Shown here: piece after piece, positions 1-64,000 of the stretch
Layout of the letters: every line of letters begins with the position of its first letter
How positions within the stretch are numbered: position 1 is the first letter of the stretch
Assembly: GCF_000981445.1 (NCBI RefSeq)
Contig: NC_027218.1
Location: 2,108,001-2,172,000 of the forward strand
From: Babesia bigemina
Taxonomy: Eukaryota
Direction of reading: 5' to 3'
Length of the DNA: 64,000 nucleotides
Notes under the pieces: model-generated
The model's database searches: none
What the model was told of the DNA's origin: nothing
The model's input: the letters and a program-made list of their open reading frames with translations, nothing else
Translations under genes and position numbers: made by a program

Positions 1-59
1 TACAATAGGTGCCATAGACAAGTGCACAGCAAATCATGCAAAATCGCGAGGAAACTCAC

Positions 60-336
60 CGGCATTCTCCGCATTGGCCTTCGCATCCGTCTCTCCGAAA
101 AACTTCAGCTGGCTCAGGCAGTAGTCAACGACAATCTCGTCCTCGACGCCCATCAGCTCGGTAACTCGGCGAGTTATCCACGGTTTGAACGCGTCTATTT
201 GAACCTTGGTGATGTCGACGGATTTTGAAAAACAGGCGGGCCACTTTTTAGACTCCAGAAGCTCGCGCTCCTTGCCAGCGAGAAAAGGGGTCTTCAAGTC
301 GCCGCTGTCGCGGCTGAAGCGCGAGCCCCGCAACAT
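60..336 (-). CDS. PWI-domain protein (SRRM1/SRm160-like), first exon; gene continues off the window
   Basis: KWPACFSKSVDITKVQIDAFKPWITRRVTELMGVEDEIVVDYCLSQL is a canonical PWI domain. ATG at 336; donor G|GTGAGT at 60/59. Confidence 0.85.
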
Positions 337-756
337 CGGCGGTGACGAAATGCGTTCGTACTTTTGACTCGTACGTATAGACAAGCATGTGTGCAGTAGT
401 ACACACCCTTATGCGAACATTTATGGCCTATTACGAGACCAGACACGGTTTTTGCCCTTAAACTGGTGACGCGGTATCGCGGCCCCATTGTTTACAGCCA
501 CGGTGTTCAGCGTGGCCCGCACGGTACCCTGTGTGAGGGATAGTTCATTTTTTATGACATTTCAGTGGAAAAGGTGGTCAGATGACCACTTAAACCACTG
601 TAGGAAAGGCGAGGGTTCAAGCTCTAGGCGACCCCGGGGAGGGCCGCAGCACACATCACAGCGAAAACACGCTATTTTATGGGCGTCTGCGTAGCACACA
701 CACGGTCGCAGACACACACACGGCATGAGGCGGCTCGTTAATCTACCAGATGGAGT

Positions 757-1765
757 ATGATGGACTTGAACGAATACTCCCATAAAAACCTGAACCACAA
801 CCAAGCTAAATTCATATGTAAGTCGACAACCAGGAATCATAAACCGTGGCGCAGACGAAAACGAAAAGAACTATTACTACGTCGTGAAGAGCTTCTCCGA
901 CAGAAATGTGCGCGCAGCACTCGAGCACAACGTTTGGGCGACTACACCTAAAAACGAGGGTACATTTGACGAGGCGTTCAAGAAGTGCGAGAATGTCGTG
1001 CTCTTCTTTTCCATCAATGGGAGCTCACGTTTCATCGGCTACGCCCTGATGCGATCGAGGCCAGGGAACTGCAGTGTACAGAATAACGTTTTCTGCCTAC
1101 CCAACGGAAGGCAGTTCAACGGCAAGCAATTCGATCTCCTTTGGATTAGGGTGGTGGAATTGCCATTCTCGGACTGTGTTCATCTTAAGAACAGCTTCGA
1201 CGACGGCAGGCCGGTGAAGGTCGCGCGCGACGGACAAAGGATTGATCAATCTACTGGAAAGGAACTGTGTATACTCTTCGAGAACAGGTTCTTGCAGAAA
1301 CCCATACCGTGGCAACCGGAAATGTACGGAAGCCAATATGGTGCGTACGTGATCAACCCTCAAGGATATCAATGCGTGGGAGTAGCCCCAGGTGCACAGA
1401 CCATACCCCCGTTGTCTGGATTTCCGGTTATACCAATATCTCACGCCCCAGTTGATTTGCAGCACATTGGCGTTGTGGCGCCTTACTACCAGGTGCCCCC
1501 CGTGTCGTCACCTCGGAATCAAAAAAGGTCGCGAAGTGGCGCAACGCCTCAAAACGGGCAGGCTGAAAAGCCCACTGACGTTGAAGGAGGGTACCGCATG
1601 ACCGAGGATCACGCGTTAAAGGCGGCGGAGTATAACCCGGCACTGGCAATTTTCCCTGTTGATTTAACGAATTTGTCATACGAGCACTACATCTCCCTAT
1701 ATAACGTCTCGCACCAGTACTGGATTGAACAACAGGAACCTGATGTTAAACCCGAAAGCGAGTGA
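757..1765 (+). CDS. YTH-domain (m6A reader) protein, YTHDC1-like; intron 818-854
   Basis: The 37-nt intron GTAAGT...GCAG joins ATG 757 in frame to ORF 884..1765. YYVVKSFS...NVWATT...VVLFFSINGSSRFIGYALM...VARDGQ are YTH motifs. Confidence 0.9.
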
Positions 1766-1769
1766 AACA

Positions 1770-2183
1770 ATGAACGCTGGAGTTTTTAAACTGATTGGCG
1801 GGCTCGTAGCCCAAAACCAATGGCAGAGATACAGCAGATCAACACGCGCTTATAATGCCGAAATTGGCTCAAGATGTTGTAACAAAATATTTTTCAGCCG
1901 TGAAATTAATGGTGATGATTTGAACATAAGCCGAAGAAGGCTCCTCATGCGAGTGAAAAATACCGGCATGAAGGAACTCGACGCCCTGCTGGATGGGTAC
2001 ATGGCCACACGACAAAACATAGACGCAAAAGGCGTCGCCGACTTTCACGCGTTGTTGGACATGGAGACCCCCAGTTTGTATCAAATGTTTCTCGTCAAAC
2101 AACAGTTACCTGAAAACCTCCAAGGAAACGTTGTTGCGGCAGAGATACTAACCTATGCTCAGGGGAAAAATCTAACGAGCTAA
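1770..2183 (+). CDS. SDHAF2: Succinate dehydrogenase assembly factor 2 (Sdh5/SDHAF2 flavinator)-like
   Basis: RRRLLMRVKNTGMKELDALL resembles the Sdh5 RRL..R....GM.E.D motif. The N-terminus is basic and presequence-like. ATG at 1770. Confidence 0.7.
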   Translation: MNAGVFKLIGGLVAQNQWQRYSRSTRAYNAEIGSRCCNKIFFSREINGDDLNISRRRLLMRVKNTGMKELDALLDGYMATRQNIDAKGVADFHALLDMETPSLYQMFLVKQQLPENLQGNVVAAEILTYAQGKNLTS

Positions 2184-2678
2184 AACCGTTGAAATGTCCG
2201 GTATATCACCTAATAACACACCGAACTAAAACTTTTTTATTGTGTTAATTTTGTGGCGGTGTGTGTTGCACAACCATGTTTGTATTGCGTGGTGCATTGA
2301 ATGGTAGCGTGTAGCTTGGCTACTTAGTGCAAAAACCTTTATCTATAGCACTGACATGGCTAAACGGGACCTGTGAGAAGAAGGCGGTGCTATGTAACGT
2401 TAGTGAAGCGAGGTGTGGGAGAATGCTGGAGAGCATCCTCGTTCGGCATGTCCAAAATACCGAAATTGCAGCGACCAATTAATACGGAAACTGCAACATC
2501 TACATCGTGTTTCCCGTGGCTACATTACTTTGTCGGTTACATGAAGTTAAGGTCGTGTGTGCGTCAGTTTCGTGGGTCTGTGAACCACCACCTTACCGTA
2601 CATGCTGCCCCAACAAATATCGTTAGATGATCAGCGGATATCATCTCACGGTGACTAGTGACAACATACATGCTACAT

Positions 2679-5600
2679 TTAGTGCGTAACACCAAGGTAA
2701 CCAATAGGGTCCTCGTCGAAGTAGTCGACGTCTTTGTAAAGTGAGAGCATCTTCCGGCCTTTCGTGAGTAAGGCCTTGACGTCGATGTGGTGAGAAGCCT
2801 TGGTGCGGATAAGGTGTGATCGTATACGCAGCACGTCCAGGCGGTACAGCATCGTGTTGGCGAAGACGAGGAATGCGAGAGACCAGAGTGCGACGATGGT
2901 GTAGATGAATGGCTCCCGGATGCCGTAGAGGAAATCGTCCATGGCGGTCATGAGTGATGCGATAGGCTTGCCATCGACAATTTCTTTCAGTTTACTCATA
3001 ACATCATAGCACTTGACTGTCGACTGCGATTTGCCCTCCGGTGGCGTGAACCCGTGAGTGTAGAGGAGGGGAAGGGCAGTGGAACACAGGTGGAGGGATG
3101 TGCACTTGGCAAAATCATGCTTCTTGAGTTCATAGTGCAGTTTTTCAAGTGACTCCCGCAGTCTGTCCGGCAGGTACACCGTCCAGCTGAGGTAGGTGTG
3201 GACAAAGCTCTGGGAGTACAGGGCGTAGGCCCGGTAGGTGATGGGCGGGCAGTGTGGTCGGCAGTTGGCAAAGTCACTGCCGCAGCCAACCAGTGTAGAC
3301 AGCGTCTTGGGATGCTCGTTGTCGTGGTTGTTATTGGAGATCATGTTGAGAGCCTCGGAGCCTCGGAGGCCACTGACAGCTTGGAGGTCGGAGGCACCAA
3401 GACAGTCCCAGTCAGGGCAGTCGGCATGTGACTTGGTGATGGCAGTGCCTAGTGAAGAAAGTGCCTTCAAAGCATACTCGTGCAGCTCATTCCCGAAATG
3501 ATGGAAGTACGACACAAGCTCCCCGGTGGTGCGCGGCGTCCGCCTGGTGAGGCAGTTGAGGTAGGACGCCAATGTCAGCAGGGGATCACTACCGCCGCAG
3601 CTGGGAGTGAGGATGGCGGAAATGACACTGCCCTGTTGCGATGTCTTAGGCAAATCCTTATCTCTGAATCCCATCCTGACACGGCTCTTGAGGCACAGGT
3701 TGCACGGGTCGAAGGGGTGAGTCTCGAAGTCGGAGTCCCAGCCGTCAGTCAGGAACGCCTGGAGGGGGGACGATGTCTTGATGTCACTGCCATATTTAGA
3801 ATCCTGCCAACCACCAAGGGATTTACCTCGTTTACACTGCGCCTTCAGGAACGCCAACTGGTGGCAGCAGGCGTAGACGTAGTCACGCAGCTGGCAGAGG
3901 AGGCAGGCTGGGTCGGGGGAATAATGAAGTTTATCATATTCTAATTTGAAGTCGATGTCAGATAGAGCATCGCCGGATTGCATACGCATTATTCCGTTCA
4001 GGACGTGTGCGGAGTAGAGACAAGCCTCGGTAAGGGTGTCGGCGATATGAGATGCGGACAAGGAGGATAGATCCCCGTTGACCTGGAGGGCATACTTAGG
4101 GTAGAATGTATCGCCGTTGAACACCATCAACAGGCCTTCGATGTGTCTCTCCATTTTGGCAATAAGTCCGTACGCATTGAGACCGACCAGCCAGAAGAGC
4201 ATGGCCTTGACGTTGGTGGGAGGCGGTAGATGGTCGGAGTCTGGTGGAAGGGGGAGGGTTGATGAGGTGGCAGAATCATGAGCGTAATTCCATGGGTTAT
4301 TGCACATGTTGGGGTTAGGATCAACGATGAGACCGTAGTTTATAACATTGTTCCATTTGGGATTATATTCAAAAATTTCATCGGACGTTTTTTTAGGGCT
4401 TGGACCATAAATTCGATAAGCTTCATGTGCGTTGTCTTCGAAATCATCCACGTTTAGTGATGGTGCCAAAGCGATATCAAAGTCACCTCCATGGAACATT
4501 TTTTTCAAATGTTCACTTTGAACAATTTCTCCAGCACGCTTTATGCTTTCCACATGTGCCTGGGTAGCATTCTTCTCCTTTTGTTCCAATTCTTCTTTAT
4601 ACACTTTCTTTTCGTCCGCTACACGTTGCCTCTGTTTCTCGTAATGGTCCTTTATACGCTGCGCTGCATCCTTACTCTTCTGCGCAAAGCTTTGCCTGTC
4701 GGTAGAGTCTACTACTTTAAATGTAATATCTGGATGCTTGAGTGAATCTGGCAATTCGCGAGGATCAGGTAATGCAGGAAGAACAGTTGTAATAGGCGGA
4801 TTCAATTGCATATGCTGAATCCTCCCCCGTCTTAATTCCTCTTCCGCATCCTTGTTGTGTTTTTTGATTTGATCCTTTTCTTTCCGCTCCAATGTTTGCA
4901 GCGCTTTCCGCTCGTCTATGTGTCGACCCAAATCATCTTGAATTTTCTCATGAAACAGCCTATCTCGTTGATCTTGCAATCGCTCCGGCAAATCATCGTC
5001 GATAGGTTTGCCCGTTATTTCGCGATACAGCAGACCAGGATACCACCACGGCCAGTGCTCACCATAGGCATCGTCGGTTGGCTGCGACCCATCTAATTGC
5101 GGCGCAGCCTCTATAAATTTCCTCTGCTCCTCTTCCTGTCTTAAGCGCGCTTCATTAGCTCTGTTGCTACGTTGCAATGTTTTCTGTATTCTATCTAAAT
5201 CCTCATCATGCTTTTTCACTCCTTTGCCCTGTTGTTTCCGCTTTTCCCACTCCGCCTTAGCCTTCTTTTCTTGTTCCGTGTTCACTGTTTCTTCATCTCG
5301 TCTAAGCTGTTCCACTTCCTCCTGCTGAGCTGTACTTTCCAACGATTTCAGAAATTTAATGCCCTCAACTTTTTTCTTTATTTTTTCCTGTAGTTCCTTA
5401 GAAGCGGTATCTGGAATTGGCTGACCATCAAATTCGGAAGGTTGATTAACGGCCATGCTACCATCGTCATGCCTACCTCTACCTTCTGCTGGCTCATAGT
5501 ACCGACGTCCCTGACCATCACGGCTACCGGGAGGCAGAGGATAAGGCCCGGGAGCAAGACGGCTGGGCTGAACTGAGGGGGTGGGATGAATTGGACGGGA

Positions 5601-8138
5601 AGGCCCGGGAGCAACAGGGCTGGTTGGAGTTGGACGGTTGGGTGGAATTTGAAATTGCGGAATTTTACGATTTGGATGTTTAGTATTACGGTCATTTAGT
5701 ATGTTTTTTACGACTGTTTTCTCATAAGCATTTGCGATTTTATTTTCTGCGTTTTCAGAGAGAGGTTTGCGATAAGACTTATTCGGCTTAGGACGACAGA
5801 ATGATGTGCCAGACATATCTACGGATTTAATTTGATTGGCAGGACACGTCGGCGAATGTTGTTTAACCAAAGCGGGATCCTGACCAACTCCCTTCCCATT
5901 ACTCCCACCAACCCCTCCAGCTCCACCGCCACCGCCACCCGAACCAGTGGTTGCCGTAGTAGCAGCGGTGGTAGAACTTGGCGATGTACCTTGGCCATTT
6001 TGTTGAGTGGTGCTAAAAGTGGACCCCTGGTCACCCGTGCCCTGACCACCGACTGGAGCAGGGACACTGGATGACGGGGGGACAGGACTGGAATCACTTG
6101 AAGGCTGAGTGGTTACATTCTGTGCAGGGGCACCAGGCTGTTGAGCTGTAGGACTACCGTCATTTGGACCTTTACTCGTACCACCTTGCTGACCAGGCAC
6201 AGAAGCAGACACCTTACCACTACCGGTACTAGGGACACCATGTGACGGAGTCCCTGAGCTTGAAATACTTGGATTCTGAGATTGCCCAGTTAATGAAGGG
6301 GCACCACTCTGCGATCCCTTACTCTGCCCACCCGGTTGACCAGGCGCAGAGGAAGGCCCCGGACCACCATTGTTACCAGAGACACTAGATGACGAAGAAC
6401 GTGGAGAGAGAGCACTTGACGATTTAGGAGGTAACGGCTGTGAAGCGCCAGCAGTATGCGAACCTTGAGCAGCACCGCCATTTGCACTCCCACCCCCGCT
6501 ACCCGGCTTACTAGAGGAGACAGGGCCTGCAGGAGTGCTGGGATCAGCTCGAGGGGGAGGGTTTGCCGGCGGTTGAGGTGGAGTATGTTGAGATGTAACA
6601 GTATTTTGAGACGAAGAAGATGTTGTAGAGCCGGTACTAGTAGGCCCTTGTGTGCCTTTACCACCTTGAGGCCCTGCAGGGCCTGGCGCTCCTTTAACAC
6701 CGGTACTCGGAGATGGAGAAGATGTGGTAGCTGATGAACTTGAAGGATTTCTTCCACTTTGAGCTTTGGTTTGATTTTGATTTCTCTCAGCTTTCTTGCC
6801 CTGGTTCTGTGCTCCCTCCACTTTCTTGGCCTGGTTCTGTGCTCCCTCAGATTTCTGGCTCTGATTTGGAGTTACTTTGGATTGACTTACAACAGGCTTC
6901 GCCGCCTCGGTTTTGACAGCGGGCTTTGTTGACGTGGATTCTCGAGCAGATTTTCTCTCCGGCGCAACTGCCTTGGGTGCTTCGGAGGAAGTGACAGGTG
7001 GGGGGGCAAGATTGGGACACGATGCTGTATACTCACCTTCTAAGATTGCTTTAAGCTGTATCAGCTTACTTTCAAGCTCGTTGAATCTCTGTAAATTAAG
7101 AGTCCACTGCTGCGGCAAGCCCCTTTTCAAAACGTTCGGTTTACTGCCGTCGAAAATGAACCCACGGGGATAAAGTTTATCGTTGGCAAATGATTGCAGT
7201 TCAGTCTTCTGCGAATTGATTGACTGAGGTATCATTTCACTCAATTCGCCTGCGGCTTTTGGCAAGTTTGCTCTAAACCATGTAGCGGATGTCTTGGCAA
7301 AATTGACTGCGTGTGTAGGCGTAATCCCTCTACCGGTAACAGAAAATCCTGCTCCCGTCAGCGTATCGATGTGTTCCTTCAGAAGTTGACAATGGTTTTT
7401 TAAATCTTGCCAACATATCTTTTTTCCAAGGCCCTTCTCTAAAGCCGCTTTAAAAGCCCCACCGTCAGCATCCTTCTCTCCGGCAACCAACACGCAAAAT
7501 ACATTAACCAAAGATACAGTGTTTCCAGTGTTGACGGCATGCCACGGTTTATTCGAAATTGTCAATGTAACATTTCTAAAATGATCATGCACAGGATTTT
7601 TTGTTCTAGTGTCAACTTCCTTATTCAAAATCTTTCTCAGTTCGTTTGCTACTGCACGTCCCTCTATATTATTAACCTCATGGACACTGAACCCACCACG
7701 AAGAATGTTATTTCCGGTAGTTAGAAAATTGCAAAGCTCGCCTCTCTGCAGCGACTGTGAAGCCCAATCTCCACCGCCAACATTGCTAAACGCATCATCC
7801 ACGTGATACTGCAAGTAATATAATGCAGCAAGAAACTTGGGGATGCATCCTAAAAGCGCGTCAAGAATTTGAGTTTTATCCCTTGTGTTAACATAATTAC
7901 TCGGTGTAGTAATTTTATTAGATAACAATTTAGTACGTAGAGCGGACACATTATTTAGGAAATTAACATATTGAACGTGTAACCCCCGCTTAAAACTTGG
8001 CATTTTTGGAAAAGAAGGCGTCAACCTTTGTACTAACTCAGTTACCACATTACTTTTTTGACCTTTTGGGCCGTTCAACCAGTCCAAGAACTCAAAGCAC
8101 TCCTTAAGAGTGTCCAACTTGACTCCATGCGTATCCAT
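2679..8138 (-). CDS. Babesia VESA-related variant-antigen-like family protein (copy 1), about 1819 aa: N-terminal globular domain, Ser/Pro/Gly-rich linker, coiled coil, Cys-rich conserved C-terminal domain, C-terminal TM
   Basis: Single long ORF with ATG at 8138 (MDTHGVKLDTLKECFEFLDWL). The C-terminus PFIYTIVALWSLAFLVFANTMLYRLDVLRIRSHL resembles the VESA1-type TM and tail. Paralogous to 11767-21767 and 62831-64000. Confidence 0.85.
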   Translation of the reverse strand: MDTHGVKLDTLKECFEFLDWLNGPKGQKSNVVTELVQRLTPSFPKMPSFKRGLHVQYVNFLNNVSALRTKLLSNKITTPSNYVNTRDKTQILDALLGCIPKFLAALYYLQYHVDDAFSNVGGGDWASQSLQRGELCNFLTTGNNILRGGFSVHEVNNIEGRAVANELRKILNKEVDTRTKNPVHDHFRNVTLTISNKPWHAVNTGNTVSLVNVFCVLVAGEKDADGGAFKAALEKGLGKKICWQDLKNHCQLLKEHIDTLTGAGFSVTGRGITPTHAVNFAKTSATWFRANLPKAAGELSEMIPQSINSQKTELQSFANDKLYPRGFIFDGSKPNVLKRGLPQQWTLNLQRFNELESKLIQLKAILEGEYTASCPNLAPPPVTSSEAPKAVAPERKSARESTSTKPAVKTEAAKPVVSQSKVTPNQSQKSEGAQNQAKKVEGAQNQGKKAERNQNQTKAQSGRNPSSSSATTSSPSPSTGVKGAPGPAGPQGGKGTQGPTSTGSTTSSSSQNTVTSQHTPPQPPANPPPRADPSTPAGPVSSSKPGSGGGSANGGAAQGSHTAGASQPLPPKSSSALSPRSSSSSVSGNNGGPGPSSAPGQPGGQSKGSQSGAPSLTGQSQNPSISSSGTPSHGVPSTGSGKVSASVPGQQGGTSKGPNDGSPTAQQPGAPAQNVTTQPSSDSSPVPPSSSVPAPVGGQGTGDQGSTFSTTQQNGQGTSPSSTTAATTATTGSGGGGGGAGGVGGSNGKGVGQDPALVKQHSPTCPANQIKSVDMSGTSFCRPKPNKSYRKPLSENAENKIANAYEKTVVKNILNDRNTKHPNRKIPQFQIPPNRPTPTSPVAPGPSRPIHPTPSVQPSRLAPGPYPLPPGSRDGQGRRYYEPAEGRGRHDDGSMAVNQPSEFDGQPIPDTASKELQEKIKKKVEGIKFLKSLESTAQQEEVEQLRRDEETVNTEQEKKAKAEWEKRKQQGKGVKKHDEDLDRIQKTLQRSNRANEARLRQEEEQRKFIEAAPQLDGSQPTDDAYGEHWPWWYPGLLYREITGKPIDDDLPERLQDQRDRLFHEKIQDDLGRHIDERKALQTLERKEKDQIKKHNKDAEEELRRGRIQHMQLNPPITTVLPALPDPRELPDSLKHPDITFKVVDSTDRQSFAQKSKDAAQRIKDHYEKQRQRVADEKKVYKEELEQKEKNATQAHVESIKRAGEIVQSEHLKKMFHGGDFDIALAPSLNVDDFEDNAHEAYRIYGPSPKKTSDEIFEYNPKWNNVINYGLIVDPNPNMCNNPWNYAHDSATSSTLPLPPDSDHLPPPTNVKAMLFWLVGLNAYGLIAKMERHIEGLLMVFNGDTFYPKYALQVNGDLSSLSASHIADTLTEACLYSAHVLNGIMRMQSGDALSDIDFKLEYDKLHYSPDPACLLCQLRDYVYACCHQLAFLKAQCKRGKSLGGWQDSKYGSDIKTSSPLQAFLTDGWDSDFETHPFDPCNLCLKSRVRMGFRDKDLPKTSQQGSVISAILTPSCGGSDPLLTLASYLNCLTRRTPRTTGELVSYFHHFGNELHEYALKALSSLGTAITKSHADCPDWDCLGASDLQAVSGLRGSEALNMISNNNHDNEHPKTLSTLVGCGSDFANCRPHCPPITYRAYALYSQSFVHTYLSWTVYLPDRLRESLEKLHYELKKHDFAKCTSLHLCSTALPLLYTHGFTPPEGKSQSTVKCYDVMSKLKEIVDGKPIASLMTAMDDFLYGIREPFIYTIVALWSLAFLVFANTMLYRLDVLRIRSHLIRTKASHHIDVKALLTKGRKMLSLYKDVDYFDEDPIGYLGVTH
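6772..6872 (-). repeat. About 3 degenerate 30-nt coding repeats (NQSQKSEGAQ NQAKKVEGAQ NQGKKAERNQ)
   Basis: Shares GAGGGAGCACAGAACCAGG with the 12985-13521 array. Confidence 0.85.
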
Positions 8139-8278
8139 CCTTTCCCCAACCAATCATACACTGGCCAACTTATATAAAACGCCACGGCAAGTGGCCATAC
8201 GGTGTTAGCCAGGAAACACTAAAGGGGTCAGAGCTCTAAGTTGACGCCCCTTACAAATTACCCTATCCAATCCATTTA

Positions 8279-8590
8279 GTGCACTAGGTGAAAAGGCTAC
8301 AAAGCGCCAAGCTGAGTGACAAAAGTATGTCATGACACAAAAACGGAGCGCGATCAGTTAGGACCCGCAGCCAATCACTTGCCCACTTCGCCCTCGTAGA
8401 CAACATGAAAGACTGAAACGATACCACCATCCCACCTACCTGAGAAGGGAAGGCGGCAGGTCTATGTATTTGGCAAGATTGTATCGTGGCTGGCATGAAC
8501 GGCTGGAGCACGGAGCACTCCATGAGGGTTCCGGGCGGAATATAGGATGCCTACCCTCACCCCGCATTGTCACGCCTCTGCAGCGCCTCA
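8279..8590 (-). promoter_or_regulatory. Conserved upstream/5'-UTR block of copy 1, inverted homologue of 11305-11605
   Basis: Reverse-complement matches: 8428-8441 = 11469-11482 (14/14), 8487-8510 vs 11398-11421 (21/24), 8279-8304 vs 11580-11605. Regulatory function is inferred. Confidence 0.6.
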
Positions 8591-11304
8591 CATCGGCGTT
8601 TCGCGGACATCAGGCACTCACGATGCAGCGTGCCTCTGTCGTTTGGATAGACACCAGTGCCTCATTTTAGCATTACCCCAATTACCACCGGAGATTGCGA
8701 ACATTACCCCACTTTGCCCTGGCCTAACGAGGTGCAGATTATAAATTGCTGCATCAATCGATGCACGAGGTTTATGCTTTGCAATTCGATATCTATGCGT
8801 AATATTGCCACAGCGACAACCTCGCCTGCCGTTCCCCCTCACCCACCTCCCAGCAGCATTGCACTGTAATACAGATCGCACTGCCCACCTCAGCTGACGA
8901 CCCAGCTCACTCATTAAGTAGACGGTCTACATGCCACAGACTCGTATTCAATACATTAGTGATGTCTAGACGAAATCACTATTGCTGCTAACTCTTCACA
9001 TCCCGACCACATTGCTGTCTCACCCCTAATTGAGCTGAGGGGCATAGAGAGTGTTTCACTGCCTTTCGCCACTCACCCTATTTTCCAAATCTTGGTCATC
9101 ATCATCTGATTCTGAGCTTCTCACTATGAAGCATTGTCTGATATCCTCCTACCATACCATCTGTCTGTGAACTAGTGGCTTAGTCCGATGGTGCCGAGGA
9201 TGCAACGCTTTGAAATTGTTGGAATGCGTCACTGCGACGTTACATATCATTTGAGTATGCCCATTGTATATACAATGATCGGATAGCGCTACTTTTTAAG
9301 GATATACCGCCGGTCGGCTGACGTGGCTAGACAGTTACTGCCGGTAATTGGTAAAGAAAAGCAGACTACTGAAACTCATAGCTAGACTTCACCAAGTGTT
9401 CATTGTTATGTGTTAGGTGCATTGTCGAAATTTCAGTTTGTGAGTAAATGAGCTAACCACTGTATCCCATCTTCTCACTTTAGAAGTGCAAAATGTAGAG
9501 CAAAAGCGTGATGGTACGTAAATAGATCTCACCTTATAACTACGCTAACTGCAAAACTACAGCACTCATACACGACTTAGATAACAGCAGACAAAGCGGC
9601 CGAATCAGCACCAGCATTTACCGCATTCTGCCATAAGCTAATGCCACCATTAAAGAAAAACCAACAGCTCGACCAACACGAACTATGACAATTAAATTGC
9701 CTAATTGCAATACGAGTTACCAAATGTGACGTGCTCATTTCTTGGCGTAATAGTTCTCGATTTGGATGGTGGACAGTACAGCGCCATTGACGGTCATGCA
9801 GTGGCACTCTGCCCTACCATGAGCTACCTCTCTGCAACTCAAGACATAAAACCAACAGGACATAATACAGGTGCAGCTACAGAGGAATAGTATCACTAGT
9901 CTGGAAATGAAAACGAAAAACAAAGACAATCTGGTGAAGCTGGAGACATGCAAGATGCGGATTTACTAGGAGCTGATGAAGGTCGGAGAGAGGGCTTTCA
10001 ACTATCATACGATTCTAAGAGATACCCTATGTGATAGAGTACGTGACTCCCGTATATTATTACTACCTTGTGAATGGCCCTTGTAGCCGAATAAGGTGGA
10101 TGCCAACACATGGTACCAGTAACGGTCGGCAACGAACCGACGTGGATTTCGCATCGCATACCAAAAGGGTGCACGTAATGAGTTACTAAAGAGTGCAGAA
10201 AGATGTGCCAAATAAACGTCAGGCGTCGGACACTTTACAACTTGAAACAGGCTTAACCTCATGTAATGACGGATCTTGCCATGCCGGCTGCATTTTGTGT
10301 CACTACAGCTCTTTGGAAGCTATGCGCGTGGCACTAATCCTTGCCAATGGCGTGAGATGCGACTACGGTTTGCTCTGTTTTTCAGTGGCTATCTGTAATG
10401 CAAAAAATTTGAAGGCGTCACATGTTTGTTTGTATACGAGCTCACAATTTAGAAAACCTGCAACTCCCATAACATCCAACATTAAATAACATGTAGTATC
10501 TAGCAGTGAGCTTCAGTAGCTTCAGTAATGTTGATGACCAATGCCTGGCAGCCCATGCCTAGCCACGCTAGACACGGGGGCAGGTCATACCAAGATATCT
10601 TAAAACGATGATCATATAAACAGCACGCATGATAATATGCTTTGCTGAGGTGCAGTGACTCAAATTAGTAATTGCAAAGCGTAAGCTTCTAGCTAATACC
10701 GGACTCAGTAACAGCCCACATTATGATGGGATGGGTAAAAACAAAAGCTCGAATCCCTCATGTTGCCTTGCTAGCCAGTAATAATATGACAGATATGTTG
10801 GAAAAAGCGCAAGTCAGAGAAGTCGGTGAAAGGCGTTCAGGAAATCTCATCTGAAACGGATAATCCATCTGCTCATGGCTGGGATATTAGACCTTAGATA
10901 ACACTACGTCGTTTTGTGCTTAAATGACGACATCATTACGATAATAACCGTACATGTGGTTGAGCGCCAATTATTAGAGCTAAGTGGTTAATCGAAGGCG
11001 AAGCGTTGGTAGGTGGATGTCTCCAAGACCACAACAGGTGGGAGCTGAGTAAAGCGTGACGCATTCAAGGACATAGCAGTGTGGAGTTCGAGACTTGGCG
11101 CTGTTTCAAAGGTAACTAATTTGATGCATTACTCTAAGGTTGAATTTACAACATCAAAAACGTAATGTAGACATGAATGTGGGGTAGGTTTATCAGTCTC
11201 CATATGACCTACTGGGCGTGATGCTTATGTGGTGTAAAACGCGCTGTTGTGATATCTCGGTGACGTATTTGGTAGCGGATGCTTGGGTGCTCCCCTAGTG
11301 CCTG

Positions 11305-11605
11305 GAGGAGACGCCTTAGCGGCGCCACAATGCTGGGTCAGAGGGGCTGTACACTATTCCACTCGGAGAACTCATGGGGAATCCCGTCTGCCAGCATTGC
11401 TCCAGCCTCTTATGCCAGCCAATATATGGTATTACCGTATTTATGGGCTCGTAGCCTTGCTTCCCCTTAGGTAGGTGGGATGCTTACAAGATAATTGTCC
11501 TGTCTAATGGGTTTTGAGAGGGCGAGATGAGTCTTTCACTGTTTTAATATTATGAGTAATGTAATCACTGGGCAAATCACTTTGTAGCATTTTCCACCTA
11601 GCGCA
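11305..11605 (+). promoter_or_regulatory. Conserved upstream/5'-UTR block of copy 2, including a candidate 5'-UTR intron donor AG|GTAGGT at 11471
   Basis: Collinear inverted homology to 8279-8590. Confidence 0.6.
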
Positions 11606-12984
11606 CATGTCTGGCCGTCTAGTATTTTTAGACGGGGCCACCTTAGAGGTATGATCAGACGACTGCTTCCTAGTTCACATAGTCGTGGACACCAGCCGTA
11701 AAGATTTGTAAGCGCATGTTGGCGAATGTGTATTAGCATTTTGTGTTTCTGCTATTTGTATCCAAAATGGTGTCGGCTAAGAAATTCTATCTCACTAGCC
11801 TTAGGGAGTGTTTCATATTTTTCGATTGGTTAAACACCCAAAAGAAGAATATACACGCCCAAATTGCCCAGGATCTGTATAAACGTATAAATAAGTATAA
11901 TAAGGCGGTCGAATCAAACAGTATTAAAGCATCGCTGTCCACTTTCCTCTCGAACGTAGATAAGTTTTATAGAATATTGGTAAGTGACGGCATCCCTGAA
12001 AAATTGCTTCGAACAACAAACTCAATTAATAGCGACGCAACAACGGAGGAAATTGTGGACGCTCTTCTCGAGTGTATTCCTAAATTCCTCGCCGCGATGT
12101 ACTATCTTTGGTACGATGTGAATGCCACTTTCGAGGAGCTTGGCGGCGGTGGTTGGAAGTTAAATTATCCAGGGGCCTTATATGGTAGTTACTATAGTTC
12201 AAGCGGAGGCGATCTCGACAATTACCTCCATGCGAAGAACGGCAGCAACTACGGTGGCATGATACCCGGAGGATTCAACCCCACCGAAGTGAGGTATGGC
12301 TATTGGTACAGTGGCTACCGTCAGGGATATCTGATGGAAGATGATATTAGAATAATTCTGGACAAAAAAAATGACCAGTGTTTTCGTAACGTATTTCTTA
12401 CTACGGTTGGCGTCGCAGGCAAGCAGAAGGAAAACGTTGCAAATGTTCTTGCATTGGTGGGAACGTTTTGCGACATTGTGGAAAGGGACAAAGGTGCCGT
12501 GAAGAGCGCTTTGGAAAAGCAACTTAAGGAAATGAATGGAAAATGCCTGGATTGGTCTGCCTTACAATCTCATTGCAAAGAGCTAAAGAAATCCCAAATA
12601 CACAGATTGTTCGCCAGTCAACGCTTTGCGCATACTGGCCAGTCACTAGAATCTAGTGATTCTACAAAGGAAGAAATTGCGAAAGATGCGGCAAAGTGGT
12701 TGAGAGTGAATTTGTTGGAAGTTAAGAGCCATTTGAATAAAATTGATACAAAAGACAAGGTCATCGACAATCCCGATAAGAAGCACCTTGGCGCATATTT
12801 CACCAACAATCTTTTCCCATACGGTTTCTTTTTCGATGACAACCATTTCAGAAGGATGATTAAAGATAGGAAGACCTTGATGCAAAATTGGCGTAGTGTA
12901 ATCAGTAAGTTTGTTGCTAATGGTGAAGGTTTAGAAAAGTTAAAAACACTTTTGGAAGGTTACAATTGTCCAGAAGATACTTAT

Positions 12985-13521
12985 AAGAAATCCGAGGGAG
13001 CACAGAACCAGGGCAAGAAATCCGAGGGAGCACAGAACCAGGGCAAGAAATCCGAGGGAGCACAGAACCAGGGCAAGAAAGCGGAGGGAGCACAGAACCA
13101 GGGCAAGAAGGCTGAGGGAGCACAGAACCAGGGCAAGAAGGCTGAGGGAGCACAGAACCAGGGCAAGAAATCCGAGGGAGCACAGAACCAGGGCAAGAAA
13201 TCCGAGGGAGCACAGAACCAGGGCAAGAAAGCGGAGGGAGCACAGAACCAGGGCAAGAAGGCTGAGGGAGCACAGAACCAGGGCAAGAAGGCTGAGGGAG
13301 CACAGAACCAGGGCAAGAAAGCGGAGGGAGCACAGAACCAGGGCAAGAAAGCGGAGGGAGCACAGAACCAGGGCAAGAAGGCTGAGGGAGCACAGAACCA
13401 GGGCAAGAAGGCTGAGGGAGCACAGAACCAGGGCAAGAAGGCTGAGGGAGCACAGAACCAGGGCAAGAAATCCGAGGGAGCACAGAACCAGGGCAAGAAA
13501 GCGGAGGGCACTCCAAATCAG
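12985..13521 (+). repeat. Coding tandem repeat, 17 complete 30-nt units plus 1 partial, encoding KK[S/A]EGAQNQG and ending KKAEGTPNQ
   Basis: Unit AAG-AA[A/G]-[TCC/GCG/GCT]-GAGGGAGCACAGAACCAGGGC, counted directly from the sequence. Confidence 0.98.
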
Positions 13522-14893
13522 CAAACCGCTCAAAATAGTCGAACGACTTCAAGTTCACTGGGTCCGCATTCAGATTCATCGACAGTGTCCGGTGCTGATG
13601 TAGCTAAAGGTCAACCAGGGGCTAAAGGTGATCAAGGCGCGAAAGGGCCTCCTGATACAGGGACTACAAAATCTTCTACACCTCAACGTGCTGGTAAGCC
13701 GCAACATCCTCCGCCCCAACCGCCGCCAGCGCCTCCCCCCAGTACTCCCGCTGCCCCTAGCCCCGCTGGTCCGACAAGTGACGGGGGTGGAAGGCCAAAT
13801 GACAGTGGTGCTCGAAGTCAGAAGCCTGTTGCCTCTAAACCCCCTGCTTCTCCTCCGTCTACAAGTGGTACAAGTCCAGCCCCTCCGTCACTTGCTGTCC
13901 CTGGTTCCAGTGGTGGCACGGGGTCTACTTCTGTGCCTGTTAAACCAGGTGTTAAGGGGCAGGGTTCAATGGTCAGTGTTTCTCCAGCGCAACAACCTGG
14001 TGCGTCTTCACAGAATGTTATCACTCAGTCTCCAACTGCTCAATCTCCTGGCCCTCGGTCATCTGGTGTCTCTGCTCCCGATGGTGGTCAGAACTTGGGT
14101 AGCTCGGCGGGTTCTGCTGTCCCTGGTCCAACAGGTGATCAAGGTAAACCGCAGAATTCCACTGCCGCTATTACTACGCCATCCACTGGCTCGGGCGCTG
14201 GTTCGGGCGGCGGTGGAGGGGATGGCGGTAGTAATGGGAAGGGGACTGGTAATTCTCAAACTCAGATAAATTGCCCTCAGGGCCAGTCACTTATGAGTCT
14301 ATGGCCCAATGGCTCCAAGTTCTGCGTCCCTACAAATGACTTTAATGACCATGAAAAAACCTATACCGTATGGGACAATGTCAAAAAATCGCATGATAAG
14401 GACATTCAAAAGACTGTAGAGAGAAATCGACAGAAACAAAATTCACAATTGCGATATCCTCCCAGACGCCAAACAAGGCCTGACAATCTTAATGCCGTAC
14501 CACCAACTCATTCTAACAGTCTCCACCCTGCTCAACACCAGCCCATTGATCCACTAAGAAGGGATGACGGGCGGGGAGGCACAGGCGCTCCGCATATTCC
14601 GTCTATTGACGTTTCCGTTGGTGGAGAAGCAATTCAGCCGACGAAATCAAATCATTTCGCTGCGAAGGACTTCACTAAATTGCCGGGTCTCCGTGGCCAG
14701 GCTATGCGTGATTTGGATTATGAGCAGGATCAAGTGTACAACGAGTTGTTATTTGACGAGATAGCAGCACAAACGAAATTGCAGAAAAATTTGGAAAAAG
14801 AAAAATTGGAGAGATCGGAGGAAGAGAATATAAGGGCCCATAAATATCAAGTAGAAGGCATCGAACGGCAATTAGAAGAGCACAAAAAACAAG

Positions 14894-14901
14894 TAGCAGA
14901 T
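14894..14901 (+). repeat. Left target-site duplication TAGCAGAT
   Basis: Identical to 19219-19226; the flanking bases differ on both sides. Confidence 0.9.
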
Positions 14902-17900
14902 GTTAAATTAAGTTATCTCATCTTATAGTGTGCTATGTGGCTACGTGCCTAGGGCCGGTTTTCGTGTTTGCGGGGCTAACGCCTCACGCTGAAACCGGTT
15001 GCGGGATCCACGCCGGTCCATTGCCGGACGTCACTGGTGCCATCCATGCGGGCATCCATCCAGTTTGGGCTTGAGGGTCTTCTACGGAATCGTAGTCTTC
15101 TTTCGGCTTCATATCCCTCATCACTATTTTATGTGTTTCTTGGATCACTACCCTTTGTATGTGGGCTTCCATGCGATCCGATATGCCCAGGTCCCGTCTG
15201 TACTTGCTGTGCTCCTTTGTCACTATTCCCTCCCACGTCATAACGTAGGGGATAACCCTGATCTTGGTGTGCTGGTTAAACTGTCGCGCCTTGAGGTCCT
15301 CAATAAGGTCTTCATACTTCTGCTTCTTGAACTTCTCCGTATCCACTAGGTTGTCTTGATTGGTGATTCCTATCTCCACGATGGTTATGGTGTTCCTCCG
15401 CCGATCCGCCAGGATGATGTCTGGCCTGTTGTATTCCTTAGTCTTCTGAGTCTTGACCGTCTTGTCGTACGCGATCCATCCGTATTTTCCATGTACTTCA
15501 CTCTCGATCTTGTGGGCGTCTATCTTCTCCTTGGGTAGTCCTATTTGCCTCCCGAGTACTGAGTGGACCCGTTTTGCTACCTCGTTGTGCCTCTTCGTAT
15601 ATTCTAGGTGTAGTAGTTTCTGGCACTTCGTCGCGAGGTGATCCACGTTCTTGCCGTTGTTGCATCTTGTGCATTTCTTGGACGAAGACATCCATTGCAG
15701 ATTCCTATCCTGGACTTCCGCTACGTTCGCTTCTTCTTCCGGAGTGAGTATTCCACACGTCAGGTACAAGGACGACGCCTCAATGTCCAGCTTGGGGTCC
15801 TCACGCTTGGCATACAGAACCTTATGAGTTGATTTTACGTGCATTCTGTTGTACAGCCATTTGTTTTGGGCCACCCTGAGGTCCCTGAGGCTCTTGTCCG
15901 TAGTGTCCTCCATTCCGAATTCCATTCCATATCTTCCTTCCAGGTGCATCTTGATGTGAGATATGTGCGCGTATGTGTCGCGAAAATGCTGCATGATCGC
16001 AGCTCTCCTGGTTGACGTCACCTCGTCTGCTGAAAGCGTCAACCACAGTCGTAGCAGCATGGCTTCCGCTCTAAATACCATGCTGTGGAGCCCTCTCCCC
16101 ATCTCTTTCCGGGGGAGGTAGAGCCTCTGTGTGTTCGCCCACTTCTTGTGTCCGTGCTTCGCGTTAATTATTCTCCGTACTGCCAGGTCGATCTTGTCGA
16201 AATGCGTGATGTCCATGGGGATCACGCCGATGTAGTAGTTGATGACGCTGAGGGCGTACTGGTTGATGGCCATCGAGAGGTTTTTCCCCGACAGCTTTGA
16301 CGCAGCCAGTAGCTCCGTTCTCCTGCATATCTCCTGTAGTATTATGTCGAACATTCCGTCGCTTGTCAGTGAGTTTGAAGTCTCTGTGACTCCCAAGTAC
16401 TTGTACGTTTCCGGGCCTTCCATCTGCTTGGCGATGCTGGCGCACGCCTCCGTGTTGGTTGCCGACTTGTCGCGGTTGATCCTGAGTCCTATGTCGTTGA
16501 AGAACTTCTCCACTTCTCGGCCCATTCCTCTCATCGTACTTTCCTCGTGGGCGAAGAACTTGAGGTCGTCAATATAGAGAAAGTGGTTTGTGGCGAATAT
16601 CCTGCCGCCGGTCACGCTTAACTCCACCTTGGGGAAGATGCGAGTCAGGTGCCTGCTCAGCGGGTCCAAGCACAGCACGAAGAGAAGGGGCGATAGGCTG
16701 TCGCCTTGGAGAATGCCCCTCTCCACTTTCTTGTGCATGATTGTGTTCTTGTTCCACCGTATCTCTATATTCCACCTCTTGATCGTCTGCTTGATGAAGT
16801 TTGATAACCACCCTGGTAGGTTAAGGTTGTCGATAACCCTTGCCAGGTACGCGTGGTCGATTGAGTCGTACGCCTTCATGACGTCGACCCACGTTGCAAG
16901 TAACTTCCCCTTGTGCTTCTCGTTGAGCGCGATGTTCGCTAACGCGTGCTCCTTTGCACCCTGTACGTTGCTCCTCGTGCCCATCTGGTTCTCGGACCGT
17001 AGTCCCCTGCCATCGACTTCTCGCTTAAGCGTCTCCGTTGCACAGCGGGTAGTTAGCTTGTATAGGTTGGACATGCATGTGATAGGCCTGTACTGTGCGG
17101 CGGACTTTGGTTTCTTGTTCTTCGGTAGTAGGTACGTGATCCCACAGTAGAACCAGTCGTCCTGCACTTTGCCTTGCTGGCATGCCTCCTCTACTAGCCT
17201 GTAAATGACTCTGTGAAGGGACGTGAGCCATTTAATGTAGTAGTTGTAGATCCCATCCGCACCGGGCGACTTCCAGTCTCGCAATTTCTTGACGATCGTG
17301 ACGAATTCCTCGTATGTGGGAAAGCCTGCCTTGTTCTCTGCCGGTGGTCTTTCGACCAGATATCCTTCACCGTTGTGCGGTGCGTTTGGCTTCACCCACA
17401 TTTGCGCCCAGTACTCTATCATCATCCCCTCGTTTATCGCCGACTCGTCCGCGTCCTGCTTGTTCTCCAGTGTCCTGTAGAAGTGTCCCGTGTAGAGCTC
17501 GAACATGCGGTTGTCGTTGTACAACTCCTTCTTGAACTTGGCGTTCTTGAGTTTGTCCTGCTCCTTTTGGAGCTCCTCTTGAGTCCTGCTGATCACGTAT
17601 GACAGTTCCTGCGGCTTGTCCGCGATCATGTTGTACTTGTCCATTTGGCGATAAACGCGTTTCCTATCCTCCTTCTCCAGGGGGACCTTCTGCTTGTATT
17701 TCAGAAGTAATGCTCCTATCTCCTCCAGCTCCTTGATCCTCCTCTCAGCTGCCTCCTTCTTTCCCGAGGACGACGATGGTTTTGCGCTGTACTTGTCGTA
17801 GCAGTCCTGTGCCGTTTGATACAAGATGGCTAGCATCCCCATGTCAGTGACTGGGTTGTGCTTCACGTAGTTGTGGACCACTAGATCCAGCGACCTTATC

Positions 17901-19218
17901 GCCGTGAAGTCGAGGGAGTCCATGGTGTGTCTTTTGTTCTTTACTGTCCTAATCACACCAGGCTCCCTCAACCTCTGTGCCATGATCCGGTCGAAATCCT
18001 CCTGCAGGGCGTTGTATGAGTCGACGTCGTGCAGCGATGCTATTTCTCCAACGTCCGTCGGTTGGCTCCGCGCTGCTTTGGCGACTACCTGTCTTGCCAT
18101 CTGCTCCACCTCCTTGTGGGTCTTGTGGAATTCGAAATGCTCGTTGGCATATTCCGCGAGGACTTTCCATCCTCCTCGTGGCATCCTCTGATACTTCGTC
18201 ACTACTGCCTTGTAGACGTCCGGTACCCAATGACACCATGGTCCATCGATCTGACGCATGACACAGTGCAGGAACTGTAACTTGGCATTCAGCCTAGCGT
18301 AGTTCGGCGGCATTTGTGGCGTGTTCCCGGCCCGTTCAGCCTGCGGGGCGTGCCCTTCGGGTGCCCTCGGCAACGCAGCCGTCTCAGTGAGCGCCACCTC
18401 ACTGGCGGTGCCCGGTGCTATACTGTTGTTTGATTCTCTCACAGGCCCGACTTGCTCAGGTTCCTCTTCGTCCACGTCCATAAAGTCATCCGACGATATG
18501 GAATACACGGTCGGAGAGCGGCAGCCACCGTTTCCGACAACCTCCCCTGCCGGTGGCTGCAGGGTAGACAGTGTCTGCACACACACGGGTGCGCGTTCCG
18601 AGGAACTCGGCCCGGCGTTGCAAACCACGACAGGCGGCGTTTGAGCCGTGTTTCCTGTCTTTTTGGCCTTCCGGTTGTTACCCTTTTGGCCCTGGGGACC
18701 GCCGTTCCGCGCTTTGTTTCCAGCGCCCTTCACAGCCGGAGTGGTTCCGGGCTGGTGTCGTTTCCGGCTTGCCTGCGGGATTGGCCGGCTTTCGCCGCCA
18801 CGGCCGGCCCCCTTCGAATTTGTGGGTTTACCTTTAGGGCCCTGAACACCGCTTTGTACCGGTTTTCTGGATTCATGCCGCCTTTCGGGTTGCCGACACT
18901 CTCGGCGCCCCACGGTGGCAAGCGGAGCATCGATGTCCATCCCATCGGGGACGTCCACGTCAATAACCATGAGGTCTCCGTCCTCATCGATTTGACTGCT
19001 CAGCTGCACTTCTTGTGAGCTCTCCATTGGTACCTTGTTCGTCTATCCAGCGCGCCTGTGTGGCCGCCTTTCGCCTCGCGATGTTGCCGCTTTAATTCCG
19101 CACTTTTGGCCTTCAATACACCCCCCAGTGACATCGGAAAAATTTCCTTTCTGTGATAAACCCGAGAAAACACGTTTCTCAAAGTTTCCCCCAAAATCAC
19201 AGAAGATTCCAACTCCCC
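14902..19218 (-). mobile_element. Full-length non-LTR retrotransposon with restriction-like endonuclease (R4/Dong/EhLINE-like), 4317 bp
   Basis: Bounded by an 8-bp direct repeat. 191-nt 5' UTR, single 1347-aa ORF, 82-nt 3' UTR. Excision restores the host reading frame. Confidence 0.93.
14984..19027 (-). CDS. Retrotransposon polyprotein: low-complexity N-terminus, reverse transcriptase, CCHC zinc knuckle, PD-(D/E)xK-type RLE endonuclease
   Basis: RT motifs KSPGADGI, LLPK...YRPITCMSNLYK, DVMKAYDSIDH, RGILQGDSLSPLLF, YIDD, GLRINRDKS, YKYLG. RLYLPRKEMGRGL. CTRC-x7-H-x4-C. RHN. RPDIILAD...IVEIGI...KKQKY. Confidence 0.96.
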   Translation of the reverse strand: MESSQEVQLSSQIDEDGDLMVIDVDVPDGMDIDAPLATVGRRECRQPERRHESRKPVQSGVQGPKGKPTNSKGAGRGGESRPIPQASRKRHQPGTTPAVKGAGNKARNGGPQGQKGNNRKAKKTGNTAQTPPVVVCNAGPSSSERAPVCVQTLSTLQPPAGEVVGNGGCRSPTVYSISSDDFMDVDEEEPEQVGPVRESNNSIAPGTASEVALTETAALPRAPEGHAPQAERAGNTPQMPPNYARLNAKLQFLHCVMRQIDGPWCHWVPDVYKAVVTKYQRMPRGGWKVLAEYANEHFEFHKTHKEVEQMARQVVAKAARSQPTDVGEIASLHDVDSYNALQEDFDRIMAQRLREPGVIRTVKNKRHTMDSLDFTAIRSLDLVVHNYVKHNPVTDMGMLAILYQTAQDCYDKYSAKPSSSSGKKEAAERRIKELEEIGALLLKYKQKVPLEKEDRKRVYRQMDKYNMIADKPQELSYVISRTQEELQKEQDKLKNAKFKKELYNDNRMFELYTGHFYRTLENKQDADESAINEGMMIEYWAQMWVKPNAPHNGEGYLVERPPAENKAGFPTYEEFVTIVKKLRDWKSPGADGIYNYYIKWLTSLHRVIYRLVEEACQQGKVQDDWFYCGITYLLPKNKKPKSAAQYRPITCMSNLYKLTTRCATETLKREVDGRGLRSENQMGTRSNVQGAKEHALANIALNEKHKGKLLATWVDVMKAYDSIDHAYLARVIDNLNLPGWLSNFIKQTIKRWNIEIRWNKNTIMHKKVERGILQGDSLSPLLFVLCLDPLSRHLTRIFPKVELSVTGGRIFATNHFLYIDDLKFFAHEESTMRGMGREVEKFFNDIGLRINRDKSATNTEACASIAKQMEGPETYKYLGVTETSNSLTSDGMFDIILQEICRRTELLAASKLSGKNLSMAINQYALSVINYYIGVIPMDITHFDKIDLAVRRIINAKHGHKKWANTQRLYLPRKEMGRGLHSMVFRAEAMLLRLWLTLSADEVTSTRRAAIMQHFRDTYAHISHIKMHLEGRYGMEFGMEDTTDKSLRDLRVAQNKWLYNRMHVKSTHKVLYAKREDPKLDIEASSLYLTCGILTPEEEANVAEVQDRNLQWMSSSKKCTRCNNGKNVDHLATKCQKLLHLEYTKRHNEVAKRVHSVLGRQIGLPKEKIDAHKIESEVHGKYGWIAYDKTVKTQKTKEYNRPDIILADRRRNTITIVEIGITNQDNLVDTEKFKKQKYEDLIEDLKARQFNQHTKIRVIPYVMTWEGIVTKEHSKYRRDLGISDRMEAHIQRVVIQETHKIVMRDMKPKEDYDSVEDPQAQTGWMPAWMAPVTSGNGPAWIPQPVSA

Positions 19219-19226
19219 TAGCAGAT
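19219..19226 (+). repeat. Right target-site duplication TAGCAGAT
   Basis: Identical to 14894-14901. Confidence 0.9.
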
Positions 19227-21767
19227 CATAAAGATTTTGTGGAAGCTTTGCAAAATACCGATTGGGTGGGAAAAGCAGTCGATCACTTTTCAGGGCCATT
19301 TGTATCTACATATATACCTTTTGATGGCAATCCGGTTCCGGATCAAATCAAAGACGCCCATGATAAACTTATGGAACGTGAATTTGAGCAGAAAACGCAA
19401 GATGCTATTTACAATCAAACGGTAAAGGAATTGAAACTAGCAGAGCGCCAGAAGAAAGATGCGGAACGTGAGGAACGAGATGTAAAACACATTGATGATG
19501 AGCTTAAGTATATAGATCACATAGAAAAACAGAAATACGACAACCAGGTAGCGGAAGTATCAGCGCTTGATGGGAATACAGTTGTGCTTCCAAAGACATA
19601 TGGCATACACGACTTAGACCCTTCCCTGCTATTTTCCGGTACTGCAGCTCCTAGATTATCTCACGATCCAGCGGTATATAGACGTATCTATGCGAGTGCT
19701 GCGGACCATGTTGCAAACATCGTAAAACAAAAGGTAGATGAGCAAGACATGATTCAGAATACTAAAACACGTCTTGGAATGTTTAATGGCGGTGATGTCG
19801 ATATTACATACCCACTGCCATATATGGCTCGTAACCCTGATTATTTAGAGCTTCAAATTGACACCCCTAAGCGCGCAGTCCAAGACACCTTACATGACAT
19901 GGATCTAGATGACCTTTATTCCAACGCTGACAATATCTTGAGAGATGAGTACATAACTTCCGATATGACGTATGGTAAAGACAAAGGCTTTTCAAGCGTC
20001 CCTCAGACTAATTTCGATTTGGACTTTGCACCCGGACGTATTGGAGTTGAAGGCTATGGAGATCCCGGGATGCCGCGTGACCCTTCCAGGGAGGTGTCTG
20101 AGCGCTTAGTTCCGGCATTCGCTACTCCAGACAGCTGCCAAAATCCCTGGTACGTTACCCCTTCATCCACCTCTCCCACACCTCCAACCCCCGCACCTCT
20201 CCCAGTCACCGATCATCTGCCGCCCCCCAAAACCGTACGGGAAATGCTCTACTGGTTTGTTGGATTGAATACACAAGGGTATGTTGGATTGATTACAGAC
20301 TATATCTATAGCATTTTGAAGGATGCTAACAAAAATGTCTCCAAGATCTCAGATGTTATCGAAGTCACCGGGGACCCTACCAACCTGGATGCTTCCCATG
20401 TCGCCGACAAACTGACCGAGGCATGTCTCTACGGGGCAAGCGTACTTTACAGGCTCAAATATCGTGATGATTACAAGGCTTATAATAATTTAAAATTCGA
20501 ATCGGAATATAGTAAGTTCCGTTATGCCTCCGACCCCGCCGGTCTCCTCTGCCAGCTGCGTGACTACGTCTACGCCTGCCACCACCAGTTGGCATTCCTG
20601 AAGGCGCAGTGTAAGCGGGATAAACTAAGTGGTGGGTGGAAACATTACCATTATGGCAGTGACATCAAGACATCGTCCCCCCTCCAGGCGTTCCTGACCG
20701 ACGGCTGGGACTCCACCTTCAAGACTCACCTCTTCGACCCGTGCAACCTGTGCCTTAAGAGTCGTGTCAGGATGGGATTCAGAGATAAGGATTTGCCTAA
20801 GACATCGCAACAGGGCAGTGTCATTTCCACCATCCTCACTCCCAGCTGCGGCGGTAGTGATCCCCTGCTGACATTGGCGTCCTACCTCAACTGCCTCACC
20901 AGGCGGACGCCGCGCACCACCGGGGAGCTTGTGTCGTACTTCCATCATTTCGGGAATGAGCTGCACGAGTATGCTTTGAAGGCACTTTCTTCACTAGGCA
21001 CTGCCATCACCAAGTCACATGCCGACTGCCCTGACTGGGACTGTCTTGGTGCCTCCGACCTCCAAGCTGTCAGTGGCCTCCGAGGCTCCGAGGCTCTCAA
21101 CATGATCTCCAATAACAACCACGACAACGAGCATCCCAAGACGCTGTCTACACTGGTTGGCTGCGGCAGTGACCCTGACAACTGCCCTCCGCATTGCTCG
21201 CCCATCACGTATCGGGCCTACGCCCTGTACTCCCAGAGCTTCGCGCACACCTACCTCAGCTGGACGGTGTATCTGCCGGACCTACTGTGGGAGTCACTCA
21301 AGAGACTACATTATGATCTCAAGAAGCATGTTAGCACCAAGTGTTCATCCCTTTACTTGTGTTCCACTGCCCTGCCCCTCCTCTACACTCACGGGATCAC
21401 GCCACCGGAGGGCAAATCGCAGTCGACAGTCAAGTGCTATGATGTTATGAGTAAACTGAAAGAAATTGTCGATGGCAAGCCTATCGCATCACTCATGACC
21501 GCCATGGACAATTTCCTCTACGGCATCCGGGAGCCGTTCATCTTCACTCTCGTGGCACTCTGGTCTCTCGCATTCCTCGTCTTCGCCAACACGATGCTGT
21601 ACCGCCTGGACGTGCTGCGTATACGATCACACCTTATCCGCACCAAAGCCTCCCACCACATCGATGTCAAGGCCCTGCTCACGAAAGGCCGGAAGATGCT
21701 CTCACTTTACAAAGACGTCGACTACTTCGACGAGGACCCTATTGGTTACCTTGGTGTTACGCACTAA
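19227..21767 (+). pseudogene. VESA-related family gene copy 2, 3' part (still an open frame; contains the conserved C-terminal domain and TM)
   Basis: HKDFVEALQNTDW... continues in frame from ...HKKQVAD at 14901. The C-terminal ~400 aa is near-identical to copy 1. Confidence 0.88.
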
Positions 21768-22627
21768 ATGTAGCATGTATGTTGTCACTAGTCACCGTGA
21801 GATGATATCCGCTGATCATCTAACGATATTTGTTGGGGCAGCATGTACGGTAAGGTGGTGGCCCGTGGACTTACGGAACTGGGACGTTGACCTTAACGTC
21901 GTATAATAGACACAGCCATGTAGCCACGTGACACCCAATGTCAACTTAATTTTGCAAATGCGCATTATCAATGCTATATTAATGTCTACCATATCATTTA
22001 AGCTGACTAAAATGCAATATTGAATTTTTTATAGACAGTGGCCATTCGATGCGACTACGGATAGATACACAGGCTACACCGCACTTTCATGGAAAATTGT
22101 TCCTATTCAGCTCACAGAAGATATACAATCCCATTTTGAGGTATCGCCAACAACATTTTAAAGTAGCAACAGATGTAATAATTGCGACTGAGTGATGGAT
22201 TTTTGCCATATAAAATTAACGTGATGTCCTAAATGGAGGTCGGCGCACCAGACACCACATCCTAGAAAGACGGTTCATAAGTAACCGTTGTTCGCATCGT
22301 ACCCATACGTTGGACCCTTGCTGTTACTTTGATTGCGCATTTCAAACTGCATCTGTGTTACTGGATCAATGTGCGCCTGCTCATTAAGAGGGCCCTTGCG
22401 CGTCAACTGAGTCTCTTCATTTTCTTTTGGCTACACAACCTTAGTATTTACGACCTACAACTAACTCTATACGCGTGTTTTAGGTGATGTGCCTCATATT
22501 CGGTGAGCTCATCACAACTGCACGGAATGCCTACAGCCAAACTCAGGTTTCACTGCATGGTCACCTACCTGTTGCCGGATTGTGCATCTCGGGTTTCATG
22601 GGAAGGACAGAAGAGGAACCTCCCATT

Positions 22628-23761
22628 TCATACCATTCTGATTACATATGTCCTCGGCTTTGCAATCATAGTGCACATACCGTGGTCTCCGTGTTGGTAG
22701 TATTCGACATCTGCATTGACTTCGATATCGTCTTGATCGTAGACGCATTCACTCACAGACGACCCGTCCATAGATATACGTTCAGTGGCTGATTCCTCTT
22801 CGATGACAGATGTCTCATGCGCGGCGCTACTCTGGGGAAGCGCCGCCTGTCGGTTGGCCACTGAACGTTGCCTGTTTCGCATTCGACTTTCATCTATGAG
22901 GTAGCTAATAAGCTCGAGGGTGTTGAATTTGTTGTACGACTGAAAAAGACGCTCAAATGAATCCAGCTTACCCGCGTAGTAGCCCAGATTCGGAGGTATC
23001 GTCATGCCTTCTCCAGCCGTATCTGGCCCTCGGCCATGGCTGGGCAGTGTCTTTGAGTAATGCGTCGATTTACTTGCGGACGGTCTGCTCTTTTTTCTAA
23101 CAGTGGAATGTCGAGGCTCCACATCACTGTCATCGGCGTCGCTGTTATAATTTTCTGTGTATAGATCTTGCCGCTGCCGCCTGATGCGTTTGCTTGGAAC
23201 ACTTTGCACGTCCCGCGGTCCAGTAGACTCATTCTTTGCTGAACGCAGTCTAGACCGGCGATCCAGGTCGAGCAGCCGCTCCTCCGTTAGCTCCGTTATG
23301 ACCATTCCATCTTCAGTTTTTATTTGGCGTCCCAGGTCAATGACCCTGCGCAGCAGCCGGAAGGCGAGATCGAAAGTTGCGATAAGGACATCTTTACTAT
23401 CGTAGTTGAACACGCAACTCACCACTTCCCTGTTGCGTCCGCGGTACTGCACCCTCCATGTGCCACGGGTGTAGTATATGCCGCGTACGCCGCTAAGTGG
23501 TTTTGCGCCTACTTTAATTTTTTTATCGATGTCTTTTCTAACATTGACAGTTTCTTCAGTTGTCTCCAACTGTCCCAAGCGTTCGAGATCCTGGAAATAG
23601 TGATTATAAATTTTTCTGCATTTTTCGTAAGTGTAGGGGTTGATGGACGCGCGGTAGGGTAGGTCGTCGTCCGTCACATCCTTCCAGGATACCATTTTTG
23701 TCACGATTTGGCCGACATCGCCATTGGTACTGTCGGGATTATCCGTCGGAACGTGCTCCAT
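22628..23761 (-). CDS. Hypothetical protein with a candidate divergent AP2 (ApiAP2) DNA-binding domain; 3' end may be spliced
   Basis: 377-aa ORF. SGVRGIYYTRGTWRVQYRGRNREVVSCVFNY...FDLAFRLLRRV resembles the AP2 three-strand plus helix pattern. Confidence 0.55.
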   Translation of the reverse strand: MEHVPTDNPDSTNGDVGQIVTKMVSWKDVTDDDLPYRASINPYTYEKCRKIYNHYFQDLERLGQLETTEETVNVRKDIDKKIKVGAKPLSGVRGIYYTRGTWRVQYRGRNREVVSCVFNYDSKDVLIATFDLAFRLLRRVIDLGRQIKTEDGMVITELTEERLLDLDRRSRLRSAKNESTGPRDVQSVPSKRIRRQRQDLYTENYNSDADDSDVEPRHSTVRKKSRPSASKSTHYSKTLPSHGRGPDTAGEGMTIPPNLGYYAGKLDSFERLFQSYNKFNTLELISYLIDESRMRNRQRSVANRQAALPQSSAAHETSVIEEESATERISMDGSSVSECVYDQDDIEVNADVEYYQHGDHGMCTMIAKPRTYVIRMV

Positions 23762-24537
23762 TGGTTGGCTGAACGCCTGCCATCAATCGCTAGGTGACAT
23801 GTGAGCTAGGAAGGCACACCGTTGATCTAAAGTGAAATGTGCAATGGCGCAACTGGTGTTTTTTTGGCACTCATCGTTGCTGCCAAGGGTACTTTGATCG
23901 GCTGTTTGCCGCGAGTACTGCTGCGAATCCTGTGTAAGAGGCCCTGGAAGCTAAACCGAGCGAGTTACGCCCTTGAGTCCGCCTCCAAGCGATCATCGCC
24001 AGCTCATCTGTGCACATAGATATTACCATACAGCTACATAAACGGTAGAAGACTGTAAAATTTATCTCCCGATGCGCATTGCGCGTACCTACTGTGGTCA
24101 CCTACTGCGCGCCCAGTCAGATGTGTACTAAAATCGTTGAAAAAGCTAACAACTAAGGGCAACCGCACAACGGATATAACGTAAATAGTCCGCTTATAAT
24201 CGCCTTTAGTTGTTAGTTTTACGACGGCGACAAGCGTCTGTCTGCCAATCGAGTTCACAGACGACACCCTGCCGCTGGATCCACCATATTACTATTGTTT
24301 ATATTAAACGGTTTACCCTTACACATCGTACAATTTCGATCGAATTTCGCTACACATCGGTTACGCCATGTCTTCCTACAAGCACTTCAGCCAGATCCAC
24401 CCAGCTCGTATGATCTGGAATGTATCAACAGATTGTCTACCGCACTTCAAGCCACTGCCTGGTACAATCGTTGCTCGGCGTAAGGGTTACTTAATATTTA
24501 GCGGTATAAGTAGGTGAGAATTTACCCCCGCTTGGTA

Positions 24538-24610
24538 GGGCGGCTAGCTCAAATGGTAGAGCGCTCGCTTAGCATGCGAGAGGTACGGGGATCGATGCCC
24601 TGGTCGTCCA
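24538..24610 (+). tRNA. tRNA-Ala (anticodon AGC)
   Basis: Acceptor stem GGGCGGC/GTCGTCC with G3:U70; D arm AGCTCAAATGGTAGAGC; anticodon arm CTCGC-TTAGCAT-GCGAG; T arm CGGGG-ATCGATG-CCCTG; 73 nt. Confidence 0.97.
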
Positions 24611-25080
24611 CTCTATTTTGTTTCCATAATCACTTTTAAAGACTTCCGGAATGTCTAAAGGCATCAGGGGTGGCCACAATTGATCCGCTGGGTTGTCTAA
24701 AAGGCATCGTGATCTCTGCAGTCGCCGTGGCTGTGTCATCTTGGCAGCCGCGGCGGCCCTGGAGCCATGGTTAGGTAGACAACGTTGCAGGTCCCACATA
24801 GCACAATAGCTGATCACTATACCGTATATCAGACTGTAGGACTCCAAAACGCTAGTATATGTTCCAGAATACACGGAGCTGATCATGAACGGGTGGGCAG
24901 AGCCACTTGCCTCTGGGCAACCCTCTCGCACTTCACGGCTGTGACATGTATACATACGGGTGAAAACAACTGTGGTCTCGCCACTTGTAGGATAATAACA
25001 ATTGATTAATGTCGAAGCTGTTGTGACACCGTTGTGAAACAACAGTTGCTGCTTCAACCGCCGCGCAGTCCTCAGGTCGC

Positions 25081-26625
25081 CTAAAGGTCGTCGGTGTTTC
25101 TGAAGAAATCACGCTGACCGAAGCTTTGGAACCTGTGGTTCTGCTGCCGGCGCTGCTGCTGGCCTGAGCGCTTGAGGCCGCGATCATCCTGGCCGCGAAC
25201 GTACTGCGTGATGCCTGCGTCGGCGTTCATAAGGTTCTGCAGTATCATGTTCGAGCGCATGGTGAGGTTCTGGGTCTTGTCGATGACCTGCTGGTATAGG
25301 TTCGGGGGAACTGTGGAGATTTCCACGCAGTTCTTCTCGCTGTCGATTTTCGCCTCCAGGTGGGAGTGCCTGATGAGGTTGACGATCCACCGTTCCGCTT
25401 CCAGCGAGCTCATGTTCACCTTTTGTGCGATAAGGTCGAGGTTGATCGACTGGTGTATGCGGCAGTACGTCTCGAAGATGATGTGCCTGCTGTACTCCTC
25501 GATCTGGAACTTGAGGGGCTCCAACAAAATGTCGACGTGGCACGCGTTTTGGATTTGCATGATGTGCTTCTGCGCGTCCTCGAAGTTGTACTCCACGAAC
25601 AGCGCACTCACCAACGCGGTGAAGGTGTCGGAGTACTTGGCCTTCCCGATCGAGAGCGACGCGCTGATGACTTTGAAGTGGTCCTTGCGATTCCTGTTGA
25701 GTATGGCGTAGACGGCGTAGTACCTCAGCAGATGCGGGGCTACCATCAGCACCACCGCCATGTTGCGGTCGTCCATGAGGTACTCCTGGACGTGCGGCCA
25801 CTCGTAGCTCTTGGCGTTCTTGGACTTCACCTGCGACAGCGGAATGTGGTACCTGAACACGTAGAAGAGCGCCCAGTGCAGCAGCCAGCAGCGCTTAAGC
25901 ACGAGATCCTTGCGATTTTTGCCCAGTTCTTCGTTGTTGAAAATCTCGGCGAGCCTCAGAATGCACTGGACGCCGGTCCTCGGCAGGTCGGGCTCCAGGA
26001 CACTGTTTTCCTTGTTCTCATCGTAGGGAGTGGCCGTGGTTGCCATGACCAGCAGCTCCTCCTCGGTCGACGGCAGCAGCACGCCCACCGTGATCGAGCG
26101 CAAGATACCCCAGTAGCACTTGGCCCTGTTGGCGGCCGTGTTGCCGTCGAAGGTGTACTTGGCCACGTTCTCCAGGTAGTACACCAGCCACTGCTTGCAC
26201 TTCTTCCAGTCTCCGTTGTCGGAGTATAGTTTCGCGAGCTTGAATATCGTGGCTTCGGATTCCGGGCTAACCTCGATGTCGGTCGTGCCCTGCGTCGCAA
26301 GCCACTGCGGCAGGGACACCAGCCATATGCGCTCTGCGGACGACGAGATGCGCGTGGCCTGGCTCTTCTTGTATATCTCTAGCGCCTCCTGAAGTGGCGC
26401 AAGGGTATTCAGCATCGCGGCCTCCTGCTCGCTGAACTGTTCGTCTGTCAGCCTCTGCGAGGCCACCTTGCTGGTGATGTCCGCGCGGACGGCCGACAGT
26501 TCGCCCTTGTACACCCCCTTTTGTTCCAGCCAGTCCAGCACGTGGAGCAGCATCTCGACGTCCAGGAACGGCGAGATCCGGCTGGTGATGTCATAGGGCG
26601 TGCACTCCTCGACGTTGACGCCCAT
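25081..26625 (-). CDS. eIF3e: Eukaryotic translation initiation factor 3 subunit E (PCI domain)
   Basis: YDITSRISPFLD N-terminus, RCWLLHWALF, and IFETYCRIHQSINLDLIAQKVNMSSLEAERWIVNLIR...AKIDS. Confidence 0.93.
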   Translation of the reverse strand: MGVNVEECTPYDITSRISPFLDVEMLLHVLDWLEQKGVYKGELSAVRADITSKVASQRLTDEQFSEQEAAMLNTLAPLQEALEIYKKSQATRISSSAERIWLVSLPQWLATQGTTDIEVSPESEATIFKLAKLYSDNGDWKKCKQWLVYYLENVAKYTFDGNTAANRAKCYWGILRSITVGVLLPSTEEELLVMATTATPYDENKENSVLEPDLPRTGVQCILRLAEIFNNEELGKNRKDLVLKRCWLLHWALFYVFRYHIPLSQVKSKNAKSYEWPHVQEYLMDDRNMAVVLMVAPHLLRYYAVYAILNRNRKDHFKVISASLSIGKAKYSDTFTALVSALFVEYNFEDAQKHIMQIQNACHVDILLEPLKFQIEEYSRHIIFETYCRIHQSINLDLIAQKVNMSSLEAERWIVNLIRHSHLEAKIDSEKNCVEISTVPPNLYQQVIDKTQNLTMRSNMILQNLMNADAGITQYVRGQDDRGLKRSGQQQRRQQNHRFQSFGQRDFFRNTDDL

Positions 26626-27096
26626 TTTGCTCGTTTGTGTTTGGCTCTGGGCGTTTCCACGCCGCTGCGAATATACCGGCGGTAGGAAGGCACAGGCACC
26701 TGGTGGGCGCGTGGCGCGCGGGATATCCGATATCCTGGCGAGCGCCGGGCACGTGTGTCTGGGTGGACTGCGTAGTTACAGCGTTATACGTCGCCCGAGT
26801 TGCCCGTTCGTAGACCACCCGGGTGTAATCCTATTCGAAAACCGTATTTTAGGTACTGCTTCCCGCCGCTTGAGTTTTTACCGGGCTCGATGTCGACACC
26901 CCCATCGACCCTCGCGGCGGCAGTCCGTGGTCACGTTGAAGCCGCGGTACACTAGCTTCTCCCGAACGGTCTAACTCGGCCCAATTTACACATACGTTTC
27001 GGGCACGGTCGGCAGCAGTCGGCGCCGATCTCGGTCGAATGTCGCTTTGAGTCACTTCCGCGGCGCGATTCCGTGGCGGAAGGCTCACCTCTGATC

Positions 27097-27315
27097 ATGA
27101 CCGCTCTATTGAGTTTGCCATCTTTCATCGTCGTGCTGCTGTTGACCATTTGCACTTCGAGTTACCTGAAGGTGTTCCTCCCGAACTACTTCAACGCCCG
27201 GCGTCCCGGTTTCTTCGGTCTTTTGGGGAAGCTCGCCGTCATCGGCGACCGTTTGTCACCGTACGTCGCGTTTTGCTGTATTGTGTGTGCGTTCTGGATT
27301 CTGTTCATGCGTTGA
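27097..27315 (+). CDS. Protein kish (TMEM167/Ksh1 family), 72 aa
   Basis: MTALLSLPSFIVVLLLTICTSSYLK...GFFGLLGKLAVIGDRLSPYVAFCC is the kish signature. Confidence 0.9.
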   Translation: MTALLSLPSFIVVLLLTICTSSYLKVFLPNYFNARRPGFFGLLGKLAVIGDRLSPYVAFCCIVCAFWILFMR

Positions 27316-27499
27316 GCGCTGCTGGCGAGAACTCGGCGTGTGTTGGATACATCGTAAGGACGGCCTTCCGCGGACCAAGACACCCTAGGCGACCCGGAGG
27401 TTGGCAGACCAAACAGCACGTACGCTGTTGTCTGAGGCACACAATAGTCTAAGGTTGCATTAAATCGATTGGAAGGCATACTAGACGCGTCGCCGCAAG

Positions 27500-28165
27500 A
27501 TGATGCCAGAGCAGGCGTACCACGCAGCCGACACCCTGCCAAACCAGACGTTGTACGTGTCTAACCTGGACGACCAGGTACACGTCAACGACATCATAAA
27601 GCTGCTGTTCGAGCTGTTTATTCCCTATGGAGAGATCGTCGATATCCGCGCCCGCCGTACGCAGAAGCTACGGGGCCAGGCGTTCGTCTCATTCAGGTGA
27701 GCGTTGATCGCCCCCAATTTCATCGTTCGCAGCGAGATTTCTAGCGCTACCGCAGCCTTAAAAGGCGTCAACAATCGCATCTTTCTGAACCGGCCCATTA
27801 AGGTGGCCTATGCGCGCACGCAGTCGCACAGGTCCATGAAACCCTCGGAATGCTACCGCCTGCTGACGTCAGAGCGCCATCGCCCCTCGGACCCTGCGCC
27901 CACGCAGGACGCGGCCGAGGGCGCTCAGGACAGCAGCGGCAGCCACACTCTGTTCGTGGAGAACATGCATCCGGAGATGAACAAGATGGCAGTTGAGATT
28001 CTATTCAAGCAGTACCCGGGCTACAAGGACTGCCGCTTCGTGGAGGGCAAGTGCGTGGCGTTCGTCGACTTCGCGACGGAGTACCAAGGCGAGGTCGCCC
28101 TTCAGGGGCTGCAGGGGTTCAAAGTCTCGCACGGCCACGAGTTGCGCATATCGTTCGCCAAGTAG
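27500..28165 (+). CDS. U1A/U2B'' (SNF-like) snRNP protein, two RRMs; intron 27697-27732
   Basis: PNQTLYVSNL...KLRGQAFVSF and HTLFVENM...FKQYPGYK...LQGFKV...LRISFAK. The 36-nt GT-AG intron joins the two ORFs in frame. Confidence 0.92.
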
Positions 28166-28554
28166 CGACGGGGCTGCCGGCAGCTCTACGTCGACTACCT
28201 CCGATGCATGTTGCGAATGCGGATCGGATACGCTTCACACTAATTCGCATCGTAATGATTGCTAGCGGTAGGCAGCTGCAGGGCTGCGCGTTGCTGGCCG
28301 CGTGTTATGGTGGCCGCTCGCGCGGGCGACATGTTCTGCCGTTACAGCGTCAGATCCGTTGAGCTGATAGATTTATGCCCACAGGCATTTCACGTTTAGT
28401 TTAAGAGCGGTTTTGATCGGTAGACTCGTTGCGGTAGCGCTACTCCGCGGTTAGACGTCCTCTTCTTCGCGCCAACCCCTCTCCGCTGGCATTGCTCCAG
28501 CGTGGCTGCCGAAGACTCTCGCTAGATGTGTTATTTATAGTTTAAGTCGTGGAG

Positions 28555-29875
28555 ATGGCGCAGGGTGAGTTGGCGGCTGTTCGCGCGGCTCATGGGCTCA
28601 GAGAAAGAGGAAGGCGTGGGATGTGCAGCCGGTCTCATTGCGTTGATAAAACGCATGTTCAACCGGAAGGAGCGCCGTAAGCAAAGATGCAGCCTCGAGG
28701 TCCGCACTGCGACGTCTAAGCTGAAGAAGGAGAACTTCGAGTTCGTCCGCACGCTCGGAACTGGTGAGTACATTCTAGTGAATTACGTGCTCTGCCTGTC
28801 ATTGCCACGGGCGCATACAACCGTTTTCGGCGTGAAACTTCGAATTGTACGCCTTTTTGGTGCATCTATCGTCAACTTTACTGACATGCGCGCAGGTGGT
28901 TTCGGACGTGTTCTGCTAGCAATCCCGAAAGGCGTGGAGGGCATGGAGGAGCCATGCGCTGTGAAACGTCAGAAGAAGTACACCCTGATTGTGCAGAAGC
29001 AGGTCGATCACGTGATCTCCGAGAAGAAGCTGCTGGCCAGCGTTAACCACCCGTTCATCGTGAACATGCTCGGCACGTTCAAGGACCCGCAGTACATTTA
29101 CATCGTGATGGAGTGCGTGTTCGGTGGCGACTTTTTCGGCTACCTGCGCAGCGTGGACAGGCTGAGCAGCGAGGCTGCGATGTTCTACGCCGGGCAGATC
29201 ACCGCCATCTTCGAGTACATGCACTCGCACAACATCATCTACCGTGACCTCAAACCAGAGAACTTGCTAGTGGGCCGCGACGGGTACCTCAAGTTGACTG
29301 ATTTCGGTTTCGCCAAGGTCGTCGAGATGCGCACGTACACGCTGTGTGGCACGCCCGAGTACCTCGCCCCCGAGATCCTGCTCAACAAAGGACACGGCAA
29401 GGCGGTTGACTGGTGGACGCTGGGCATCCTCATCTACGAAATGTTGGTGGGCTACCCGCCCTTCTACAACGAGGACCCCATGGGCATCTACAAGAAGACG
29501 CTGGAGTGCCGCCCCGTTTACCCGAGCTTCTACGACCGGTAGGTCCGCAAAGTGGTGTCTCACGCTTCCCAGCGATGCCAAGGAGCTGACCAAGAAACTG
29601 CTGACCTTCGACCCGTCGAAGCGTCTCGGTAACCTGCACAAGGGAGCTGAGGACGTTCGCACGTGCAAGTGGTTGTCGGGGTTGGACTTCGGCAAGCTGC
29701 TTAAGAAGGAACTGCCCGCCCCGTATGTGCCCGAGTTGAAAGTAGGTGCCACTGCGTACTGCCCGCAAGCATTTTGCAGAGCAATGACGATACTGGTAAA
29801 TTCGGTGACTATCCGGATTCGATGGACATCCCCCGTCCGGTCGAGGGCCGTGACGATCCCTTTGACAACTGGTGA
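28555..29875 (+). CDS. PKAc: cAMP-dependent protein kinase catalytic subunit; multi-exon. Start uncertain: 28555 with an intron at 28565-28628, or 28592.
   Basis: RTLGTG|GFGRV across an intron (about 28765-28895), YRDLKPENLL, DFGFAK, RTYTLCGTPEYLAPE, KGHGKAVDWW, and C-terminal DPFDNW* after further short introns near 29539-29572 and 29742-29778. Confidence 0.93.
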
Positions 29876-30271
29876 TTTGATACTCTCCGCCCGGCAAAAA
29901 CGCCACCCTGTAACTGTAGCATCATAATATATTACTTTTAAACTGTGCGCGCGAATAGACGTTCGCGGGGTGTGTAGGCCGCGGGATGTGTAAGGCCACG
30001 AGGCGCCGCTCCTGAGTGTGCCCCAAGTGTTGCGCGCGCTGGCCGTGCATCCCGTTCCGCGGCACAGTTAACGTTCCTCAGCGTGTTCTCTGAGGCTCTG
30101 GTGGCGCACATTCCCCGCGTCTGCTAGTTGACGCGATGTCTATGTGCGTACGGCTCTACGCATTATAATGTTCGCGCTGCACACACCGCTGTAGACTGGT
30201 GCCCCTTCTGCCGTTTTGCACCGCTTCACTTCGGATACCGATCGGCGCTTTGTGACTGTGTCGCATGAGCC

Positions 30272-33200
30272 ATGGCACCTCCGGATGTTACCGCGATGGC
30301 GCCGGTAGGTCGCGCTGACTCCGACGAGTTTTCGGGCGAGCTTGTTTTTTCGAACCGAACGCTTGCGAGCGCGCCCGAGAATGCGAGTGTGCCGGCCGAG
30401 GAAGATATCATGCGCCTCCCCTCTCTGGGCGAGGGGTACAAGAGCAGCCTCTTGGAGCCCAGCACTGCCGCGAGTGGCGGCTCTAGGGCGTCTTTCATGC
30501 GCTGGCATTCCCAGGGCCACCTTCTGATGGAGATGAAGCGCGACGACGAGCGGATGCGCCGAGAGGCGAAGGCGCTGTTCGAAAGCTCCTCATGCGGCGA
30601 TTCCATGTGCGAGGGCGAGTTCGGGTCGACGAAGCCCTCCGAGAGCCCGGATAGCGATCGGCACGATTCTCTGGCGCGCCTTAGCACTGTGTTCTTCACT
30701 TCCGACTCGCAGCTACAGCCCGTAAACAACGGCGTGGTTTCGTTCTTGCTGAAGACGTTCCGCCAGCTGGACGAGTCGAAGCTGATTTCCGCTCCTTTTG
30801 AGCTCACCTCCGAGATCGAGGCGTTCCGCAGCCGCATATTCGAGGTGATGAACAAGGAATTCAACAGCCTCAGCCTGTCGGAGGCGCTGCTCACGGTTGC
30901 GTTCAACCACTACGCCGGCGTCTCGCACCCCGGGTACATGACCCTGGACGAGTACATGTCGATGATGTCGCTGTACAAGGGTGTCTTTGCGAACGAGACG
31001 ATGACGCGGTTCGTGTTCGACTCCATGGACCGGCGGCGGCAGCTGATGATCACGTTGAACGACTTCATCGCCGGCATGATGGCCTGCTCCCCGCAGGCAG
31101 CCCACAAGGTGACCAGCGCCACCGGCCGCCTGCGCCTGCAGCACATCTTCCGGGCCTACGACGTCAAGCGCAAGGGCTATCTGGACCACGACGCGCTCCG
31201 CGTGCTGCTGACCCACATCCAGCAGCTTGCGCGCATAGCCAACAGCTCGAAGGTGGAACGGATGCCGAGCATGAACGGGTCGTTCATCGACATACGTCGC
31301 AGCGATTCGCTATCTGAGTCGGACCCGCAGAGCGCCACCTCCAATCTGAACGAAGTGTTGGACCTGATCATGTCGACGTACGAGAACGGCTTCGGTTACG
31401 ACGCGTTTTACTCATCTGTCGAGAGCGGCCTAATCAAGGACTCGCACCTGCTGTTGCGTTCGGACAAGGATTTCGCCGAGCTCGTAGGTCAACACCTGAT
31501 CCATGCACTCGGTCGCGTGGTCATCCCGTCTGAGGTGGCGGCCAAGGCCGAGGTCACACCGCTTCCTGTCGAAACACCACCACCTCAGGAAGAGGAACCT
31601 AAGCCCGCCCCAGTCAACGAGGACGTGTCGGGACGATCCGTTGATCGCACGAGGAAGCCCTCCATCTGGTCCTCCGCCAACTCCCCGAGGTCGGCCGAGG
31701 CAACAAGTCTGGCACCCTCACCCTACGCCAGCACGTACGCTCGCGATGGCAGGGTGCATTCCCTGGAGCCGTTTTACGGCCTCAGCGGCGTGCGCGAATC
31801 TCCCAGGTCCCTGTCTTCAAGGAGCCACTACGGCCTTTCCGGGCTAGGCACCGATCGCAAGCCGCTGTTCCAACCTGCGCCTCTGAAGGGCGGCTCTTTG
31901 GACGCCACAATACGCCCTTTCAACGAAGACGCGTTCTTCCGGAAGCTGGCTCCGTACACGAAGGCTGGCAACTTCAGGTCGTATGATGCCGATAATGAAC
32001 CCCGCCAGCTTGGCGGTAAGGCATCCGCGTTGGGCTTGGGCTTGGGCATGGGGATACCTCAGGGTGCCTCCGCGTTCCAAGGCAGTGCGGCCGTCAGCGA
32101 ACCCGAACTGCCCGCTGGCAACTTGCTATCCACCAAGGCTTTGGAAAACGCTCTCAGTGCCACCCGCGGACAAGGTGTTGCACGGGACGTCGTCCCGTTC
32201 CTGCCAAAAGGTGAGAACGCGTGGAACCGCGCGAAGAGCGTGGAGTGCCACACAGAGTGGATGACGTTTCGGAAGCGCGCTGACACTGATGGCATCTTGG
32301 GGACCTCTCGTAGCGCCGGCTACGCACGCATCTCCGGCCTGGGTATGGCCGGATTCGGCTTTTCAGATCTATGCGACCCGGTGAAGGACAAAATGGGCAT
32401 CTCCGAGTCCATGTTGACCTCCAACTTGAACATGTCTACAACGCCACCGCAGGACACCACCACCGAGACGTTGGCACTGAACGATGCCTCGCCCAGCATG
32501 ATCGGGGCGACACTCCGTCGCTCCAACTCGCGGTCGCAGGAGACAACGGAGTGCAAGATGGACGCGCCAGCTCCGGAGCGCCACAACAGCGTGAGGTTCG
32601 AGGACTCCGTGCCAGCGTCGTCTGCCACGGCGGCCTCGGATTCCGATCTCGAGGGCATCCTCAGCAGGCGCCTGTCGGACCTCTGCCGCCGCTACCGCGC
32701 GAGGTTCATCGGGTTCAACAGCTGCATGCTCGCTGACAGCACGATCGCGTTGAAGGTGTACGGCGAGATTTACACCAGGACGTTCAAGTGCCAAGACTAT
32801 TGGGGCGTCTTCGAGCGCTTCCACTGGTGCTCCTACAACGAGCTGCTGGAGCTGTGCGACGTCGTTTGCGGCGTCGTCAGACAGGAGGGCAGCGTGCTCC
32901 ACATGGAGGGGACTGTGCAGATGCACGGCCCTCTCAACGGCAGCGTGCTGACGCTGCTGGAATCGTTCAACTGCCTCGGCTGGCCGTTGCACGGCAACAC
33001 CGCGGACCGTTCTGTCGCTCGAGCCGTGGATGCGAGCCAATACGCCAAGGGCGAGACCACCAAGCTCGTCTTCTTGGGCGACCTGATCGGCGAGGTCGAG
33101 GGCTTTTCCCTGGAGACCCTGTTGGTGCTCTTCTCGCTGAAGGTTCTGTACCCGTATCACGTGTTCCTCCTGCGTGGTCGCCGGGAGGCCCGTCGTCGTG

Positions 33201-33799
33201 ACTACAAGTCCGCGCTGTTCCGGGAAATATACGCGAAGCTGAGCGGCAACGCACGCCAGTTGAAGCTCGCCGACGACGAGGCGCTACTTCTGCAGAGCGC
33301 CCAGGAGCTCTACCATCGCATATACGACGTGTTCGAGCACCTGTCGCTTGCAGCCATCGTGGACGAGCGGGTGCTGTGCGTGCACGGCGCCCTGTCGAAG
33401 GCGTTCCGCTCGGTGGAGCAGCTTGCGCGGGTGCGCAAGCCCGTCATAGTGGAACAGACGTCGGTGAAGGGCGACAACCGGTCCCGCGGCGCTTACGCCA
33501 ACGTGCACGTGCGGAACGCATGCTTCGGCACGCTTTCGGATACCGTGGCCGACGCCTCCGGCGAGCAGTTCCACGCCGACTTCACCGAGAGGGAGTTGGC
33601 CTACTGCATGAGGCGTGGCGGCGTCGAGATGCTGATCACCGCGGGCCCGCCGACGGAGCGCGGTTACAGCTACGCGTACGGCGACCGCGTGCTCCAGCTG
33701 GGCGGTTACACCCCGGGCGGTATCTACTCCGCGGCACTGCTCAGGGAACAGCGCAACACGCAATACGTCATCACCCACAGGTCGATCAAGCTGCCATGA
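30272..33799 (+). CDS. EF-hand-containing PPP-family pseudophosphatase (EFPP/PPP8-like)
   Basis: EF-hand-like segments (FDSMDRRRQLMITLNDF, FRAYDVKRKGYLDHDAL). C-terminal PPP fold with degenerate catalytic motifs (MHGPLNG, FLGDLIG, LLRGRRE, CVHGAL). Confidence 0.75.
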   Translation: MAPPDVTAMAPVGRADSDEFSGELVFSNRTLASAPENASVPAEEDIMRLPSLGEGYKSSLLEPSTAASGGSRASFMRWHSQGHLLMEMKRDDERMRREAKALFESSSCGDSMCEGEFGSTKPSESPDSDRHDSLARLSTVFFTSDSQLQPVNNGVVSFLLKTFRQLDESKLISAPFELTSEIEAFRSRIFEVMNKEFNSLSLSEALLTVAFNHYAGVSHPGYMTLDEYMSMMSLYKGVFANETMTRFVFDSMDRRRQLMITLNDFIAGMMACSPQAAHKVTSATGRLRLQHIFRAYDVKRKGYLDHDALRVLLTHIQQLARIANSSKVERMPSMNGSFIDIRRSDSLSESDPQSATSNLNEVLDLIMSTYENGFGYDAFYSSVESGLIKDSHLLLRSDKDFAELVGQHLIHALGRVVIPSEVAAKAEVTPLPVETPPPQEEEPKPAPVNEDVSGRSVDRTRKPSIWSSANSPRSAEATSLAPSPYASTYARDGRVHSLEPFYGLSGVRESPRSLSSRSHYGLSGLGTDRKPLFQPAPLKGGSLDATIRPFNEDAFFRKLAPYTKAGNFRSYDADNEPRQLGGKASALGLGLGMGIPQGASAFQGSAAVSEPELPAGNLLSTKALENALSATRGQGVARDVVPFLPKGENAWNRAKSVECHTEWMTFRKRADTDGILGTSRSAGYARISGLGMAGFGFSDLCDPVKDKMGISESMLTSNLNMSTTPPQDTTTETLALNDASPSMIGATLRRSNSRSQETTECKMDAPAPERHNSVRFEDSVPASSATAASDSDLEGILSRRLSDLCRRYRARFIGFNSCMLADSTIALKVYGEIYTRTFKCQDYWGVFERFHWCSYNELLELCDVVCGVVRQEGSVLHMEGTVQMHGPLNGSVLTLLESFNCLGWPLHGNTADRSVARAVDASQYAKGETTKLVFLGDLIGEVEGFSLETLLVLFSLKVLYPYHVFLLRGRREARRRDYKSALFREIYAKLSGNARQLKLADDEALLLQSAQELYHRIYDVFEHLSLAAIVDERVLCVHGALSKAFRSVEQLARVRKPVIVEQTSVKGDNRSRGAYANVHVRNACFGTLSDTVADASGEQFHADFTERELAYCMRRGGVEMLITAGPPTERGYSYAYGDRVLQLGGYTPGGIYSAALLREQRNTQYVITHRSIKLP

Positions 33800-33846
33800 A
33801 CTATGAACCAGGACATTGTAAGCTACTGCTGACGTTAATATATCTG

Positions 33847-34852
33847 TTATGACAAATTTTGCGTTCTGAGGTTCTGCACTATGGTGTCGTAGTCCAGGCT
33901 GTCGATGCGCAGCGCATCGTCCACCGTCAGGTCACACTTGGCGGTTCTCACCTGCGCAGTTTGCGGCAACTCCGCCTCGCAACTCACCAGGGACTGCAGC
34001 GTGCCAAGCGTGTTCAGTTTGTATGCGATGTCTCGGATGAGGCTGCGCACGTAGGTGCCGCCTGAGCCGGTGACCCTTAACGCGAACCGAGGGAGCTCCT
34101 GAAACAATTACGTACGCCACAAAAAATGCCCCGACATACTGCACCAGGGACGCGTATCCTCTCGATGCTGTGCACTGTGACCAGTGACGACTTGACCTCC
34201 ACTGGCAGGCTTCGGATTGCATAATCCCGCAGGCTCCTGCCGCAGTGCTTTTTCGCTGTTTCATGATTAATCGCCCAACTGCCTAACCTACAGCTGTACA
34301 GCGGCGGCACTTGGTCATACGGCCCCTGCATCGACTGGATGGCGCTGTCTAGGTCGGCGTCAGTAACGTGCTGCCAAGGCGCTTCCTTGACCGTCTCCCC
34401 CTAAAGCAAATACGCCACGTACAATCCGTCTTACATGGGAATCGAGCGTATTGGTTTCGTATCCCAGCACCCCAGTCGCCTCGTACGTTTTACTACCTGC
34501 ACCGGTTACCTTCCGGCATGCAGACCCACCTACCCTTGAGGTAGAAGGATAGCAACTTAGTTGCGCTGCCCACGCCGATGGCGAGCACGCCTTCGGCGTG
34601 CATGTCCAGAGTGCCCCCGTGCCCCACCTTTATTTTAGGGCGTCTTGGTGTCGCCATCCGCTCCCGCAGCCCGTCCGTGAGTATCCGCTTAACAATCTGG
34701 CAGGCATCATTCGAGGTCATTCCTGGGGACTTGTAGAGGTTCAGGATGCCGCTTATCGGCGGTGGTTGAGGGCGCAAAGGCCGCAGTCCGAACCCGCTTG
34801 CGACGGCGCTCGCCACGACCACCACGCACTGCAGAAGCACGGCAACGGTCAT
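33847..34852 (-). CDS. truB: tRNA pseudouridine-55 synthase TruB, probably organelle-targeted; several short introns (boundaries approximate)
   Basis: GILNLYKSPGMTSND, KVGHGGTLD...GVLAIGVGSATK, QVPPLYS, GSGGTYVRSLIRDIA. Hydrophobic signal-like N-terminus. Confidence 0.88.
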
Positions 34853-35176
34853 TGCGTTTCTTTCCCGCTGCGAGTGGCGGACGCCGCGCTACAGCATAAC
34901 CTTCTCCACTGCATTTTGGCTATCACAGGCACTGTTGTCAGTGCCGTCGCTGCGCTACGCTGGCATACACGAGCGGCGTCACTGCCGCGTCGTGTCTCGT
35001 CGGATAACGCGATGGTTCGTGCCGTGAAATGGGTGTGAATACTACACATTTAATGTCTTCGTTAAAGTGCCCCGGCAGTTACACAAAAATGGGCTCTTAT
35101 GTAGTAGTCCGGCTCTAAATTGCCTGTCTACTGTACATGACATACACATTGCTGACTGCAGCCGTATGTTGGCTCC

Positions 35177-36082
35177 TCAGAAGAACGGCCCACCGGGCCC
35201 AGGGAACGGTCCGGGGCCTCTTCCCATCATGCCTCCGCGGTTCGCCGTCGGCGACCAGGGATGCAGCGACGGATCGATGGAAGGATCTGGTTCGCGTCCA
35301 AACGGTCCTATGGTGTCGTAGCGTGGCGCTGTGCTTCCTGGGGCCCTGTGCCCATGTTATGTTCAGTATGTACTACCGCTTCACGGCGGCGTGAACGGTC
35401 ACCAACCTTAGCTGTCTGGGTCCCTCCTCGAAGAATGGGTCATTTGGTCCCATAAGCATTCCGCTCGGGTTCCTCGGCCTATTAGGCCGCATCACTGCGA
35501 GTAGTTTATAGTGGATATACGACCTTCGCAACGGTGTGACGTCCTTGGCATTTGGTGTCACGGTGGGCGGCACGGTGCCGTGGTCACGAAATCGTGCCAG
35601 CAAGGCAAAAGCACGACGGGATAACCGTCATTCGACCCACAAACGATGCCAGCGTCACACTACCACGCGTTGTATATTTACAAACTTACAATTAGGTAGG
35701 TCATGAGGCAAGCCTAGAGCCGGGTTGAGGTCATCGACACCACGCCTCGGCAAGTTCGTCTGCCCCTATACGGCATGATTAGCTGTTTAATTTACAATAG
35801 ATGACCAGATCAGACACATGCACCACTGCCCATTTCCTGTAACCATGCCTAAAGTGGCAACTACCATCACATAACAAAGGAACGAGGCGATCTCAGCAAC
35901 AACTTTACACCCCTAACGCGACGTGTCACTAGCCACTACAGCAATGTAGCAGATCGTGCACCCCTTACCGGTAACAGTTCAGCTTCTAGATGTGCTCCGA
36001 CGGCTTCCAAAACGGGGTCGTTTGCAGGCGCCGGGGATTCTTCGACATCGTCGGCGCGGGGATATAAATCCTTAGGATCCAT
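35177..36082 (-). CDS. Probable PI31/PSMF1-like proteasome regulator, multi-exon (internal exons not resolved)
   Basis: First exon MDPKDLYPRADD... ends at a GTAAG donor. Later exons read GMLMGPNDPFF and YDTIGPFGREPDP...GPFPGPGGPFF*, resembling the PI31 proline-rich tail. Confidence 0.5.
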
Positions 36083-37369
36083 TTTATTTGCTCATGGCCA
36101 CAATAACGGTATGTAATGCGGCCGTGCAATTTATAGTGAGTGACTTAATGAGCGGATTTACGAGGCCGTGGGACACGTTACACAGCGCTTCAACACGGTA
36201 ACCCTGTATACGGTTGTAGCAACCATCGTAAATTGTCGAAGTTATACGAGTGAGTTACACAATATATGTGAATTGCGAATCTTCAATTTCGCAATTGTGT
36301 GTTGCGAAAATCAGCTAGTGGCGACTCGCCGGTTGCAGACCGGTAAGACATATCCTTACATGTCATTTCAAGAGTAGAAGTCAGCCTACAACCACCTCGA
36401 AGCTATTGCACAATACATAATAGTGCGAATTAAACTATGTGTGTGCCGTGGTGCCCCGCAAATTTGAACTGGAACGTTCGCTGTAAGCGCCATACATGCC
36501 TACCGACGAAACACAAAAGTGGACTTGTCACAGCGCACCACCATAAGACATCGCTTGTCTAAAATACATTTGAATGCCATTGCGCGGCTGTGATATTGTT
36601 TTGAATTTTCGAGACAAGTATCCGGCGGTATGATATCGAAATTTCCCGCTGTCTTCTACGCATCCCCTGACAACTGGCACGCTGGCGTAACCAATCTGTT
36701 TTACATTTACTATTTAATCCAAATGCGGTGTATTCTGCAGCGTGTGCAACTCCCGGACAGCGAAACCGGCCAAGCTGCTGGTGTGAAAGCTGTGTAGCGG
36801 GAAAGACAAAAACGCGGAAACTGCACCGTGTAAACACCCACAATTGAAACGGTCATATTTCGACGTGTATGCACAGGCGAACCGTGCCGCATTGGCGTAT
36901 TCTTCGTTAATGACGCCCTGTCTGGTGCGCACAACACGGCGGTTGTGCAACCTCCACACCGATGACATGCCTGCATTCTATGTTGGAATTAATGTCAGAG
37001 GTGAAATAGATTCGTTTTGGGTTTCGGGTATTTAACTCGCGTGGGAGCTGCGCGTTTTAACCTGCTCGCGGCTCCCTTGTCGGCACGTGGTCGGTCACGT
37101 GATTCCGCGGTATTATAGGGGATCGGTTAGGCCGATCGTGGGTGTACCGTCTCACAGTTGTATTGTATGGCATTGAGGGTTATCTCCTCGCCGGTGAGCA
37201 AGCGTGCAGCACTCTGGGAATTGACGCCTACCTGAGCTTAGGAGCCTTTTTTGTCACTTAAACGGGAGACCTGATACCCGTTCTACAAACTGGTGTACAC
37301 AATAGTGGTGGGTTTGTTGGTGGAAGACGCAAGTTGCTTTATTTGGAGCCCTGCCGCCGTGGTTGAAAG

Positions 37370-39808
37370 ATGCAGAGTACGAGAGAATCGCCGAAGCCCA
37401 TTGACATATTACGGTCAAAATCTACGGAAAACTACAATAGAGGTGGAATGGTGAGTGGACGACATTCTAGAAATTGCTCGGCGGATATTTCTGGTAAGTT
37501 GGGTCACCAGGACACAAGGTTTCAAGATGACAAGGACAGTCCCCAGGTTCACCTAGATCTACACGTCCGCAGTGATAGTGTCTTCCACAGGCGCAGTCGC
37601 GACGTATCGACGGAAATAGGAGGCGGCAGTTACACTGCGGAGAAGAAGGACCTCTACATGGTGACCACTGCCGGTAACAGCATGGGGGGTGGCGCCGGCG
37701 ACCTAGCCGCTGGCGAGTCCCTTCCCCTCAACATGCGCCTGGCTGCTGCCTCGAGGGCAACGCCCGTCAGAGAAGGCCTTCCGGGAGGAAACAGCTTCGG
37801 CGAAACTGCGGCCATCTCTAGCAGCGTCACCTCGTACCCTCCGCTGAGGTATTGCGGCAGTGGCGTTGTCGATGCGCGCAAGTACCGTGAGGAGCTTCTG
37901 ATGATCACTCGGAACCATGAGGACATGGGAAAGCGGATGTACACCCACCCTTACTACAAGTGGTTCCTCATGGGGATTGTTGTGGGTTACTCTTGCTTCC
38001 TGGGATTCTGCACCCTGCTCGACTGGCATGATTTCTCGACTCCCTGGGTGACCACCATCTTTGTTTTTCGCTTTTTGTTTTTTGTCGTGTTCACGTTCGA
38101 CCTGATCATGCAGAGTACGCAGGATATGAACATAAAAATATATCGAAACCCTGAGTTTCTTGTTGATTTGGCCCTGCTAATCTGCGAGGCTGCCAGCACG
38201 ATTTATGTCGCGCACGCGGTGTTAAATCACTGCAGCTCGCTACCCGTCGTTGTCGACAAGTGTCAGCAGGACCTGAACAATCTGAGGATCTGGTCATGTA
38301 TTCCGTTGCTTCGGCTCTACAAGCTGTGCATGCACTGCGGACCGCTCCGAACCCTGACGAAGGGTATTCTGTTGAGTATTCAGTCCCTGGCGTGGACTGC
38401 TGTTTTCGTTGTCATGGTCATCTACGCATGTGCCATATACACTACCTGGGTCTTCACGGAGGTTAAGGACGATGAGATGGACGACTACTGGGGAACGCTG
38501 CTGCGGTCGATGTACACCCTGTTCACCATCATGACGCTGGAAGGTTGGAACCAGGTGAGCAACGACACGGCCAAGTTCTACCCGAACTCGAAGTTGTTCT
38601 TCGTGATTTTCGTCTGCTTCGCCACGCTGACGGTGATGAACGTGGTCACGGGTATCATTCTGAACACGTTCCTGACGGTAAATGAGAAGTTTAGTGAAGA
38701 AAAATGCAGCAAGGGTCGATGTGACCGGTACGCCGAGGTCACTTCGATTCTGGGTGAGGCTATCAAGGGTGCGCCGAGCGGGGAGCAAGCCTGCATGTCG
38801 CGTGAGGCGACATCACAGTTTGTCTCTGCTCGTACATGTTCTAAGGACACTATGGAAGAGCACACGGCCGCTTCGGATATTTCCAACGCAGGCAATCAGC
38901 GCATGAAGGGAGAGGGTGACAAATTGGCGTCGAAGATGATGAAGGTGGGCCAGTCGATTGGGTTGAAGATGCGTAACACTATGTGGCGTATAATGCCTGC
39001 GCTGGCCAGATCACGCGAAGAAATCACAGGAGAAATCATTTTTGGCGACATCGAGCGGGGCGATGCCGATGATCACAACAACGCGCCCGCCGGTGGAACG
39101 CAGTCGCTTAATCTCCCGGAACCGCTGACACCAACCAACGCCCGCGGAGGCGCCACGGTCTTACAGGACGGCACAAGCCCTAGCACCTCAAGAAAGCCAA
39201 CGGCAAGTGAAATTCTAAACGACCTCATGGATGCGGTTGAGACGTCGCCCTCAGGAGAGCTCAGCACTCTTACGGCACATCTCCCCGTGCGCTCGCCGGG
39301 CGCCCCTGCTCCGCAGCCTGCCGCAAACAACTCGATTCAGGGCGCATGCAAGGTTAACATGAGCGGCGACATGAGGTCGAATGACTGTGTGGTCTATGGC
39401 TACCGCAATGAGGGTGAAGTGGGATCGACCGAGATGCTGCGCTTCGTCGCGGCGCAGACCGGAGACCACGCAGTCATCGACATGACCTTCCGCGACCCCT
39501 ACGCCACGCTGACAGATCCGTCAATCAAGCAGGCGCTGCGCCATGCCGGAGTGCCGATGTTCCAGGCGTACGAGGTCCTCAACATGTACTACGCGAATGG
39601 ACTGTATCAGGTGACCGTCTCCGAATTCGCCGCCGCGTGCGAGCGCCTTCCCGGCAACACCAGCGGCAAGGATCTGCTCTCCTTCGAACTGGCCTTTGCG
39701 CGACGCCTCAGCGTGCTCGAGGCGCGCATCGCCCAGGTAGGCAGCAAGCTGGACCTGCTGCTGGAGTACTTCGCCAATTCTGCCGTGGCACCGGGTAACA
39801 AGCACTAA
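37370..39808 (+). CDS. Single-domain 6-TM cation channel (Ion_trans; Nav/Cav/CatSper-like pore)
   Basis: Six hydrophobic segments; pore RSMYTLFTIMTLEGWNQV; S6 VMNVVTGIILNTF; C-terminal coiled coil. Confidence 0.85.
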   Translation: MQSTRESPKPIDILRSKSTENYNRGGMVSGRHSRNCSADISGKLGHQDTRFQDDKDSPQVHLDLHVRSDSVFHRRSRDVSTEIGGGSYTAEKKDLYMVTTAGNSMGGGAGDLAAGESLPLNMRLAAASRATPVREGLPGGNSFGETAAISSSVTSYPPLRYCGSGVVDARKYREELLMITRNHEDMGKRMYTHPYYKWFLMGIVVGYSCFLGFCTLLDWHDFSTPWVTTIFVFRFLFFVVFTFDLIMQSTQDMNIKIYRNPEFLVDLALLICEAASTIYVAHAVLNHCSSLPVVVDKCQQDLNNLRIWSCIPLLRLYKLCMHCGPLRTLTKGILLSIQSLAWTAVFVVMVIYACAIYTTWVFTEVKDDEMDDYWGTLLRSMYTLFTIMTLEGWNQVSNDTAKFYPNSKLFFVIFVCFATLTVMNVVTGIILNTFLTVNEKFSEEKCSKGRCDRYAEVTSILGEAIKGAPSGEQACMSREATSQFVSARTCSKDTMEEHTAASDISNAGNQRMKGEGDKLASKMMKVGQSIGLKMRNTMWRIMPALARSREEITGEIIFGDIERGDADDHNNAPAGGTQSLNLPEPLTPTNARGGATVLQDGTSPSTSRKPTASEILNDLMDAVETSPSGELSTLTAHLPVRSPGAPAPQPAANNSIQGACKVNMSGDMRSNDCVVYGYRNEGEVGSTEMLRFVAAQTGDHAVIDMTFRDPYATLTDPSIKQALRHAGVPMFQAYEVLNMYYANGLYQVTVSEFAAACERLPGNTSGKDLLSFELAFARRLSVLEARIAQVGSKLDLLLEYFANSAVAPGNKH

Positions 39809-40088
39809 TTTCCTTTAATTTTTCATTGAATATGCGCGTATGCAATTGAACGGGCCCGTTATTCGTCGTCTTGCTGTGGGGAGTGTGTCGCTGCGCGAAC
39901 TCACTTAGAGCCACTTCAGCTCAGGTGCTAGCACGGACGTTGCGATCCTTCGGCTGCGCGTTGCATGAAACTGTGGGATCTCAGGTGGGTGTGCGCGAAC
40001 ACGTCAGCGTGCCGTGACCAAACGTGCCACCGTCTGGTCGTTCGACTTCCCCCGCATATCGACCCTTCCGAGCCTCTTCCCGGCCAAC

Positions 40089-41880
40089 ATGGCGATCGAG
40101 TCGTTTATAGGCAGTCGGATATCGATCACGACGAACTCGGATCTGCGCTATGAGGGTAAGGATACCATCTGGGCACCATCCATGCCTCTGCGTTTGACGG
40201 ATTCCCCTGTGCATTTCTGATCTGCTCTCTGCGGGCTATATGCACGCACATTTGGTGTTGTTGCATCACGGCGGCTTGTTGTTTGCTCGTGTTTGCCAAC
40301 GTGCTAGTTGAGCTCCTTCCCATGGCAGCTTGCGTGGCGGCCTACGGCGTTTTCGCAGCTGCATAGGCGGCTTGTGAATAACCGGTAGCCGCCGTATCTA
40401 CGGCTGTGTGTAGTGCTTAGGTGTACCCTCGTTCATGACTAGTGTGAATCTTGTTGTGTCTGGAGGTTCCATGTGCCACTGTCGCTCTACAATGCCGCTG
40501 CAGGCCTTCTCTTCGACCTCAACAGCGAAGACGCCGTGATAGTGCTCCAAAACGTGCAGTGCATGGGCACTGAGAACCGCACGAGCAATGTAATCCCCCC
40601 GTCGAACCGTATACACGACTACATGGTGTTCAAGGGCGAGGACATCAAGGACCTGGGCGTTTGCGAACTGAAGAAGGAGCACCCGCCGGAGTACGGCACG
40701 TTCAACGACCCTGCTATACAAGGCATCTACTTCAATAACCATTTCGGCCAGCCGGGCGGACCGGGCCCGGGGCCCATGTATGGCCCTCGGGATGGCCCCG
40801 GCGGGCAGGGATTCGGAGTCATGCCGCCGCCACCACCACCGCCGATGATGGGGGGCCCGATGATGCATCCTATGGGCTCGCCCATGTACATGCCGCCCGG
40901 ACGTGGGATGTACATGGGACCTCCTAACATGCCGGGGCCCATGATGATGCCGCCCATGGGCCGTCCCATGGGAGCCCCGCCGATGCACGATGGGTCTTTT
41001 GGCGGCCCCGAATGCCGGCAACCGCCCTCGAGCCCGTATTGGCATGAGCCGGGCTCATTCTACGGCGGCATGCCGACCGGTATGCCACATCGGGATATCA
41101 TGCATCCGGGGAGCGCGGACAAGAGACTGCCTGGGCCCATGTTCATGGACTCATCTCCGCCTCACCAGCCCGAGGCAGACAGCGGCCGGTTTGACCTAGG
41201 GGAGTTCGACTTCGGCCCTGACCCGTTTGCTGAGGGCGATGCGCTCGGTCGCGAGGAAAGTAACTCCCCCGCTCCCCTACCCGACAGCGGTCGCCCCGAC
41301 CCACTCGACGTAGAGAAACGTGAGGAAGAGCTCCCGACATCGGAGCCGCACCAGCTGATGACGCCAACGAAGCGCGAGCACAAGGGCCCTCCTTCAGTGA
41401 AAAATTTCAACATCATCAAGGCCGAGCAACTGCTGGCCAGTCTCGGCGCCGCAGATGTGAAGGAGGACGTGGGACCATCGCAAACAAAACCCAACGCCCT
41501 AGTCGCGGATGTAAAACAAGGCAAGCCTGAAAAGGCTGCAGCGGTTGCGCCAAAGGAGGAGAAGGACCTTAGGCCCTTCTATGACAAGAAGAGCTCCTTC
41601 TTCGACAACCTGTCCAGCGACATCCACGGCGACAAGGTGGGTTTACACGGCAACCTTCTGCACTTTAGCGCAGAAAATGCTACGGAAGGAGAGGCAGAAG
41701 CAGCACGAAATCAATGTGGACACCTTCGGCGCGGACAGTGTCCGCCGCACCCAGAACAACAGAGGTCGCGGCCGTGGCGACCGCCGGGGCGGCGGCGAAC
41801 GCAAGAGGCGGGATAGCTGGAACAACGAGCGGGGTGAACGCGGAAATGCCAACAAGGGATCATCGGGAGCTAAGGCGTAA
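40089..41880 (+). CDS. LSM14/Scd6/RAP55 (CITH/Trailer hitch-like) mRNA-granule protein; introns 40156-40503 and 41637-41673
   Basis: FIGSRISITTNSDLRYEG|LLFDL...MGTE...YMVFKGEDIKDL is the LSM14 domain. FFD box YDKKSSFFDNLS, TFG box NVDTFG, RGG tail. Both introns keep the frame. Confidence 0.9.
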
Positions 41881-42359
41881 GTTGTGCTAGAGCGCCGACT
41901 CGACATTTGCCTTCAGGTCTGAGAAAGCTAAGGCGCCAGAGGCCGATGTGCCCGCACCCGCTCCCGCTGCTGAGGAATGAGGTGTCTGTAAGGATTTACA
42001 GCGGCTGCATGTGCGCATAAAGTGCTTCTGTCGTTTTGCGCCGCGCGGTGTGGCCTGCGAAGCCGTAGGACTGGGCGTGTCTAGCGCTTCGGTTCTGCGG
42101 GATCCGCCTCGTTTTGTCCCACACATTAGCCCTTCTCGGCCGAGTTTATCTGCTCAACAGTGAGAGACGTGACCTATTCGAAACGTTTAGTTATTCCACG
42201 GTGTCGTTTGTGAGGTTGGTTGGGTGTACGCGCCCGCAATTCCGGGCTGTGTATCGCGAGGTGCCGCTGTCTACCGTGGTATACGGCTGTTTTCTATCGG
42301 GAAGGTCGTGTCGAGGGGCGTCTGACTGGTGTGCGAGCGCTGTTTTCCCGAGCGACGTC

Positions 42360-45300
42360 ATGCGAATCTCGCGGGTCAGCCAGTGTTGCGGCACGCGCGG
42401 CTCACTGAGTTCGGTCGACTTCCAGCCGCACGCAAAGCCGCGGACGGTCCACCGCATCGCCACGGCAGCGGGCACCGAGGTCCAGATATGGGCGCTCTGG
42501 CGGGATGACGCAGGCACCAAAAAGTCGGCGCTGAAATGCGTCTGCCTATACACATTCCGCGAACATTCCCCGTACGAGGTCGCCACTGCCAGGTGGTCGC
42601 CCAACGGCCGCTACCTGGCGAGCACCGACTCCGGCGGGACCACCCACATCCTGGAGCGCAGCGACGAGAAGTGTCGCCAACTGGAGCACTCCTTGGGCTG
42701 CCATGAGCCTGCTGGCAATGCGGACGCAGCTTCACCCGCTCCAGAACCGGAGGCCGAGGCCACGACAACCAAGGTAACGCGCAAGTTCACGTTCAAGTAC
42801 GATGGCACAACTGCCAAGCGGCAACGCCAAACGGGCATGCCGAACCGTACCAAGGCGGGAAGGACGCGCATCAGCTACGACTCGCAGTCCGTCAAGACCG
42901 AAGTTGTGAAGCCAGTGACAGTGGAGTCAAATGGCGGCAACTTCGAAGCGTGGAAGTCCATCCAGTCATTCCGCTGCCCCTCGCGCATGGGCCAGCTGTT
43001 CGACATCAGCTGGGCGCCCGACAATCGCAGCATCGTGGGAGGGGGGTTGAACGGCCAGGTCGCGGTGTTCGACATTTTCACGAAGCAGGTGGTGGCCCAC
43101 TTCGACGTGTTCGAGGGCCAGATAGCAGATTCCATCGCGCACAGCCGCGGCTACGTGAAGAGCGTTGCCTGGGACCCGATGACCCTGTATATAGCAGTGC
43201 AGACGAGCGGCAGGGAGGCTTCAGTGTGGCGCCGCTCACCGCCTAATCCCGAGGGATCGGCGCAGAAGTGGAACTTCAAGCGCGTGTTTCATGACACCGA
43301 CCTGTTCCAGAAGTCGCAGTGCGACGTGCTCGGGGGGTCCCGCATATCCTGGGCGCCAAACGGCCAGGTGGTGGCGTTCCCCAGCGCGGGGAAGGCCACG
43401 CTCAATTTCGCGGCGTGTTTCGAGGTTGTGCACGCTGACCTCTCTCGCGACATTGCCGTGCTACGCGACGGCAAGCCGGATCACCGGCGCCTCCAGCTGG
43501 CCTACGACACCGCTGACCACAACGTGCGCCAGGACGCGATGCTGCTGCACGGCCACCCGGCGCGTGTGCGCAACGTCCGCTTCTCACAGGACCTGATGGT
43601 GCCTCAGAAACGCGGCCTTTGCAAGGGCGCCACCTCCTCGGATAGCGACCGCTTCATTTTTTACGCGCAGTCAAGCGATGACGGCACTATTTCAATCTGG
43701 CGTTTCAAGCACGCCAGCAACTGGGACTCGCAGTACAAAAACGAGGTGCAGTGCATCTGCGTGATCCAGAACGCCTCGGACGAGCAGAGCAGCCTGGAGG
43801 ACCTCGCCTGGGGCAACGGCGGCAGGTGGCTGGCGGTGGCCACCAGCCAGGGCGGCATCATCCTGGTTGAGTTGGGCGAGGAGGACACTTCCACGCGTTT
43901 CCACAGCAACTGGATGGACGGTCTGAAAATCGAGGACGCCCACGAAGTCACGACCGATTTCCTGAACAAGGTCGAGCAATACCAGTCGAAGAAAACGCCT
44001 CAGGGTTCTTCCGAATCCTCGGCGAAGGAGCAATCTGGCAGTTCCTCAGACGGCAAAAGTGCCACGAGCAGAAGAAGCGTGGGCGATGTTGCAGCAGCCA
44101 CTGCCACTGCAGGCAGCGTAGCCTGGGCTGCCGCCAGCGATGTACATAGGTATGCGGCACAATACCACCCGGCATCTGGTGGAACGCCATACGAGCTCGT
44201 AAGTGCCCCCTTTGCGTTGAAAGATCATATCCATGGTGTTGGTGAGGTGGCGGAAAGGCAGCTCATGCACTGCGTGACAGCGGTGCTGCTGAGCACACTG
44301 GTGAAGGCACTTCACGGGATAGCAGAGGCATGCGTAGCAGCGACAGCGATGCTAATCTGCCACGTTTATCGTACCCTACCCATTAGTGCTGTGCCTGCGT
44401 TGTGTAGGAGCGCGGCTGGTTCCAACTCGCGAGTCCTGCAAGCAGACGTCGATATCGCATCTCGGCCCTCTCGCTTCGGCCAGGGCGCAGGCCTCGCTGC
44501 CATTGCCATACGGGGAATACAAGCAGAAAGGGTTGGAACTGTGGATTCTATGCGCCTTTATGACCCGGATTCGGCGGAACCGTGTTTGGAAGAGCTTGAG
44601 TTTGGGCGGCATTATTTGGGGTCAACTGAGTACGGCAGCTTACTGCCACCACTTACCAACGGGTTTGTTGGCCCCGGCAATGTATCCAGTAGCTATCCAG
44701 GGGGAAACATGGCTGCGTTACATGCGCAGTTAAAGTCCGGTACGGTGGAAAGTGCCGTTACCAACGCTGTTAAAGAAACCTCGCCGTCACGCAGAGATAC
44801 ATCCGCCAGTCGTCAAAGCGACAAAGCAGGAAAAGCAAGGGAAACAACATTGGATACTGATATTGTGTCGTCGCCCACTTCCAAAACAGGGGGGAATAAA
44901 CGGGATGCAAGTGAGAGATCGGGATCGAGCCCGCGTGGCAGGGGGAGGCCGCCTTCACGTCGGCCGAAAACCTCACCCGTCACAGAAGACAGAATCACCG
45001 ACATTTGGCTGAGCATGGAATACCCTCAGGATGATGATTTGGCGGAACTTTTGAAATGCATTGATAAGACGGTCCCTGCAGTCGACCCGAAACCCCAAAA
45101 GGCGTCTGAGCAAGAACCTGTCACACCCGCAGAGCCCGAGACGTCACAAAATGCTGTTCACACGGATAAGCGCGGGCATTTTGAGTCGGCAGTCTCCGAC
45201 GTTGCAAAGGAAGTGGAAGAAACGTCCATTGAGACCGCAACTGCCAAGGCAACTAAAGGCCGCAAAACCCCTCCAATTTCCACTGCAGAAAAGGAAACGC

Positions 45301-47474
45301 CGGCACATCAAGGATCACCGCAATTTTTCATTTTGCAGGAGGCTGTACCGCACCAGAAATCATCGTCGTTGAAGCCGTCACCCGGTGGACTGCAGTATCA
45401 TGTGTCGTCCTCTAGGAACTCTGCAATAAATTCGCCTTTGTTGACTGGTGGCATGGGTTACTTATCGTCAATTGCTGGTTCAGACCTGGCATCGCCATTG
45501 TTGACCATGGCGCCTCCGATGTCGCCGATTTGGGCAGGCTCCCTGGATTCGTCAACTAATATACAGGCTACATTCGGACCGCTCGTTGACGGCCCGCAAC
45601 ACAAGGCGGGAGTAAGGGCACATTTGCGAACCGTGCCTGCCCCTCCGCCACTGCAGCTTGACCAGAGCAAGCCGCCCCCGCGGTTGGAAGGCTTATTCGA
45701 GGTGCCCCTCATCCGACCGTCCCTATCGGTGCAGATACAAGGTGCTAACAAGCAGGTGGTAGTGATCAACCGTGCCAACACGATGTGTTCCGCGTTGGTC
45801 GCATGCGTGGAGCGCAACGGGGATGGGACGCTTCGTATGCAGTGGACGAAACAGGTCAGCAAGGGCTACGCCACTCACATATGCCCGGTTCAAAGCGAGG
45901 GCATGGTGCTCATTGTCACCCAAATATGCCGCAAGTCAATCCAGAGGGACACTCATGACCCCGCAGAATGCTTGAATGCAAGAGGGTCGCCCGTCGGTGG
46001 TGGCAAGGCGGTGGATTTGGGTCCGGCCAAGCGCAATGCAAAACTGTCGTTCACGACATTCTTCACGCTCATGGATACGCTAACCGGTGCAACCCTGATC
46101 GACGGATGCCCAATATCGAACGTCAACGTCGCCCGGATTAATGTCTTCCCCTGCGGCAACCGGATATACGCCGCGTTCACAGCTACAAAAGGGGGCATCG
46201 CTTTGTATATCTTCTACAGGAAGCTGGGTTGCATTGCCTGGACTGTCTCGCCCAACATTGTGATATCGGCGAATGACTTTCTCAAAAGCGGCACTTGCGC
46301 CGATATCAAGCAGCTGCAGATGCTCTGCGTCAATCTCAACGCCGCCCAAAGCTCGGCGCCCAAGAACACCGCTCTTGGGTTCCTGACCACCAAGGAAAAA
46401 CAAGAAGCTGAAAGTGATAACAACGAAGGTACGGAAGCGCAGCAAATGGGTGTTGCTACAGCACCAAACGACGGTGACCGAAAGGGCAACCACCGTTCAA
46501 AAATGCGGCGTGTTGTAACGGGCAAGGAAAGGGACACGACGTTTGTGGCAATACTGGTGTACATGCAGGAACCGCAGGTTTACGTGCTCACGCAGTACTA
46601 TGAGCCCTTTCTCATCGACCTCACCCAGGTCCACAGATTGTTTCGCCCTCAGAAGCCTGCAGCCAACGTCATGTCGTTTGGGTCGCTGTGCGACACGTAC
46701 CGTTGCGAGCTCGGGCTGATCCAAGGGGCAGATGTCGGGGGGGACGCGCTCTTCAACGACGTGGTGCATCGGTTGGTCGACGTGTTCCACCTGGACCCGA
46801 CGTTGAAGGACCACTACCCATCTGCCAAAACTGAGAAAAGTGTAGAGGATGTGGTAGTGGAAGCGGCGCTGCAGCGTGATCGGCTGCTTGCGGCCATGTT
46901 GGTGCTTGGCAGCCGCTCCGAGTACATACTGCAGTTGCACGAGCATGTTCACGATATGGTGGCGCGTATCCAAGCCGCCAAGCTTTGTGATATAGTGGCT
47001 CAGCTGTACAAGCGTTCGATCGAGTGGTGCGCGAACGGATGGCGGGGGCCGCGCGTCGAACTCACTGGCTTCGACGCACGCCTCATGAACGTCATCGGAG
47101 TGGACGTCTCCGCCATCCTGCACGAGTTCCTGTTGCCGCTGCTCTGGGACCTGTATGTCGCTTTGGAAGAGGAATGCAAGGCGCGCGGAATGGAGCCGGT
47201 TGAAAACCGACCGGACCCTGTGCCCGCGCCGCAGTGCCCAGGCAGGTGCCACAAGTACTGCACCGCCGCATCAGCGCGCTGCCCAATCAGCCGGGCACGC
47301 AAGGCGATAGGCAACACGGACACAACAAGCGACGATGAGTTGAAACCACTGCGTGAGGTTAGTGTATTATGCTGCGTTATGTGCAGTGTTTTGCAGGTTT
47401 GTGCGGCAGGGCTGCACAACGCCGCCGCCTGGGAGCGTGCGCTGTCGTGCGCGCAGGCGACATTCACGCCGTAG
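42360..47474 (+). CDS. HIRA: HIRA/Hir1-like WD40 histone chaperone
   Basis: SVDFQP...RIATAAG...VQIW, RWSPNGRYLAS, DISWAPD, GYVKSVAWDPMTLYIAVQ, RISWAPNG and DLAW follow the HIRA propeller order. ATG at 42360. Confidence 0.78.
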   Translation: MRISRVSQCCGTRGSLSSVDFQPHAKPRTVHRIATAAGTEVQIWALWRDDAGTKKSALKCVCLYTFREHSPYEVATARWSPNGRYLASTDSGGTTHILERSDEKCRQLEHSLGCHEPAGNADAASPAPEPEAEATTTKVTRKFTFKYDGTTAKRQRQTGMPNRTKAGRTRISYDSQSVKTEVVKPVTVESNGGNFEAWKSIQSFRCPSRMGQLFDISWAPDNRSIVGGGLNGQVAVFDIFTKQVVAHFDVFEGQIADSIAHSRGYVKSVAWDPMTLYIAVQTSGREASVWRRSPPNPEGSAQKWNFKRVFHDTDLFQKSQCDVLGGSRISWAPNGQVVAFPSAGKATLNFAACFEVVHADLSRDIAVLRDGKPDHRRLQLAYDTADHNVRQDAMLLHGHPARVRNVRFSQDLMVPQKRGLCKGATSSDSDRFIFYAQSSDDGTISIWRFKHASNWDSQYKNEVQCICVIQNASDEQSSLEDLAWGNGGRWLAVATSQGGIILVELGEEDTSTRFHSNWMDGLKIEDAHEVTTDFLNKVEQYQSKKTPQGSSESSAKEQSGSSSDGKSATSRRSVGDVAAATATAGSVAWAAASDVHRYAAQYHPASGGTPYELVSAPFALKDHIHGVGEVAERQLMHCVTAVLLSTLVKALHGIAEACVAATAMLICHVYRTLPISAVPALCRSAAGSNSRVLQADVDIASRPSRFGQGAGLAAIAIRGIQAERVGTVDSMRLYDPDSAEPCLEELEFGRHYLGSTEYGSLLPPLTNGFVGPGNVSSSYPGGNMAALHAQLKSGTVESAVTNAVKETSPSRRDTSASRQSDKAGKARETTLDTDIVSSPTSKTGGNKRDASERSGSSPRGRGRPPSRRPKTSPVTEDRITDIWLSMEYPQDDDLAELLKCIDKTVPAVDPKPQKASEQEPVTPAEPETSQNAVHTDKRGHFESAVSDVAKEVEETSIETATAKATKGRKTPPISTAEKETPAHQGSPQFFILQEAVPHQKSSSLKPSPGGLQYHVSSSRNSAINSPLLTGGMGYLSSIAGSDLASPLLTMAPPMSPIWAGSLDSSTNIQATFGPLVDGPQHKAGVRAHLRTVPAPPPLQLDQSKPPPRLEGLFEVPLIRPSLSVQIQGANKQVVVINRANTMCSALVACVERNGDGTLRMQWTKQVSKGYATHICPVQSEGMVLIVTQICRKSIQRDTHDPAECLNARGSPVGGGKAVDLGPAKRNAKLSFTTFFTLMDTLTGATLIDGCPISNVNVARINVFPCGNRIYAAFTATKGGIALYIFYRKLGCIAWTVSPNIVISANDFLKSGTCADIKQLQMLCVNLNAAQSSAPKNTALGFLTTKEKQEAESDNNEGTEAQQMGVATAPNDGDRKGNHRSKMRRVVTGKERDTTFVAILVYMQEPQVYVLTQYYEPFLIDLTQVHRLFRPQKPAANVMSFGSLCDTYRCELGLIQGADVGGDALFNDVVHRLVDVFHLDPTLKDHYPSAKTEKSVEDVVVEAALQRDRLLAAMLVLGSRSEYILQLHEHVHDMVARIQAAKLCDIVAQLYKRSIEWCANGWRGPRVELTGFDARLMNVIGVDVSAILHEFLLPLLWDLYVALEEECKARGMEPVENRPDPVPAPQCPGRCHKYCTAASARCPISRARKAIGNTDTTSDDELKPLREVSVLCCVMCSVLQVCAAGLHNAAAWERALSCAQATFTP

Positions 47475-50400
47475 ACGTCCCCTGCACCGGGGCGTTTTTC
47501 GCCTCTTCGAGCTCGGCTTCCTCCCAAGTGCAGATGCTGTCGTTGCTATCCTTGGGAAGCACGTACTCCGCTTCCACCAGGGCCTTCAGAGGGTCGTCTT
47601 CGGGCTTCGCCTCTCCACGATCTACTTTCTGCATGAACTCGAAAGCCATCTTATAAAGTTCTTGTGGGTAGCGACGCATACGTTGCCTGGGGTCATCCTC
47701 CGCGTACTCCACGGGCTTTAAGTAGAACCGCGCAGCAGGCACCTCATCATCGGCCGAGTAGCGCGCGTAGGGTTTGTTGAGCGGGTCCACAGTCCACATC
47801 GTTTTCATCTCCTCAGTCGGACTCAGATGGCTCACGAGCTTGCCCTCCCGCCTGCTGTATGCGTTGCTGAGGTCGGGCCATGTGAGCCCCGCCCCCTTCC
47901 TGATGTAGTCCAGTATAACCTCGTTCCTGATGAGCCCGCGCTTTATCATGTCCTGACTGAGGGTGCGTCGCCGGTCTAGCCTGCTGGGCGCCTTTCCCAG
48001 GAGCATGCACCGCTCCTCGTCGTTTTTGTACATGAGGTAGCACTCGCTTTTCTTGATCCAGAATCCGGCGATGGCCTCTGGCCTATTCTTCGGCAGCCTG
48101 TTCGTAGTTTCCGCCCCAACGCCCGTTTGGATCATGCTCTCCTCCCCCCTCTCGTTGTACTTCACGTTGTCGTCACCGGGCGGGCACTCGAAGAAGTCGC
48201 CGGCGGGCAGGGAGACGTACACGTAGTCCTTAAGCAGGTCAGCGAAGAACGGGGTGTCCAGCTCCACGGGGGCGTTTTCGGACAGCAGCTTGCCGACCGC
48301 ATCAGTTGATAGCAGCACACCTGGCAGCATCTGGACGGACCCCGGCACCTCTTGTTTACCAGGGCGGCCAACGACATACATACGACCTCTAGTTATGCCG
48401 CCCATCTGCGATTCCAAAGGCCCATTTAGTTTATCTTGGCTTCGGGAGGCGCCTTCGGTATCTTCTACTCGAGGTGGGGGCATCTCAACAGCAAGTGACC
48501 CGTCACGCTCAAACGGCACGTCACCGAGTTTAGCCTTATCTTCCACAATGGGCCTGGTTGAGGCTATATGCTTGGAGGAGATGTTGGGTGCTTTGAAGCA
48601 TTCAGACACCGTTCGTCGTATGGTAATGCGCAGCCGGCCTGGCCAAGATTGCTGTGCAGGGTCGGTCCCAGCGTCCCCGGACTCTGGAGGTGTCGACTCG
48701 GTGGCACCATCCACTCGTTGCTCAGAATGCTCATCACGAACATTCTCCACGCCAACGGATTCCCCCGCGGCCAATTCACGATAGAGTTCCGACGACCGAG
48801 GTATGACTTTAGGCAGGGCCAACACGTGACCCCAACCGTCCGACATGCGGTCGCGCAACACGTCCACCGGGTCGCGCTCGATGATGGCGTACTCCTGCTT
48901 CACCGGCATCAAAGAACTCCCCATGGGCAGCGGCGCGACGTAGTGGCAGTTACGGCCGTAGAAGCCGACCTCGTACGCCTTCGCCACAAAGAGGCTCTCG
49001 TAGCAGCCGGCGCGCGTGTAAGGCGAACGCCTTGCCCAGTCGAACGCATCGTCGGAGTCGAACTGGTTGATGATGCTGAGGTCGCCGATGGGCAGCGACT
49101 TGTTCTTCGTGTTGCACGCATCCCTCACATTGTTCAACCGGTCCAGCAACCGGTCACGCTGCTGGGTGGTTATGGGCAAAAACTGCTGCAGCGGCATGCT
49201 CAGGTCGACCATCGCGTCCTTCCTCGGGGAGTGCAACATCACGTGGGTGTTCACGCAGTTCGACCGAACGACAAAACGCATCATCTTGTCCCGGAGCAAC
49301 TTGTGGTCATCGCGGTGGTCGTACGAACCCAACACGACGTACTGCCGAGGGTTCTCCCGGTTGGGGTCGCGCTTCTTGAATATCTGGTATTTGAGCACAT
49401 CGTCCACCTCGAAAAGCAGCAGCTGCTGGTACAGGTTGCACCGGGCCATGGGGTCCGAGCACGCGAGGCCCACGGCGTGGTGCAGCGTCGGCGCCGTCAG
49501 GAAGTAGAGCACACCGACCGACGTCTCAACGGGCACCTCACTAGGGGGTTTAGGCCGCCCCAGGATAGTTGTGCGCCGCGCCGAGAAAACCTCCTGCTTG
49601 AAGTTTTTACGCACCCGCAACTTGTACATCCTCAGCACCTTGGCCGTCGACCGCAGCAACGTCGTAGACAGCCGAGCCCACAATGCTTGTGACGGCACCA
49701 TCTCGCTCAACACAGTTTCGAAGTGTTTGTAAGGCCATACGCCGTCTTCTGCGAAGTGATGCCGATACAGGTCCTCACTGATAGTTTCGTGGTGGCGAGG
49801 CGCCATTGGCCCCAAATGTGACATGTCGCCTTTATTCCCACGGAAGCGCTCGCCTTGTTCGATAGGGTACTTGGAATGCATCATGTTGTTGTTGGGCATC
49901 ACGGCATCCCTCCCGGAGAGCACGCGTAACGTCAGCGGAGAGTTGTACAGCCCGCTGGCGAGCCGGCCCATGGGGTCGCCGTCCGTCAAGCGGTACCCCG
50001 ACCACAAGACTGCCGGGTCACTAACACCGGTGGCGGTGTGGTACAGACCAAGCGCGGCGAAAGTTCGCCACCCCAACGGCACCGAAGGGCGCTCCTTGCT
50101 TCCCTCCGTGGGCGGCATGTCCGACGGCAACTGCAGTTTCGGCGGCTCCGGCGTGCGCGGGAACACCTCAGTCCCATTCCGCATATAATTGAACTCCGGC
50201 TGGTACCTGAAAAACGCCTTGATGTGCCTCTTGCAGTAATACCCCTGGCACGTGGGATCCAACAGATCGTCCACGTTCGAACCGTCGGTGACGTTTAGGC
50301 AGTCTCTAGCCCTGCTGGCGGGCATGAAATCGGTGAGAGTACGCAGCGCAGCGCGTTGCGGGAAGGTGCGCAGAAACGGGTAGCGCCACATCACAGTCTT

Positions 50401-50970
50401 CTTGCTGCGCGGGTCCTGCATGAACTGGGTGAGGTCGCTGAACATCGTTTCCGGAGTGGAGTCGGCGGGATCTATCAGAGGGGTCTCATCTGAATCGACT
50501 TCCGGTGGTCTGAATACAGCGCCATATTGCTTGACAACGGCGCCGCTTGTAGTCGACTCCACCGAAAGCATCCCCCGTCCTTTCGCAGGCAGCCGCCTTA
50601 GGCTGCGAGTTCCCTCACCCACGAATCTCCCCTCGGCAGCAGGTCCATCCGTATGTGCCGTGTTCGCAGTGCCACTACATTGGCGCACGACGAAAGCCGA
50701 TCTGCGTGGACTTGTTCCGTCATGTGGAGCATGTGACTCCGTTGCACGGGAGCGCAACGATGCCACTCTAGAGACTCGCTCAGTTGTATGCGATACGGGC
50801 GCCTTCAAGGCGACCTGGGTTGCGATAAGGTTGCTCGGTCTCCGGTCAACATGGTCAAGCGAGGCATGTCCTCGCCACTGCCGCCGTGCAGCGCCTCCGC
50901 AGACGATCAGTGCGAGGAAGGCGCATCCTGAGCATCTCAGCAGCTGAAGTATCAACGACGCCAGCCACAT
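47464..50970 (-). CDS. Hypothetical protein with a signal plus basic transit-like N-terminus (possible apicoplast targeting) and two YciI-like segments
   Basis: 1168-aa ORF. Hydrophobic N-terminus followed by an R/S-rich region. Motifs VGVLYFL...ACSDPMARCNLY and IGDLSII...DWARRSPYTRAGCY. Confidence 0.7.
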   Translation of the reverse strand: MWLASLILQLLRCSGCAFLALIVCGGAARRQWRGHASLDHVDRRPSNLIATQVALKAPVSHTTERVSRVASLRSRATESHAPHDGTSPRRSAFVVRQCSGTANTAHTDGPAAEGRFVGEGTRSLRRLPAKGRGMLSVESTTSGAVVKQYGAVFRPPEVDSDETPLIDPADSTPETMFSDLTQFMQDPRSKKTVMWRYPFLRTFPQRAALRTLTDFMPASRARDCLNVTDGSNVDDLLDPTCQGYYCKRHIKAFFRYQPEFNYMRNGTEVFPRTPEPPKLQLPSDMPPTEGSKERPSVPLGWRTFAALGLYHTATGVSDPAVLWSGYRLTDGDPMGRLASGLYNSPLTLRVLSGRDAVMPNNNMMHSKYPIEQGERFRGNKGDMSHLGPMAPRHHETISEDLYRHHFAEDGVWPYKHFETVLSEMVPSQALWARLSTTLLRSTAKVLRMYKLRVRKNFKQEVFSARRTTILGRPKPPSEVPVETSVGVLYFLTAPTLHHAVGLACSDPMARCNLYQQLLLFEVDDVLKYQIFKKRDPNRENPRQYVVLGSYDHRDDHKLLRDKMMRFVVRSNCVNTHVMLHSPRKDAMVDLSMPLQQFLPITTQQRDRLLDRLNNVRDACNTKNKSLPIGDLSIINQFDSDDAFDWARRSPYTRAGCYESLFVAKAYEVGFYGRNCHYVAPLPMGSSLMPVKQEYAIIERDPVDVLRDRMSDGWGHVLALPKVIPRSSELYRELAAGESVGVENVRDEHSEQRVDGATESTPPESGDAGTDPAQQSWPGRLRITIRRTVSECFKAPNISSKHIASTRPIVEDKAKLGDVPFERDGSLAVEMPPPRVEDTEGASRSQDKLNGPLESQMGGITRGRMYVVGRPGKQEVPGSVQMLPGVLLSTDAVGKLLSENAPVELDTPFFADLLKDYVYVSLPAGDFFECPPGDDNVKYNERGEESMIQTGVGAETTNRLPKNRPEAIAGFWIKKSECYLMYKNDEERCMLLGKAPSRLDRRRTLSQDMIKRGLIRNEVILDYIRKGAGLTWPDLSNAYSRREGKLVSHLSPTEEMKTMWTVDPLNKPYARYSADDEVPAARFYLKPVEYAEDDPRQRMRRYPQELYKMAFEFMQKVDRGEAKPEDDPLKALVEAEYVLPKDSNDSICTWEEAELEEAKNAPVQGTSTA

Positions 50971-51396
50971 CGGCCACTGTGTTGAGCTAACGGCGGCGGC
51001 AGCGTAGGCTGAGGAACGACGCTGCCGCCCAGAGCCATAGCTTCCAACGTGCTGCGAGCTCTACACAACCCCTGCCGTACCTTAGCCCTGTCACGGTGTA
51101 TTGTGCGAAATATTACGGCTGTCTTCCTCAGCATTACCGGCGTATTTATGCCGCTCTCCCCATAGACACATGTTGAGCGACTGTGAGCCGCTTGAGTTTA
51201 TTCCATCCGTTGGTTAACCAAGGAATCATTAACACATTACACATTTAATGATACATGTGCTCACATTGGGCTGCTGTGTGCGTATTTGCTGGCATTTTGA
51301 CGCCGCTCGCAGCAGCGCCTCTGTGGCAAGTTTATGCCCATTGTTTGCTGCTGTAGATGTACAGCACGTACTCATGTGCGATAATATAAACTAGAT

Positions 51397-54300
51397 ATGG
51401 TGGTGGAACGAGTTTCTACCGCCGAATACCTCGGTAAGTGGCACGTTGATGCTGTCCATGCTCATCGCCATCCAGGCCGAGTGCGGGCCGCAGCGGCGCG
51501 CAGGACCTCAGAGAAGCTCTACAAGCGTCTAGTTAAGTATGGGCGCGGATACGAGGTTCGTCCGGAGGAGGATATCCCGGGAAGTCGCGTTCTGCTCGGC
51601 GAGTTGCTGCTCGTCAGCTTCGTCGAGCAGTGCAACTCCGGAGGCTCCGCTGAAGACATGATGGAACAGTTCCACAACAAGTGCCTGCACGAGATATCTC
51701 AGACGGGCTACCTTCTGTCCTACGCGCAGCCGTACAACCTGCCGCCTCTGATGACGATCCAGAACCTGCGGAGGTTCGGCAGCAGCCACAGCCTGAGTGA
51801 CCTGTCGCCGTGCTCCCCTCAGGCCACCGGGTCGCCGACTAGCCGCTCTCCCAGCAGGGTGGCGAGTCCAACCGCCCCCCTAAACATAAGCGAGGTCGAC
51901 GTCGACGCGTCGACGCGCATGACCATAGGGGAGTTTAGGGACAATGAGGCCAACGTAGGCCAGTCGCCACGCAGTGTCGCAGAAAATGACATGAGCGATG
52001 CGGCCATGATGGCTGCAACACGTCCCACCGTCCAACGACAAGTAAGCAGCATACCGTTCGGGGCCGAGAGCGCAGAAGTGTTCTACGGCCCGGCGCAATA
52101 CTCCAAGTCGCCGCAAAGGCTGCTGGAAACAATCGGCCATACATCCGCTCATTTGCGCGTGTGGGACTCCCGAGAGCTCGAGAGTGTTGTTCCACGAAAC
52201 TGCACTGTGCTTTGGAAGTCGAGAATCGCAACCTTGTTCACCATCGCAGCTTCCTTTTGCGGCGATGGGCATGTCTACACCTGTACCCAGTGCAAGCAGC
52301 TGCTGAGGGTCATAAGCTCATCCTTCCCTTGGAGCTTGACCCTGCTTATGCGGTGTATGAAACGCATCGATCACCTGGAGACAGTGTACAGCCAAATGTT
52401 CCACCGGCTGGTCCGGCTGTACAGCAAAGGCGACGCGCTGACGGGCACCTATTACGCACATGTGGCAACCGGCATTGCCTACACGGTGGACACTCCAGCG
52501 CTGGTCGAAACGGAGCCGAAGACGCTTGTCCATATCCTTGCAGGGTGGCTGGCGGATCGGCGCATTCACAGATTCATCGAGCCCTATCCAAGCATCAAGC
52601 TGCACAAGATCCTGCTGGCGGCCATCATGAAGCTGGGCCCCTCAAGTACCACCATGCGTGTCGACCGTGAGCACCTAGAGTTGTTAAGAGGCGCCGTCGT
52701 GTCGTTCATGCTGGGCTTTGGGATGCACGTGCTGGAGGACATCTGCAAAGCAGGGCGCATATCATTCGACAAGTACACCACGCAGGGAGTAAGGTACTCG
52801 TACCGCCTGAATCTGCGGCTGCGTCAGCTTAGGTGCATGGTGGAGGAGTACGTCAGGGTGGCAGCGCCGTTCGCGCAGAAGGCCAGCGAGGCGAGGATGA
52901 TCGTCGCGCCCTTCCTGGGCAACCCCGAGCTATACAGGTGGCTGTTGTCGATGAACTTCTCGACATGGTCAAGTGAAGAACAGCGGATGCAGTGCAGGTT
53001 GGCAATTGTGGTGCTCTACCTGGTGGCGGTGAACCACCAACATCCGTACGTACGGTCTGAGGACATCAGGTTTTTGAGGAAATTCCACTGCCTACCATGG
53101 GCGTCTGCGATCTCCTTCTGCTGCAAGGATCCGGCCATCAACCACATGGTCGCGCCACTGACCAGCGCGCTTGTTCAGTGTCTGGGTGAGGGGGCGGTGC
53201 TCAACCTGGTGTCGGGCGACACCGTCGTAAGCATGTTGAACGAAGTTATGATGAAGGTCTCGACAGGGGAGAAGGAGCTCCACGGGTATCGCGAATTGAA
53301 GCTGGAATCGATTGTGCCATTGGAGCGCACGACGGTGTACACGCCGTTGCGTATACTGTGGCCAAAAATCATGAGCAAGGTACTCGGTCACACAGTGAGA
53401 CGCATGTCGCTGCCACCGATGCTCTACTATTCGGTAGCTCACCTGATGCGGATCATATGGGAGCATCACGACCCGCAGGAAGGGGCGAATGCTGCAATCG
53501 TCCACGTCAACAACGAGCAGGGGCGGTTCAAAAAGTTTTACAACGAAGCCAGAAAGCAATCATTGGAAGTACATTGGTCGATATGCCATCTCAACATGCT
53601 GTACTCAATAGAAAGCACGCTCTTCGACTCGGCGTTCTTGGACAGCATCATATACAACTACGTTGTGGAGCGGGACCCCGCATCCAGCCCAAGGCAGAAA
53701 AACGCGCTCATGCTGTTCTGCAATGAGACCAAGGGCGCTGATATGCAGAAACTCTTCTCGTCCAACTATATCGCACTGCACCAAAACCCCATCAACGTGC
53801 TGCTGCGCATGCCCAAGAAAGCGGTCCTGAACTCGTTCGCGCTCAGGGCGTTCCCCAATATGCTGCTGCAACTCTTCCACAGCCTCTACAAGTACGTCTG
53901 TTACGGGTTATCCAGCTTCAACGTTCACCGGAAAACACAACTGGAGCTCACTCACATAAACGCCCTGCAGGTAGGTCTTGAGCTGCGGGTTCACACCGTA
54001 TACGTAATTGCAGGAGGCAGCGGCGCTCAACGTGATCCTGGATATGCTGCCAGAAAAACTGACTCGAACAGTTGAAATCAACATCTCAAGCTTCCTGTGG
54101 ATGCTGAGTTCAAGGGCGACCTTCACCGATGACGTCATCGCATCCAGTGGCCTCCCGCCGAATAAGATTCTGTTATGGCTAAACCTCGGTGTCCCAGAGG
54201 AGAGAAGGTTTGAGAAGGTGGCCGAGCGGTTCAACGTGGCGGCGGAAAATCTCCTCAAATCTACCGCCGTGAACCCCAACGGGTGGGTGGTGCCAACTTA

Positions 54301-55075
54301 TGCTATTGACATTGTCGCAGCACGGGGGAGAACATCACCATCATACCTTCTAAGGACGGGCGGACAACGTGTCTAGAGCCGTACAGCGCGGGGGATGTGG
54401 CGACCTACCACCTGTACACAGTGCTGCTGCAGGTGATGGAGATGCCGGAGCTTTCAAAGGTGGGTAGCCTGTTGTGTTTTATCTCAACGCTTGTAGACAC
54501 CGGCAAATATCGCAGAAGATGCCAATGCGCAGCGCTTCGCGTGGGTGATCGACACCTACTGGCGGTGCTTGCAGAAGGCTAACTTGCGCAACTCCGTGCT
54601 GGAGTTCATCAAGAGCTCAATATCAATCGTGCTTCGCCTGCACTACCTGTGTCCCTGGATGGTGAACAAGTCTACAGGTGAGTCAGTGCGTGGCTGAAGG
54701 AGCGGCTGCATCAGTAAAGAGCAGCGAGGTTATTCGGTTGAGTGCATGTGCGCTACAAACAGCGTTGATTCAGTGTTGCGTATTTTTGAAAGCGATCATA
54801 TGATGTGCCGCCAACCATGTTGGTTCATGCCATCCACTGAGTGGTGCTTCCTATAGTGTAAGGTGCTGATTGTGCGCAGATCAATTGCAAACATGGATAC
54901 ACACCGACCGCAGCTGCGAGCCGGAGCTGCAAGAGTTCACGAAGTAAGTTTGGCACACAGCACGGAACGACTCGTTGCGTGAACGAATACACATTGATAC
55001 AGGACGGTCATAAACAGTCTGCGCCAGATATACCACGACATCGCCGAGATGCAGAAGCTAGACGATTTTAACTGA
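51397..55075 (+). CDS. Hypothetical protein, multi-exon (892-aa main ORF plus several 3' exons; 3' end inferred)
   Basis: Long ORF; GT-AG short introns near 51434 and 53971; coding-like exons continue to ...EMQKLDDFN* at 55075. Confidence 0.6.
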
Positions 55076-55715
55076 TGCTGTAACGTAGCAAGCTCCCACG
55101 CAAGTGGGCCGCAGCCGTTTGCTACTGAAGGTCATATAAATTTGTTTGGTGCTTCCTTTTGATTGTTATGTTCATTTGGATACACCCTAGCTAGACTTAC
55201 GTCGTTAACGCGCCGTACGGCGGCAACCTGCCTAGATCATGCCTGACGGCCAGCCGTATTACACATTCCGACTGTTTCCATAGCAAATGAATAATGGCGC
55301 CCATTGCGGGGCGATTGGCGGGTAATAACGCGATTCAACAGTTGTGCAGCAGTGCTACTCACCAGAAGAGCAGTCGATGCAACATCTCCGGCTTTTGGAA
55401 ATGCTGAAATGTGTAATTGGTTACTTAAACACGCCGCGCATGTACCTGGGAGGTGCTGCGCCATTCGGGTGTCTATAAATCGCGTTGATGGGAGCGAGTG
55501 AGACACTCGGTGATGTGCGTTTCAAGAGAGAAAAAAAGCGGCTTCTTGCCGCTCGGTGGATTCCGCCATGATCTACAATGATGTAATAACTTCGGAAATG
55601 TAGCGTGATGTCTTGATCCCTAGGAATCATGGGACGAAAATAGCCGATCTTCCAGCACCGAGGCACATCAAGCAATAAACATTGGGATCTCAAGCCTGTG
55701 GATATATCAGCCGCA

Positions 55716-58700
55716 ATGGGGACTACTTACGAGACTCGGGATACTGTTGAAATGCAAGTTGACTCCTCGGTCGACTCGTGTCGCACCGGCATATCGCAAA
55801 AGGGATGTAAAGCCGACAAGGTACCCACTTACGATGACAAGGGCATATTGAACTTCTTGTTATTGCGATGGGTAGTATACTGGGTGAATAGACTTAAATC
55901 CACCTATTTCGAACTGTCGATGCTGCCGCCACTCCCGAAGCCCGACCAGATATCCTACTGGCAGCCCGTCTTTTCCAAGCACATCAGTGATGGGCTGCTT
56001 ATGTTGGAGGAGGCAAAGGCGCAAGCGGTGTTGCCCATCGGTGAGTCTAAGCCGAAGAAAGAGCATCACCATATACTGATGCGTGCAATTCTATTGACAT
56101 TCTGGCGGCGCATATTGTTCCTTTCGTTTCTGGCCGTCATTGACAGCGTTCTAAACGTCGGTGTGGCAATGCTTCTAAAGTTTCTGCTTGACATTATGAA
56201 AAGGAAGGATCAGCTGCCTTTTAAAGTCGTAGGCATGCTTTTTCTAATCATACTAGTGGAAGTGGTCCATTCGATAGTCCAGCAACATAGGAACTTCTAC
56301 AACCGTCGAACGGAGATCCTTATGGAGGCAGTTATGTCCATAACTCTGTTCCAGCACGGTTTGTGTCATCGCAAAGATTACTGCGTTGCAGCAGAGAAGC
56401 ATGGCCAATTAAATGGCTGCAAGGATGCTGTGCATTCCTGCAATACCGAGTACAGCTCATGTTCGCCTAACCCACTGATGTGCCCAGCCAGGAGGCACAA
56501 AAACGCGGAACTGCCGCCAAGCATGTATACTTTTCTCTACTTCGATACCTGCCATATGGCATCCCTAACAAATGGCATCGCCACAGTCATCAGGTTCTTG
56601 TGCAGCTTAGTGTTCGGGATGCTCATTATACGATCGCAGATTGGCGTCGACATACTATACCCTGGAATAGCCATGCTGGCGCTTACAATTATCATGGTTG
56701 CTATCGAGTTTATGAGTGGATACGTGTTGAAGCATTTGCTCACATTCAGGGATGCGAGGTTGGCTAGGATTGGTGAAGTGATTGGGAGTTTAGACGTTAT
56801 TCAGACATCCGGGATGGAGGATATTGGCTACAATATTGTCAATGATAGCAGGAAGGACGAGATGTGCTTCCTGAAGCTTCGTGTCTTCCTAATGCTCATC
56901 AACAGGGCTATAATGAACAGTGTTGGTGTCATTCTGAAACTCATTGTTTTGCTCGAATTTATTAGTGTTGTCAAACGTGCTGCTGATAAGCGTGATTTTG
57001 ACTTAGCTGCTCCCGTAACATTGCTCTTCGTAGTTGCAAAGATCACCACGTCACTGACGAAGCTACCCACCACGCTCAAGTTTTTGATCGAGATGCTCGC
57101 ATCATACGGCAGACTCTCGAAGTTTATAGTTGAATGCTCCCCGAATTACTATTTGGACGCCAAAGACACGCCTGCGGGGACTTCCACAGCTTTGCAACTT
57201 ATGAACAAACCAACAAGCCTCCTGTCGAACAAACATCTTGTGGTATATAAGAACGCCAGCTTCGCATGGTTCCATACGATCGAAGATAGTTTGGAAGAGG
57301 TGTCAATAAAAGTGCCCATATTGAATGACCTCAACTTCGAGCTGGAGCGTGGCGATGTGAAGATCATCACCGGCAACCAGGGTTGTGGTAAAACTAGCTT
57401 CATCAAAGCGATGCTGGGCGAGATGAGTCTGGTGTCGGGTAGCATGGCGGTTGCTCCGCTGTCGACTGGTATGCCCATTTTCTACACATCGCAGGAGGTG
57501 TGGCTGCCGAGCGGTAGCATCCGTTCGATCATCACGTTCGGGTACGCGTTCGACGAGGACATCTACCGTCAGGTGACGTGTGCGGTTGAGCTGGAGTCTG
57601 ACTTTGCTTCTTGGGAGGACGGGGACATGCGTGTGATCTCCGAGAAGGGCTACTCGCTGAGTGGCGGCCAGCGCGTGAGGCTGAGTCTGGCGCGTGCTCT
57701 CTACGCGTACCTGATCTTCAGCAAGGCCAACGAACGCTTGGTCGGCGACCGGTGCTGCTTCTTGGTCTGTCTGGACGAGCCTTTCAACGGGTTGGATCCG
57801 GCCGTCGCAGGCACCATATTCAACAACCTCTTCAACAAGGAGACGGGCTTGCTCGTAAGGGACGACGTTGCCGTAGTCATGGCAATGTCAAAAATATACA
57901 TGGATTTGTTCTCCAATTTGAATATGTTCGACAACGTAGTTCATATGGAACGCTGGGACATTGATAATGGTTCTATGTCCCCGTCCACGCGATGTAACGA
58001 GCCGTCTAACGTCGATGTGCCATCCTCTCAGCACAAGGAATGTTTCACAACAGAAGGTGGTTTGAAGCGTGCTTCCACCTTGACTCGTATGCCGCGCAAT
58101 ATTTACCAGGTGTGCGAAAGTGGAGAGTTCTCAACGATGAGTTTGGGGTACATGTCGTGCGTAAAGCAGAACTCCATCACCAAGGCAGCCGATGAAGCAC
58201 GTGAGCAAAACGAGCGGTGTTCTACTTCATCAGGATATTTGAGGTACTTGGAGGCTGTAGGGTATAAAACAAGCTTTTTCATAATTGCACTGATTGTGGT
58301 CAGTATAGTTTTGCAGAAAGCAAACGCCATTTACATTGCGCGTTGGTCAGACACTGTTAGGGACCTTGGAGGATGTGACCATGACGGTAATGCTGATGTG
58401 GACGTGATATTTATGGCGCATGAATATGAAAGTTTCTTGGTGAAGTTGTTTTCGTTCTTTTACTTATACTTTTTGTTTGTTGCTTTCCTTCTTATGGTTG
58501 TGGGCAGTTTGAGGTGCTCTTCACGGCTCTTTTCGTTCGCATTAAATTCGATTATTCATAAAAATTCCTCGGTTATTACGCTTAAAAGGTCAATTGGGGG
58601 TATAATCACGATATTCTCATCCGACTTCATCCACATCGACGAGAAATTCTGCAAACAAGTTAGCAGCACGATTCTGGGATTGATCCGGATAATATTACAA

Positions 58701-60359
58701 GCCATTACCATGTGTTACACTATACCTTTGGCTTCACCTGTGCCTTGTATTTTAGTTTTGTGTATCTATTTTTATGTCATACGCCGCTATTTTATTCCGG
58801 CGAAGAAACTGGAGTGCCTGATGCTAGATGCGACATCGAACATAAATGAGCTGTACGCTAGTACGATTTCAGGATCACCGCTTTACCGCAGTTACCGGAA
58901 GGAGGGTCAGTGTATCGAGGCTATTACGACACAGTCGGAGTATTTTTACAGGTCTAAATACCTGAAGCTTGCATTGAACGTATGGGCAGCAGTGGCTGCC
59001 AAGATGATGACGTGTTGTGGTGCGGGTATTATGTTCTTCATCCCCATCATATGTCATTATGCATTCGGTATTGATTTGCGTATTGCTCAAATCGGTCTTG
59101 GAATATCTCTGACTCTGGGGTTTAACGATTCCCTATCCTTGGTCATATACAACGTCGCAGTCGTTGAGAGACAGATGTGCTCATTGGCGCGTTATACGCG
59201 GTATTTCTGCCAAGGCAAATGTACATTCAGGGACATGTTCGAATCAATGAGAGAAACTGTTTTATGTCAATATGGCGGCGCAGGGCATACCGAAAACGAC
59301 AGAATGCGCCTAGCTGATTTGGAGAAGCGACGAAAAACAGAATATCGCCGCTTGATGTTTAGGAAGTATGTCTCACTGTGGGATCGGCAACTTCACAAAT
59401 GCACCATAGAATTATTGGATGCTTCCCAATATTTGCCCTCCAATCACATGACCCTCGAACTGGATAATGTTATGGTGCCAGAACCTGCTCAGGAATTCAA
59501 TGCTAGCACGAATTACATCCTGAAAGGCGTTACTGCGAGCACGCGTGCTGGCGATGTGGTTGGTATAGTGGGCCGTACTGGCGCTGGCAAGAGTACGCTG
59601 TTGAGTGTGCTGCAGAACATTGCATCGAAAAGGGAGGGCTCCGTGTTGCTTGACGGTCGGGAGTTGAACAGCATCCCTCGTAAGGTGTTGCGCCACATCA
59701 TCGGCGTGTTGCCCCAGATGCCTTTTGTGTTCAAGGGGTGGACCCTGCGTCGTTTCCTGGACCCGCGTATGTTGCACTCTGACGAGGAGATCTTGCACGC
59801 CCTGGAGTGCTGCGGTTTGTTGGACATGGTCAAATCTCTGCCTGGCACCGATCCGCTGGACGCTGTGTTAGCGCACGAGGACATACGGGTGCAAAGGGGC
59901 TACTACGTGATAATTCCCCTGATACGTCTGAAGCGTAGACTCACCTCAACCCGTTCCGATGACGGCGAGGGAGGCGTGTCGGGTGAGCGTCCCGATGGCA
60001 ACGTGGCGTGCTTCTCGATGAGCCAGTTGCGGTCGCTGTCGTTTGCTCGTCTGGTGCTGTATCGCATGACTTATCGCATTCTGCTGATCGACGAGCCGCC
60101 ATCCGACAACTGCGCGGGTCACGAGGAGGCGGATCAGGCAGGTGGCAGCCCGTCCGGGGCTGAGGCATCGAGCGACGCGTCAGTGCCCATCTACGACCTG
60201 GTGCGGATGTTCTTCAGCCACTGCACGACGTTCATCGTGGCGCACGACAAGAACGTGCTGAGGTCGTGCACGTCGGTCTGGCTGATGCAGAGCGGCACGC
60301 TAGTCGAACGCTGCTCCACACAAGAATTCATGGCCAGGGGATTGGAGCAGATCACTTGA
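55716..60359 (+). CDS. ABC transporter, ABCC/MRP family (TMD-NBD-TMD-NBD)
   Basis: Walker A GNQGCGKTS and GRTGAGKS, signature LSGGQRVRLSLAR, Walker B LVCLDEP and ILLIDEP, two multi-TM regions. Confidence 0.93.
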   Translation: MGTTYETRDTVEMQVDSSVDSCRTGISQKGCKADKVPTYDDKGILNFLLLRWVVYWVNRLKSTYFELSMLPPLPKPDQISYWQPVFSKHISDGLLMLEEAKAQAVLPIGESKPKKEHHHILMRAILLTFWRRILFLSFLAVIDSVLNVGVAMLLKFLLDIMKRKDQLPFKVVGMLFLIILVEVVHSIVQQHRNFYNRRTEILMEAVMSITLFQHGLCHRKDYCVAAEKHGQLNGCKDAVHSCNTEYSSCSPNPLMCPARRHKNAELPPSMYTFLYFDTCHMASLTNGIATVIRFLCSLVFGMLIIRSQIGVDILYPGIAMLALTIIMVAIEFMSGYVLKHLLTFRDARLARIGEVIGSLDVIQTSGMEDIGYNIVNDSRKDEMCFLKLRVFLMLINRAIMNSVGVILKLIVLLEFISVVKRAADKRDFDLAAPVTLLFVVAKITTSLTKLPTTLKFLIEMLASYGRLSKFIVECSPNYYLDAKDTPAGTSTALQLMNKPTSLLSNKHLVVYKNASFAWFHTIEDSLEEVSIKVPILNDLNFELERGDVKIITGNQGCGKTSFIKAMLGEMSLVSGSMAVAPLSTGMPIFYTSQEVWLPSGSIRSIITFGYAFDEDIYRQVTCAVELESDFASWEDGDMRVISEKGYSLSGGQRVRLSLARALYAYLIFSKANERLVGDRCCFLVCLDEPFNGLDPAVAGTIFNNLFNKETGLLVRDDVAVVMAMSKIYMDLFSNLNMFDNVVHMERWDIDNGSMSPSTRCNEPSNVDVPSSQHKECFTTEGGLKRASTLTRMPRNIYQVCESGEFSTMSLGYMSCVKQNSITKAADEAREQNERCSTSSGYLRYLEAVGYKTSFFIIALIVVSIVLQKANAIYIARWSDTVRDLGGCDHDGNADVDVIFMAHEYESFLVKLFSFFYLYFLFVAFLLMVVGSLRCSSRLFSFALNSIIHKNSSVITLKRSIGGIITIFSSDFIHIDEKFCKQVSSTILGLIRIILQAITMCYTIPLASPVPCILVLCIYFYVIRRYFIPAKKLECLMLDATSNINELYASTISGSPLYRSYRKEGQCIEAITTQSEYFYRSKYLKLALNVWAAVAAKMMTCCGAGIMFFIPIICHYAFGIDLRIAQIGLGISLTLGFNDSLSLVIYNVAVVERQMCSLARYTRYFCQGKCTFRDMFESMRETVLCQYGGAGHTENDRMRLADLEKRRKTEYRRLMFRKYVSLWDRQLHKCTIELLDASQYLPSNHMTLELDNVMVPEPAQEFNASTNYILKGVTASTRAGDVVGIVGRTGAGKSTLLSVLQNIASKREGSVLLDGRELNSIPRKVLRHIIGVLPQMPFVFKGWTLRRFLDPRMLHSDEEILHALECCGLLDMVKSLPGTDPLDAVLAHEDIRVQRGYYVIIPLIRLKRRLTSTRSDDGEGGVSGERPDGNVACFSMSQLRSLSFARLVLYRMTYRILLIDEPPSDNCAGHEEADQAGGSPSGAEASSDASVPIYDLVRMFFSHCTTFIVAHDKNVLRSCTSVWLMQSGTLVERCSTQEFMARGLEQIT

Positions 60360-61120
60360 TCCCGTGACCAGCAGCATGCCGTGTTAATAAACAGAAGTTA
60401 ATCCTACTTCTCTATTTATTGAATTATCCCTTATGGTGTGTCGTGTATGTGTATGCAGTTTTGTGCTGAAATCTCAAATTGGTGGCCGAGATTACGGGTA
60501 TCCATGTAGGCGATAGTTAGAAATTTATCAGGGAAGGGGTCGGTCATAAGCATCGTCCCCACAACATGTCACTATTATTACGTGAGTTCATGAGCGGCAT
60601 GTGGACTATGTGAGACTATACACAAACATGGTACTTACACCGGCTTTGGATAAGACAATGTAAGCACTGGAAGAGTCAACCACGTTATGAGATTTTCTAT
60701 AGGAGGGCTACATGAGCTAAGGCGGCGTCATCACCACGCTTTTAAGTACGATATCTTGGCAAATTCGTTGGCACATGTTGCAACGATAACAGAATTGGTG
60801 ACCATTTTGTGATATGGCTGCAGCCTGAGGCGCAACCAGCTGCGCGAAACGCCAAGACATGAAGAATACATGCGCCTGGTAACCTTGATTAATCCCGTTT
60901 AATTTGCCAATGGGCAATTGATGATGTCTCGATGTAATTCGTGAACACATAGCTGGGTAGTTCTCTAAGAATAATTACGTGAAATCAATAATGCGATATT
61001 AGAGGAGCATTGTGCCTTAAATACATGGGGTTGTGCTACAGGTGCGATTTCACAAATTGTTAAAGTTGATTAAACAGTGCTGAGCAAACCGTTAATCTTG
61101 CGGGCGCAAAAAACACGGAC

Positions 61121-61414
61121 CCTGTGGAACGGCCGAATGCGAAAGTAGCTCATGGCGCAGATGACGATGATGACGAGGGCGACGGGGACGATGACGTAAG
61201 GGGCGGGGAAGTGGTCACCCAGCTGCTCACGTGATTGCTTATCAACGCTATCATTACTCTGTCTAGAACATTGGATGTCAGCTGCCACTTAGGATATTGT
61301 GATTAGCTGCGCAGTAGATACCGCACCCTGTGGAACGGCCGGATGCGGAAGTAGATCATGGCGCAGATGACGACGATGATGAGGGCGACGGGGACGATGA
61401 TGTAAGGGGCGGGG
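61121..61414 (-). repeat. Direct duplication of an ~88-nt TM-coding segment (61327-61414 and 61121-61208)
   Basis: PAPYIIVPVALIIVVICAMIYFRIRPFHRV vs PAPYVIVPVALVIIVICAMSYFRIRPFHRV. Confidence 0.9.
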
Positions 61415-61764
61415 TTGGAAGCGGTGGTAGGCTGTAGTTCGGCGGTTTGACGATGAGTGCTGCCGACAGAGGAGGAACCGGGGGCAAGGGAAGTGGATGA
61501 AGAACCGGAACGCTGTTGACTGAGGGATTCTTGGGAACGGGAAACGCCATAAAGCTTACGTAGACAACAGTTACATGTACAACCGTTGGGTTTACAGTTA
61601 ACACATCCATTAGAATGGCACACTGCTATATATTTGCGCGGATAAGAAATATCGCGACATCTATCAAAACATCTAGCACATCCCGCACAACACCAGGGAC
61701 AGCACCTGCAATCATTCTTGGTACATGGCGTTTCACACCGTGTACACTGATCCCCTCTCGACAT
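61303..61764 (-). CDS. Small Cys-rich protein with Ser-rich linker and C-terminal TM (153 aa from ATG 61764)
   Basis: Many CxxC/CC motifs in the first ~70 aa, then a Ser-rich stretch, then a hydrophobic TM and a basic tail. Confidence 0.6.
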   Translation of the reverse strand: MSRGDQCTRCETPCTKNDCRCCPWCCAGCARCFDRCRDISYPRKYIAVCHSNGCVNCKPNGCTCNCCLRKLYGVSRSQESLSQQRSGSSSTSLAPGSSSVGSTHRQTAELQPTTASNPAPYIIVPVALIIVVICAMIYFRIRPFHRVRYLLRS

Positions 61765-61780
61765 CTTCCCCTCCCGCACT

Positions 61781-62050
61781 CCTCAACCTGCAAACATATC
61801 GATCACCTAAGCAGCACTCACCAACTGCAACACGTACCACTGCCGCTCCCAGTCCCCTCAACCTGCGAACATCAACCACCTAAGCAGCACTCACCAACTG
61901 CAACACGTACCACTGCCGCTCCCAGTCCCCTCAACCTGCGAACATATCAATTACCTAAGCAAACACTCACCAACATAACACGTACCACTGCCGCTCCCAC
62001 TCCCCTCAACCTGCAAACATATAAATCACTTAAGCAACGCACTCACCAAC
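61781..62050 (-). repeat. Tandem repeat of 73-76-nt units, each a short GT-AG intron-like sequence plus a 40-41-nt exon-like spacer
   Basis: Minus-strand GTGAGTG...GCAG blocks at 62011-62046, 61936-61970, 61863-61894 and 61788-61821, separated by near-identical spacers. Confidence 0.85.
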
Positions 62051-62830
62051 CACTCATGAACACGCACCTCGGCAAAGCGTAGCCCGTACCATCAACCTAC
62101 TCAACGATGAACCACGTACCTCAGGCAAGGACACTGATGGTCTCCCACCGGCGCTACGTTAGCAGCAAGGTGACTGCCATCAGCAGCACTGCCAGTAACA
62201 TCACGACTATGCAGATATAACAGCTGAAATATTACCGAGGTAGAGCAAGTGAACGGTATCCTCGCCGTGGCATGCAGGTCTACCGGCACCTGCTGGGCAG
62301 TTAACTCCATCCATTACATACAGTATGACGTTGGAAGTGCCCATTATAATTGTTGTCACATTTGTGTTTTAATGAGCGACCGAGTGATCCACATTGCTCA
62401 GTTCATACGTTAGTCATTTACCCTGTTGCCATCAATCTCACATAACTCCGCCGTCCACTGGCCATCACGTCAGAGTGCCGATGGCATTCATCGCCTGGGT
62501 CCTCATCAGATCAGTAATCTGTCATCCACAAATCTAACAGGCAGCCCGCTGTATCACACAGTAAAGCGCTTGTCAGCTGCCTATGTTAGTGGCCAACCAC
62601 CCAGCTTCACAGTGGTACCACCTAAACAAGTCTCACAAGTTACGCATAACTAAACATCCCACACTGAATCACCTTTCAAGTGGACTACATGAACACGTCT
62701 ATGCGTGAAAGCAGTCACGCTTTTCTCGCACCATGGTGCTGTAGATGACATCCTGACACAACTAGCCACTATCGCTGTAGTGTGATCCAGCACAAGGCAA
62801 GTAATGGCTGCATTAATGCGATAACTACTA

Positions 62831-64000
62831 TTAGTAACTAAGTTGGCCAATAGGATCCTCGTCGAAGTAGTCGACGTCTTTGTAAAGTGAAAGCATATTC
62901 CGGCCTTTCGTGAGTAGCGCCTTGACGTCGATGACGTGAGACGCCTTGGTGCGAATAAGGTGCGAGCGGATGTGGAGCACGTCCAGGCGATATAGCATCG
63001 TGTTGGCGAAGATGAGTAATGCGGTGGACCACAGAGCGACGATGGTGTAGATGAACGGCTCCCGGATGTTGTAGAGGAAATCGTCCATGGCGGAAATAAG
63101 ATCTGCGATAGGCTTGCCGTTGACAATTTCCTTCAGCCTGCCGATGACGTCTAAACATGTGATTGATGTCTGCGGTCCCACCTCCGGCGGCGTGAACCCG
63201 TGTAGGTAGAGGAGGGGCAGCGCAGTGGAACACAAGTAAAGCGATGAACACTTGGCATAATCATGCTTCTTGAGATCATGGTGCAGTTTTTCGAGTGACT
63301 CCCGCAGTCTGTCCGGCAGGTACACCGTCCAGCTGAGGTAGGTGTGGGCGAAGCGCTGGGAGTACAGGGCGTACGCCCGGTACGTGATGGGCGAGCAATG
63401 TGGATGGCAGTTGTCAGGGTCACTGCCGCAGCCGACCAGTGTGGACAGGGTACGGGGATGGTCAATGTCGTGTTTGGAGTTGTGTTTGGATATGAGAGAC
63501 TCGGAGCCTCGGATGCCACGGACAGTGCCTAGGTCGGAGTCACCAAGACAGTCCCACTCAGGGCAGTCGGTATGTGACTTAGTGATGGCAGTGCCCAGTG
63601 GAGACAATGATTCTGAAGCATATCCGTGCAACTCGATACCGAAATTGTGGAAAAACGAGACGAGCTCCCCGGTCGTCCTTGGCGTCCGCCTGGTGAGGCA
63701 GTTGAGGTAGGAGGACAGTGTCAGCAGGGGGTCACTGCCGCCGCAGCTGGGAGTGAGGATGGTGGAAAGGGTACTGCCACTTTGTGATTTATTGGGTAAA
63801 TCCTCCATCCTAAATCCCATCCTGATCCTGCTCTTGAGGCACAGGTTGCACGGGTCGAAGGGGTGAGTCTTGAAGTCGCAGTCCCAGCCGTCAGTAAGGA
63901 ACGCATGGAGGGGGGAATTGGTAGGACTGACTTCACTGCCGTAGTTACAATTCTGCCACCCACCGCTTAACTTATCCCGTTTACACTGCGCCTTCAGGAA
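62831..64000 (-). CDS. VESA-related family gene copy 3, 3' end (5' part lies beyond the window)
   Basis: Frame is open from 64000 (FLKAQCKRDKLSGGW...) to the stop at 62831. Same conserved C-terminal domain and TM as copies 1 and 2. Confidence 0.88.
   Translation of the reverse strand, partial: FLKAQCKRDKLSGGWQNCNYGSEVSPTNSPLHAFLTDGWDCDFKTHPFDPCNLCLKSRIRMGFRMEDLPNKSQSGSTLSTILTPSCGGSDPLLTLSSYLNCLTRRTPRTTGELVSFFHNFGIELHGYASESLSPLGTAITKSHTDCPEWDCLGDSDLGTVRGIRGSESLISKHNSKHDIDHPRTLSTLVGCGSDPDNCHPHCSPITYRAYALYSQRFAHTYLSWTVYLPDRLRESLEKLHHDLKKHDYAKCSSLYLCSTALPLLYLHGFTPPEVGPQTSITCLDVIGRLKEIVNGKPIADLISAMDDFLYNIREPFIYTIVALWSTALLIFANTMLYRLDVLHIRSHLIRTKASHVIDVKALLTKGRNMLSLYKDVDYFDEDPIGQLSY

What the first reader, a model, noticed from the sequence alone, without database searches (positions are those of the whole stretch)
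11767..21767. The retrotransposon knocks out a variant-antigen-like gene, and removing it restores a perfect 1891-aa frame
Seen: joining 11767-14901 to 19227-21767 gives ...EEHKKQVAD|HKDFVEALQ... in frame. The product is 1045+846 = 1891 aa, similar in size and layout to the 1819-aa paralogue at 2679-8138. Neither half has acquired a stop. The ORF track's 1061-aa and 910-aa ORFs are therefore one gene. Inference: the insertion is very recent. It would yield a truncated product lacking the TM anchor (stop at 14928) or a silent donor for gene conversion. RLE elements are often sequence-specific, so this family may use the redundant antigen family as a safe haven and help remodel the antigen repertoire.
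Basis: partly seen in the sequence, partly recalled or inferred. Interest (0 to 1): 0.78.

Follow-up and report, generated by a model that had tools for sequence, protein, structure and literature searches.

The report
Live retrotransposon in Babesia antigen genes
An intact, young retrotransposon splits a surface-antigen gene of the cattle parasite Babesia bigemina, a matching gene copy in another sample lacks it, and its sister copies cluster at antigen genes with no shared target sequence, so it is likely still jumping and likely survives mostly where spare antigen genes make it harmless.

Summary
Observation confirmed. A 4,317-bp non-LTR retrotransposon (14902-19218, minus strand, 8-bp target duplication, one intact 1,347-aa ORF) interrupts a ves1a-family variant-antigen gene of Babesia bigemina. 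Both gene pieces are open and in phase, and a contig from another run carries the empty site. The element is R2-like (RT, CCHC knuckle, restriction-like endonuclease; TM 0.66-0.70 to R2 structures). It has about seven near-identical full-length copies, and other samples carry it at other sites. All 9 other chromosomal copies lie within two gene models of a ves-family gene, 6 of them adjacent or fused (p at most 0.008). But four young insertion flanks share no motif, so the proposed consensus target is not supported, and the link is weak in B. ovata (1 of 5). The best reading is an active element with no fixed target sequence that survives in dispensable antigen loci; active steering is not excluded. 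LINE-like elements in Babesia are already reported. I found no report of their R2-like anatomy, insertion polymorphism, ves clustering, or closeness to microsporidian elements.

The parts
11767..14901 (+). 5' piece of an interrupted ves1a-family (VESA1a, annotated 'ribosome-binding protein 1') gene, 1,045 codons; reads 8 codons into the element and stops at 14928
   Evidence: family label
12985..13508 (+). 17.5 copies of a 30-nt unit (10-aa repeat) inside the 5' piece
14894..14901 (+). left copy of the 8-bp target-site duplication
14902..19218 (-). full-length RLE-type non-LTR retrotransposon, 4,317 bp; 191-nt 5' UTR, 82-nt 3' UTR, AT-rich end, no poly(A)
   Evidence: the same span (14902-19217) with other flanks in run X1
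14984..19027 (-). single ORF, 1,347 aa: low-complexity N-terminus, conserved helical domain (about aa 248-320), RT (aa 640-881, YIDD at 818), CCHC knuckle (aa 1119-1135), RLE (RPD..E at 1201-1218, KKQKY at 1234)
19219..19226 (+). right copy of the 8-bp target-site duplication
19227..21767 (+). 3' piece of the interrupted ves1a gene, 846 codons, with the conserved Cys-rich VESA1 C-terminal domain and the transmembrane segment
2679..8138 (-). intact head-to-head ves1a paralogue (1,819 aa); shares 344-nt and 184-nt identical tracts with the 3' piece

Best explanation
An intact R2-like retrotransposon splits a ves1a antigen gene of Babesia bigemina; it likely inserted recently by target-primed reverse transcription, and its family, which shows no fixed target sequence, likely piles up at antigen loci mainly because insertions there are tolerated. 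Shown: anatomy, target duplication, an empty site in another run, other sites in other runs, and clustering at ves loci. Inferred: (1) the RLE nicks DNA and the RT copies the element RNA from the nick, by structural likeness to R2; (2) in a haploid, gene-dense parasite (recalled) most other insertions are purged, whereas one of about 74 ves1a copies, a family found unexpressed in one cultured isolate, can be lost at little cost; (3) the broken locus would give at most an anchorless 1,053-aa product and probably acts as a silent partner in gene conversion.
For: Element: RVT_1 E 2.6e-30. A 70-sequence profile aligns from RT through the RLE to R2 proteins (E 8e-64) but to LINE-1 only over the RT part. 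The AF2 model (pLDDT 90.4) has R2 structures as its top 7 matches, TM 0.55-0.70, top four 0.66-0.70. Youth and activity: four full-length proteins at 99.8-100% identity on 7 contig placements including the window's. X1 holds the whole element with 12 differences in 4,316 nt between other flanks. X4 holds the empty site. 14 of 20 listed in-ORF variant places are third-codon positions, p 0.0009. Two RT-like B. bigemina genes are 1,931- and 128-fold higher in blood stage than in kinetes (PMC9806345; family identity assumed). Clustering: of 9 other chromosomal loci, 6 are adjacent to or fused with a ves1 gene and 9 of 9 have a ves-module gene within two accession numbers; upper-bound p 0.008 and 2.6e-4. 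Tolerance rather than sequence choice: four young flanks share no motif; sense and antisense insertions both occur; one copy lies between two 6-Cys genes; older copies (86-87% identity) also sit by ves genes; T. equi has 13 related proteins. VESA1A expression was not detected in isolate PR (PMC4066756).
Against: The enrichment test cannot separate survival from steering: the null is all genes, not dispensable DNA. In B. ovata, 3 of the 5 loci examined lie among core or kinase genes. That shows core regions can hold insertions, so 9 of 9 near ves in B. bigemina may need more than survival. Adjacency was read from accession numbers, not coordinates, and for most loci only one neighbour was seen. 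No laid run (0 of 5) bridges the filled junction, so the filled allele rests on the window's assembly alone. The X4 empty site is about 94% identical and could be a close paralogue. Some unplaced contigs may duplicate chromosomal copies. Transposition itself was not observed.
Confidence: 0.6

Rival explanations
1. The element is actively steered to ves regions without a fixed sequence, through silent chromatin or through the nicks and breaks that gene conversion makes at antigen loci, possibly by its conserved N-terminal helical domain.
For: 9 of 9 other chromosomal copies lie near ves-module genes. 14 of 25 RT gene models are on unplaced contigs that are rich in ves1b-module genes. The locus shows recent conversion tracts. 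A B. caballi model fuses the RT with VESA1_N sequence. The N-terminal domain is conserved across relatives.
Against: The B. ovata link is weak (1 of 5 next to ves1a). T. equi carries the family, and has no ves genes as far as I recall. The unplaced-contig excess is confounded, because repeats break assemblies. The N-terminal fold could not be assigned.
Confidence: 0.28
2. The truncated or element-bearing gene is used by the parasite, as an anchorless ves2-like secreted antigen or as a source of antisense silencing.
For: ves2 genes are described as shortened 5' derivatives of ves1 (PMC4066756). The left piece is an open 1,053-aa frame without an anchor. The element runs antisense to the gene.
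Against: Babesia bigemina ves2 genes form one clade related to ves1b, not ves1a. This insertion appears absent in another sample. No expression data exist for this locus.
Confidence: 0.05
3. Sequence-specific insertion at a conserved site, like R2 in rDNA or ingi in trypanosome RHS genes.
For: Most RLE clades are target-specific (PMC4640811).
Against: Four young 3' flanks are unrelated, and the duplications are 8 and 11 bp with different sequences. Host positions differ: near residue 333 of a ves1a in P0128 against about 1,045 here.
Confidence: 0.04
4. Assembly artefact, or two separate genes flanking a repeat.
For: No laid run bridges the filled junction.
Against: An exact 8-bp duplication, phase-compatible pieces, 89 of 89 relatives with both ends in one protein, and a natural empty site.
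Confidence: 0.03

Closest known systems
R2-group (RLE) non-LTR retrotransposons: R2Bm, R2Tg; clades CRE, R2, R4, NeSL, HERO (PMC4640811, passages)
   Same: One ORF with RT, CCHC knuckle and C-terminal PD-(D/E)xK-type endonuclease; R2 is the best structural match; short target duplication.
   Different: No fixed target sequence seen (HERO-like behaviour); no N-terminal zinc-finger pattern (scattered cysteines only); only 15-16% identity to R2 in the structural alignment; clade not determined.
'LINE-like' TEs of B. bigemina, B. ovata, B. divergens and T. equi (PMC9141347; part 1 of 5 and passages); RT gene clusters in PMC5660447 Table S2 and PMC10463595 (passages)
   Same: Very probably the same family: same four species in my searches, plus B. 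caballi.
   Different: The main text of PMC9141347 has 0 hits for 'ves', 'target site', 'insertion' and 'microspor'; it calls three B. divergens copies 'LINE R2' by MGEScan only. Its supplements were not seen.
Trypanosome ingi/RIME and L1Tc in RHS genes and surface-antigen clusters (PMC7563717, PMC7966520; passages)
   Same: A non-LTR element splits members of a redundant parasite gene family into two halves and is enriched in antigen clusters.
   Different: RHS has one conserved hot spot; here positions and sequences vary. Ingi and L1Tc use an apurinic-type endonuclease (recalled).
Microsporidian non-LTR elements (Vairimorpha, Hamiltosporidium, Pancytospora, Nucleospora, Astathelohania, Dictyocoela records)
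   Same: Closest named non-piroplasm relatives, about 31-56% identity against 26-28% for insect and shrimp records; one 100/100 branch with the piroplasm elements; shared N-terminal motif.
   Different: Nesting inside microsporidia is not shown (p-AU 0.13); direction of any transfer is unknown.
BbigVes1a / VESA1a (PMC4066756 section 22 and passages; PMC5660447 Table S2)
   Same: Conserved C-terminal domain with one TM segment and a low-complexity middle; relatives carry the module-2 name that the table labels ves1a.
   Different: This copy is interrupted; Pfam VESA1_N does not match it.

Membership tests
RLE-type (R2 group) non-LTR retrotransposon | Non-LTR RT domain with intact catalytic motif | tested here: met
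   RVT_1 640-881, YIDD and QGDSLSP
RLE-type (R2 group) non-LTR retrotransposon | C-terminal CCHC knuckle followed by restriction-like endonuclease | tested here: met
   motifs, invariant C/H/C, RH and P columns, profile alignment to R2 through the RLE, fold
RLE-type (R2 group) non-LTR retrotransposon | Single ORF, no LTRs, target-site duplication | tested here: met
   a second duplication of 11 bp in X1/X3
R2 clade proper | Specific insertion in 28S rDNA | tested here: not met
   target is a protein-coding gene; no Rfam rRNA match in 8100-22600
R2 clade proper | N-terminal zinc fingers plus Myb domain | tested here: inconclusive
   no zinc-finger cysteine pattern; a confident helical domain exists but fold searches were dominated by other parts
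R4, NeSL or HERO clade | RT phylogeny with named clade references | not tested
   no Repbase references among the fetched proteins; the tree has only unnamed-clade relatives
Target-specific RLE elements | Shared sequence at insertion sites | tested here: not met
   4 young 3' flanks share no motif by eye; small sample
BbigVes1a | Conserved VESA1 C-terminal domain with one TM segment | tested here: met
   80% identity over 547 aa to the paralogue; hydropathy; 89 relatives
BbigVes1a | Falls in the ves1a cluster rather than ves1b | tested here: met
   by name: hits are 'ribosome binding protein' records, the module labelled ves1a; no tree of ves genes was built
BbigVes1a | Display on the infected erythrocyte and antigenic switching | not testable with these tools
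   no expression data for this locus

The most novel reading that the evidence does not exclude
Piroplasms took a retrotransposon from microsporidia by horizontal transfer. In B. bigemina it is alive and steered to variant-antigen loci, where it breaks genes, makes anchorless forms and supplies homology for recombination. Its reverse transcriptase is the missing enzyme behind the long-proposed retrocopy origin of ves1-alpha.
Probability: 0.15. Interest if true: 0.87.

Novelty: new variant of a known kind. Interest (0 to 1): 0.62.

Why it matters
Apicomplexan genomes are described as nearly free of transposable elements (PMC9141347). This is evidence for an intact, recently mobile retrotransposon in a major cattle parasite, and it lands in the family used for antigenic variation. 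It gives a testable extra source of ves gene turnover. It offers a candidate enzyme for the proposed retrotranscription origin of ves1-alpha (discussed in PMC4066756), and presence/absence markers for isolates. It also explains several mis-annotated fusion genes, and adds an RLE element without a fixed target that is close to microsporidian elements.

Tried and rejected
No whole genome was held, so flanks of all copies could not be collected directly; a published cluster table and sequencing runs stood in. No RNA holder was listed; X5 is only guessed to be RNA and is not used as evidence of expression. Three 30-nt flanks from other runs, translated and scanned against 94 ves1a-type sequences, scored no better than shuffles (24, 55 and 54 of 60 shuffles reached them): inconclusive, with low power and almost no ves1b or ves2 in the set. 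UTR folds were unremarkable (z -0.79 and -0.32). Rfam gave one sub-threshold hit. The N-terminal domain looked Myb-like by eye, but the Atlas, Pfam and fold searches did not assign it. No further ves fusions appeared among 19 shorter piroplasm RT models. In the first tree a prefix error put Bombyx in the Babesia group; the tree cited is (31 of 120 rows, LG+G4). Piroplasm monophyly was not rejected (p-AU 0.64; the constrained tree scored higher), and microsporidian monophyly was not rejected, so two independent gains and nesting are both unproven. The Pentapeptide_2 hit comes from the 10-aa repeat. The representative-protein search never ran. Earlier scan notes returned nothing. Two papers recalled as analogues (trypanosome RHS 2002; Giardia Gil elements) were not held. 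The T. equi genome paper does not mention these elements.
Full report
Setting. The window is eukaryotic and gene-dense, with YTH, eIF3e, kinase, ion-channel, WD40 and ABC genes. The element's protein is 99.8-100% identical to proteins named Babesia bigemina, so I treat that as the species. No whole genome was available.

An 8-bp direct repeat at 14894 and 19219, exactly 8 bp long, brackets 4,317 bp with one minus-strand ORF of 1,347 aa. The host pieces are 1,045 and 846 codons, each open and each a whole number of codons. The left piece aligns to residues 8-989 of the paralogue at 2679-8138 (32% in the N-terminal part). The right piece aligns to residues 1276-1819 at 80%. All 89 full-length relatives found with the right piece also match the left N-terminus. 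The break lies in the variable middle, where 0 of 89 match the last 120 aa of the left piece and 6 of 89 match the first 120 aa of the right piece. Most telling, one X4 contig (381 nt, depth 4.3) crosses from the left flank to the right flank with one copy of the 8-mer. It differs at 18 of 325 nt, so it is a diverged allele or a close paralogue. None of the 5 laid runs bridges the filled junction.

The host gene. The relatives are annotated 'ribosome binding protein'. In PMC5660447 Table S2 (parts 1, 2 and 8 and row searches seen) that name belongs to module 2, labelled ves1a. PMC4066756 (section 22 part 1, passages, supplement legends) counts 74 ves1a, 80 ves1b, 16 ves1ba and 116 ves2 genes. 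It found no VESA1A expression in isolate PR. The 5' piece stops at 14928 and lacks the transmembrane segment, which lies in the 3' piece.

The element. It has RT motifs YIDD and QGDSLSP, a C-x2-C-x8-H-x4-C knuckle at 1119, and RPD...E and KKQKY endonuclease motifs, conserved in 70 relatives. The profile aligns to R2 proteins from RT through the endonuclease (E 8e-64) and to LINE-1 only over the RT part. The AlphaFold model of residues 410-1347 (pLDDT 90.4) has R2 structures as its top seven matches. A helical domain near residues 248-320 is conserved, also in a microsporidian element, and folds confidently, but could not be assigned. The 3' end is AT-rich without poly(A); in X1/X3 the terminal unit is partly repeated.

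It is young and mobile. Four full-length proteins at 99.8-100% lie on 7 contig placements, the window's included; some unplaced contigs may be redundant. Run X1 holds the whole element (12 differences in 4,316 nt) with flanks unlike the window's, and its two ends share an 11-mer, a second target duplication. X4 has a further young 3' flank. Of the 23 element places shown in the variant table (430 further rows were not shown), 20 are in the ORF and 14 of those are third positions (p 0.0009), as expected of a lineage kept by function. PMC9806345 (passages) lists two RT-like genes far higher in blood stage than in kinetes; I could not confirm that they are this family.

Where other copies sit. 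Table S2 puts 25 B. bigemina and 12 B. ovata genes in the RT module. The 11 chromosomal B. bigemina models make 10 loci. One shows the window's own gene order and was dropped. Of the other 9, four are next to a ves1b gene and two are annotated as fusions with ves1ba or ves1a-type sequence. Two have a ves-module gene two accessions away, and one lies between two 6-Cys-module genes with a ves1a two away. Taking ves genes as at most 8% of about 4,430 chromosomal models, 6 of 9 adjacent has p at most 0.008 and 9 of 9 within two has p at most 2.6e-4. The 14 unplaced models were not counted. A B. caballi model fuses the RT to VESA1_N sequence. Against a strict link: of 5 B. ovata loci examined (of about 8), one is next to ves1a, one next to a 6-Cys gene and three are among core or kinase genes; a sixth is next to an MFS-family gene. 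T. equi has 13 related proteins.

No target consensus. The four young 3' flanks (window, two in X1/X3, one in X4) share no motif by eye and only the window's has the 8-mer. Insertions are sense and antisense and at different positions. Whether the three outside flanks are ves DNA could not be told.

Mechanism. Shown: anatomy, duplication, empty site, clustering. Inferred: nick and primed reverse transcription as in R2; survival in redundant, mostly silent antigen loci (0.6); or steering by chromatin or conversion breaks (0.28). The locus does exchange sequence: the 3' piece shares perfect tracts of 344 and 184 nt with its inverted neighbour amid 82-94% flanks, but direction and timing relative to the insertion are unknown. 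That the element drives repertoire change is not shown.

Origin. Relatives are B. ovata 78%, B. caballi 53%, B. divergens 52% and T. equi 38%. Outside piroplasms, named hits above 30% are nearly all microsporidia, against 26-28% for insect and shrimp records. Two Octopus records and two bacterial MAG records in this range may be contaminants (inference). Babesia elements form one clade (100/99). They join T. equi, microsporidian and unnamed elements on a 100/100 branch apart from the animal rows. One piroplasm origin is not rejected and nesting in microsporidia is not shown. Horizontal transfer is a lead, in line with transfers reported for microsporidian TEs (PMC4202319, passages).

What is known. 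PMC9141347 reports LINE-like TEs covering 0.97% of the B. bigemina genome and discusses gain and loss, with no mention of ves genes, target sites or microsporidia in the main text. PMC10463595 and PMC5660447 note RT gene clusters only. Searches listed no paper on insertion polymorphism or ves association of these elements. The library lacks most subscription papers, and the supplements of PMC9141347 and the B. ovata GFF were not seen. The closest analogue is ingi/L1Tc in trypanosome RHS genes and antigen clusters, which differs in having a fixed hot spot.

Verdict. A real, recent insertion of an intact RLE retrotransposon in a ves1a gene, from a family concentrated at antigen loci but without a fixed target sequence. 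New variant of a known kind; interest 0.62.

Noticed in passing
window 2679-8138 and 11767 onward: Two ves1a genes head to head, 3.6 kb apart, recalling the divergent ves pairs of B. bovis; no ves1a remnant in the gap.
   Followed up: partly
window 20830-21173 and 21678-21861 against 2565-3950: Perfect 344-nt and 184-nt tracts shared with the inverted paralogue, the second running past the stop codon: recent segmental gene conversion.
   Followed up: partly
window 62831-64000 and 61781-62050: A third ves1a-type gene runs off the window end, next to a 75-bp tandem array.
   Followed up: no
window 14912-14992, runs X2, X4, X5: Older, roughly 88-92% identical 3' fragments of the element, some with flanks shared between runs: an older, more widely fixed wave of insertions.
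   Followed up: no
proteins P0128, P0130, P0004, P0073: Public gene models that fuse the element ORF to ves or Myb-annotated host sequence; probably mis-annotated insertions, one counted as a ves1ba gene.
   Followed up: partly
proteins P0029, P0049, P0240, P0288: Records labelled as bacterial MAGs or Octopus carry this microsporidian-type element; possible contamination of those assemblies.
   Followed up: no
window 55716-60359: Intronless two-domain ABC transporter, 1,547 aa, beside the third ves gene.
   Followed up: no

What the first reader, a model, noticed from the sequence alone, without database searches (positions are those of the whole stretch)
12985..13521. Parasite antigen-like gene carries a decapeptide array matching the mammalian p180/RRBP1 ribosome-receptor repeat
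Seen: 17 units of KK[A/S]EGAQNQG ending in KKAEGTPNQ. Established, from memory and needing verification: the tandem-repeat domain of mammalian RRBP1/p180 has consensus NQGKKAEGA[Q/P] and includes NQGKKAEGTP variants. Inference: exact matches to both the consensus and a variant unit are hard to explain by chance. This suggests host-to-parasite sequence capture or molecular mimicry, for example a self-like immunologically tolerated linker or a ribosome/RNA/microtubule-binding module. A resident reverse transcriptase offers a speculative route for capturing host mRNA fragments. Automated annotation would likely label these genes as ribosome-binding protein 1 on the basis of this repeat alone.
Basis: partly seen in the sequence, partly recalled or inferred. 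Interest (0 to 1): 0.8.

Follow-up and report, generated by a model that had tools for sequence, protein, structure and literature searches.

The report
Pathogens share a host self-repeat disguise
A cattle blood parasite's variant-antigen gene carries 17 copies of the ten-residue repeat of a mammalian cell protein, and unrelated trypanosome and mycoplasma proteins, predicted to sit on the cell surface, carry the same repeat, likely because the host's antibodies spare it as 'self'.

Summary
Observation confirmed: 17 units KK[A/S]EGAQNQG plus KKAEGTPNQ lie in the predicted disordered linker of a Babesia bigemina ves1a-type gene that a LINE element interrupts further downstream. Eleven of 17 units match retrieved mammalian RRBP1/p180 units exactly. 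The repeat is family-wide (77 of 99 Babesia rows) and sits beside a second host module, titin PEVK/PPAK (one 21/21 exact match), and collagen-like triplets. The same decapeptide occurs in otherwise unrelated carriers: Trypanosoma vivax GPI-type proteins, Mesomycoplasma P97 (the known R2 repeat) and P102-type adhesins, M. pneumoniae lipoproteins and a Babesia MFS protein; some mycoplasma adhesins hold the lubricin repeat in that slot instead. The peptide is conserved while codons diverge. Best reading: exposed linkers built from self-tolerated host repeats, an antibody camouflage (0.6); ligand binding is the main rival (0.25). Capture versus antibody-driven convergence is unresolved, because host DNA and ruminant RRBP1 arrays could not be retrieved. 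The neighbouring reverse transcriptase shows no link to the array. The mycoplasma-p180 likeness was noted in passing in 2011; my 10 paper searches found no report of the Babesia, trypanosome, titin or lubricin parallels.

The parts
11767..14928 (+). 5' part of a ves1a-type variant antigen gene (1053-aa ORF, P0001), ending inside the inserted element; no transmembrane segment
   Evidence: family label
11779..12981 (+). Folded N-terminal helical domain (about aa 5-405), pLDDT mostly 80-98
   Evidence: best structural match 2LCU Bc28.1, Z 10.1, rmsd 3.3, 141 aligned
12985..13494 (+). 17 tandem 30-nt units encoding KK[A/S]EGAQNQG (RRBP1/p180-type decapeptide, equal to the mycoplasma P97 R2 type); predicted coil
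13495..13521 (+). Terminal variant unit KKAEGTPNQ, also found in mammalian RRBP1 and in mycoplasma carriers
13609..13653 (+). Five collagen-like Gly-X-Y triplets in the same linker
   Evidence: runs of 5 or more in 38 of 98 Babesia rows, 0.9 expected from local shuffles
14894..14901 (+). Left copy of an 8-bp direct repeat bounding the retroelement
14902..19218 (-). Non-LTR (LINE-like) retrotransposon; one 1352-aa frame 14984-19042 with a reverse transcriptase domain; single copy in the window
   Evidence: (RVT_1 E 2.6e-30)
19219..19226 (+). Right copy of the 8-bp direct repeat
19219..21767 (+). 3' part of the ves1a-type gene with the conserved C-terminal domain and one predicted transmembrane helix (about 21525-21602)
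2679..8153 (-). Uninterrupted ves1a-type paralog (1824-aa frame), head to head with the gene above, with an AAKP module and 3-4 degenerate decapeptide units at 6786-6863

Best explanation
The array is a host-identical repeat in the predicted flexible, exposed linker of a Babesia ves1a-type variant antigen, and it likely works as antibody camouflage: the host is likely tolerant to abundant, highly repeated self sequences, so a linker spelled like RRBP1 (or titin, lubricin or collagen) would draw little antibody or T-cell help. Shown: the sequence identity, its fixed slot after the folded domain, the other host-like modules beside it, its recurrence in unrelated carrier proteins of several pathogens, and selection on the peptide rather than the DNA. 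Inferred: surface exposure of this family, tolerance as the selective force, and the origin (capture of host sequence about 0.45, stepwise convergence under antibody selection about 0.5). This particular copy is interrupted by a LINE element and would at most give an unanchored protein or act as a sequence donor.
For: Same unit in carriers that share no detectable homology once the repeat is masked (BLASTP E<=0.01 among 10 carriers, only the two ves1a proteins hit each other): Babesia ves1a (77 of 99 rows loose, 67 of 99 exact), a B. bigemina MFS protein loop, T. vivax proteins with signal-like start, Cys-rich domain, repeat stalk and GPI-like tail, Mesomycoplasma P97/P102-type adhesins (11 of 15 genomes of the genus, reversed-pattern control 0), M. 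pneumoniae P68 lipoproteins and two more unnamed mollicutes, G201 and G245. Interchangeable host repeats with unrelated host functions: titin PPAK over the Pfam cut-off, full length, in 5 of 25 proteins scanned, a 21/21 match to a human titin peptide, titin-type motif in 34 of 99 rows and always before the decapeptide (30 of 30); the lubricin motif KEPAPTTP arrayed in the same adhesin slots in Moose RK and in 2 of 401 genomes searched. Peptide-level selection: 23 Moose RK units have 23 different DNA sequences but 5 peptide types; pN/pS 0.11 and 0.07. Pathogen variants mirror host variants, including a 12-residue match to the host's terminal unit that differs from the consensus at 5 places. The repeat is placental-specific among rows retrieved (67 non-eutherian rows reach at most 5 of 10). 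Five repeat-overlapping T. vivax peptides gave no excess signal with infected livestock sera (logFC -0.19 to -1.08, none significant; PMC9529106 S1 Table).
Against: The serum result is weak: the 6 non-repeat peptides of the same gene were also not significant and few of the 600 peptides passed correction. RRBP1 and titin are intracellular, and B-cell tolerance to such proteins is incomplete (own knowledge). R2 has been tied to heparin, fibronectin and matrix binding (reference title; passage). VESA1A was not detected in the B. bigemina PR proteome, and surface location of this family is not shown. KKSEGAQNQG, the second commonest Babesia unit (82 of 246), is absent from the mammalian rows retrieved; no ruminant array was among them. 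22 of 99 Babesia rows lack the unit, so it is dispensable. pN/pS is higher in the small sets G008 (0.52, 5 units) and G021 (0.35, 7 units), and unit pairs are not independent.
Confidence: 0.6

Rival explanations
1. Functional ligand mimicry: the repeat binds a host molecule (glycosaminoglycan, fibronectin, or an inhibitory 'self' receptor), aiding adhesion or dampening immune cells.
For: R1 and R2 of Mhp271 are reported to bind heparin, fibronectin and cilia (title only); PMC3091866 calls R2 a matrix-binding motif; the unit is basic and multivalent; an R1-like AAKP module lies just upstream in 29 of 99 Babesia rows.
Against: Heparin binding would not need exact neutral residues or the host's rare variants; titin, lubricin and collagen repeats fill the same slots yet share no known ligand; PMC9542919 calls R2 function unclear and maps GRP78 binding to R1-2.
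Confidence: 0.25
2. One ancient capture followed by pathogen-to-pathogen transfer, or neutral carry-over of captured host DNA as a convenient spacer, with no immune selection for host identity.
For: Mycoplasma units are richer in G/C at third positions than matched background in 5 of 5 groups (0.27-0.40 against 0.17-0.22), in the same direction as the Babesia codons at several positions; B. bigemina and B. ovata have LINE-like elements.
Against: No non-repeat RRBP1 sequence accompanies any carrier; no target-site duplication around the array; peptide conserved with saturated silent sites; avoidance of A-runs and shared ancestry can explain part of the codon skew.
Confidence: 0.1
3. The repeat binds ribosomes, RNA or microtubules as it does in p180.
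For: The p180 repeat region is needed for ribosome binding in yeast (abstract).
Against: The carriers are adhesins, lipoproteins, GPI-type proteins and variant antigens, predicted to face outward; the membrane anchor and coiled coil of p180 are absent; mature red cells lack ribosomes (own knowledge).
Confidence: 0.03
4. Chance resemblance of low-complexity sequence, or host contamination of the assembly.
For: K/E/G/N/Q-rich loops are common in these organisms; B. bigemina assemblies have been reported to share BovB and L1 sequences with mammals (passages), which may reflect contamination (own inference).
Against: In frame at a fixed slot in 77 of 99 paralog rows of two species; 128 of 133 new rows from an unfiltered HMMER search reach at most 6 of 10 identities; decamer probability about 2e-12, titin 21-mer about 5e-26 per position.
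Confidence: 0.02

Closest known systems
Mammalian RRBP1/p180 decapeptide repeat (PMC2120505, PMC12491259)
   Same: Unit sequence and several variants (AQ, TP, SP, NQ; A/V/G/T at position 3)
   Different: No ER anchor, no PF05104 region, no coiled coil; carried in a parasite antigen linker; Ser at position 3 is far commoner (93 of 246 Babesia units against 6 of 239 mammalian units retrieved)
R2 repeat of Mycoplasma hyopneumoniae P97/Mhp271 (GTPNQGKKAE; PMC9542919) and its likeness to pig KIAA1398 and dog p180 noted in the M. suis genome paper (PMC3091866)
   Same: Same host-like unit in a pathogen surface protein; likeness to p180 already remarked in one passage
   Different: That passage covers two pig mycoplasmas and offers no mechanism; here the unit is shown in an apicomplexan, a kinetoplastid and a human mycoplasma, beside or exchanged with titin and lubricin repeats
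B. bigemina / B. ovata ves1a variant antigens (PMC4066756, PMC5660447)
   Same: N-terminal homology, low-complexity middle, conserved C-terminal domain with one transmembrane helix, divergent gene pair
   Different: The passages and section read describe only low-complexity regions, not host-identical modules; this copy is split by a LINE element
Host-mimicry by pathogen surfaces, e.g. hyaluronan or sialic-acid capsules, streptococcal collagen-like proteins, Plasmodium RIFINs engaging inhibitory receptors (recalled, from no call)
   Same: Looking like self at the host interface
   Different: Here the disguise is exact peptide repeats of mostly intracellular host proteins, reused across kingdoms
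LINE-like elements of Babesia (PMC9141347)
   Same: Non-LTR element with reverse transcriptase in B. bigemina
   Different: Nothing new except the insertion site inside a ves1a gene

Membership tests
BbigVes1a variant antigen | Homology to proteins clustered as ves1a | tested here: met
   33-50% identity over the N-terminal domain to about 98 B. bigemina/B. ovata rows named ribosome-binding protein or hypothetical; such names fall in module 2 labelled ves1a. Linked by names and lengths, not by accession of this gene
BbigVes1a variant antigen | Conserved C-terminal domain with one transmembrane helix | tested here: met
   Present in the piece downstream of the element (55-73% identity to paralogs; helix); absent from the 1053-aa ORF itself
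BbigVes1a variant antigen | Pfam VESA1 N-terminal model | tested here: inconclusive
   No VESA family hit at E<=1; ves1 families diverge to about 25% identity between species
BbigVes1a variant antigen | Expression on the infected red-cell surface | not testable with these tools
   Published proteome did not detect VESA1A; two genes with this name are blood-stage upregulated
RRBP1/p180 | Decapeptide tandem repeat | tested here: met
RRBP1/p180 | N-terminal ER anchor with PF05104 and C-terminal coiled coil | tested here: not met
   PF05104 hits P0003 but not P0001; no BLAST match after masking the repeat
RRBP1/p180 | Ribosome binding | not testable with these tools
   needs an experiment
Mycoplasma P97 adhesin | R2-type decapeptide | tested here: met
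Mycoplasma P97 adhesin | P97 N-terminal domain (NF045828) | tested here: not met
   hits P0130 and P0123, not P0001
Retro-captured host mRNA fragment | Flanking duplication, poly(A) or non-repeat host sequence around the array | tested here: not met
   no shared 5-8-mer between array flanks; no A-run at the 3' flank; no non-repeat RRBP1 match of 9 or more residues. An old capture would have lost these marks
Retro-captured host mRNA fragment | Synonymous-site identity with host DNA | not testable with these tools
   no mammalian RRBP1 or TTN DNA retrievable
Non-LTR retrotransposon | Reverse transcriptase, target-site duplication, no long terminal repeats | tested here: met
   RVT_1; 8-bp direct repeat; only a self-hit in BLASTN
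Non-LTR retrotransposon | Restriction-like endonuclease and CCHC knuckle (R2/R4 type) | tested here: inconclusive
   motif-like residues seen by eye in the C-terminal part; no Pfam hit; motif definitions recalled

The most novel reading that the evidence does not exclude
Chronic blood and airway pathogens from three kingdoms have independently filled the exposed linkers of their surface proteins with a small shared vocabulary of placental-mammal self repeats (RRBP1 decapeptide, titin PPAK, lubricin, collagen triplets), marking holes in the mammalian antibody repertoire, with the unit variants tracking each host; in Babesia the modules are stacked in fixed order and shuffled across a variant-antigen family.
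Probability: 0.5. Interest if true: 0.92.

Novelty: new variant of a known kind. Interest (0 to 1): 0.82.

Why it matters
If true, it turns a database mis-annotation ('ribosome-binding protein 1', about 170 genes in one supplement) into a readable record of what mammalian antibodies fail to see, gives a mechanism for the long-unexplained R2 repeat of mycoplasma adhesins, and offers a direct test of B-cell tolerance to intracellular repeats. Practically, vaccine and diagnostic antigens that include these repeats (P97 R2, P113, ves1a, T. vivax proteins) may be poorly immunogenic in the natural host, may cross-react between unrelated infections, or may raise anti-self antibodies; M. pneumoniae lipoproteins extend the question to people.

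Tried and rejected
No whole genome is held for the window. Long ruminant, pig or human RRBP1 isoforms were not returned by three protein searches and cluster look-ups; in effect required the word KKSEG, so its blanks mean little. Viral contigs: no match. Metagenomes: 55 stretches, none an array; one chance hit. ESM Atlas: nothing above 0.83. PDB sequence search with P0095: nothing under E 0.7; Foldseek: nothing under E 0.001. PPAK was not found in 15 genomes of the mycoplasma genus, with a control that rang nowhere. Sequencing runs: none was listed, so expression and the empty insertion site were not examined. An 'even-toed ungulates only' reading was dropped after the M. pneumoniae hits. The Pfam Pentapeptide_2 hit on the array is treated as a periodicity artefact; the beta-helix model of the review was not reproduced by AlphaFold2. 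The AAKP and PRP modules could not be assigned to a host protein. PMC178831, PMC1346629 and PMC108587 (original P97 papers) are not held and may mention the p180 likeness. One supplement of PMC4066756 was not searchable. Earlier findings of this scan: nothing bearing on this.

Full report
Observation. The array is real and as described: 17 full 30-nt units at 12985-13494 (11 KKAEGAQNQG, 6 KKSEGAQNQG) and a terminal KKAEGTPNQ, in frame in an ORF from 11767 to 14928. Only three DNA unit types occur, so the present length is a recent expansion (pS 0.12). The dog p180 consensus is NQGKKAEGAP in 54 copies (PMC2120505, abstract). Among 17 mammalian RRBP1 rows I could retrieve, 11 of the 17 window units match exactly and KKSEGAQNQG does not occur; none of these rows is a ruminant, pig or complete human array. 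A collapsed reindeer model begins its array with QGKKSEG, one hint that the Ser type is ruminant. 67 non-eutherian RRBP1 rows reach at most 5 of 10 identities, so the repeat looks placental-specific.

The gene. The protein's relatives are B. bigemina and B. ovata proteins named ribosome-binding protein 1 or hypothetical, and its contig has the same length as that of several B. bigemina rows. A supplement of PMC5660447 puts such names in the ves1a cluster (supplement rows seen). AlphaFold2 on residues 1-618 with 63 sequences gives a confident helical domain to about residue 405 and low-confidence coil over the array. A 4.3-kb non-LTR element on the minus strand, bounded by an 8-bp direct repeat, interrupts the gene 1.4 kb downstream of the array; the conserved C-terminal domain with its transmembrane helix lies beyond it. 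LINE-like elements are already reported in B. bigemina (PMC9141347, passages). Because the repeat is shared with B. ovata paralogs and has no flanking duplication, this insertion did not bring it.

The family. Of 99 Babesia rows (from, including the query and one MFS protein), 67 hold the exact motif and 77 a loose one, nearly always right after the folded domain. The same linker holds titin PEVK-type units in 34 of 99 rows, always ahead of the decapeptide (30 of 30). Of 25 proteins I chose to scan, 5 B. ovata rows pass the Pfam PPAK cut-off over all 27 positions and 3 more rows, two of them B. bigemina, fall just under it. One row matches a human titin peptide listed in PMC7510303 at 21 of 21 residues (table passage). 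Runs of five or more Gly-X-Y triplets occur in 38 of 98 rows against 0.9 expected, including this gene. An AAKP module resembling mycoplasma R1 occurs in 29 of 99 rows and has no identified host source. Babesia also carries rare host variants, such as a 12-residue match to the terminal host unit with 5 differences from the consensus.

Other carriers. The unit is the R2 repeat of M. hyopneumoniae P97 (PMC9542919, passages) and is found in 11 of 15 genomes of that genus, in P97-type and P102-type adhesins. An unfiltered HMMER search of 1.84 billion representatives listed 150 rows; of 133 new rows, 3 had exact units and proved to be T. vivax proteins with a hydrophobic start, Cys-rich domain, repeat stalk and GPI-like tail, 2 were a Babesia and a chimpanzee row, and 128 reached at most 6 of 10. 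That list stops at E about 1e-13, so carriers with few units in other organisms are not excluded. Pattern searches found units in 8 of 401 and 12 of 401 sampled genomes; outside Mesomycoplasma these are four loci of G098, three of which are exact M. pneumoniae P68 lipoproteins, and ORFs of G201 and G245. With repeats masked, none of these carriers matches another or RRBP1. In Moose RK and two M. ovipneumoniae-like genomes the lubricin motif (PMC4314068, passages) forms arrays in slots where paralogs carry the decapeptide.

Selection. Mycoplasma units keep the peptide while silent sites diverge: 23 units, 23 DNA sequences, 5 peptide types in Moose RK; pN/pS 0.11 and 0.07 in the two large sets, 0.35-0.52 in two small ones. 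Position 3 and positions 6-7 vary mostly among residues also used by mammals. The genome whose P97 carries the published pig-pathogen R1 and R2 repeats uses AP/SP units like the dog consensus, whereas the named ruminant pathogens use AQ; whether this follows the hosts' own arrays is untested.

Mechanism. These proteins need long flexible linkers that are exposed to antibody for months. The host proteins being matched (ER ribosome receptor, muscle spring, joint mucin, collagen) share no ligand but are abundant and highly repetitive, the kind of self antigen that induces strong tolerance (own knowledge; p180 is highest in plasma cells and secretory tissue, PMC12491259 passage). I therefore favour camouflage (0.6). 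The one existing data set fits but is weak: five repeat-overlapping T. vivax peptides showed logFC -0.19 to -1.08 with infected sera, none significant, while six other peptides of that gene were also not significant (PMC9529106, supplement rows and passages). Ligand binding is the main rival (0.25). On origin, long exact matches and G/C-rich silent sites in mycoplasmas suit capture; recurrence in at least five lineages, short degenerate arrays in K/N/Q/E/G-rich loops and the lack of any non-repeat host sequence suit stepwise convergence under antibody selection. I cannot separate them without host DNA.

What is known. PMC3091866 (passage in the virulence section) notes that the R2 motif occurs in an M. 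suis gene, pig KIAA1398 and dog p180, with unclear meaning. My ten searches found no paper linking Babesia, T. vivax or M. pneumoniae to the RRBP1 repeat, or titin and lubricin repeats to these pathogens; subscription papers, the original P97 papers and one supplement were not seen. Other papers consulted: PMC4066756 (passages, part 1 of section 22, 3 supplements searched), PMC9806345, PMC7561165, PMC11414289, PMC13465657 (passages). Verdict: a real host-identical repeat, not an RRBP1 gene; a new and wider form of molecular mimicry; interest 0.82.

Noticed in passing
window 11767-12405 (model residues 10-213): The ves1a N-terminal domain's best structural match is 2LCU Bc28.1 (Z 10.1, rmsd 3.3, 141 aligned; next row Z 5.0). 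Bc28.1 is recalled as a Babesia canis merozoite surface protein, which would link VESA1a to that fold; the score is within the range helical bundles can reach by chance.
   Followed up: partly
window 14902-19218: Apparently full-length single-ORF non-LTR retrotransposon with an open 1352-aa frame and an 8-bp target-site duplication, inserted in a ves1a gene, so probably recent.
   Followed up: partly
window 2679-8153 and 11767-21767: Two ves1a-type genes head to head about 3.6 kb apart; their last 1.3 kb are 93% identical in DNA, suggesting gene conversion. A third C-terminal piece lies at 62831-64000 (-), 82% identical.
   Followed up: partly
P0161: A B. bigemina MFS-type protein has three decapeptide units in a loop; MFS genes are expanded in B. 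bigemina and B. ovata. Loop orientation was not determined.
   Followed up: partly
L004:2871-6035, L048, L049: Lubricin-type KEPAPTTP arrays in Mesomycoplasma adhesins.
   Followed up: yes
L059-L062 (G098): M. pneumoniae P68 lipoproteins (MPN_097, MPN_152, MPN_284 clusters and a fourth locus) carry 2-3 RRBP1-type units each; possible bearing on post-infection autoantibodies is untested.
   Followed up: partly
Babesia rows P0011, P0035, P0079; L014, L018: AAKP-containing module shared between Babesia linkers and the R1 region of P97-type adhesins; host source, if any, unidentified. A PRP-rich module replaces the decapeptide in about 9 rows.
   Followed up: no
window 794-1765, 25081-26775, 30269-33799, 37367-39808, 42069-47474, 55644-60359: Ordinary housekeeping genes: YTH-domain protein, eIF3e, EF-hand phosphatase, ion channel, WD40 protein, ABC transporter.
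   Followed up: no
window 61781-62050: 75-bp tandem repeat, 3.6 copies, near the third ves piece.
   Followed up: no

What the first reader, a model, noticed from the sequence alone, without database searches (positions are those of the whole stretch)
14894..19226. Intact, full-length R4-like non-LTR retrotransposon with a perfect TSD in a piroplasm genome
Seen: a 4317-bp element (14902-19218, minus strand) flanked by the direct repeat TAGCAGAT. It has one uninterrupted 1347-aa ORF with the RT motifs (YIDD), a CCHC knuckle, RHN and an RPD...E...KxxKY endonuclease, plus both UTRs. Established: this architecture defines RLE-type non-LTR elements; a single ORF with no N-terminal zinc fingers and the RLYLPR..GRGL motif fit the R4/Dong/EhLINE clade. 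Piroplasm and most apicomplexan genomes are generally described as lacking transposable elements; the exceptions I know are LTR elements (Eimeria, avian Plasmodium, gregarines). Inference: a recent, possibly still active LINE-like family, perhaps acquired horizontally from a vector, host or co-infecting eukaryote. A precise insertion inside a parasite-specific gene argues against contamination.
Basis: partly seen in the sequence, partly recalled or inferred. Interest (0 to 1): 0.93.

Follow-up and report, generated by a model that had tools for sequence, protein, structure and literature searches.

The report
Microsporidian-type retrotransposon active in Babesia
An intact 4.3-kb LINE-type jumping gene interrupts a surface-antigen-type gene of the cattle parasite Babesia and is absent from that spot in another sample; it likely jumped recently, and its family was likely acquired long ago from microsporidian parasites, so it would be a candidate source of reverse transcription for reshaping the antigen genes.

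Summary
A 4,317-bp element (14902-19218, minus strand) has one 1,347-aa ORF (RT, CCHC knuckle, restriction-like endonuclease) and an 8-bp target-site duplication. It interrupts a ves1a-type variant-antigen gene.

It looks recently active: four full-length Babesia bigemina proteins at seven places differ from it by 0-3 residues; one independent run holds the empty site; another holds a copy elsewhere with an 11-bp duplication; published RNA-seq has blood-stage reads on family members.

What I did not find in print: the piroplasm elements nest inside a mostly microsporidian lineage (39-45% identity, against 26-28% to insect relatives), and a position outside it is rejected (AU p about 1e-6). The transfer is likely old, since the sampled Babesia elements form one clade. 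One versus two transfers stays unresolved (p 0.3-0.37). R4/Dong membership is plausible but untested. Verdict: real, likely active, known kind, striking origin.

The parts
14894..14901 (.). Target-site duplication, copy at the element's 3' end
   Evidence: empty-site joint with 8 shared letters in run X5
19219..19226 (.). Target-site duplication, copy at the element's 5' end
14902..19218 (-). Full-length non-LTR retrotransposon, 4,317 bp, GC 0.535; only copy in the window
   Evidence: a contig of run X1 covers 14902-19217 with 12 differences and another flank
19028..19218 (-). 5' UTR, 191 nt, starts with a G run; a long hairpin is predicted but is not more stable than shuffles
   Evidence: z -0.79; no Rfam match at gathering level
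14984..19027 (-). Single ORF, 1,347 aa
18065..18307 (-). Conserved N-terminal helical domain (residues about 241-321), possibly nucleic-acid binding; no zinc finger upstream of the RT
   Evidence: AlphaFold models; fold searches inconclusive; no C2H2 pattern in residues 1-560
16385..17110 (-). Reverse transcriptase core (residues 640-881); YIDD at 16565-16576
   Evidence: D820 27 of 29, D821 28 of 29 in alignment A1
15623..15673 (-). CCHC zinc knuckle C1119-C1122-H1130-C1135
   Evidence: each residue 29 of 29 in A1
15176..15592 (-). Restriction-like endonuclease: RHN, RPD, E1218, KxxKY
   Evidence: R1146, H1147, P1202, D1203, K1234 29 of 29; E1218 28 of 29; whole model matches R2 structures best
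14902..14983 (-). 3' UTR, 82 nt, AT-rich end, no poly(A) tail; a copy in run X1 shows a short tandem repeat of this end
11767..14893 (+). N-terminal half of the interrupted ves1a-type host gene, with a 30-bp repeat array at 12985-13508
   Evidence: 32% identical to the N-terminal part of the single-ORF paralog at 2682-8135; family description in PMC4066756; no Pfam VESA match
19227..21767 (+). C-terminal half of the interrupted host gene
   Evidence: 80% identical over 547 aa to the C-terminal part of the same paralog

Best explanation
This is an intact single-ORF RLE-type LINE that sits antisense inside a ves1a-type antigen gene of Babesia; it likely inserted recently by target-primed reverse transcription, and its family likely entered an ancestor of Babesia by horizontal transfer from a microsporidian lineage. 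Shown: the anatomy, the duplication, the empty site in another run, near-identical copies with other flanks, and the nesting in the tree. Inferred from R2 biology: the ORF protein binds its own RNA at the 3' UTR, the RLE nicks chromosomal DNA, the RT copies from the nick, and a staggered second nick leaves an 8-11-bp duplication. The targets seen differ, so it is likely not sequence-specific; copies likely persist in ves loci because these redundant genes tolerate disruption. Inferred: direction and age of the transfer (before the split of the sampled Babesia species), with microsporidia in a shared arthropod vector as the likely meeting place.
For: Activity: four 1,347-aa B. bigemina proteins at 7 contig places, 0, 1, 3 and 3 residues from the window protein. 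Empty site in X5. Other flanks at the element's exact ends in X1, with one 11-mer on both sides, and in X2 (record 15); loose ends inside the element in X4 and X5 as expected of 5'-truncated copies. Catalytic residues conserved. Foldseek ranks 1-7 are R2 structures, TM-query 0.51-0.59, ahead of L1. Published RNA-seq: full-length member CDR71823.1 has 23/35/31 reads in blood and 0/0/0 in tick; CDR71814.1 477/476/502 against 8/20/5 (PMC9806345 supplement). Origin: identity over the RT-RLE alignment 39-45% to six named microsporidian rows of the inner clade, 26-28% to three insect rows. In the 49-row tree the piroplasm rows lie inside nested branches of 28, 30, 33 and 37 rows (100/100, 100/99, 97/94, 97/88), with Dictyocoela, Amphiamblys and Enteropsectra outside and Vairimorpha, Nucleospora, Pancytospora and Hamiltosporidium inside. 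Piroplasms outside this clade: delta lnL 56, p-AU 5e-7 to 1e-6.
Against: The empty site is one contig with 18 differences over 325 bases and could be a close paralog rather than the allele. No listed contig bridges the filled junctions. Most rows near the piroplasms are unnamed environmental proteins whose hosts are unknown. The clade also holds animal-hosted members: a Dermatophagoides-labelled group, one member of which (L007) lies in a long contig from the same metagenome assembly as L011, whose flank carries a split TFIIS_M-SPOC gene, plus Octopus- and Polistes-labelled rows. The AU tests used site frequencies from an unconstrained guide tree, and the constrained searches were short. RNA-seq strand is unknown, so read-through from ves genes is possible. 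No activity assay exists.
Confidence: 0.72

Rival explanations
1. Same element and activity, but the donor was an animal (tick or other mite) or an unsampled protist; microsporidia are fellow recipients in a transfer hub.
For: Mite-labelled and animal-embedded members exist in the clade; Babesia lives inside tick cells (established); three unnamed rows (P0045, P0061, P0205) branch at the same unresolved node as T. equi.
Against: The mite group is more distant (32-36%) than the inner microsporidian rows (39-45%) and itself pairs with an Enteropsectra element (100/99). No tick-named row in the listed hits (120 of 141; 120 of 221; 120 of 806), though only about a quarter of rows carry names.
Confidence: 0.17
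2. The family was inherited vertically from early eukaryotes or alveolates and lost in most lineages; no transfer.
For: RLE elements are ancient (PMC4640811 passages); long Babesia and T. equi stems (0.85, 0.95); sampling of free-living alveolates is thin.
Against: Piroplasm elements are closer to microsporidian ones than insect elements are, and lie four supported nodes deep in that clade; the outside position is rejected. No other alveolate is named in the listed hits.
Confidence: 0.05
3. The element no longer jumps; near-identical copies were spread passively by duplication and gene conversion of ves loci.
For: ves1 sequences move between loci routinely (PMC4066756 passages); B. ovata, B. 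caballi and B. divergens hits are mostly partial or fused models.
Against: Flanks change exactly at the element's ends and another copy has its own duplication of different length and sequence; passive copying would carry the flanks along.
Confidence: 0.05
4. Contaminating microsporidian or host DNA was misassembled into the parasite chromosome.
For: No listed contig bridges the filled junctions; members of this clade are misfiled under bacterial genome names elsewhere.
Against: Precise duplication with an empty site; copies on contigs of 2.8 and 3.5 Mb; relatives in four Babesia species forming one clade; third-position GC 0.69, nearer to host housekeeping ORFs (0.59-0.61) than to the ves ORFs (0.46-0.56); found in several independent runs.
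Confidence: 0.01

Closest known systems
LINE-like model api_194 (4,356 bp) and Tequ_3 (4,426 bp) of Rodriguez and Makalowski 2022, PMC9141347
   Same: Same genera, nearly the same length, non-LTR RT with an R2 Swiss-Prot hit; api_194 has 67, 22, 28 and 1 alignments, the 67 in the first Babesia column (B. bigemina by my reading of a PDF table); LINE-like cover 0.97% of the B. bigemina genome.
   Different: The paper (whole text read) gives no domain anatomy, duplication, activity, target genes or RT tree, and leaves one versus two gains open.
Microsporidian non-LTR elements (Vairimorpha, Nosema, Hamiltosporidium, Nucleospora, Pancytospora, Enteropsectra, Dictyocoela, Amphiamblys)
   Same: Closest named relatives; same ORF layout and motifs. 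The main LINEs of two microsporidian genomes are labelled Dong-R4, in one case evenly spread over the chromosomes (PMC3614468, PMC13174016 passages).
   Different: Host is an alveolate; the full-length relatives are mostly about 1,140-1,150 aa, the Babesia protein has about 200 extra low-complexity N-terminal residues. The elements labelled Dong-R4 in those papers were not matched by sequence here.
R2 retrotransposons (B. mori, T. guttata, P. megacephalum; PDB 8gh6, 9dou, 9nl2, 9nl3)
   Same: Best sequence and fold matches among solved structures: RT, knuckle, RLE in the same order.
   Different: About 15% identity; no N-terminal zinc finger; not in 28S rDNA; variable target.
R4 (Ascaris), Dong (Bombyx), EhLINE (Entamoeba)
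   Same: Single ORF, C-terminal RLE, no N-terminal zinc finger, short duplications (features recalled, not from a call).
   Different: R4 and Dong carry a 5' HDV-like ribozyme (PMC3774820 passages) and have fixed targets (recalled); neither was found here. Direct phylogenetic grouping untested.

Membership tests
RLE-type non-LTR retrotransposon (R2 group) | Single ORF with a non-LTR-type RT | tested here: met
RLE-type non-LTR retrotransposon (R2 group) | C-terminal CCHC knuckle followed by a PD-(D/E)xK endonuclease | tested here: met
   motifs conserved in 28-29 of 29 rows; R2 structures rank 1-7
RLE-type non-LTR retrotransposon (R2 group) | No LTRs, no integrase, no apurinic endonuclease | tested here: met
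   longest repeat shared by the two end zones is 8 bp; Pfam finds only RVT_1
RLE-type non-LTR retrotransposon (R2 group) | Target-site duplication relative to an empty site | tested here: met
   (one contig)
RLE-type non-LTR retrotransposon (R2 group) | 5'-truncated copies | tested here: inconclusive
   four internal loose ends towards the 5' side among those listed; deletions could give the same
RLE-type non-LTR retrotransposon (R2 group) | Target-primed reverse transcription activity | not testable with these tools
   inferred from R2
R4/Dong clade | RT groups with reference R4, Dong, EhLINE | not testable with these tools
   no reference sequence was returned by any search; indirect only, through Dong-R4 labels for microsporidian LINEs
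R4/Dong clade | No N-terminal zinc finger | tested here: met
R4/Dong clade | 5' HDV-like ribozyme (shown for R4 and Dong; typical, not universal) | tested here: inconclusive
   no Rfam match; own descriptor found none but had no positive control
R4/Dong clade | Fixed target sequence (typical of R4 and Dong, not of all members) | tested here: not met
   two duplications and a third 3' flank share no visible motif; n = 3 sites, judged by eye
R2 clade proper | N-terminal zinc finger(s) and 28S rDNA target | tested here: not met
BbigVes1a (host gene) | Conserved C-terminal domain plus Ser/Thr/Pro low-complexity region after about 1.25-1.5 kb | tested here: inconclusive
   layout fits the description in PMC4066756 and the paralog; no Pfam VESA match; no named ves1a sequence compared

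The most novel reading that the evidence does not exclude
A microsporidian LINE that crossed into piroplasms is a working part of Babesia antigenic evolution: it is transcribed in blood stages, prefers ves loci, and its RT made the intron-poor ves1 retrocopies and dispersed ves1b insertions that Jackson et al. 2014 ascribed to reverse transcription or left unexplained. Support so far: this insertion, and 3 of 6 database gene models with extra tails join the element to ves-like sequence; survivorship in redundant genes explains this equally well.
Probability: 0.2. Interest if true: 0.85.

Novelty: new member of a known kind. Interest (0 to 1): 0.57.

Why it matters
Apicomplexan genomes are nearly free of mobile elements, and the few piroplasm LINEs were known only as repeat models. 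An intact, polymorphic, transcribed family means B. bigemina (and likely T. equi, whose five full-length copies are 98.2-99.5% identical) carries a live insertional mutagen that hits antigen genes and can serve as a strain marker. A microsporidian origin would be a transfer of a non-LTR element between two distant groups of intracellular parasites. It also names a candidate enzyme for the standing hypothesis that B. bovis ves1-alpha arose from a reverse-transcribed ves1-beta transcript (PMC4066756), which becomes testable by looking for duplications and element-type 3' ends around ves genes.

Tried and rejected
No RNA holder was listed on record; X4 is only guessed to be RNA and was not used as evidence. 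Rfam: one sub-threshold snoRNA hit, dismissed. UTR folds no better than shuffles. HDV-like ribozyme descriptor: 0 hits, 0 of 200 shuffles, no positive control. N-terminal helical domain: no Foldseek match at E 0.001; best Z 7.1 to an unrelated redox subunit, homeodomain-type rows at Z 4-5; inconclusive. First metagenome scan found nothing; the second gave 80 loci, and the closest ones (L001-L005) hold little beyond the element, so hosts stay unknown. The ESM Atlas gave only RVT_1 clusters, without useful taxa. Cluster look-ups gave no named R4, Dong or EhLINE reference. The kit's own AU test did not finish and was replaced by direct IQ-TREE runs. The quick tree placed T. equi beside Pancytospora; the finished tree did not, so I dropped that placement and any claim of two independent transfers. 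Nine peptides for gene model BBBOND_0308820 were not used: the model is fused to a ves-like gene. PMC13465657's BovB and L1 claims for B. bigemina (passages) concern host-type elements, not this family. PMC7313128 and PMC4202319 (passages) do not mention Dong or piroplasms under the terms searched. Three look-ups in earlier scan findings were empty.
Full report
1. Observation. One ORF of 1,347 aa runs from 19027 to 14984 on the minus strand, with Pfam RVT_1 at residues 640-881, E 2.6e-30, and no other family. TAGCAGAT stands at 14894-14901 and 19219-19226, leaving a 191-nt 5' UTR and an 82-nt 3' UTR without poly(A). The 8-mer occurs 4 times in 64 kb and one other 8-bp repeat links the two end zones, so by itself it is weak. 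Two things make it a duplication. It has the same codon phase in the reading frames left and right of the element. And among four public runs laid on 11500-22000, one contig of run X5 joins 14893 to 19219, skipping 4,325 bases with 8 letters fitting either side. That contig has depth 4.3, 56 letters on the short side and 18 differences over 325 bases; it may be an allele or a close paralog. Neither junction flank has a second match in the window. No listed contig bridges the filled junctions.

2. Host gene. The two flanking halves, compared separately, match the N-terminal part (32%, residues 7-461, and weaker to 988) and the C-terminal part (80% over 547 aa) of an uninterrupted 1,818-aa paralog at 2682-8135. 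A conserved C-terminus and a Ser/Thr/Pro-rich region starting after about 1.2 kb fit the description of BbigVes1a in PMC4066756 (passages); Pfam gives no VESA match, so the family name is by resemblance. The element lies antisense to this gene. The other ORFs of the window are ordinary eukaryotic genes.

3. Protein. In an alignment of 29 sequences the knuckle C1119-C1122-H1130-C1135, R1146, H1147, P1202, D1203 and K1234 are present in 29 of 29, E1218 and D821 in 28 of 29. The AlphaFold model of residues 241-1347 has mean pLDDT 85.8. Foldseek ranks seven R2 structures first (TM-query 0.51-0.59), then LINE-1 ORF2p; by sequence the best three chains are also R2. There is no zinc-finger pattern in residues 1-560. 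A conserved helical domain at about 241-321 folds with confidence but has no clear structural match. No ribozyme was found at the 5' end (inconclusive).

4. A young multi-copy family. The 90% cluster holds 10 proteins; 8 are named B. bigemina and 2 are listed as encoded by the window. Four are 1,347 aa long, stand at 7 contig places, and differ from the window protein by 0, 1, 3 and 3 residues. A second cluster of 4 is 94-100% identical over the aligned parts. Run X1 holds a whole copy with 12 differences and another flank; loose ends at both element ends there begin or finish with the same 11-mer, on two different contigs, which I read as a second site with an 11-bp duplication and a short tandem repeat of the 3' end. 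A third 3' flank appears in X1 and another 5' flank in X2 (record 15). Loose ends inside the element (15567 and 16488 in X4, 15046 and 15357 in X5) fit 5'-truncated copies (146 loose ends not shown). The three target sequences share no motif that I could see. In the supplement of PMC9806345 (rows searched) the full-length member CDR71823.1 has 23/35/31 reads in blood and 0/0/0 in tick kinetes, and four partial or fused members have 140-640 blood reads with significant blood bias; a fifth (BBBOND_0313770) is not significant. Eight of the 12 terms were not in the table. Strand and multi-mapping are unknown.

5. ves genes. Of 6 database gene models that carry extra sequence after the element, 3 continue into ves-like sequence (P0128, repeat match E 7e-13; P0130, 28% over 622 aa; P0010 of B. 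caballi, Pfam VESA1_N E 1.5e-6), 1 continues into a gene named myb-like and 2 could not be assigned. These fusions are likely prediction artefacts that show adjacency. B. bigemina has some 270 ves genes (74, 80 and 116), so survival in redundant loci explains this without targeting.

6. Origin. Searches returned B. ovata (78-81% over the RT region), B. caballi (56-59%), B. divergens (56-62%), T. equi, many microsporidia and unnamed contigs. A FastTree of 332 rows (of 468 proteins held, those covering at least 330 of 450 RT-region residues) splits into a 140-row group, whose named rows are insects apart from one bacterial label, and a 192-row group, support 100, with all piroplasm and microsporidian rows. 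For the careful tree I chose 49 rows by hand, 811 columns, LG+C20 PMSF. Six Babesia rows form a clade (100/100) and two T. equi rows another. Both lie in a 28-row branch (100/100) inside branches of 30, 33 and 37 rows (100/99, 97/94, 97/88). Dictyocoela, Amphiamblys, Enteropsectra and the mite- and octopus-labelled rows are outside; Vairimorpha, Nucleospora, Pancytospora and Hamiltosporidium are inside. Forcing all piroplasms out costs 56 log units (p-AU 1e-6 and 5e-7), forcing Babesia out 61 (2e-6). Those searches were short and used site frequencies from a free guide tree; ten further iterations did not improve the constrained tree. A single piroplasm clade costs only 3.3 units (p-AU 0.37 and 0.30), so one versus two transfers is open, although the T. 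equi protein is closer to microsporidian rows (44-51%) than to B. bigemina (40%). Against a clean microsporidian story: most near rows are unnamed, and some members sit in animal-like DNA (L007, L011). I put microsporidia to piroplasm at about 0.75 given a transfer.

7. Mechanism. Shown: anatomy, duplication, empty site, copies with other flanks. Inferred from R2: the protein binds its RNA, nicks DNA with the RLE, reverse-transcribes from the nick, and a staggered second cut yields 8-11-bp duplications; slippage at initiation would give the 3' repeat seen in X1. Target choice is likely loose.

8. Prior knowledge. PMC9141347 (whole text; supplement rows) reports LINE-like elements in B. bigemina (0.97% of the genome), B. 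ovata, B. divergens and T. equi and none in B. bovis, T. parva, T. annulata, T. orientalis or C. felis. Its model api_194 (4,356 bp) is likely this family. PMC10463595 (passages) and the supplement of PMC5660447 (rows; main text had no hit) note clusters of RT-domain genes. PMC4066756 and PMC3505731 have no 'reverse transcriptase' in the main text; one supplementary file of the former could not be searched. PMC3486916 (passages) finds non-LTR elements ancestral in two microsporidia. I found no paper that describes intact, polymorphic copies, the RLE anatomy, ves insertions or a microsporidian link, in ten searches of an open-access library (listings only unless named above). Repbase and subscription journals were not searchable.

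9. Verdict. A real, intact and likely active RLE LINE: a member of a known kind, in a family already listed but not characterised. The likely microsporidian origin and the link to antigen genes are the new parts. Interest 0.57; 0.85 if it proves to shape the ves repertoire (probability about 0.2).

Noticed in passing
window 6790-6800 and 13072-13502; run X1 loose ends at 14901 and 19217: The 11-mer duplicated at the X1 insertion site also occurs 6 times in the window, all inside the 30-bp repeat arrays of the two ves-like genes (0.06 expected, but the six are one repeat unit and the test was after the fact). The wider X1 flanks do not follow the repeat. Unexplained; may be chance or a hint of target preference.
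   Followed up: partly
window 2682-8135 (minus) and 11767-21767 (plus): The interrupted gene and an uninterrupted 1,818-aa paralog form a divergent pair about 3.6 kb apart, with long identical stretches in their C-terminal parts, which suggests gene conversion. A third ves-like ORF at 62834-64000 (minus) is cut by the window end.
   Followed up: partly
proteins P0243 and P0009: B. ovata carries two lineages of the element, 78% and 51% identical to the window protein, so ancestral Babesia may have had two subfamilies.
   Followed up: partly
proteins P0044, P0136, P0141, P0143, P0144: T. equi has its own young family: five full-length proteins 98.2-99.5% identical, on several large contigs.
   Followed up: partly
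L007 1-14725, L011 1-9604: Members of the same clade sit in AT-rich, animal-like DNA (split TFIIS_M and SPOC ORFs in L011); the L007 protein groups with a Dermatophagoides-labelled protein next to an Enteropsectra element, a possible further microsporidia-mite transfer.
   Followed up: partly
proteins P0042, P0200, P0202, P0229, P0230, P0255; P0055 cluster; P0361: Several members are filed under bacterial genome names (Candidatus Riesia, Turicibacter, Bacilli, Coprobacillus, Paraclostridium), likely misbinned eukaryote contigs. Octopus sinensis (two lineages) and Polistes labels may be real or parasite contamination.
   Followed up: no
window 794-60356: Neighbouring ORFs are ordinary eukaryotic genes: YTH, eIF3E, protein kinase, ion transport, LSM14, WD40 and an ABC transporter; several long ORFs have no Pfam match (30269-33796, 47467-51060, 51385-54072, 22631-23782).
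   Followed up: no
window 61781-62050: 75-bp tandem repeat, 3.6 copies, just beyond the end of the third ves-like ORF.
   Followed up: no
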